NCBI GenBank assembly: GCA_002269645.1
Contig: NIVC01002704.1
Span: 1-31,298 of the forward strand
Source of the DNA: Macrostomum lignano
Lineage: Eukaryota
Reading direction: 5' to 3'
DNA length: 31,298 nt
The notes beneath the pieces were generated by a model, which was not told the origin of the DNA, ran no database searches, and saw only the letters and a list, made by a program, of their open reading frames with translations. The translations under genes and the position numbers were made by a program. Below are positions 1-31,298 of this stretch, in pieces (the stretch's first letter is position 1; every line of letters starts with the position of its first letter).

Positions 1-392
1 GACAGGAGGCGAGCGCCGCCCATTCCGCTAAACTCTGGTCACCCGCTTCGGGAATGGTCGACTCAAATCGGGTATAAATACAAGCGAAAAATCCGAGCTG
101 AAATCTCAGACTCGGAGCAGCCTCAAGAGACCTTGAGCTTTGCTAGAGCCGCCAAACGAGGCTACAAAGCTCCGAGGGAGAAGTAAACCAATTGGTAAGC
201 CTTTGTCGAAGTCTTTGTTATTTGATTATTGAGAGCTGAGTCATTGCCGGCCGTTAGTGTTCGGTTGATTTCTATTGAGTTATTGAGCTTGAGGCCTCCC
301 TATTCCTAAGGGATTGGATAGTATCCACGGGACCGATTCCGATACTGTTAGTCGAGTATCGATTCGATTGAGTTCGGTACCCTAGAGTAACA
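1..392 (+). mobile_element. Possible LTR, 3' part (left end outside the window)
   Basis: TATAAATA at 73-80, non-coding sequence after it, and an LTR-type GTAACA terminus at 387-392, next to Gypsy pol debris. No PBS or TSD could be checked. Confidence 0.3.
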
Positions 393-659
393 GATAAGGG
401 CACACGACTCGATTCTGTTATTTCTAGAAGAAGATGCCCTTTTGGAGGACCTCGTTATTGTTATGTCGGTAATTACTTATCACGAGGAATGCATTTACGT
501 TGACGTAAAGTGCTCTCATATTTGGCCGACTTCAGAATTCAGGAAGACAACTCCGGAGGAAAAATACTTTGAGGAGATGAGCTCGAGGAATCTGCCCGAT
601 AAGAAGAGGAGCCCGCAACAGTAAGTGATCACTGAATTCTGTTCCCAGACTTGCGGTCT

Positions 660-1029
660 GAACTTGCAAAACAAAACGATCAGGCGGTCTCCGATTTCTC
701 TCAGAGCGACAAGGCCCAGCAGCCGTCGGCCCGTCCAGCAGATTCGTCCAGGTCTGCGCGGATCAACAGGACTGGGCGGCCGGCCGCTCTCTGCTGCGTG
801 TTGGTCAGCGGCGGGAAATCCTATCGTTTGCTGCGGCCGCCTGCGCACAGACACCTCCAGTCGGTGCTGGAGCACCACTGAGCTCAGCCTCCTGTCGGTG
901 GTCTTGGAGATTCGGTAGATGACAGGTCCGAGCTTCTCTATATGGCCCCAACCACCGCCGACGGAGCGCCTTGGACCCGCCTTTTAGCACCGCCGGGTTG
1001 CTCAGCATCACCAGCTGGACGACCTGGAA
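660..1029 (-). mobile_element. Degenerate Ty3/Gypsy integrase C-terminus
   Basis: The minus strand reads FQVVQLVMLSNPAVLKGGSKALRRRWLGPYR (GPY/F motif), then after a frameshift EKLGPVIYRI, and near 660-715 RSERNRRPPDRF, a typical pol-terminal motif. It is truncated at 1030 by the minisatellite. Confidence 0.7.
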
Positions 1030-1815
1030 CTGCGTCTCCCCCTCTCCCTGCCGTCTCCCCCTCTCCCTGCCGTCTCCCCCTCTCCCTGCGTTTCCAACTC
1101 TCCCTGCATCTCCCCTCTCCCTGCGTTTCCAACTCTCCCTGCGTCTCCCCTCTCCCTGCGTTTCCAACTCTCCCTGCATCTCCCCTCTCCCTGCGTTTCC
1201 AACTCTCCCTGCGTCTCCCCCTCTCCCTGCGTTTCCAACTCTCCCTGCATCTCCTCTCTCCCTGCGTTTCCAACTCTCCCTGCGTCTCCCCCTCTCCCTG
1301 CGTTTCCAACTCTCCCTGCATCTCCCCTCTCCCTTCGTTTCCAACTCTCCCTGCGTCTCCCCCTCTCCCTGCGTTTCCAACTCTCCCTGCATCTCCCCCT
1401 CTCCCTGCGTTTCCAACTCTCCCTGCGTCTCCCCCTCTCCCTGCGTTTCCAACTCTCCCTGCGTCTCCACCTCTCCCTGCGTTTCCAACTCTCCCTGCAT
1501 CTCCCCTCTCCCTGCGTTTCCAACTCTCCCTGCGTTTCCAACTCTCCCCTACGTCTCCCCTCTCCCTGCGTTCCCCTTCTCTGCGTCTCCTCCTCTCCCT
1601 GCATCTCCTCCTCTCCCTGCGTCTCCCCCTCTCCCTGCATCTCCCCCTCTCCCTGCGTTTCCCCCTCTCCCTGCGTCTCCCCTCTCCCTGCGTTTCCAAC
1701 TCTCCCTGCATCTCCCCTCTCCCTGCAACTCCCCCTCTCCCTGCGTCTCCCCTTCTCTGCGTCTCCTCCTCTCCCTGCATCTCCCCCTCTCCCTGCAACT
1801 CCCCCTCTCCCTGCG
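1030..1815. repeat. 18-bp C-rich minisatellite
   Basis: About 43 tandem units of CTCCCCCTCTCCCTGCGT alternating with the variant TTCCAACTCTCCCTGC(G/A)T. Confidence 0.95.
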
Positions 1816-2039
1816 CTGCCTGTGCTCGATACTGTAAAAAGACTTAGTGTTGAGTAAGACTTCGGCGCCGACTTGGGCATTGATTGCAATGTACGTTCGT
1901 ATGTATTTAAGACCCAACCTAAGGGTTCGATGCGAGAGAAACGTACGTCCAATTGCAAGTACACCGACGTTACACTTAAATCAACTCAATACTCTTATCC
2001 TCAATATTGCCGCTATCGAGACCTAGACCTAGACTCCTA

Positions 2040-2259
2040 GCAGGGAGAGGTGGAGATGCAGGGAGAGGTGGAGATGCAGGGAGAGGTGGAGATGCAGGGA
2101 GAGGTGGAGATGCAGGGAGAGGTGGAGATGCAGGGAGAGGTGGAGATACAGGGAGAGGTGGAGATGCAGGGAGAGGTGGAGATGCAGGGAGAGGTGGAGA
2201 TGCAGGGAGAGGAGGAGATGCAGGGAGAGGGGGAGATGTAGGGATAGGGGGAGGCGCAG
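2040..2259. repeat. Same 18-bp minisatellite in inverted orientation
   Basis: About 12 units of GCAGGGAGAGGTGGAGAT, the reverse complement of the 1030-1815 unit family. Confidence 0.9.
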
Positions 2260-3323
2260 GTAGATCCGAGCAGGCCACACCGTCCACAGTATGATACAGC
2301 GCAGCACGCAGCTTTATTTAATATGCATAGACGCTGCCTATGACCGTGTGACAGGGATTCGCTGAAGTCTTGGCTCATTGTTGCGACTGCGCAATTGAGA
2401 AATTTGAAATTTGGAATTTGTTAATTCCGTGATGCCTCGCATTCTGAGTACTGCATAGGTTTGTACATGATGTGCATATTTTTCCCTCAAGCATAAAATA
2501 CATAAAATTCAATGCTCAAACATATATTACATGTAAATGCATTTTGTTGATTACAGGAGCCCTGCTTCTTATCTGCTCATTAGAGATGGGTTTTGGTGAC
2601 TTTTTTGCTTTAACATTTTCTAACTCCCAGTTTAGAGTATCTGACACCCAGTTTTGAGCATCTGACATACCATATTTTTATCTGGTACTTTTACGATCTC
2701 CTATCCTCATTATTGCCGCTGATCGAGTTCCCCTTAGTTATAAAAGCAGAAGCATCAAAGTACCGGGTAGGTTTAACAAGTTCAAAAATGTCAAACTAGT
2801 TAAAAATAAATTAGCTGGTTTACAGGCTTGTTAGAGGGCATTAACGAACGAGGACTGACAGAGTTGAGTTGGCAGAAAACAGGCGCAACACCTTGAAATG
2901 ATCTGTCATGCATATTGGTGGGTGGAAGCCAACGACTTACATGTATGGGATGGCAAAGGACCGACGCCCAACCCCGACGGGCGTAGCAACGGAGGGCTGG
3001 ATGTGTGAAGCGGCCCGCACAACAGGACAGTAAAAGAACGCAGAAATGAGCTCCCCCAGATGCTCCAACTCAACCTGAGTAAAACCGTTAAGTCAAACCG
3101 CACAACCCTTGCTCCTGTAGCAGCGGGCATGTCCAGTGCTGATTTAATTGCATGCGCTGTTTGTGTAAACCCTTCCGTCGTTAAGTATGCGGTATCCCCA
3201 CCTCATCGGCGGCAGGGGGTGAAATTGCGGAAAATCTATAACATACATCGAAACTCAGCCCCGAGCAAGCTATAGGTCGGACTCAAGCCAGCCCTGCTCA
3301 AGTCATCGGCACTCAAGTGGAAA

Positions 3324-3809
3324 ACTGCAGCCCTACTATCGGTCAGAGTGACCATGACAATATCTACAGGCTATGACATGCGCAGCAGATGCTCAGGCCT
3401 CTATAAGTTAGATGGATGAGCAGGAATCTACCCTCACAGTCCCCAGCTCAAGCCGCAAGCAAGCACAGAGACCCTAGCGAGTCACCGCCCCCCCGATTGA
3501 AGTAAACCAGCTCGTCAGGACCATGGAGGCGACATCAGCCGGACAGCAGTCGGACACCCTGTCGCGGCAGCTCCGCGAGAAGGCGCTGATCTCCTTCGCC
3601 CAGCAGACCACGGCTCACGGTATAGTGCGACTCACACAGGGCTCCAGCCTCCGCCGCCTCATCTGGGCTCTGGCCATCATGGGAGCCTGCACCGGGATCT
3701 CTCTGCATCTGGCTGAGCTGGCGCAGAGGTACCTGAGCTACCCGGTGAGCACCGAGTTCTCCAACGAGGGCGCCGACTTCCAGTTCCCGACCGTGACCAT
3801 CTGCCCGAC
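3324..3809 (+). repeat. Near-identical duplicate of 12894-13378 (upstream region plus exon 1 of the DEG/ENaC genes)
   Basis: Base-by-base comparison by eye: 5 substitutions and 1 indel over about 486 bp. Confidence 0.92.
3402..3407 (+). promoter_or_regulatory. Candidate TATA box (TATAAG), also at 12972-12977
   Basis: About 120 bp upstream of the ATG in both DEG/ENaC copies. Position is the only support. Confidence 0.3.
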
Positions 3810-4511
3810 CAACTTGTTCTCATATTTCGGTCCGCAAATGCCGCCTACCGTTTCTGATGGTGAGAATTGCGCCAATATTGAGCAGCAACAGCAACAAAAT
3901 AAGATGCCACTGTGGATACCGGTATTGAGTTATCTTAATTAGGCTTTATGAAACAGGAGAAGGTCTCTGACGTACGGCCAAATTCAACAGACTTTTTCTG
4001 ACGATGGAAGCACCAGGTGGTTGCTCACGGTCTGGTTGTATTCGTGGTACTGAATAAAATCGTAGCGATGTTAACTTACAATTGAGAGTGAAATATAAGG
4101 GCGGCGCTCCAAGTGAGGTGCTTTCGACTATTGGGTGTTCGCTTTTGGGTTTGGGCTTGATCAAACTGATAGTTCGATCTGGTATTTAGCGGTAGAGGGG
4201 AGGGTTGTCATTTGTTAGGATTCACTGAAGCCGATATATTTGATCCGAGTAGTTTGGTTATAAATATCCATTTATATAATATAAATGGCCCTCTAACTCT
4301 GTAGGCCGCGATAGGCGGCTTCGTAACATGATTTTCGGCAACACGCGCGTTTTCAAACTGCTTGACACGGAAGAATGGATCAATGTCTCGATGCCACAGT
4401 ACCCGTACAACTACTATCAGGACGGAATGCTTTCGCTTCACAGGATGGCTTATCGCGACATCAACACTTTCCAGCAGCCTTACGAGACCGTTCTCTACTG
4501 CCGGTACAACT

Positions 4512-4610
4512 CGGAGTACAACTGCGTCGGCTGTTCAGTCGATTGACGGGGAGGGGGTCCGCCCTCAAGCACCCTCAATTACCCCAGATAATGCTGGCAC
4601 CCATTCTACA
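4512..4610 (-). mobile_element. SINE fragment (same family as 27363-27672), left half of split copy
   Basis: CGGCTGTTCAGTC...CACCCTCAATTACCCCAGATAATGCTGGCACCCATTCTACA matches the reverse complement of about 27490-27580. Confidence 0.8.
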
Positions 4611-5621
4611 GGGTCCACCCCAACTGCCAGCCGGAAAACTGCCAGCCGACAACTGCCAGCCGGAAAACTGCCAGCCGACAATTGCCAGCCGACAACTGCC
4701 AGCCGACAACTGCCAGTCAACAACTGCCAGCCGACAACTGCCAGCCGACAATTGCCAGCCGAGAAAACTGCCAGCTGGAAAACTGCCAGCCGACAACTGC
4801 CAGTTGACAATTGCCAGTCGACAATTGCCAGCCGAGAAGACTGCCAGCTGGAAAACTGCCAGCCGACAACTGCCAGCCGACAAGTTCTAGCTAATTGAAT
4901 CTACTGTAGCCTACTTATTAGCTAAGTAAAAAGCACGAAACTGTTTGGCTAGCAAAAGGCTTGTGGGGTAGCCTTAAATGTCGCCCTTCACTTCCCTAAA
5001 TTTTTCAGATTTCCATTAGAAGTATATATGCGAAGGAGAAGGCATTCAAATTTCGTATTTTAGGTAGCCTTTGCTCTTTCTTTGAAAGCTTTATTTAAGT
5101 AAAGTAATTTAATAGACTTATCTAGGATTGCGTCATATAGCAATCGCAATCGCAAATTAAATAATAAAGTAAATAAACTTTCAATACAGAAATATTTACA
5201 ATAGGCATTACAGAATGCCTTCTCCTTCACATATATACTTCTAATGGAAATCTGAAAAATTTAGGGTAGGGAAGGGCGACATTTAAGGCTACCCCACAAG
5301 CCTTTTGCTAGTCAAACAGTTTCGTGCTTTTTACTTAGCTAATAAGTAGGCTACAGTAGATTCAATTAGCTAGAACTTGTCGGCTGGCAGTTGTCGGCTG
5401 GCAGATTTCTCGGCTGGCAGTTGACGGCTGGCAGTTTTCCGGCTGGCAGTTTTCTCGGCTGGCAATTGTCGACTGGCAATTGTCGACTGGCAGTTGTCGG
5501 CTGGCAGTTTTCCAGCTGGCAGTCTTCTCGGCTGGCAATTGTCGGCTGGCAGTTGTCGACTGGCAGTTGTCGGCTGGCAGTTGTCGGCTGGCAATTGTCG
5601 GCTGGCAGTTGGGGTGCTCCC
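4611..5621. mobile_element. Non-autonomous Foldback/Mutator-like palindromic element
   Basis: Inverted arms 4612-5047 and 5213-5620. The outer arms are arrays of a ~12-bp unit (AACTGCCAGCCG family); the inner arms are ~165 bp of unique, near-perfect inverted repeat; the spacer is AT-rich. TSD CATTCTACA at 4602-4610 and 5622-5630 (9 bp, or 11 bp depending on where the ends are placed). Confidence 0.85.
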
Positions 5622-5678
5622 CATTCTACAGTTGGGTGAACTGAAGCAATGCAGAGTTAGGTGTCTTCCTCGATGACA
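5622..5678 (-). mobile_element. SINE fragment, right half of split copy (CORE domain)
   Basis: CATTCTACAGTTGGGTGAACTGAAGCAATGCAGAGTTAGGTGTCTT continues the SINE seamlessly once 4611-5621 and one TSD copy are removed. Confidence 0.8.
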
Positions 5679-8271
5679 GAAAAATCAAATGGATTCAGAC
5701 GGTAGTTACAATAAAATACTGGCGATAATTTGAGTCAGTTGCTTCGAAAATACAGACTATCACCAAAATGTTCTTAAAAAATTGTAAACTACTGAAATCT
5801 ATTTGTACCTACTTAGCCCGCATACGAAACTACCCACCTCACAGCTTCGCGTGCATATAGTTCACACCGTCGAACCGGACACTCGTCAGAGCTGTACCTG
5901 GTGCTCTATCAAGGCGCGAGGTATTTTTCAACTGAGGAGCAGCAAATCGACACCATGCCGGGCTTTTGGGTGGCCCTGCACGAGAGAGGTGAGCTTGGCT
6001 ACTTAGCCGAAGAGAATCGGCAAAACAGTTTTTAAGAGAGCAGAACAGCTCTTACGGATACGCGTCTGACTCGTCAGCAGAAAGAGCACGAATCTTTAGA
6101 ACCAAAGAAACCGTTTCAGGTTTCAGGCCGGACATAAAACTGGGCTTCAAAGCTTAATTTGGTCAGAAGACCTCGGCCCAGATATTCGCAGAGACGGTCA
6201 CCAAGGTCAACCGCGAGGACGCGCCATGCAGCGATGATCTGCCGAACGTCACCTACACAAAGAACTTCTCGTACCCTGGCAACTTTGAAGAGCAGAGCTT
6301 TTTTGGTACCTACCAAGACTGCGTGGTGAGAATTAAACAGGAAGAGCTCAGAACTACGTGCGGATGTCTTGGCACCCACCTGCCACTGCCAAGTGAACTC
6401 ACAAACAGCACGGATGTGTGCCATCAGATGCCGGATGAGGTGCGTTTGCATTTTGGTTTGAAGTTGCGACCTTGCAACTCGTTTGCACCTTCATCTTTTT
6501 GGGTCTTTTGTTATCCCAAAACAGCTAGTGCAGAACCATAGTGATTCTGCCTTTCTGAAACTGTGATTTCAGATTTACCACTTCGACATTTCCTCCCGAA
6601 TGAACGCGTTCAACCTAAGGGAGTACATTATACGAACCAGAACGAGTGGATATTTTTTTTTATGGATTTTCTTCTGAATACTTGGAATACTTCGAATTTC
6701 GATCTTATCAAAAGCTAAGTGCTACCGCAAGGTGTTGCACCATCAGAAGACTCAAGGAGTGTTGGACAGAGGGTGCACAGTCCGCAGCACTAACACTCGC
6801 TACAGAGCCTTCGCCACAACGTCCACTTGGCCGAAAGATTTTCGCTGGCGTCGAAAATTATTAGCGGCTACGCGAACGGCATATTGGATCGGATCAACTC
6901 TACTGGATTGCGGAGGATCCGGCTGGACTATTTGATCGACAATCTAAATCATACCCTGAGTGATTCGCCCTTTATCAGCGTGTTGGACCTGTACCCAATG
7001 TCAAACAAGACCAGCGTCTTCACTGAGTCGTTTTCCTACCTGCTACGGAATCTGTTCTCCGATCTGGGCGGCATTCTGGGTGAGTGCATGGATTTACTGG
7101 CTAAAAATGCACTTTTTTTCTGAAACCCCTGAGCTCTCCGACACTCTCCAGACATTCTGCATATGTCATATGAGCAAATGGTTAATTTAATGGTAAATGG
7201 TAAATGCAATGACGTCACCATGCACTGAAAAATCACGTCTATACCTCTGTGTCGCTTTCACAGGCCTGTGGGTTGGAGTATCGATCGTCACTATTCTTGA
7301 GATGCTGGAGCTCTTCATCCAACTAGTCCAACTGATCTTACTGAGAATCTTTGCAAACTCTAACAAATCAACACCTGGCCCTAGTGGGAGCAAAGAGAAA
7401 CCCGAGCACGGAGCTGTCAGGAACATCTATACGCTACTGAGGTCTTCAGCTACGGTGACAATTCGGTTTCCAAGGCGTCGGAGCTCGCGCTGCACTTCGA
7501 GCCGCCACCCGACACGAAGTCGAAAACTGCTCAAGTCGACGATTGCAAGGAAATGGTGAAGCAACCGAGCCTCGTTAATGCAGAAGATCTTCTCGATTTG
7601 ATTATGAGTAGCCATAAGTCACTTATATTAGTTGGGACTGATCAGCTGGTTTGGCTGGAGTACTCATGAGCACTTGAATAATTTATCAGTTTTGTCTATT
7701 TAGCTATGCTCGAAAAAAAATTTCGAGACGTATACTTGTAGAATTGTGACGGTAGTACGTATAAATCTTGTAAGCTTTATTGAAGGACTATTATTCAAAT
7801 ATGAATTATGAATTATTATATCCTTTTGCTGTCAATCTCGAAGTCATAGCCGATGATAAGGGACACTGCTGGGACTAGATCGCATTGGTCATGCAGGTAC
7901 AGAGGGGAATTGTGCAGGGGATTCTTGCAGTGGCGAGACTATGGGGTAGCTACATGTACTATTACATTGCTAAATACGAGGAATTATACTTTTGGCCTTC
8001 AACGCGCCAACTAGCCTCTCCTAGCGCTGATGATAGACTAACTCGAACATCGGAGGCCGCATGATTCATCACCCGAGCCGCTTGGCAAACCTAGAGTGCA
8101 CAGAGTACATCTCTGGAGCCGATTCTGCACTATTGGCAGTTTTGCTCACTGACTTGATAGATTGATCGACTGAGAACTGCCTTGCCATTGGTCCACTGTG
8201 ACCGGCGCCTACTAGCTTAGCTACTCATCTGAGCCATCGCCAAACAAAGAAATAAAACCGATAAAAATAAC

Positions 8272-8972
8272 TGTCATATTTAACCTTCTCCTTAGATCAC
8301 TTCACACTTCAGATTGAATTGGAGTCTCAGACTACTAGCAGTATTATTGAATGATTTCTGCCTAAATAACAGCACTGTTGAACAAAATGAGCAAAAGTGT
8401 GCGCCTAATCCAGCTACTGAAATAGGGGACAGATAAGGGATCACCCAATCAAGCAAGTCTAGGTAGCCTCTCACCCAACCAATCAGAAACTCAACAGCCG
8501 GAGACCAGGTAATCCACAGTGAGCGAATCGGCTTGATGATTCGCAGCTGTAGACTCGGGATGATGCTGTCACAGTCTTCGCAGATAGCTAGCAGGTGATG
8601 ATCTTAACTTTGATGTTCGCTGCTGATGACCGGGGGACTCGTCCTTGATGATGATGGGGGGGGGAGTCGCAATCCGGGGATCAAGAAACGACGGTCAATT
8701 CCTGGCCGGTGGAGTCAAGGGTGGCACCCGGTCGCAAGAAGGTTTGCAGGGGTAGCACCCGGAAAGGATGCCGTCCGAGCGGGCCAAAAACACCGGTTTA
8801 AATAGCCGCCAACTGGACCGCAGTTTGTTATAATGGAACACGTCGATTCTGATTGGCTGAGCCGATTTGTTAAAATGAGCGTTGAATTTTCTGATTGGCT
8901 GAGCTTGTTGCTACCCAGAATCACGTGACCGGGAGATCCTATCAGTTCCCTCGGGGTCGTAAAAAGATGACA
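8272..8972 (-). mobile_element. LTR-like segment carrying a minus-strand promoter
   Basis: TGTCAT...ATGACA termini. On the minus strand, two CAGCCAATCAG boxes (~8850, ~8893) precede TATTTAAA (~8820). No TSD found. Confidence 0.4.
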
Positions 8973-9959
8973 GGTGCGGCCATAAATCAATCAAAATCGC
9001 AACAAAATGATTTATGACTTTTCGCGTAGAATTAACAAAAATTAATGAGAAAATATACATTAGAAAGCTCTTATTAAATAGAAAGTGAAGATAATGAAGA
9101 GAAACCGCTAATCGCTAATCCCAAAGTACTTTTAGGGGTAAAACGCATAGCTGTCAAAACTGTCACAGGCTTGAGTGAACACGAACAATATGCCCTGACC
9201 TCATAAATCTTGATGGCCTGTCAAAATGATGAGAAAAAAGCTATCATTTGCATCCCCTCAGACCATCTGGCGCCCGCCTCAACACTGAGTGAGTCGCAGG
9301 TGGCTGTCAGACCAGCTTCGAAAGCGATGATTTATGACCCAAAAAGCTGCGCCTATGTTATTATGACTACTAGTATGACCAAACATTATATCTAGTATAG
9401 ATTCTATGACAATTCGCAGAAAAAGGATAAAAATGCCCATTGCCCACTGTTAGTAGGCCAGTAAGTTTAGAGCCCATGTGCTAGCGTGGAATTTGGGAAA
9501 AAGTGCGTCCTCATCAACTGGATGATATTATATACGTTAACACGTATTTTTCTCAGGGCTGCAAATTAGGCAGAAAGACGACGTGAACAAAGCAGTCAGC
9601 AAACGGCTGAGGCACAGGACGCAATGAAAAACAACCATGAGAGTGTTATGTCCCACAAACTAGCTTTCGCAAAGCACTTAAGCTGATCTGCGCTGCAGCT
9701 TAATGGGTGGTACAAGGATATTTACACATGTACAACTCTTGCTAGGTTTATAATTCCTTGGGTGGTAACTGCACACTGCTACTTTCTACAGACTTTAGAC
9801 TTTAGCTTGAGAGGAGAGAGAAGAGCGAGATGAGAGGGCAGAAAGGAGAGAGAAGAGAGGAGACAGCTCTAGAAGAGTCCAATTCTGTTCGAAAGCATAG
9901 TTTAAAGCTCGTAAGCATATTATTTGTTCATAATACTCTTAGGGTTAGGGTAAGGGTTA

Positions 9960-10330
9960 CAGAGTCCTGAAGATGTACATAACGGGATGCCCATCCTGAG
10001 TCAGGACACCAGCCAGGGCGCCCTTCGACGCATCGGTTGTGAGGATGGCGTCCTTTTCTAAGCTGTACGGTTGCACGACCGTTCGGGATGATGTTTCTCT
10101 TTTAAGTTCTTTAAAGTCCCAGAAACAGGCGTCTCGATCCGAACCACATAAACGGCGTGCCCGCCTTTCTGAAGCAATTCGATGGAGCAACCTTCGCTGA
10201 GAGGCGTTCAAATAAGTTCACCAATACAATATTGACGTATTTACGAGCTATGATCGACAGCTCCTGGGCAGAATCATCCAGTGCGATTTGCCTGTGCGCG
10301 CAACGGAGGGTCAACTTTTTGAAACTTTTT
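9960..10330 (-). mobile_element. Degenerate Ty3/Gypsy pol: RT connection plus RNase H
   Basis: Minus-strand frames give LSAKVAP...KAGTPFMW and VVQPYSLEKDAILTTDASKGALAGVLTQDGHPVMY (TDAS RNase H motif), broken by frameshifts. Confidence 0.82.
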
Positions 10331-10431
10331 TGCGTTCTTCAGCTTTGCAGATAGGGCTCGATCGATGGTATTGGGTTCGACTCCGACTGGATTTTTCCAT
10401 TGAGCAAACAGCTAACGAACATTTTGGTCAG

Positions 10432-10527
10432 AAATTCACTTCCTGGTCAAAGGAACATCAGATGTTTGCTCCACAGAGCTTACACTGTCTGCAACACCTG
10501 GATCAACTTTGACCAGGAAGTGAATTT
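10432..10527. repeat. Perfect 21-bp inverted repeat with 54-bp spacer
   Basis: AAATTCACTTCCTGGTCAAAG at 10432-10452 and its reverse complement at 10507-10527. Confidence 0.8.
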
Positions 10528-10539
10528 TCAACAAAAGGA

Positions 10540-10720
10540 TTATCCGTTGGTAATCCAAATCCTCACCTCTTAGAATGCAGCAGTTGCTTCAATTGTAAAC
10601 CTGAGGAATGCTTCAAAGTCATTGACAATTGCTCATTTGACTCTAAACTACAGATTCGAGAAGCGCTGTATATTAAATCTCAATCCCCCAGCCCTTAACA
10701 CTCAACTTCAACATAGTGTT
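10540..10720 (+). mobile_element. Penelope-like element, GIY-YIG endonuclease C-terminal relic
   Basis: Translates as HLLECSSC...FKVIDNCSFDSKLQIREALYIKSQSP and, after a frameshift, SLNTQ. This matches the F.(V/I)(I/L)D...L.I.EAL.I....P.LN.Q end motif of Penelope ORFs. Confidence 0.65.
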
Positions 10721-11115
10721 AAATATATGGAGCCCAAGCAGCTCCGTCCCTAGACCTTGTCTATCGACTACGGACAAAAATTATGTACATATCTTATTGA
10801 TTCGATTTTACACAAATATCATATTTATTCACTCGCAACCTATACTCGTACGTTAGTTCAAATAAACCTGAAGATGCACATTGTTAGTGCGAAATTCTCT
10901 CAATAACTCCCAGTAGCTCGAGTCTGTCCAACTCAGCGTTGATCTGGCTCTCCTGCAGTGCAATGGGCACAGGACGGGCTCGGCCTACTTGGGGCCCCTT
11001 GATTGGTGGCAGGGGTTCGACCGTAGGAGCCACGGATGTCTTAAAAATCGAATCAGGAATCCAGCAGGTCGTGTCCCATGAGCTCAGTCGGGTGGCGATG
11101 GTCTCGCATCTCGAC

Positions 11116-11930
11116 TGTGACGTTGCTAGTTTAAGTGGTCCCGCAAAAGGGCCGTTGGACTATAGTTTCCCTTGCAATTTCTCATATTAATTTCTCCAAT
11201 AGTTTATTTTAACGTTTACTTATAGTAGCGTGCAAATAATCTGTATCAACTGCTATTTCACTGTGTATTTGGTAGGCCTTGCGCTCGTCTGTGAATTTTG
11301 GCACGATCGATAATTTCACGTTCTCTCGCCAGCCAATGAAAACTCTCCGTGTTTTACGCTACCCCCTTTTGCGCTCTTTATTAACCCTCGCCTGGCGGGC
11401 TGGGGGCTTCACTTGTGTTCTGTGTTCTCTCTCCTTAGGCTTGTCCTCCGTCCCGTCTGGCTTGCCTAGCCTTGTCTAGCCTTGTTTTCCTTCTCTGTCT
11501 GGCTGCCTCGAGCCTCCTTATCTCACGCCACGGCTGACGCCAACCTCGCCACTGCTCATCTGCCTGCCTACTGCGCCTCACTGCCTTCACTGTGCTCATT
11601 GCCATTGCTCCTCACGTTACGTCGCCATTGCATCATTCGTCTGCCACTTGACTTCACATTCAATTTATCTTCAAAAACCATTGTTGCAGCCGCCAGTGCC
11701 CAGAAAGCTATAGTTTGTGTATTGACAGTAATAACCAAGCCTAATATTGATACTACCAATAAAAACAACTACGGCAGTTCCTGCCTTTATCGCCAAGTGC
11801 TCCGCTACAAAATCCGCTTTACAAGAGTTGACTTCAACTTATTTTGAGACTACGACTCACTACAACTCTCGTCAAAACGGCCCTTTTAAGGGTCATAGCC
11901 ATAGTTAGCCGCTACGCCAATAACGTGACA
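11116..11930 (+). mobile_element. Solo LTR (815 bp), probably Gypsy
   Basis: TGTGACGTT...AACGTGACA termini, 4-bp TSD CGAC at 11112-11115 and 11931-11934, internal CCAAT (~11334) and AATAAA (~11758), no coding sequence. Confidence 0.72.
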
Positions 11931-12522
11931 CGACAGTGGTGGGGAGATTTCCAAGCGTTTTAAGAGTGCGACTATCATAGGTTTCAAGGCGCCGCTGACA
12001 CTTTTGCAGCGCTGACTGCTGCATTAATATCAGTCATTGAATTCATTGGAATGAGAAAAGCCTAAGAAATAACCTGTGGGCTACTTCTGACTAAAGTTTT
12101 GAAAGTACTGAATGTTAAATTTTCGGAACTATAAGACCTCGAAATTTTTATGTGTATAGTTCGAAAATAGAAATATGATCGGGCCGTTCTCAAAACTATG
12201 AGGCATATGAGGACAGTCCTACAGTCCTACTGTAATGATTTGGGTCTAAACTTGAAGCTAATTTAACTGGCGTCATTTTATCTACCATATGCATGAAATA
12301 TTTCCCAGTAGTTCTTCAACAGTGCCCTTAACTTTTCGGCCTCATTGCCACCCTAAAACAGGTGCTCAACTAAGCTAACTGACCCATTGTTCAGCAGTCT
12401 CAAGCCCTGATCTTCAGACTTGACGCTACAGACTGAATAAAAAATTATTCAAATTTGATCTGTTGGAAACCACATTCGATTTGAGCTATAGCCCTTGGAA
12501 GTGAACAGAAATTTCTTTAAGA

Positions 12523-12528
12523 GTGAGT

Positions 12529-12562
<34 letters not shown>

Positions 12563-12572
12563 AAGAGAGAGA
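12523..12572. repeat. (GA)n microsatellite
   Basis: Seen directly. Confidence 0.9.
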
Positions 12573-13091
12573 TCTGTTCCTGGCTTAATCCAATCCGGAA
12601 GATTCTGTAGATTGTTCTCATGGTTTTCTATCAACCGCAAACAGAGTTGCCAATTAAAATAAGCTGTAGACTCTTGGAATTTCTGGCGCCATAAAGTCCA
12701 ACAATTTGTAGCTAAAACTGCTTTAATGAGATTAATGCTGCTTAATGCAGCCACTATCCTCCGTAAATAATCGTCGCAAAGACAAATTATTCAACCCCTG
12801 TCTAAATCTAATTAGCACGTGTGCTCAGCTCCAGTCACTGAGAGATCAGCGCAACTACACCCGACCCCCGCAAGTCACCTGCCGCTGCTCCGCACTGCAG
12901 CCCTACTATCGGTCAGAGTGACCATGACAATATCTACAGGCTATGACATGCGCAGCAGATGCTCTGGCCTCTATAAGTTAGATGGATGAGCAGGAATCTA
13001 CCCTCACAGTCCCCAGCTCAAGCCGCAAGCAAGCACAGAGACCCTAGCGAGTCACCGCCCCCCGATTGAAGTAAACCAGCTCGTCAGCACC

Positions 13092-16000
13092 ATGGAGGCG
13101 ACATCAGCCGGACAGCAGTCGGACACCCTGTCGCGGCAGCTCCGCGAGAAGGCGCTGATCTCCTTCGCCCAGCAGACCACGGCTCACGGTATAGTGCGAC
13201 TCACGCAGGGCTCCAGCCTCCGCCGCCTCATCTGGGCTCTGGCCATCATGGGAGCCTGCATCGGGTTCTCTCTGCATCTGGCTGAGCTGGCGCAGAGGTA
13301 CCTGAGCTACCCGGTGAGCACCGAGTTCTCCAACGAGGGCGCCGACTTCCAGTTCCCGACCGTGACCATCTGCCCGACGGACAATTTCGTGGACTTTTGT
13401 CAACCTGTTCCGCTTTTCATTCCTATGAGTAAGGACATGAGACACTCTCCCATTTTGATAGTGCTTACGAGGGATGATGTTGCCGAAGCCTTTGCGCCAG
13501 AGTGCCCACAGCCCTCCTTTGAATATTATTGTACATGTATCTATTGACAGAGCTTCAAATCGAATAATACATCCTGATATGTTTTAGTATACGCTTGCCT
13601 TCTGTCTAAGGTACATTGGATAAAGATTCGTTAATGGAAGTTCAAAACCCATATTGCACTATGCGCAACGATGTCAAGCTGAGAGCAACTCAGGGAGGAT
13701 TGAAAATGATCATTGCGGTTCTGAAGGGAGCAGCAGTAGAAGCCACAGAGCATATGCGGTACACCGGGGCAACAAATCGCGTACAAGCCTCGTGATCACG
13801 CAAAAAATTGGTTTCTTTTGATGATGTACAATTAACATACAACTAGTAATTTTTGAAAACTTTTCAGACTACTTCAGATGCCTTCAGGACATGGTTCTTG
13901 ACAACAATCGAGTGTACAAACTTCTTGGCTCAGAAAATTGGAATGCCTCACTGAGGGTATTTCCTTACAACTACTATCACCACGGACGGCTTTCTCTTCG
14001 AGCCGTGGCCTACCGGGGAAATTTATTCCAGCAACCCTACGAGACGGTGCTGTACTGCCGGTACAACTCTCAGCCCTGCTCATTCGAGAACTTCACCACG
14101 TACAAGGACGAGGAAGGGTAAGTGCTCGTAGCAGTTTTAGATTGAAATGAGATTAAATGAGACATTTACATTTCCACAGGTTAATGTGCATCTCGTTCAC
14201 CCCCACGAACCGCACGATCGTTAACGCCGGACCTGGCAACGGTCTCTACCTGGTGCTTCATCACGTCACTGAAAACTACCTCACTGACGAGGAGCAAATC
14301 GACTATGTGCCCGGCTTCCAGGTTGCCCTGCATGAGAGTGGTGAGTCTTCAGTGCCTTCTTCGATGCCTTCAGTGACATATTCTCACAACGCTGACGGCA
14401 ATTCTACCCATTCTGCAGACTCCTGAGCACATCCAAGCGCGCCAATACTGTACTCAGGCACACACACACACGCACACACACACTGGGTGTAGCTCGTACA
14501 GCAGCCCTGACTTTCTAATAGTCAGGCATGTAAGCTTTCTATGCCCTGTAGGTAGGCCCTCATGGACGTGAATCGAACGAAAACTCTCCAACAAAACTTC
14601 GGTGCACAGGTCTCAAATGAATGTGGCCATGCACGGAATACGGAATCGAACCAAGGCTTATGCGAGAGAGTCAGACTGAGCTGAGCTGCTCTGCTCACTC
14701 TGGTTAGTCATGCAGCTGGTCTGTTGCTTTCAGACTGCTTGACACATCAGCTTTTTTAATCGTTTATTGCTTGCACAATGCCGTTGAAAGGAAAGCGACT
14801 ATCCAGGCTACTCGCAAATCTAAAACCTAAATCTAAACCTAAATCTAAACCTAAATCTAAAACCAAAACTGCAGGCTTCAAGCCAGACATGTCGCTAGGC
14901 TTCAAAGTTCCGTTTGGCCAGAAAACCACCGCTCGAGTGTACGCTGAGACCGTCACGAAGGTCAATCGCGACGCTACGCCCTGCAGCAAAAACCTGCCGA
15001 ACGTCACCTACACCATGAACTATTCGTACCCTGACAACTTTGAGAACCAGAGCTTCTTCGGCGACTATCAGGACTGCGTGATTCGAATTAAACAGGAAGA
15101 GTTCAGAGATACCTGTGGCTGTCTTGGCACACACCTGCCACTGCCAAGTGAACTCATGAACGACACGTTAGTGTGCCATCAGCTTCCGGATGAGGTGCGC
15201 TTGTAGTATTGATAGGTCGATAGTAATCTGTATAATTAGGGTATCGGGTGAGCATTCTGCGTTCGCTGACGTTGCGAATATGTGAAAAGAGAGGCTTGCT
15301 TCACATACTGAAAATTTTGTTGTGCAGTACAGTAAGTGGGTCGCCAGGCAGGGAATTGAAGTTAATTAAATTAACTTCCAATTGTAACAAAAACTTGAAT
15401 TTTCAGGTACTACATCAGAACATTTATGCTGTTACGTTCCGTCACGACGATGGCACCGTGGGGCACACGGACTACAGAATATCAAACTGGACGGAACCGG
15501 ACGATCGGTCGTTCGACTTTGATAAATTAATTATGTTGTCGGATTACCTGAAGGACAATTGGGATAGTTTGAACTTCAATCGCAGCAAGACATTTCTCCG
15601 ATGCTACGATCAAGTTCTAAACCGTCAGAAATCGCAAGGAGTTACTACAACAAATTGCAAAGTCCGCTGCACCAAAACGCGCTACAGGGACATCACGACC
15701 ACTTCCAGCTGGCCCAAGGATTTCCAGCTGGCTGCTAAAGTTGTCCAGCGCTACGCGAAGCAAACTCTGGATAGAATACAGAACACCAGCTGGGAGAAGC
15801 GACGGCTGCAACGGTTGTACAACAATACGAACTTTTCCCTTTTCGAGCATCCGAGCCTCAGCGTGCTGGACCTGCACCCGATGTCAACGAAGACCAGCGT
15901 CTTCACTGAGTCGTTTGCCTACCTGCTGCGGAATCTGTTCTCCGACCTGGGCGGCATTCTGGGTGAGTGCAACATTAGCTTCATTACTCAAAGGTTTGTT

Positions 16001-17002
16001 CTGTTGACCACATCAAAAGGATCTAAGAATATCATGCTTTTTGCGTTTATGTTTCTATGATCCTTTGTCGAGCTACGCTTTCTTAGCTTCTCCCAGTGTT
16101 CTGATTGTAGCAAATAAATATCCTGCACAGGGACAACTAAAACACTCGGGACGCGAAATGAGCCAAATCATGGTGAAAAAAGTTGGGGGCTCATTTAAGT
16201 TTATGGGTGCGCAGGTTTTTATGCATTAAATACGGTACATTACGATCACTGCTCAGCTGCTGAAAAGAAAGACTAAGGCCACACAGTTCTATTATTTTTG
16301 CTTCACAAGGTTCAGAAGGTTGTCTAAAAGGTTTTCTGAGATATAGTTTGATCTGCAGGTAAAGACGCTGCACTTTCTCGGCATTTTTCAAATTCGCACA
16401 AGAGTTGAGGGCTTGTTATTTGCCCTCACACTTTTTGAGACTTGAGAATTGCAGTTGGAGCGGCATAGAACGTACATTACTGCTTTCAAACGAGGCCTTA
16501 ACTTTTTTCACCATGTATGATTTGGCTCGTTTCGCGTCCACAGTGTTTTAGTTGTCCTTGATCCTACACAAAATCTAAACAAAATCAAAATGTTGCTCAT
16601 AGTAGTCAACAAATACCAACAATTTATTGATTAACGTGTGGAAAATATCGATTCAAAGGCCTGTGGGTTGGAGTGTCCATCGTCACCCTCGTTGAGATGC
16701 TGGAGCTCCTCATCGACATGGCCAAATTGGTCTCGCTCAGACTTCTCGTGAGCTCAAGAAGTAAAGCCAGAGTTCATCCGCACGACCCCGAAGAAAACTC
16801 GCAGCAGAACGCCGTCAGAAACATCTACAAGACCGGCGTGTTCACATACGGAGACCACCCGGAGTCCAAGTCGTTTGAGTTCGCGCCGCATTTCGCTCTG
16901 CCGCCGAAGCCGCCTGAAGCCTCATCGATGAAAGTCGACGAAGACTGTAAAAACTTGGTGAAGCACCGGCCCTCCTTGCTTCAAAAGCTTCTAAAATTTT
17001 AA
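13092..17002 (+). CDS. DEG/ENaC family ion channel, six exons, 655 aa
   Basis: Exons 13092-13428, 13868-14117, 14180-14340, 14875-15194, 15407-15962 and 16659-17002 all have GT-AG borders with consistent phases (1,2,1,0,1), summing to 1968 nt without internal stops. Motifs: pre-TM1 TTAHG, TM1, FPTVTIC, YCRYNSQPCSF...CISF, thumb cysteines (DC...CGC...C), SSWP, and TM2 SDLGGILGLWVGVSIVTLVEMLE with a GVS filter. Confidence 0.92.
14459..14483. repeat. (CA)n microsatellite in intron 3
   Basis: Seen directly. Confidence 0.85.
14816..14868. repeat. 12-bp tandem repeat (AAACCTAAATCT, about 4 copies) just upstream of the exon 4 acceptor
   Basis: Seen directly. Confidence 0.85.
16128..16560. mobile_element. 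hAT-type MITE in intron 5 of the channel gene
   Basis: ~55-60-bp TIRs (CAGGGACAACTAAAACAC... / ...GTGTTTTAGTTGTCCTTG) and an 8-bp TSD with one mismatch: ATCCTGCA (16120-16127) and ATCCTACA (16561-16568). Confidence 0.82.
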
Positions 17003-19194
17003 ATTTTCATCGATATTATACAGCCAGCAGTCGATGAACATTCCGGAACGATTTCTCCGTGTAACTCCGTGATTTTTAATAGGAAGGATGAGATCGTACA
17101 CGTAGATCGTACATAAGATCGTACAGATCGTAAAAGTCTTCTTAATTTTTGTCTATTTCCATATACTAGAAATGAAAATTTACTCTACATGTAATTATTT
17201 TGTTTATTAGAATTTTCATATTTATGTGATTGTGCGTAAAAAGTGTATTGGTTAATTTGAGCCTAAAAGATAAGCACCATGATCTATCTGCATTAAGGGC
17301 GTCGCCTGCATGGATTTTATGGTGGGAGACAAAGCCAATGGATTCTAAATGTACATGACTAAATTTCTACAATACTTTGAGAATCGGTGTACATGTACAT
17401 GTATGTCAATTGGATCAGCGAAGGTTACATGCACCGTGATAATTACATGCACGATATGGTGAGTGGTGGGACATTATAAAAAAATTAATGATAGCTCTCC
17501 TTCACGGATTAGAAATTGTGTAACTGCATAAGCGTCCTGAATCTAGAATTGTTTTACTGTTTAATTAAAAATTATGAATGCTGCAACGGTGTGTGATTTG
17601 CACGTTGGCTATTCAGACAGACTTTTCACTTTTTTATGCGCGCTTAATATTATTCTATAATTTATTCAAACCTTAACAAATTTTCTCTAAAGTAAAAATC
17701 CAATAAAAATTGATTTTGGTTGGATCATTCCTTTAGTTATCAAGCTCAAGTTTTGCTTGAGCAAATGAGCAAATGAGCAAAAAACTTTTTTTTTTAATAT
17801 TTAAACTACTGTACGTAAGAACATATATTCACGTATGCTGGATGCATAAAAGTGTATGCCACTTTTTGATCGATTTTTCGACTTTATAAACAAGATCTAA
17901 TAGGACGTAAAGCTTTAAAATTAAAAAAATAGACATGTATAATTACTCGTTCTTCTACGAATGTTCATGATTGATACAGTACATGAATTTCATGGTGTAA
18001 TAAAGAGTGCATATGTTTAGGCTACATGTACGTACGTAGCCTAGTAGCTAGCTGGTTGCACAATTCGCACGCGATGAGAAGAGTTAAACAATTTTATAAT
18101 TCCAAGAAAAATACCGTCCCGTGAAAGGTTGTCAATCGTAACGAATGAGTGAAAGTCTAAGTTGTTGAGCTATACACGAGCTACAAGCGTTTAGTCCATC
18201 TTCACAAATACAACAAATATCAACCTGCGTAATGAATTATTACTGTTAGCAATTCTAATTTAAAGACCGCAAGGCTAATGAAAATTCAATAAACTCAGTT
18301 TTTTACTGTGCTTTGATTTACTACTCTTGTCGGAACCTTTGTTTTATTTACTACGATAAAGAAAATTTTATTCAGTTTAAAACAGACATCCTTCGTTTCG
18401 TTTGCAATTTTAAGGTCGACGAATACGAATACGGTCGTACATACTGGAATAAATTTACTATGTCGAATGTAGTTTCTAAAAAATAATCCTGGTTGAACCC
18501 ACAAGTTTTTGGTGAATATGAATTGACTGGAAGTCCTACAAATCCAATTTGTTGAGACTTAAAGCACTCGATTTTTCTCTATCTTTTATTTCTGATTTGT
18601 GAAGCAAGAAAGATTTTTTTGAGCTTTTTTAGTTCAATATGTAGCTTTTTATAATTTTCTGTATTATATTGCAGTTACTAACGCTAGATTATAAAAAGTT
18701 TATTAGCGAGAAATAAAATTATGAATCCAATTGTTATGTTATTGTTTTTAAAGCAAAAATACTTCAATTGAAGATTTTGATGTTCATAAGTAAACTTTTT
18801 TTAATAAAGCACAATGACTGCTAATAACTTAGATATAGCTCAATTCGGATGTAAAAAGCGGTTATTATTTATCGTAAAAATAAAATTCTATCTCATATCA
18901 AAATCACAGCTGGCAAAGAAAAAATAAAAATCTACTAACACTTAAAATATTTAGCAATATATCATGGACTTTAAGGTTGTTTTAACGTACTTATTTTACA
19001 AGTTCTATGAGAGATTATAGTTTACATCATGCAGTCTTGACTAAAACAATTTTAACAACTTACGAGTAATATTTGTTTTAAACTTATAAGACGATAGTTT
19101 AAAAGTTACTACAACAATTTTGCTCAAATTTTCAGCAGAATAACTTTCTTTAAACACTGAAACTAATAAGTTACAGCAGCCATACAAAGCCTGA

Positions 19195-19393
19195 ATGGAA
19201 CGGCACAGACCAGTCAGAACGGTGTCGCAGCCAGGTGGAAGCAAGTTTATCACTCTCGGCAAACTGCTCAGGCCATGGAAATGGGGCAAATCGGGCGCTA
19301 AAGACAGCGGCAACTCGAGCGATTCAACGCAGAATTCTGATGGATCCAGTCAATCGTCCAGCCTGCGAGATGTCCGGGGAGAAAGAGGCACTG
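19195..19393 (+). CDS. PHACTR: Phactr first coding exon
   Basis: SKFITLGKLLRPWKW corresponds to the Phactr N-terminal motif SKFATLGRLFKPWKW. An in-frame TGA lies directly before the ATG; G|GTGAG donor at 19394. Confidence 0.75.
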
Positions 19394-22300
19394 GTGAGCT
19401 GCTCAATGCTTGTTAATATTGGTGCATAAGTCAAAAGATGCAAATGAATCGTGACATTTGCCAGCAGAATTTTTTGCCAGCCGACGTTGTACTAATCCTA
19501 GGTTCACATTTCACATGTATATTAAATAATGCATCTATGTCTAGCTCAACATACTGTGCGTGTACATTTTTAGAGACAGGGGCTGTGTGCACCCTGGTGC
19601 ACTTTAAGCGACATTGTAACACAACCGGCGAGAGGAATGGCTGCCCATTCCACCGACTCCCCTGAGCAGGCACACAAGCGCGCGGATACGCACGCAGTTA
19701 TACGCACAGGCACACACTCACACAGGAGTGTACAGCGGCCCTAACTTTATTTATCGTTGGGCATGTACACTTCACTGTGCCTTGGGGGTTGGCCCTCGAT
19801 CAATGGCGTCAATTGCCCGAGCAGAGCCAAGCCGAGATTCCAATCTAGTCCCGAATTAATGACTGCACTTGGAATCGAGTCTGGGCCGCTGGCACATCGG
19901 AGCGCCGCGCTATACCACTGGGCTACTCCCCCCCCCCACGTACATGCACATGTAATACATGCATACTTGGCTTCCGTTCAGAATATCCAAAAGGATATTT
20001 GCAGTGTGGTATATCTCATCAGAATGCTAAACTCAAATTTTAACATTTGTTTAGTACATCTCGTACTTGCAGAGAGTGAGGATTGAATGACATTGAGAAA
20101 CCTAGGTTTTTGATGAGGTTTTTATTTCATCATGTAGTATATATTGCAAGCGGATTTTCGTTCGACATTTTATTGTGTTTTCATGCTCAAGCTCAATTTA
20201 TACTTGTTTATTGAGCATCTGCAACTTGCAAGGTCTTTGGGTTACTATAGTCACTAAAACTTCACAAGCAGCATGGAACAATTGACCCAGCCCCAAAAAT
20301 GGAACACCTGTTTGGAGTTCTGTTGGTGAGATGATTTATCAACCATATTTAGTGTGTTGATGGAGTCAACGGAGAGTCTCGCGGACCGCACTGAGGTCGG
20401 AAAGGGCACCCTTAAGCCCGTGCAACATTCCGACCTTCGCCAACGTACCCAGCGTAGCTGGATGTCGCATTACGCCGACTGGAAACGACATCAACGAGTA
20501 GTTATTGAATACCTTTTTGTGTTAAAAGTCGCTGGGAAAGAAGCTAAAGGGGCTGAACCAAACTCTGGACGGTACGAGCGTACAGTAGTCTCAAATTCAA
20601 CCAGTAAAGTTTATCGAGCGTAGGCAGTCTTAAAACATTCAGTTTTGCAGCGCACTGCGGCACAGACGCGGTTGCATCTCCCTGCCCTGACGGCCCGTGT
20701 TTACAAAACCAGAATTATCATTTTAGCTCGTATACGTGAACCACAGTTTGTCAGAACTGTGTTTGAAAACCTTAAACATTTTCTAGCAGCTAATCGTGAA
20801 CGGAGATGGAAAAGCTTGCTTGCTAGCATATCTACACTGCCTTGTATTTTCGAAGGAATGGACTGCACAAACAAGTTTTGTAGTACGCTCGTTACAAGCA
20901 ATGAGGTGCAGACAGTGCAGTGTGCGGGCTCCAAAATCAGTATTAAAAAATTGCCGTCATGCTTCCATCATGAGGTTAGCAGGTAGCTCTAATTGCTGCC
21001 ACGCCTGTATAGAGTAGCGAAGGCGCACGAAAAAATGTAGTTAATTATAAATTGCAGGATACGGCCGGTACCGTAGTCAGCTGCTCATCGCAGGCTCAAT
21101 GGTGGAATCAACTAGAAAATACTCGTACCTCCGATTCAATTTTTTTAGACTGGATTAAGGCGTCCCTTTTTCTACCGTACATTCAAAGGTTGCTTCTTTG
21201 ACGGAATTTAAACTCTCTTTCTCTCTTACTGAAGTAGTTTCCGAGATCTACTTTCAGAGCGATTTCTACGAGCTGTCTCGAAGACATTACTTTTCCCTTT
21301 CCAGTGGCTTCTGCAGGAATTTTATTTGGAGGGACGCAAACCTAAGGGGCACCAATATTTGCTTTCTCTTGGTGGGGGGGGGCTTGTCTCCTAGTGGGCG
21401 CCCTTTGGTCTTTCTGGGTGTGGGCGCCCCTGTCTCTTGGTTGGGCGCCCCTGTCTCTTGTTGGGCGCCCTTGTCTCTTGGTTGGGCGCCCCTGTCTCTT
21501 GTTGGGCGCCCCTGTCTCTTGTTGGGCGCCCCTGTCTCTTGTTGGGCGCCCCTGTCTCTTGTTGGGCGCCCCTGTCTCTTGTTGGGCGCCCCTGTCTCTT
21601 GTTGGGCGCCCTTGTCTCTTGGTGAGCGCCCCTGTCTCTTGGTTGGGCGCCCCTGTCTCTTGTTGGGCGCCCCTGTCTCTTGTTGGGCGCCCCTGTCTCT
21701 TGTTGGGCGCCCCTGTCTCTTGTTGGGCGCCCCTGTCTCTTGTTGGGCGCCCTTGTCTCTTGGTGAGCGCCCCTGTCTCTTGGTTGGGCGCCCCTGTCTC
21801 TTGTTGGGCGCCCCTGTCTCTTGTTGGGCGCCCTTGTCTCTTGGTGGGTGCCCTTTGTCTTTCATGGTGTGGGCGCCCCAGTCTTTTAGTGGGCGCCCCT
21901 GTCTCTTGGTGAGCGCCCCTGTCTTTTGGTGAGCGCCCCTGTCTCTTGGTGGACGCCCCTGTCTCTTGGTGGGCGCCCCTGTCTCTTGGTGAGCGCCCCT
22001 GTCTCTTGTTGGGCGCCCCTGTCTCTTGGTGGGAGCCCTTTGTCTTTCTGGGTGTGGGCGCCCCTGTCTCTTGGTGAGCGCCCCTGTCTCTTGGTGAGCG
22101 CCCCTGTCTCTTGGTGGGAGCCCTTTGTCTTTCTGGGTGTGGGCGCCCCTGTCTCTTGGTGGGTGCCCCTGTCTCTTGGTGGGTGCCCCTGTCTCTTGGT
22201 GAGCGCCCCTGTCTCTTGGTGGGTGCCCCTGTCTCTTGGTGAGCGCCCCTATCTCTTGTTGGGCGCCCCTGTCTCTTGTTGGGCGCCCCTGTCTCTTGTT

Positions 22301-25300
22301 GGGCGCCCCTGTCTCTTGTTGGGCGCCCCTGTCTCTTGGTGGGAGCCCTTTTTTCTTTCTGGGTGTGGGCGCCCCTGTTTCTTGGTGAGCGCCCCTGTCT
22401 CTTGGTGGGAGCCCTTTGTCTTTCTGGGTGTGGGCGCCCCTGTCTCTTGGTGAGCGCCCCTTTCTCTTGGTGGGTGCTCTTTGCCTTTCTGGGTGTGGGC
22501 GCCCCGTCTCTTGGTGAGCGCCCCTGTCTCTTGGTGGGTGAACCTGTCTCTTGGTGAGCGCCCCTGTCTTTTGTTGGGCGCCTATGTCTCTTGTTGGGCG
22601 CCCCTGTCTCTTGGTGGGCGCCCCTGTCTCTTGGTGGGCGCCCCTGTCTCTTGGTGGGCGCCCCTGTCTCTTGGTGAGCGCCCCTGTCTCTTGTTGGGCG
22701 CCCCTGTCTTTTGGTTGGCGCCCCTGTCTCTTGGTGGGCGCCCCTGTTCTGGTGGGCGCCCCTGTCTCTTGGTGAGCGCCCCTGTCTCTTGGTGGGTGCC
22801 CCTGTCTCTTGGTGAGCGCCCCTATCTCTTGTTGGGCGCCCCTGTCTCTTGTTGGGCGCCCCTGTCTTTTGTTGGGCGCCCTTGTCTCTTGTTGGGCGCC
22901 TCTGTCTCTTGGTGAGCGCCCCTTTCTTTTGGTGAGCGCCCCTGTCTCTTGGTGGACGCCCCTGTCTCTTGGTGGGCGCCCCTGTCTCTTGGTGAGCGCC
23001 CCTGTCTCTTGTTGGGCGCCCCTGTCTCTTGGTGGGAGCCCTTTGTCTTTCTGGGTGTGGGCGCCCCTGTTTCTTGGTGGGAGCCCTTTGTCTTTCTGGG
23101 TGTGGGCGCCCCTGTCTCTTGGTGGGTGCCCCTGTCTCTTGGTGAGCGCCCCTGTCTCTTGGTGGGTGCCCTGTCTCTTGGTGAGCGCCCCTATCTCTTG
23201 TTGGGCGCCCCTGTCTCTTGTTGGGCGCCCCTGTCTCTTGTTGGGCGCCCCTGTCTCTTGGTGGGAGCCCTTTGTCTTTCTGGGTGTGGGCGCCCCTGTC
23301 TCTTGGTGGGTGCCCCTGTCTCTTGGTGGGTGCCCCTGTCTCTTGTGAGCGCCCCTGTCTCTTGGTGGGTGCCCTGTCTCTTGGTGAGCGCCCCTATCTC
23401 TTGTTGGGCGCCCCTGTCTCTTGTTGGGCGCCCCTGTCTCTTGTTGGGCGCCCCTGTCTCTTGTTGGGCGCCCCTGTCTCTTGTTGGGCGCCCCTGTCTC
23501 TTGGTGGGAGCCCTTTTTTCTTTCTGGGTGTGGGCGCCCCTGTTTCTTGGTGAGCGCCCCTGTCTCTTGGTGGGAGCCCTTTGTCTTTCTGGGTGTGGGC
23601 GCCCCTGTCTCTTGGTGAGCGCCCCTTTCTCTTGGTGGGTGCTCTTTGCCTTTCTGGGTGTGGGCGCCCCCGTCTCTTGGTGAGCGCTCCTGTCTCTTGG
23701 TGGGTGAACCTGTCTCTTGGTGAGCGCCCCTGTCTTTTGTTGGGCGCCTATGTCTCTTGTTGGGCGCCCCTGTCTCTTGTTGGGCGCCCCTGTCTCTTGG
23801 TGGGCGCCCCTGTTCTGGTGGGTGCCCCTGTCTCTTGGTGAGCGCCCCTGTCTTTTGTTGGGCGCCTATGTCTCTTGTTGGGCGCCCCTGTCTCTTGTTG
23901 GGCGCCCCTGTCTCTTGGTGGGCGCCCCTGTTCTGGTGGGTGCCCCTGTCTCTTGGTGAGCGCCCCTGTCTTTTGTTGGGCGCCCCTGTCTTTTGTTGGG
24001 CGCCCTCTCTCTTGGAAAAAAAGTTGAATAAGTGGAAAAAGTTGAGCTTTTGTTTTAGTTCAATTTTTGGGAGGGGCGATCAAGGGCGGGAGTGTCCCCT
24101 GGCCCTCCCTTTCTGTCTTTCCTCCCTACAGTTGTTCAGGTGTGTACATTCAGCTGTACATACAATGGTGGATGGTGGCCCACGGTTCACTAATCGTGCT
24201 AATTGAGAGTCAGAAGTCGCAGAATGGCTAAGGTACACTTGGGTTTCCAGCTCTGGTGCAATAAATTTGACGCAAAACTGCGCAATTCCGAGGGCCTTTT
24301 ACGAATCTCTCTGCCAGGGCTGCCTGACAGGACAGAATGAATTAAATCGAGCCTGATGCTGAAATTGGTCTAAAAATTAATAAAATCGCTCTATAATTGC
24401 GAAATATCTAATATTCTACAAGTTTTAATTTGAACCGAAAAAATCATAACCGCTACTTTCGACTACTATAAGTAGTAAGCATGTGCACATTTGGATTCTC
24501 ATAGCTCTGCATTCTCAAGTATTTAATAAAACATTTTATTAGTAGTGAGGCATCTAGGCTCCCATTACAGTACAGTAATCTGCATCAGAGTCTCGTGTTG
24601 TATTCTAAATTATTCACATTTTCCCGTGCAGTTACTTTCCTTCTCGCTCCGCATGTCTATTAGAGTTGTCTCCGTGCAGCTTTTATTGGCCAACGGTCAC
24701 CATCTGACCACATGCACACGGATGCAGCAGGCCTTGCCCTCAAGCATATTACTGCGAACATCTTATAATCCTTCCTCTCTGACAAGTCGCGGCAATCAAA
24801 CCTTCTCGTTTTGCTCCTTTCTATTAAGTTCGTCCTGTACAGTTCATAAATAGCTTATGACGAAGTTAAAGAACCTAAATAAAGGATCAAAAGTCCCTGA
24901 GTGACCTCAGGCTGTACAAAACAGATACAGAAGATCTTCTGTGTCATTCTAAATACCGGCGGATTCGTCATTTAATGAGCCTCAACTATACAATTCTGCC
25001 GTGCTAAACGACTGCAATAAGCGAGGCTTCGTGCACTTGAAAAACGGAGTCGCAGGAGGCAAGAGATTCTATGCTGTACAGAGCTTGCTGGTTTTGAAAG
25101 TCTCGTGCTAGGTCAAACTGCCCACACGCTCGTAAAGTTTAGGCTATTAAAACCGCCGAACTACCCTGTGCATTCGCGGCCTCACTCAACCAAACACACA
25201 CTCTCTCTCTCTCTCCCGCATCCAACTCGACTAGAAAAGAAAATCTGTGGAAAGAGAGAATCGGGGGTCGAGTGGGGTACGCAGGGCCTGTGCAAGGAGA

Positions 25301-28300
25301 AGTATAGTGTGACATTTTACCGCGTACAGAGCCAGAGTTCTTCTGCGAATAGAGCTGACACCAAAAGCATTCGATTGTAATACTGGAGTCGACCAAATCT
25401 TCCTTTACAAACTGATCGCTTCTTATCTTGGAGTTTGCCCGCATGGTCTGTCTTTCTTCTAAACTGCGATAATAGCAAGCTGACTTTGCACGCAGCCAAG
25501 GGAACGATCAAATCTTTTGCAACAGTCGGTTTCAACGCGCCAGCTCAGATCTTCTCTGTCAAAAGAGGCCCAAGAGCTGCTGCAAATGGGCTGCGTCCAG
25601 TCCTGCAGCCGACGTTCGAGGGAGCTGAACAGCTCTGCGACGGCTGAGGGGCACGACGGCTATGACCCGTCCGAGCCGACGGCCACCTCGGCCAAGTACA
25701 TTTACATACCGCCAGTTCACACAGAGGCCGCGCCTGTTGAACCAGACTCTACCGAAAGGAACAACCCAAACAGTTGTCAGGACTCAAACAATAATGGCCG
25801 GGACGAGAGCGGCAACGATGCAGGAGGTATTTTAACTCTTGAAGCTTAGGATTATCAAGGACTTTGGCTTCATGTTCAAGTTCCTTTTACCGTTGATTGT
25901 TGCTCTCACTCTGAGAACAGGAATTTTATCTAAGAAATTGAAATTTCAAATCATCTACGTGTATTTATTATTTAGGTTTTATTAGAAATGAGCTGGAGGC
26001 TGTTAAAAGAGCAAAGTACGTGTTTGAGTTTCTCTAGAGGAAGCATAGTGCTGTATGGACTTTTTCCATAGACAAATGAGTGGTCTGTGAAACCTCCACA
26101 ATAGCTATCCGGCCGCTCAAGGTTTGGTCTCATCTCAGCTCTCTTCTTTCTCTCTCTTCTCTCCTCTCTCATTTTCCCTTCCCCTATCGTCGCTCTCTCC
26201 TCTCCCCTATAGTCTCCTCTCCCCTTTCGTCTCTCTTCACTCATCTCCCCTCTCCTTTCCACTCGCCTCTCTCCCTCTCCACTCTCTCCTCTCTCCTCTC
26301 TCCCATCCCCTCCCCTCTCTCTCCTCTCTCTCTCTCCTCTCCCCTCTTTCCACTCATCTCCCCTCTCCCCTCCTCCTCCCCATCCCCTCGTCTCTCCCCT
26401 CTCTCCACTCATCTCCCCTCTCCTCTCTCCTCTCATCTCTCCCTCTCCCCTCCTCTCCCGTCTCCTCTTTCTCCTCTCTCCCATCCCCTCCCCTCTCTCT
26501 CCTCTCTCCTCTCCTCTCCCCCTCTCCCCTCCTCTCCCGTCTCCTCTTTCTCCTCTCTCCCATCCTCTCCCCTCCTCCCCCATCCCTCGTCTCTCCCCGG
26601 CCTCTTCAAGCTCCTCTCCTCTCTCAGGCTCTTGCGCTAGATACTATTTCTAGCATTTAAGGTTCGAAAAAGTTTACCGACCCCCTGGCTTAGAAATTGA
26701 ATTCTCCGTCCAGTTTACTTTTCTAATTCTACCTTCCCCTCTTTTTCATCCTAGGGCAAACAGGAATTAATTAGCAGAGTTCGCAAATTCCTGTCTAAAC
26801 CTAGCGGATAAAAATATGAGACCGGTGCTTCCTTACCTCCGCACTGTAATATGACCCTAAATGTACATAACTGGGTCTTTTAAAGTTCAAATTAACACAG
26901 TCGCTTTTATTCTGAGTGATAGGAACAGTCCTTTTAATATTTTCGTGCAAGACACGACTATAGAAATTCGTTCGATTTTGTAACTGCCAGAAGCCTTCAG
27001 GTTTGAATGGCATTTTGAAGCAATAAACACGTGACCTGAGAGACTCGGATACTCTCACTCAGTGCTACTCCGGTATCCTTGAAGCTGAGCTATCCTGATC
27101 AATTGCTGAGCTCTAAAAGCTGCGACATGACAGCAGCAAGCTACACTGACTCAAATCTCAATCCACCCACAGTTCCGCCGGACCATCGGGTCAGTCAGCA
27201 GCAGGTGACGTCATCAAACCACCACAATGGTCCGTCCGCAGTCACAGATGGTCCAGACTCTGTGGACAACTCGGCCAATGGAGTTCGTAGGCCTCTTCAG
27301 GATGCTGCATCGCCAGGTATTTACATGAGCATGCGTTTTCTCTTATATCTACTTAAACGTGTAGATAGGGGGTTGCAGCCTAGTGGTCAGAGCGTCGGAC
27401 TCACGACTTGAAGGTTAGGGGTTCGATTCCCTATCCTACTATGAACAATTTGTGTCCTTGAGCAAGACACTTAACTCTGCATCGCTTCAGTTCACCCAGC
27501 TGTAAAATGGGTGCCAGCATTAGCTGGGGTAACTGAGGGTGTGTGTGGCGACCCCCTCCCTGGACTGAACAGCCGTACTCAGTCTTCAGATGCGCCGCGC
27601 AATAGCTGCGGCTGAGCTGTCGGTTGCACATCTGGCCCAATTGGGGCAGGTGTAATCAATATTATATTATTATTAAACGTGTGTTTTTTCAATTGGTTTG
27701 GTTTGGTAACGTTGACTGTCTCTTCTGTTGCGACCAAATTTGTTCAAATTATCTTTTAAACTGTTGAACTTGCTGCGCAAATCGAGAAGCATATGCAAGG
27801 TTACATTGTTTGACAGTAAACTCTAGTTCAGGGCAAAATTGTGGTGCCAGGTAGCAAAACAATTAATCTCGAACCTGATAAGTCTGATGATTTGACGTAC
27901 TGAAGCAGTTCTATTTCTGAGGGTCTACAAAAACATTTTTAAGTAATACTTTATATCATTTCAACAACTGTATTTATTTTGAACCAAATGCGAGCTAAAA
28001 GCAACTGCATTCAGTCTAAATTTAGCACCCGCAGTCTTAAACCAGCTTACCATGGCATTCCTATCAGACAACCAAAGCTAACCCAACCCGTTCCTTGCTT
28101 GCGATTAAAGCAAAAATCTATTTATGTATGGTTGCTCTTGGAGTCTGATTTCTATAAGAAGACGTATACCATCTGTGTATTTATTTATATTTTTGTCTAA
28201 AAACGAACCTGCAGCATTCTCAGCATCCTCTGCAGCCTCATCAACATCCGCATCAGCAGCAGCGCCAGCAACAGCTTTGGCTCTGTTGAAGCCTCGCAGT

Positions 28301-30908
28301 CGAGTGCCGATCAGCCTCGGGAAAGCGTAGCTGAGACGCAGGCGTTGCCGGAAATTCATTGTAAGGGAAATGGCATGACGTGGCAGAATAACACGCTTGC
28401 AGAAGATGCACTTTTATTCGGACAATAACGGATTAGTTTGACTTTACCAAGCATCAGCTCAGCGGCAACGCGTGGATTGTGTTTGCCGTGTGACTCACTC
28501 ACGGTGTCTAGCCTGCCTGACGAGACAGTCAGTACATCCTGAGTGAGCGTGTGTCTGAGCGCGAACTAACAAACCAACTAAAGAGTCATTACCAGTTGTT
28601 TCGCCTTTCTAATGAAGAAACTTAGACTGGAAAACTCTTCAGAAAAGCAGGCTTTCTAAATCGATTTGCAGACATTTTACTATTCAACAGCATTTCTGTT
28701 GGATATGTCACTTAATTGCACATCTGGCACCCAACGTTCTCAAATTCTGTCAAGCTGTATGCTGCTTAAATCTCAGAAAATATTCTCTAGATGACCAAGT
28801 TTTCAAGTCAAGAGAGGCACTCAAATATGTAATTGTAGCTTTTTGACTCTAACCAATTGACTAACAGCCTAGCAACAACCGAATGCTCGACTCCCCTGCA
28901 TCCCCTGCACTGCACCCGAACTGAACTGTTTCAGGAAATTGCACGAAATGAAATTCATGCACGCTTCAGACAGGTTAAATATAGATTGATCAGTGCAGAG
29001 AGAGTGCAGTGACTGCTACAGGCCACGCCAAATCCAAAGCCCCACATTTTCTTCTCTGACACTCCAGACTCTACTAGTCATAGTCAGCCGCAGCAGCAGG
29101 AGTTCCTGCCGGTTGTCACCTTCAATCAGCCAGCAGCTTCGGTAGCAACAGTAGTGCCTGCCTTGGTAGTCAATGGTGAGTCTTTCTAAGCACATTTTTT
29201 TACAGTAAAAGTTGCAGTTCTACCGTAATGATTTTAATCTATGAACTATGCTTTGTAAGGCACATTTATTCCCTTTTACATCTAAATAATCTTAGACGGT
29301 AAATCTCGTGACCAGAAGACATGAGTCCGGGGTAATCCTCAGCTGCAATTCGATTCGAATGCAACTCCGGATTAGAGTAGGTATATACCTCGAGATCTAT
29401 TATACAATAGAATGTTGCAGCTTAGCACTCTATCCCAACCTAAATGAGTAGCTATCGAATTACACTATAGCTCCCCTGTCAAGAGTCAGGAGTCAGAGAC
29501 AATTCATAACAGTGTAGGTCGATATACTTGCATGCAAGAGGGGGGGGCAGAGCCACTGAGCGGTAAACGGGTCTGAACACCCCGTGTGAGCGCGTGTACG
29601 CGTGGCTGCCTTGCGCTTTGCGTCATTGTGCATCTCATAACCCTCCTGCAAATATTTAATATTTTAGGGACGAAGCAGGGTGTGTATTAATTTGACTTAG
29701 TTTGACCGAATTATTTCATCAACCGGCTTAAGTTTAACCGCAAAACCTTCCACCAATTCATATAAATCCCCATTTCTACCTTTAGTTTATGTCTCAATAC
29801 ATTGTATCACCAGCAATGATCTCACTTTAAATAGATAGAAGAGCGGCTGTATAAAATGAAACAATTATTTTGTGCAAATTGCCCACCAAGAAAAAAACAG
29901 GACTGAAGCAATTATGATGAAGATCGGTTGCAGAGAAAGGGAACGGAGTTTATACCATACCACATCGCGTGGGAGGGCGCTTCGGACTGAGGAGCCTAAG
30001 CATGTAGAAAACCGGGAGGTGGGGTGCGGCTTCCTGATAAGCGGAGCGAACACAGAATCTTCCCTTGGTCTAACACGGGTCGCGCGGTCCATTTGACCCA
30101 ATTCGCCAATGCAGGCAAGGACAGCATCGCAGGGCAGAAGCAGCCGCAACAGAATCGGTCCCGGTCGCCGCCGCCACCACCGCGGCCAGCTGACGGACGA
30201 CGACGACGACGACGATGATGACGAAGAAGAAGACAAGAAAGATGAGCAGCAGCAGGTGGATGCAAGTTCCGCCGCCAAGTTTAACGTCGTTGACGACGAC
30301 GGAGACAGCGACGACAGCGAACAGAGCGCCGAAGAACGCGGCTTCTACGACGATGTGGCCGAAGACAGCGACGATGACGATGACATCAGCGAAGAATTCG
30401 GCGGCTCCCGCGGCAAAACGGTATACGAGAAGGTTCGCGCCAGGGAGCCGGACCTGAGCCGCCAGCCGGACCGGGGCATCATGCGCAAGCCGGGCGAGGC
30501 CGGCCGCCTGGCCGCCAAGGTGACTCGCAAGGAGTCGCTCGCGCGCTTCCTTGAAAACCAGCGACGCGAGAGGAAGAACGGCCTCCAATTGCAACGGGTG
30601 CCGTCGCAGCTTCGACGCGAGGAGCGTCGCCGGATTGGCAACGTTCTCGAGCGACGGCTCAGCCAGCGTCCAACAGCAGAGGAGCTGGAGAATCGGAACA
30701 TTCTGCACGTCGACTCGGAGGCGGAGCTGGAGTCCGCCCGACAGCAGACCATCAGGTACCTGACGCGGAAGCTCAGCTACCGGCCAACTGTGCATGAGTT
30801 GCGGAAGCGGCGAATTATCGATTTCAATGACTACGTCGAAGTGACGGACACCGAGGAGTACGACGCGGCATCGACAAGCCGTGGACCCGGCTCACGGCAA
30901 CAGACAAG
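19195..30908 (+). CDS. PHACTR: Phosphatase and actin regulator (Phactr family) gene; last exon not found in window; two apparent 1-nt indels
   Basis: Proposed exons: 19195-19393, 25566(or ATG 25586)-25826, 27173-27316, 28292-28360 (uncertain), 29068-29175, 30115-30908. The N-terminal and C-terminal exons carry recognisable Phactr motifs; the middle exons are low-complexity and supported only by splice sites and phase. Confidence 0.75.
21395..24015. repeat. 2.6-kb minisatellite, 19-20-bp unit GGGCGCCCCTGTCTCTTG(T/G)T with interspersed ~25-bp variant units
   Basis: Seen directly; intronic in Phactr; has higher-order duplications. Confidence 0.96.
25586..25826 (+). CDS. PHACTR: Phactr exon beginning MGCVQSCS (alternative first exon, or internal exon from 25566)
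   Basis: Open frame, G|GTATTT phase-1 donor at 25827 compatible with the 27173 acceptor, and a phase-compatible AAG acceptor at 25565. Confidence 0.55.
26135..26630. repeat. CT-rich polypyrimidine low-complexity tract
   Basis: About 500 bp almost entirely C/T on the + strand. Confidence 0.92.
27363..27672 (+). mobile_element. Full-length tRNA-derived CORE-type SINE
   Basis: tRNA-like head (CCTAGTGGTCAGAGCG A-box region, GGTTCGATTCC B-box at 27420-27430, GATAGGG/CCCTATC stem). Central TGTGTCCTTGAGCAAGACACTTAAC...CAGTT...CTGTAAAATGGG resembles the MIR CORE domain. (ATT)n tail, and TSD TTAAACGTGT at 27353-27362 and 27673-27682. Confidence 0.88.
30115..30908 (+). CDS. PHACTR: Phactr C-terminal RPEL / PP1-binding exon
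   Basis: LERRLSQRPTAEELENRNIL and LTRKLSYRPTVHELRKRRII are RPEL repeats; FNDYVEV...YD and, in the shifted frame, IDKPWTRLTATDK are the PP1-binding tail. CTAAC branch point at ~30070, CAG acceptor at 30114, GTGAG donor at 30909. Confidence 0.9.
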
Positions 30909-31298
30909 GTGAGTGGATCACAATTGTGGATTCATTGAGTTTAGCAAATATGAGCACACTAATGTGAAACTGAACGCTAGGCTTAGACGAGCTCTGGATT
31001 ATGTAGCTAATAGAAGCATTTCCAAGCAAATTGCAGGCAGAAATTGAAGATTTGAATCATAGCGAACCTCCAGATCAGGGGTCGGCACCTCGAGGACCAG
31101 ATAGAGAACCTAGAGCATGACTGCCGCCAGAGAGGGAGAGAGAGGGAAGAGAGAGAAGAAGGAAAAGAGAGGAGGATGAAATCGAAGAGGAGAAGCGAGA
31201 TGTTAGAGAGGAAAGGTTGAGCGATCCGGATTGCTTTTGTGAAGTTCAAAGGACCCGGCGTCCTACTACATTTGTACATTTGTGCTCTATTGCTCATA

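Follow-up and report, generated by a model that had tools for sequence, protein, structure and literature searches.

A short patch of DNA was very probably moved between two channel genes of Macrostomum lignano by a recent, non-reciprocal interlocus (ectopic) gene conversion. The two genes, a pseudogene (A) and an intact gene (B), are old tandem duplicates of a DEG/ENaC channel gene and lie 9.57 kb apart in the window, the 31,298-nucleotide stretch of contig NIVC01002704.1 that was analysed; positions given below are those of the window and both genes are on the + strand. The patch is 486 bp long and would comprise the predicted core promoter with a TATA-like box, the 5′UTR and the first 96 codons.

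Gene B (13092–17002) has six exons, five GT-AG introns and an open frame of 655 aa. In the six-exon model, exon 1 extends from 13092 to 13428, exon 2 from 13868 to 14117, exon 3 from 14180 to 14340, exon 4 from 14875 to 15194, exon 5 from 15407 to 15962 and exon 6 with the stop codon from 16659 to 17002. The translation matches the Pfam ASC profile (PF00858) with E = 2.3e-55 over profile positions 1–455 of 455 (residues 25–558), and the signature motifs TAHG, FPTVTICP and, in TM2, GVS (LWVGVSIVT) can be read from it. Judged by its sequence, B is an intact full-length DEG/ENaC channel gene, with channel activity predicted. UniProt entries for this gene are fragmentary predictions only (P0114 and P0180, which contain exon 4).

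Gene A (3523 to about 7593) is an unprocessed pseudogene: the exon-intron structure is kept, the reading frame is broken by two stop codons and no fewer than five frameshifts, and exon 2 is truncated by a transposon. Exon 1 is 337 nt long, exactly as in B. Its own tail, NLFSYFGPQMPPTVSD (3810–3859), lies outside the tract, is identical to the corresponding tail of B (13379–13428) at 23 of 50 nt and ends at an intact phase-1 donor (G|GTGAGA). The intron-1 acceptor is also intact, and exon 2 (4305–4546) is open and continuous in frame with exon 1, giving an ORF of 192 aa; the 3′ end and donor site of exon 2 are gone, and the TGA at 4544–4546 falls within the transposon. The latter is a foldback, MITE-like element (4521–5682, no strand assigned) with inverted repeats I1 and I2 that are 95–97% complementary and with 14-bp internal tandem repeats; both its ends match a short copy at 27449–27583. 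Downstream, the remnant of exon 3 (5845–5988) carries an in-frame TAG (5858–5860) and a 17-nt net deletion shifting the frame. Exon 4 (6120–6439) has no indels and is 78.6% identical to B in nucleotides and 75% in amino acids, with an in-frame TAA (6155–6157). At least three frameshifts are found in the exon 5 remnant (6615–7079), the 5′ third of which is hardly alignable. The exon 6 remnant (7264–7593) retains LWVGVSIVT of TM2; its frame is shifted after ...RNIY, and indels are numerous. Both the decayed channel copy and the intact paralog announced by the original prediction, which was made from the letters of the window, are therefore confirmed.

The tract shared by the two genes occupies 3324–3809 in A and 12894–13378 in B (486 and 485 bp, respectively), and its copies are 98.8% identical by alignment and BLASTN. 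Each copy consists of 199 bp of upstream sequence followed by the first 287 bp of coding sequence (exon 1 codons 1–96), with TATAA at 3402 in A and 12972 in B and the ATG at 3523 and 13092. The protein part includes the N-terminus, the HG motif, TM1 and FPTVTICPT. GC content is 61% in the tract versus 42–52% in the flanks. Five substitutions and one indel separate the copies. Given as A versus B, these are A/T at 3395, a C7/C6 run near 3488, G/C at 3519, A/G at 3636 (synonymous), C/T at 3692 (Thr/Ile) and A/T at 3697 (Ile/Phe). The last four substitutions, at 13088, 13205, 13261 and 13266 in B, would allow transcripts of the two genes to be distinguished. The 199 bp of non-coding upstream sequence thus hold just two substitutions and the homopolymer indel, and are ~98.5% identical.

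Both edges of the tract are sharp. The left edge is at ACTGCAG and the right edge at the second base of the Thr codon in ...ICPT. In the flanks, 100–600 bp upstream and 120–500 bp downstream of the tract, the two loci score no better against each other than shuffled sequence; A–B homology does not resume anywhere within the window beyond the 5′ edge, and no segments of the introns align. Similarity is therefore lost on each side, which is the feature separating conversion from a single crossover. A near-identical pair with about six differences and abrupt stops at ACTGCAG and after ICPT had been described beforehand, and the coordinates of that description proved exact.

Other sources of the shared segment were considered. 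An embedded small-RNA gene behind the upstream conservation was ruled out by the absence of Rfam and tRNA hits. RNA- or cDNA-mediated conversion was also ruled out: the tract begins ~78 bp on the 5′ side of the TATA-like box and stops short of intron 1. We recognised no remnant, at the 5′ junction, of any spliced leader known to us. Exact look-ups of P0001 and of two exon-1 read-through ORFs gave no match to independent copies, and metagenome scans for perfect matches to a 34-mer from the tract and for the exon-1 core peptide gave no useful match.

The tract is much younger than the gene pair that contains it. dS is 0.014 in the tract (one synonymous difference in 72 synonymous sites) versus 0.69–0.83 in exons 2–6 (0.75 pooled), where nucleotide identity between A and B is 72–79% (1020 matches, 350 mismatches). 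At the mismatch rate of exons 2–6, five or fewer mismatches in 485 sites have P ~1e-53, and P is still ~1e-16 under an assumed mismatch rate of 10%. By these estimates the transfer would be about 50-fold younger than the duplication of A and B. The near-identity extends to synonymous and non-coding sites, beyond the reach of protein-level selection, and a recent non-reciprocal transfer is therefore required. The per-exon dS proposed as a check, the divergence noted in exons 2–6 and the introns that did not align by eye were all upheld by the computation; together with the two-sided tract and the tandem pair of a dead and an intact gene, the dS contrast supports the earlier reading of a recent ectopic conversion.

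Comparison with other members of the family, at the protein level, suggests a similar contrast between segments. The close paralogs used here are UniProt proteins, found by an exhaustive representative search and a cluster look-up (a word-indexed search missed obvious ones). Those of M. lignano are P0001, P0021, P0019, P0023, P0025/P0179 and P0018. In exons 2–3, amino acid identity is 55–63% between A and B and 54–67% between A and the other paralogs; for A or B against the other paralogs, the protein identity is 54–76%. In exon 4, A and B (75%) are slightly the closest pair. From these protein identities the segments appear incongruent: A equals B in the tract, and is no closer to B in exons 2–3.

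The exon-1 core (aa 17–96) is a special part of these proteins, with 88–91% identity among paralogs that are 40–63% identical elsewhere. Just after ICPT, the identity among paralogs drops from ~90% to 6–33%, and the 3′ edge of the tract coincides with the end of this family-wide conserved core. The first 16 residues, on the other hand, are the same in A and B (100% identity) and share 21–29% identity with those of other paralogs. The upstream DNA is common to A and B only, the other close paralogs being known from proteins alone. Equal conservation of exon 1 across the family had been named beforehand as an observation that would speak against a transfer; such conservation does exist for the core, and is seen neither in the first 16 residues nor in the upstream DNA.

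Could the 5′ module of A be in use, with conversion maintaining its function? It might provide B with an alternative promoter and first exon, or encode a 192-aa peptide with TM1 only. Exon 1 of A could splice to the exons of B, 9.6 kb downstream, because the donor phase matches. The exon-1 donor, the intron-1 acceptor and the frame of exon 2 are intact and the 192-aa ORF is open; exons 1 and 2 are thus open, while exons 3–6 hold ~7–8 lesions and the exon-1 tail with exon 2 (~290 nt) holds none. Such a lesion-free segment is, however, weakly surprising: with the density taken from exons 3–6 and a protein-aware count, zero lesions are expected by chance with P ~0.2. In addition, both non-synonymous changes that followed the transfer affect conserved TM1 positions in A, which resembles relaxed constraint. 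We regard this use of the module as quite unlikely. A broader reading, in which the 5′ module of A is live for B or for a peptide and the very sharp, ~90% conserved exon-1 core of the dispersed M. lignano paralogs also reflects recurrent homogenisation of exon 1 across the family and not just selection, is judged very unlikely.

An assembly or polishing artefact, with one copy of the tract written into the wrong paralog, has to be considered in a neopolyploid genome. Three subgenomes are present in M. lignano, and for the Mlig_3_7 assembly 36% of the length is reported to be chimeric between them (PMC10733133). Such chimerism, however, joins copies with ~1.5–2.4% divergence, not paralogs that are 25% diverged. 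The two tract copies differ by five substitutions and one indel, each has unique flanks and joins the exon-1 tail of its own gene with frame and register preserved, and a repeat of 486 bp is much shorter than the long reads used in the assembly. An artefact is therefore very improbable.

A single unequal crossover (NAHR) in exon 1, giving a chimera with a B-like 5′ half and a 3′ half of A, would account for the 3′ junction, which lies in register inside exon 1 as expected. The product of such an event would nevertheless share all sequence upstream of the junction, and we find A and B to be no longer homologous beyond 199 bp upstream of the ATG, which rules against this explanation. A second, independent rearrangement exactly at the 5′ edge would be needed, and we give the crossover very little credence.

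Purifying selection alone, acting without DNA transfer on the gene segment under the strongest constraint, would fit the high identity of the exon-1 core among paralogs, but is refuted by the near-identity of the tract at synonymous and non-coding sites and by an N-terminus identical in A and B only, and A, being a pseudogene, is not under protein-level selection; this explanation is hardly credible.

Gene conversion is thus the reading we retain, and its direction was probably from the intact gene B to the dead gene A. The protein encoded by the tract core is 91% identical to P0001 and 89% to P0021, which are 90% identical to each other. The core is as near to these two paralogs as they are to one another, and the tract sequence has therefore been kept under constraint. 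At both non-synonymous differences, B has the state of the family (I/V and F) and A a derived state (T and I). This evidence on direction comes from few sites, namely two non-synonymous differences and one synonymous difference. An argument from lesion density, that exon 1 of A had decayed before the transfer, is weak: prior decay is not proven because of the ~0.2 chance of finding zero lesions there.

From the anatomy of the two junctions we infer, for the repair pathway, a homologous invasion from one side that was completed by end joining. The process would begin with a double-strand break upstream of exon 1 of the recipient. The broken end bearing the exon-1 core would then invade the paralog, through the core because no other part of the gene has kept enough similarity for pairing. 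Repair of the heteroduplex would convert the core up to the exact end of homology, after ...ICPT, and DNA synthesis would copy ~200 bp of 5′UTR and promoter from the donor. Finally, end joining would link the new strand to non-homologous upstream DNA, so that the 5′ edge at ACTGCAG would be arbitrary and sharp. A point against this pathway is that heteroduplex between sequences diverged by ~15–20% is normally disfavoured. Ordinary two-sided conversion may have occurred instead, if the promoters had retained sufficient similarity at the time.

Interlocus gene conversion is already well known and the A/B case reveals no new mechanism or type of element. It is of interest as a clean case, base-exact at both ends, of ectopic conversion in a gene pair that duplicated very long ago (dS ~0.75), in which one short constrained segment was left for pairing and the copied tract extends beyond it into non-homologous promoter DNA. 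There are practical consequences too. With its promoter, start codon and first exon in perfect condition, A will confuse gene finders and the mapping of RNA-seq reads, and exon 1 should be left out of phylogenetic trees of M. lignano DEG/ENaC genes. As divergence in the tract (~1%) is near that of the subgenomes (1.4–2.4%), the three homeologous loci could show the states before and after the event. On the homeologous Mlig_3_7 scaffold NIVC01002703.1, located by way of the Phactr gene next to the pair, the stretch compared covers 60573–81589 in reverse orientation. It extends as far as the counterpart of window position 20094, short of A and B, and by extrapolation the pair should lie at about 88–98.5 kb of that scaffold.

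Like other members of the DEG/ENaC (ASIC-like) family (PF00858), B has the HG motif, FPTVTIC, a Cys-rich ectodomain and GVS in TM2; the family is expanded in M. lignano, and nothing unusual was found in the protein of B itself. SDSA that starts with one-sided invasion and finishes with non-homologous or microhomology end joining is known from double-strand-break repair in plants, Drosophila and mammalian cells. The A/B pair resembles such one-sided events in having one junction in register, at the end of the exon-1 core, and the other placed arbitrarily in non-homologous DNA; the pathway proposed here is read from junction anatomy. Examples of interlocus conversion include the 5′ tract of human HBG1/HBG2, CYP21A2/CYP21A1P and GBA1/GBAP1. 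As in these pairs, a short, discrete and near-identical tract lies in diverged duplicates, the transfer appears non-reciprocal, the partners are in tandem ~10 kb apart, one of them is a pseudogene and the 5′ region of the gene is affected. In contrast to these pairs, where sequence flows from pseudogene to gene, the flow between A and B was likely from gene to pseudogene, without phenotypic effect. The flanks of the A/B tract also differ in having no detectable remaining homology, and the duplicates themselves are very old (dS ~0.75), far past the divergence at which conversion is usual.

Two tandem DEG/ENaC paralogs lie in the window, and the original prediction of a decayed copy beside a functional-type one agrees with their predicted structures. 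The downstream copy, B (13092-17002), is modelled with six exons (13092-13428, 13868-14117, 14180-14340, 14875-15194, 15407-15962 and 16659-17002), which form an open frame of 655 aa with GT-AG at every intron. B aligns over the full length of the Pfam ASC profile (amiloride-sensitive sodium channel, DEG/ENaC; E = 2e-55) and carries the DEG/ENaC signatures HG, FPxxTxC and, in TM2, G-x-S. Close relatives of the B channel are all from M. lignano, and two UniProt fragments, P0114 and P0180, represent parts of B that were mis-predicted in a different assembly. A word-indexed protein search missed three M. lignano paralogs (P0018, P0025 and P0021) despite exact words of 8-13 residues in common with the query, and P0018 escaped a second such search as well; empty results of this search call for caution.

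The upstream copy, A (3523-~7593), has the same exon order but is broken. Its exon 1 (3523-3859, 337 nt) equals that of B in length, and exon 2 (from 4305) keeps its frame, with a foldback element (4521-5682) in place of its 3' end and donor site. In-frame stops interrupt exon 3 (TAG at 5858), which carries a 17-nt deletion as well, and exon 4 (TAA at 6155); at least three frameshifts lie in exon 5, and another, together with many indels, in exon 6. The 1.16-kb, MITE-like foldback element that cuts off exon 2 has long inverted arms, 95-97% complementary and made of 14-bp tandem repeats (CAACTGCCAGCCGA); a 135-bp short copy consisting of the two termini only lies in opposite orientation at 27449-27583, in an intron of a Phactr gene. 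About 1 kb upstream of A, an 18/36-bp satellite (CTGCGTCTCCCCTCTCC..., ~44 units, 1030-1815) recurs in reverse-complement orientation (12.5 units, 2040-2264) beyond a gap of ~225 bp, and the two arrays form a large imperfect palindrome. The spacer between A and B holds a decayed LTR-retrotransposon pol fragment on the minus strand (9960-10217; Pfam RT_RNaseH_2, E = 6e-8), which probably reaches to ~11159; the minus-strand ORF at 10887-11159 is pol-like by eye, without a Pfam match.

The near-identical block shared by A and B is exactly as first described. BLASTN between halves of the region returned a single block, 3324-3809 against 12894-13378 (486/485 bp, 98.8% identity), and the predicted six or so differences are five substitutions and one homopolymer indel (C7/C6). 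The tract comprises 199 bp of upstream sequence and the first 287 bp of the open reading frame, with a TATAA at 3402 (A) and 12972 (B) and the ATG at 3523 and 13092; no small-RNA gene is present in it. Two of the substitutions and the indel are the only differences in the upstream non-coding DNA. Edges were read by direct alignment of 3224-3909 with 12794-13478: on the left the block opens with ACTGCAG, and on the right it stops two bases into the Thr codon of ...FPTVTICPT. The loss of identity is as abrupt as claimed, since local alignment scores of the flanks (100-600 bp upstream, 120-500 bp downstream) were not above those of shuffled sequence, and a sensitive BLASTN search of the entire window, with the flanks and the first introns as queries, found no match.

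The remainder of the two genes is far more diverged, as originally noticed. Nucleotide identity in exons 2-6 is 72-79% (1020 matches, 350 mismatches), and the per-exon comparison (Nei-Gojobori) gives dS values of 0.69-0.83, or 0.75 when pooled (dN 0.24), against a dS of 0.014 and a dN of 0.009 in the tract. The duplication is thus ~50 times as old as the tract. Given the mismatch rate of exons 2-6, the chance of no more than five mismatches among 485 sites is P ~1e-53. Tract divergence is 1.03% (Poisson 95% interval 0.33-2.4%), about the level between M. lignano subgenomes.

Could exon 1 simply be conserved throughout the family? In part it is. Among B and the M. lignano paralogs P0001 and P0021, residues 17-96 (pre-TM1, HG motif and TM1, to FPTVTICPT) are identical at 89-91%, the remaining protein at 40-63%, and directly after ICPT conservation falls to 6-33%. 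The first 16 residues, however, are only 21-29% identical among paralogs, yet the same in A and B, and the upstream DNA is likewise alike in A and B only. One synonymous site differs between A and B in the tract. Since the first 16 residues, synonymous sites and upstream DNA are all near-identical and A is a pseudogene, protein selection cannot explain the tract, and a transfer of DNA is required. At the protein level, exons 2-3 of A resemble those of B no more than each resembles other paralogs, which fits the incongruence that conversion would leave. The ~90% conservation of residues 17-96 in this DEG/ENaC subfamily, with its razor-sharp edges, may itself stem either from selection or from exon 1 having been homogenised repeatedly.

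Chimeric scaffolds are known in M. lignano assemblies (PMC10733133), but an assembly artefact is unlikely here, judging from the two copies themselves: they differ at six positions, have unique flanks, and each continues in frame into its own exon-1 tail. An RNA-mediated event is also unlikely, as the tract includes ~78 bp ahead of the TATA-like box and ends before the intron. A single unequal crossover predicts likeness of A and B over the whole stretch upstream of the junction, which the two copies do not show.

Ectopic gene conversion, a reading originally proposed, stands on the dS contrast, the two-sided edges, the non-coding identity and the pseudogene state of A. The 3' junction is in register, exactly where the conserved exon-1 core ends, the sole part whose similarity would still have sufficed for pairing, whereas the 5' junction lies at an arbitrary point in DNA without detectable homology. 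This anatomy fits an ectopic repair event. We infer that an end bearing the exon-1 core would have invaded the paralog, that heteroduplex correction would have extended to the homology edge and synthesis proceeded through the donor 5'UTR and promoter, and that end joining would have reconnected the product upstream.

As for direction, the tract protein is as near to P0001 and P0021 as these are to each other, so that the tract sequence has been under constraint until now, and at both non-synonymous differences B has the family residue and A a derived one. B was probably the donor and A the recipient, having drifted since. The argument is not decisive: the exon-1 tail that belongs to A itself, and exon 2 of A, are likewise free of damage (chance ~0.2 given 7-8 lesions in ~1.38 kb).

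M. lignano is a neopolyploid with three subgenomes 1.4-2.4% apart (PMC10733133). Scaffold NIVC01002703.1 (Mlig_3_7) differs from window 20094-31298 by 1.5% in substitutions, the level reported between subgenomes, which identifies it as a homeologous version of this locus. The comparison used its segment 60573-81589, reversed (L001). Besides many small indels, a ~1.85-kb block at 7509-9359 of L001 is missing from the window near 29830, a pattern consistent with the S/L1/L2 subgenome structure. A 20-bp minisatellite of highly skewed strand composition (GTGGGCGCCCCTGTCTCTTG, 127 copies, 2.6 kb, 21420-24015; AT skew -0.87 to -0.89) seems far shorter there (<1 kb, L001 ~1260-2160). The RPEL/Phactr (phosphatase-and-actin-regulator, RPEL repeat) gene (25586-30911, plus strand) continues past the window end; relative to UniProt A0A1I8IMJ8, its exons 25586-25825 and 30205-30864 are 100% identical, 27118-27315 79% and 29061-29183 93%, and the ORF at 30109-30912 is 100% identical to two M. 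lignano proteins.

The tract would be a new instance of a known phenomenon, relevant chiefly for annotation and family phylogenies, and as an event datable against the M. lignano genome duplication. Its instructive points are the great age of the duplicates and the way the tract leaves the conserved core and continues into promoter DNA that lacks homology. In kind, it appears to be interlocus gene conversion of the textbook type, between a gene and an adjacent pseudogene.
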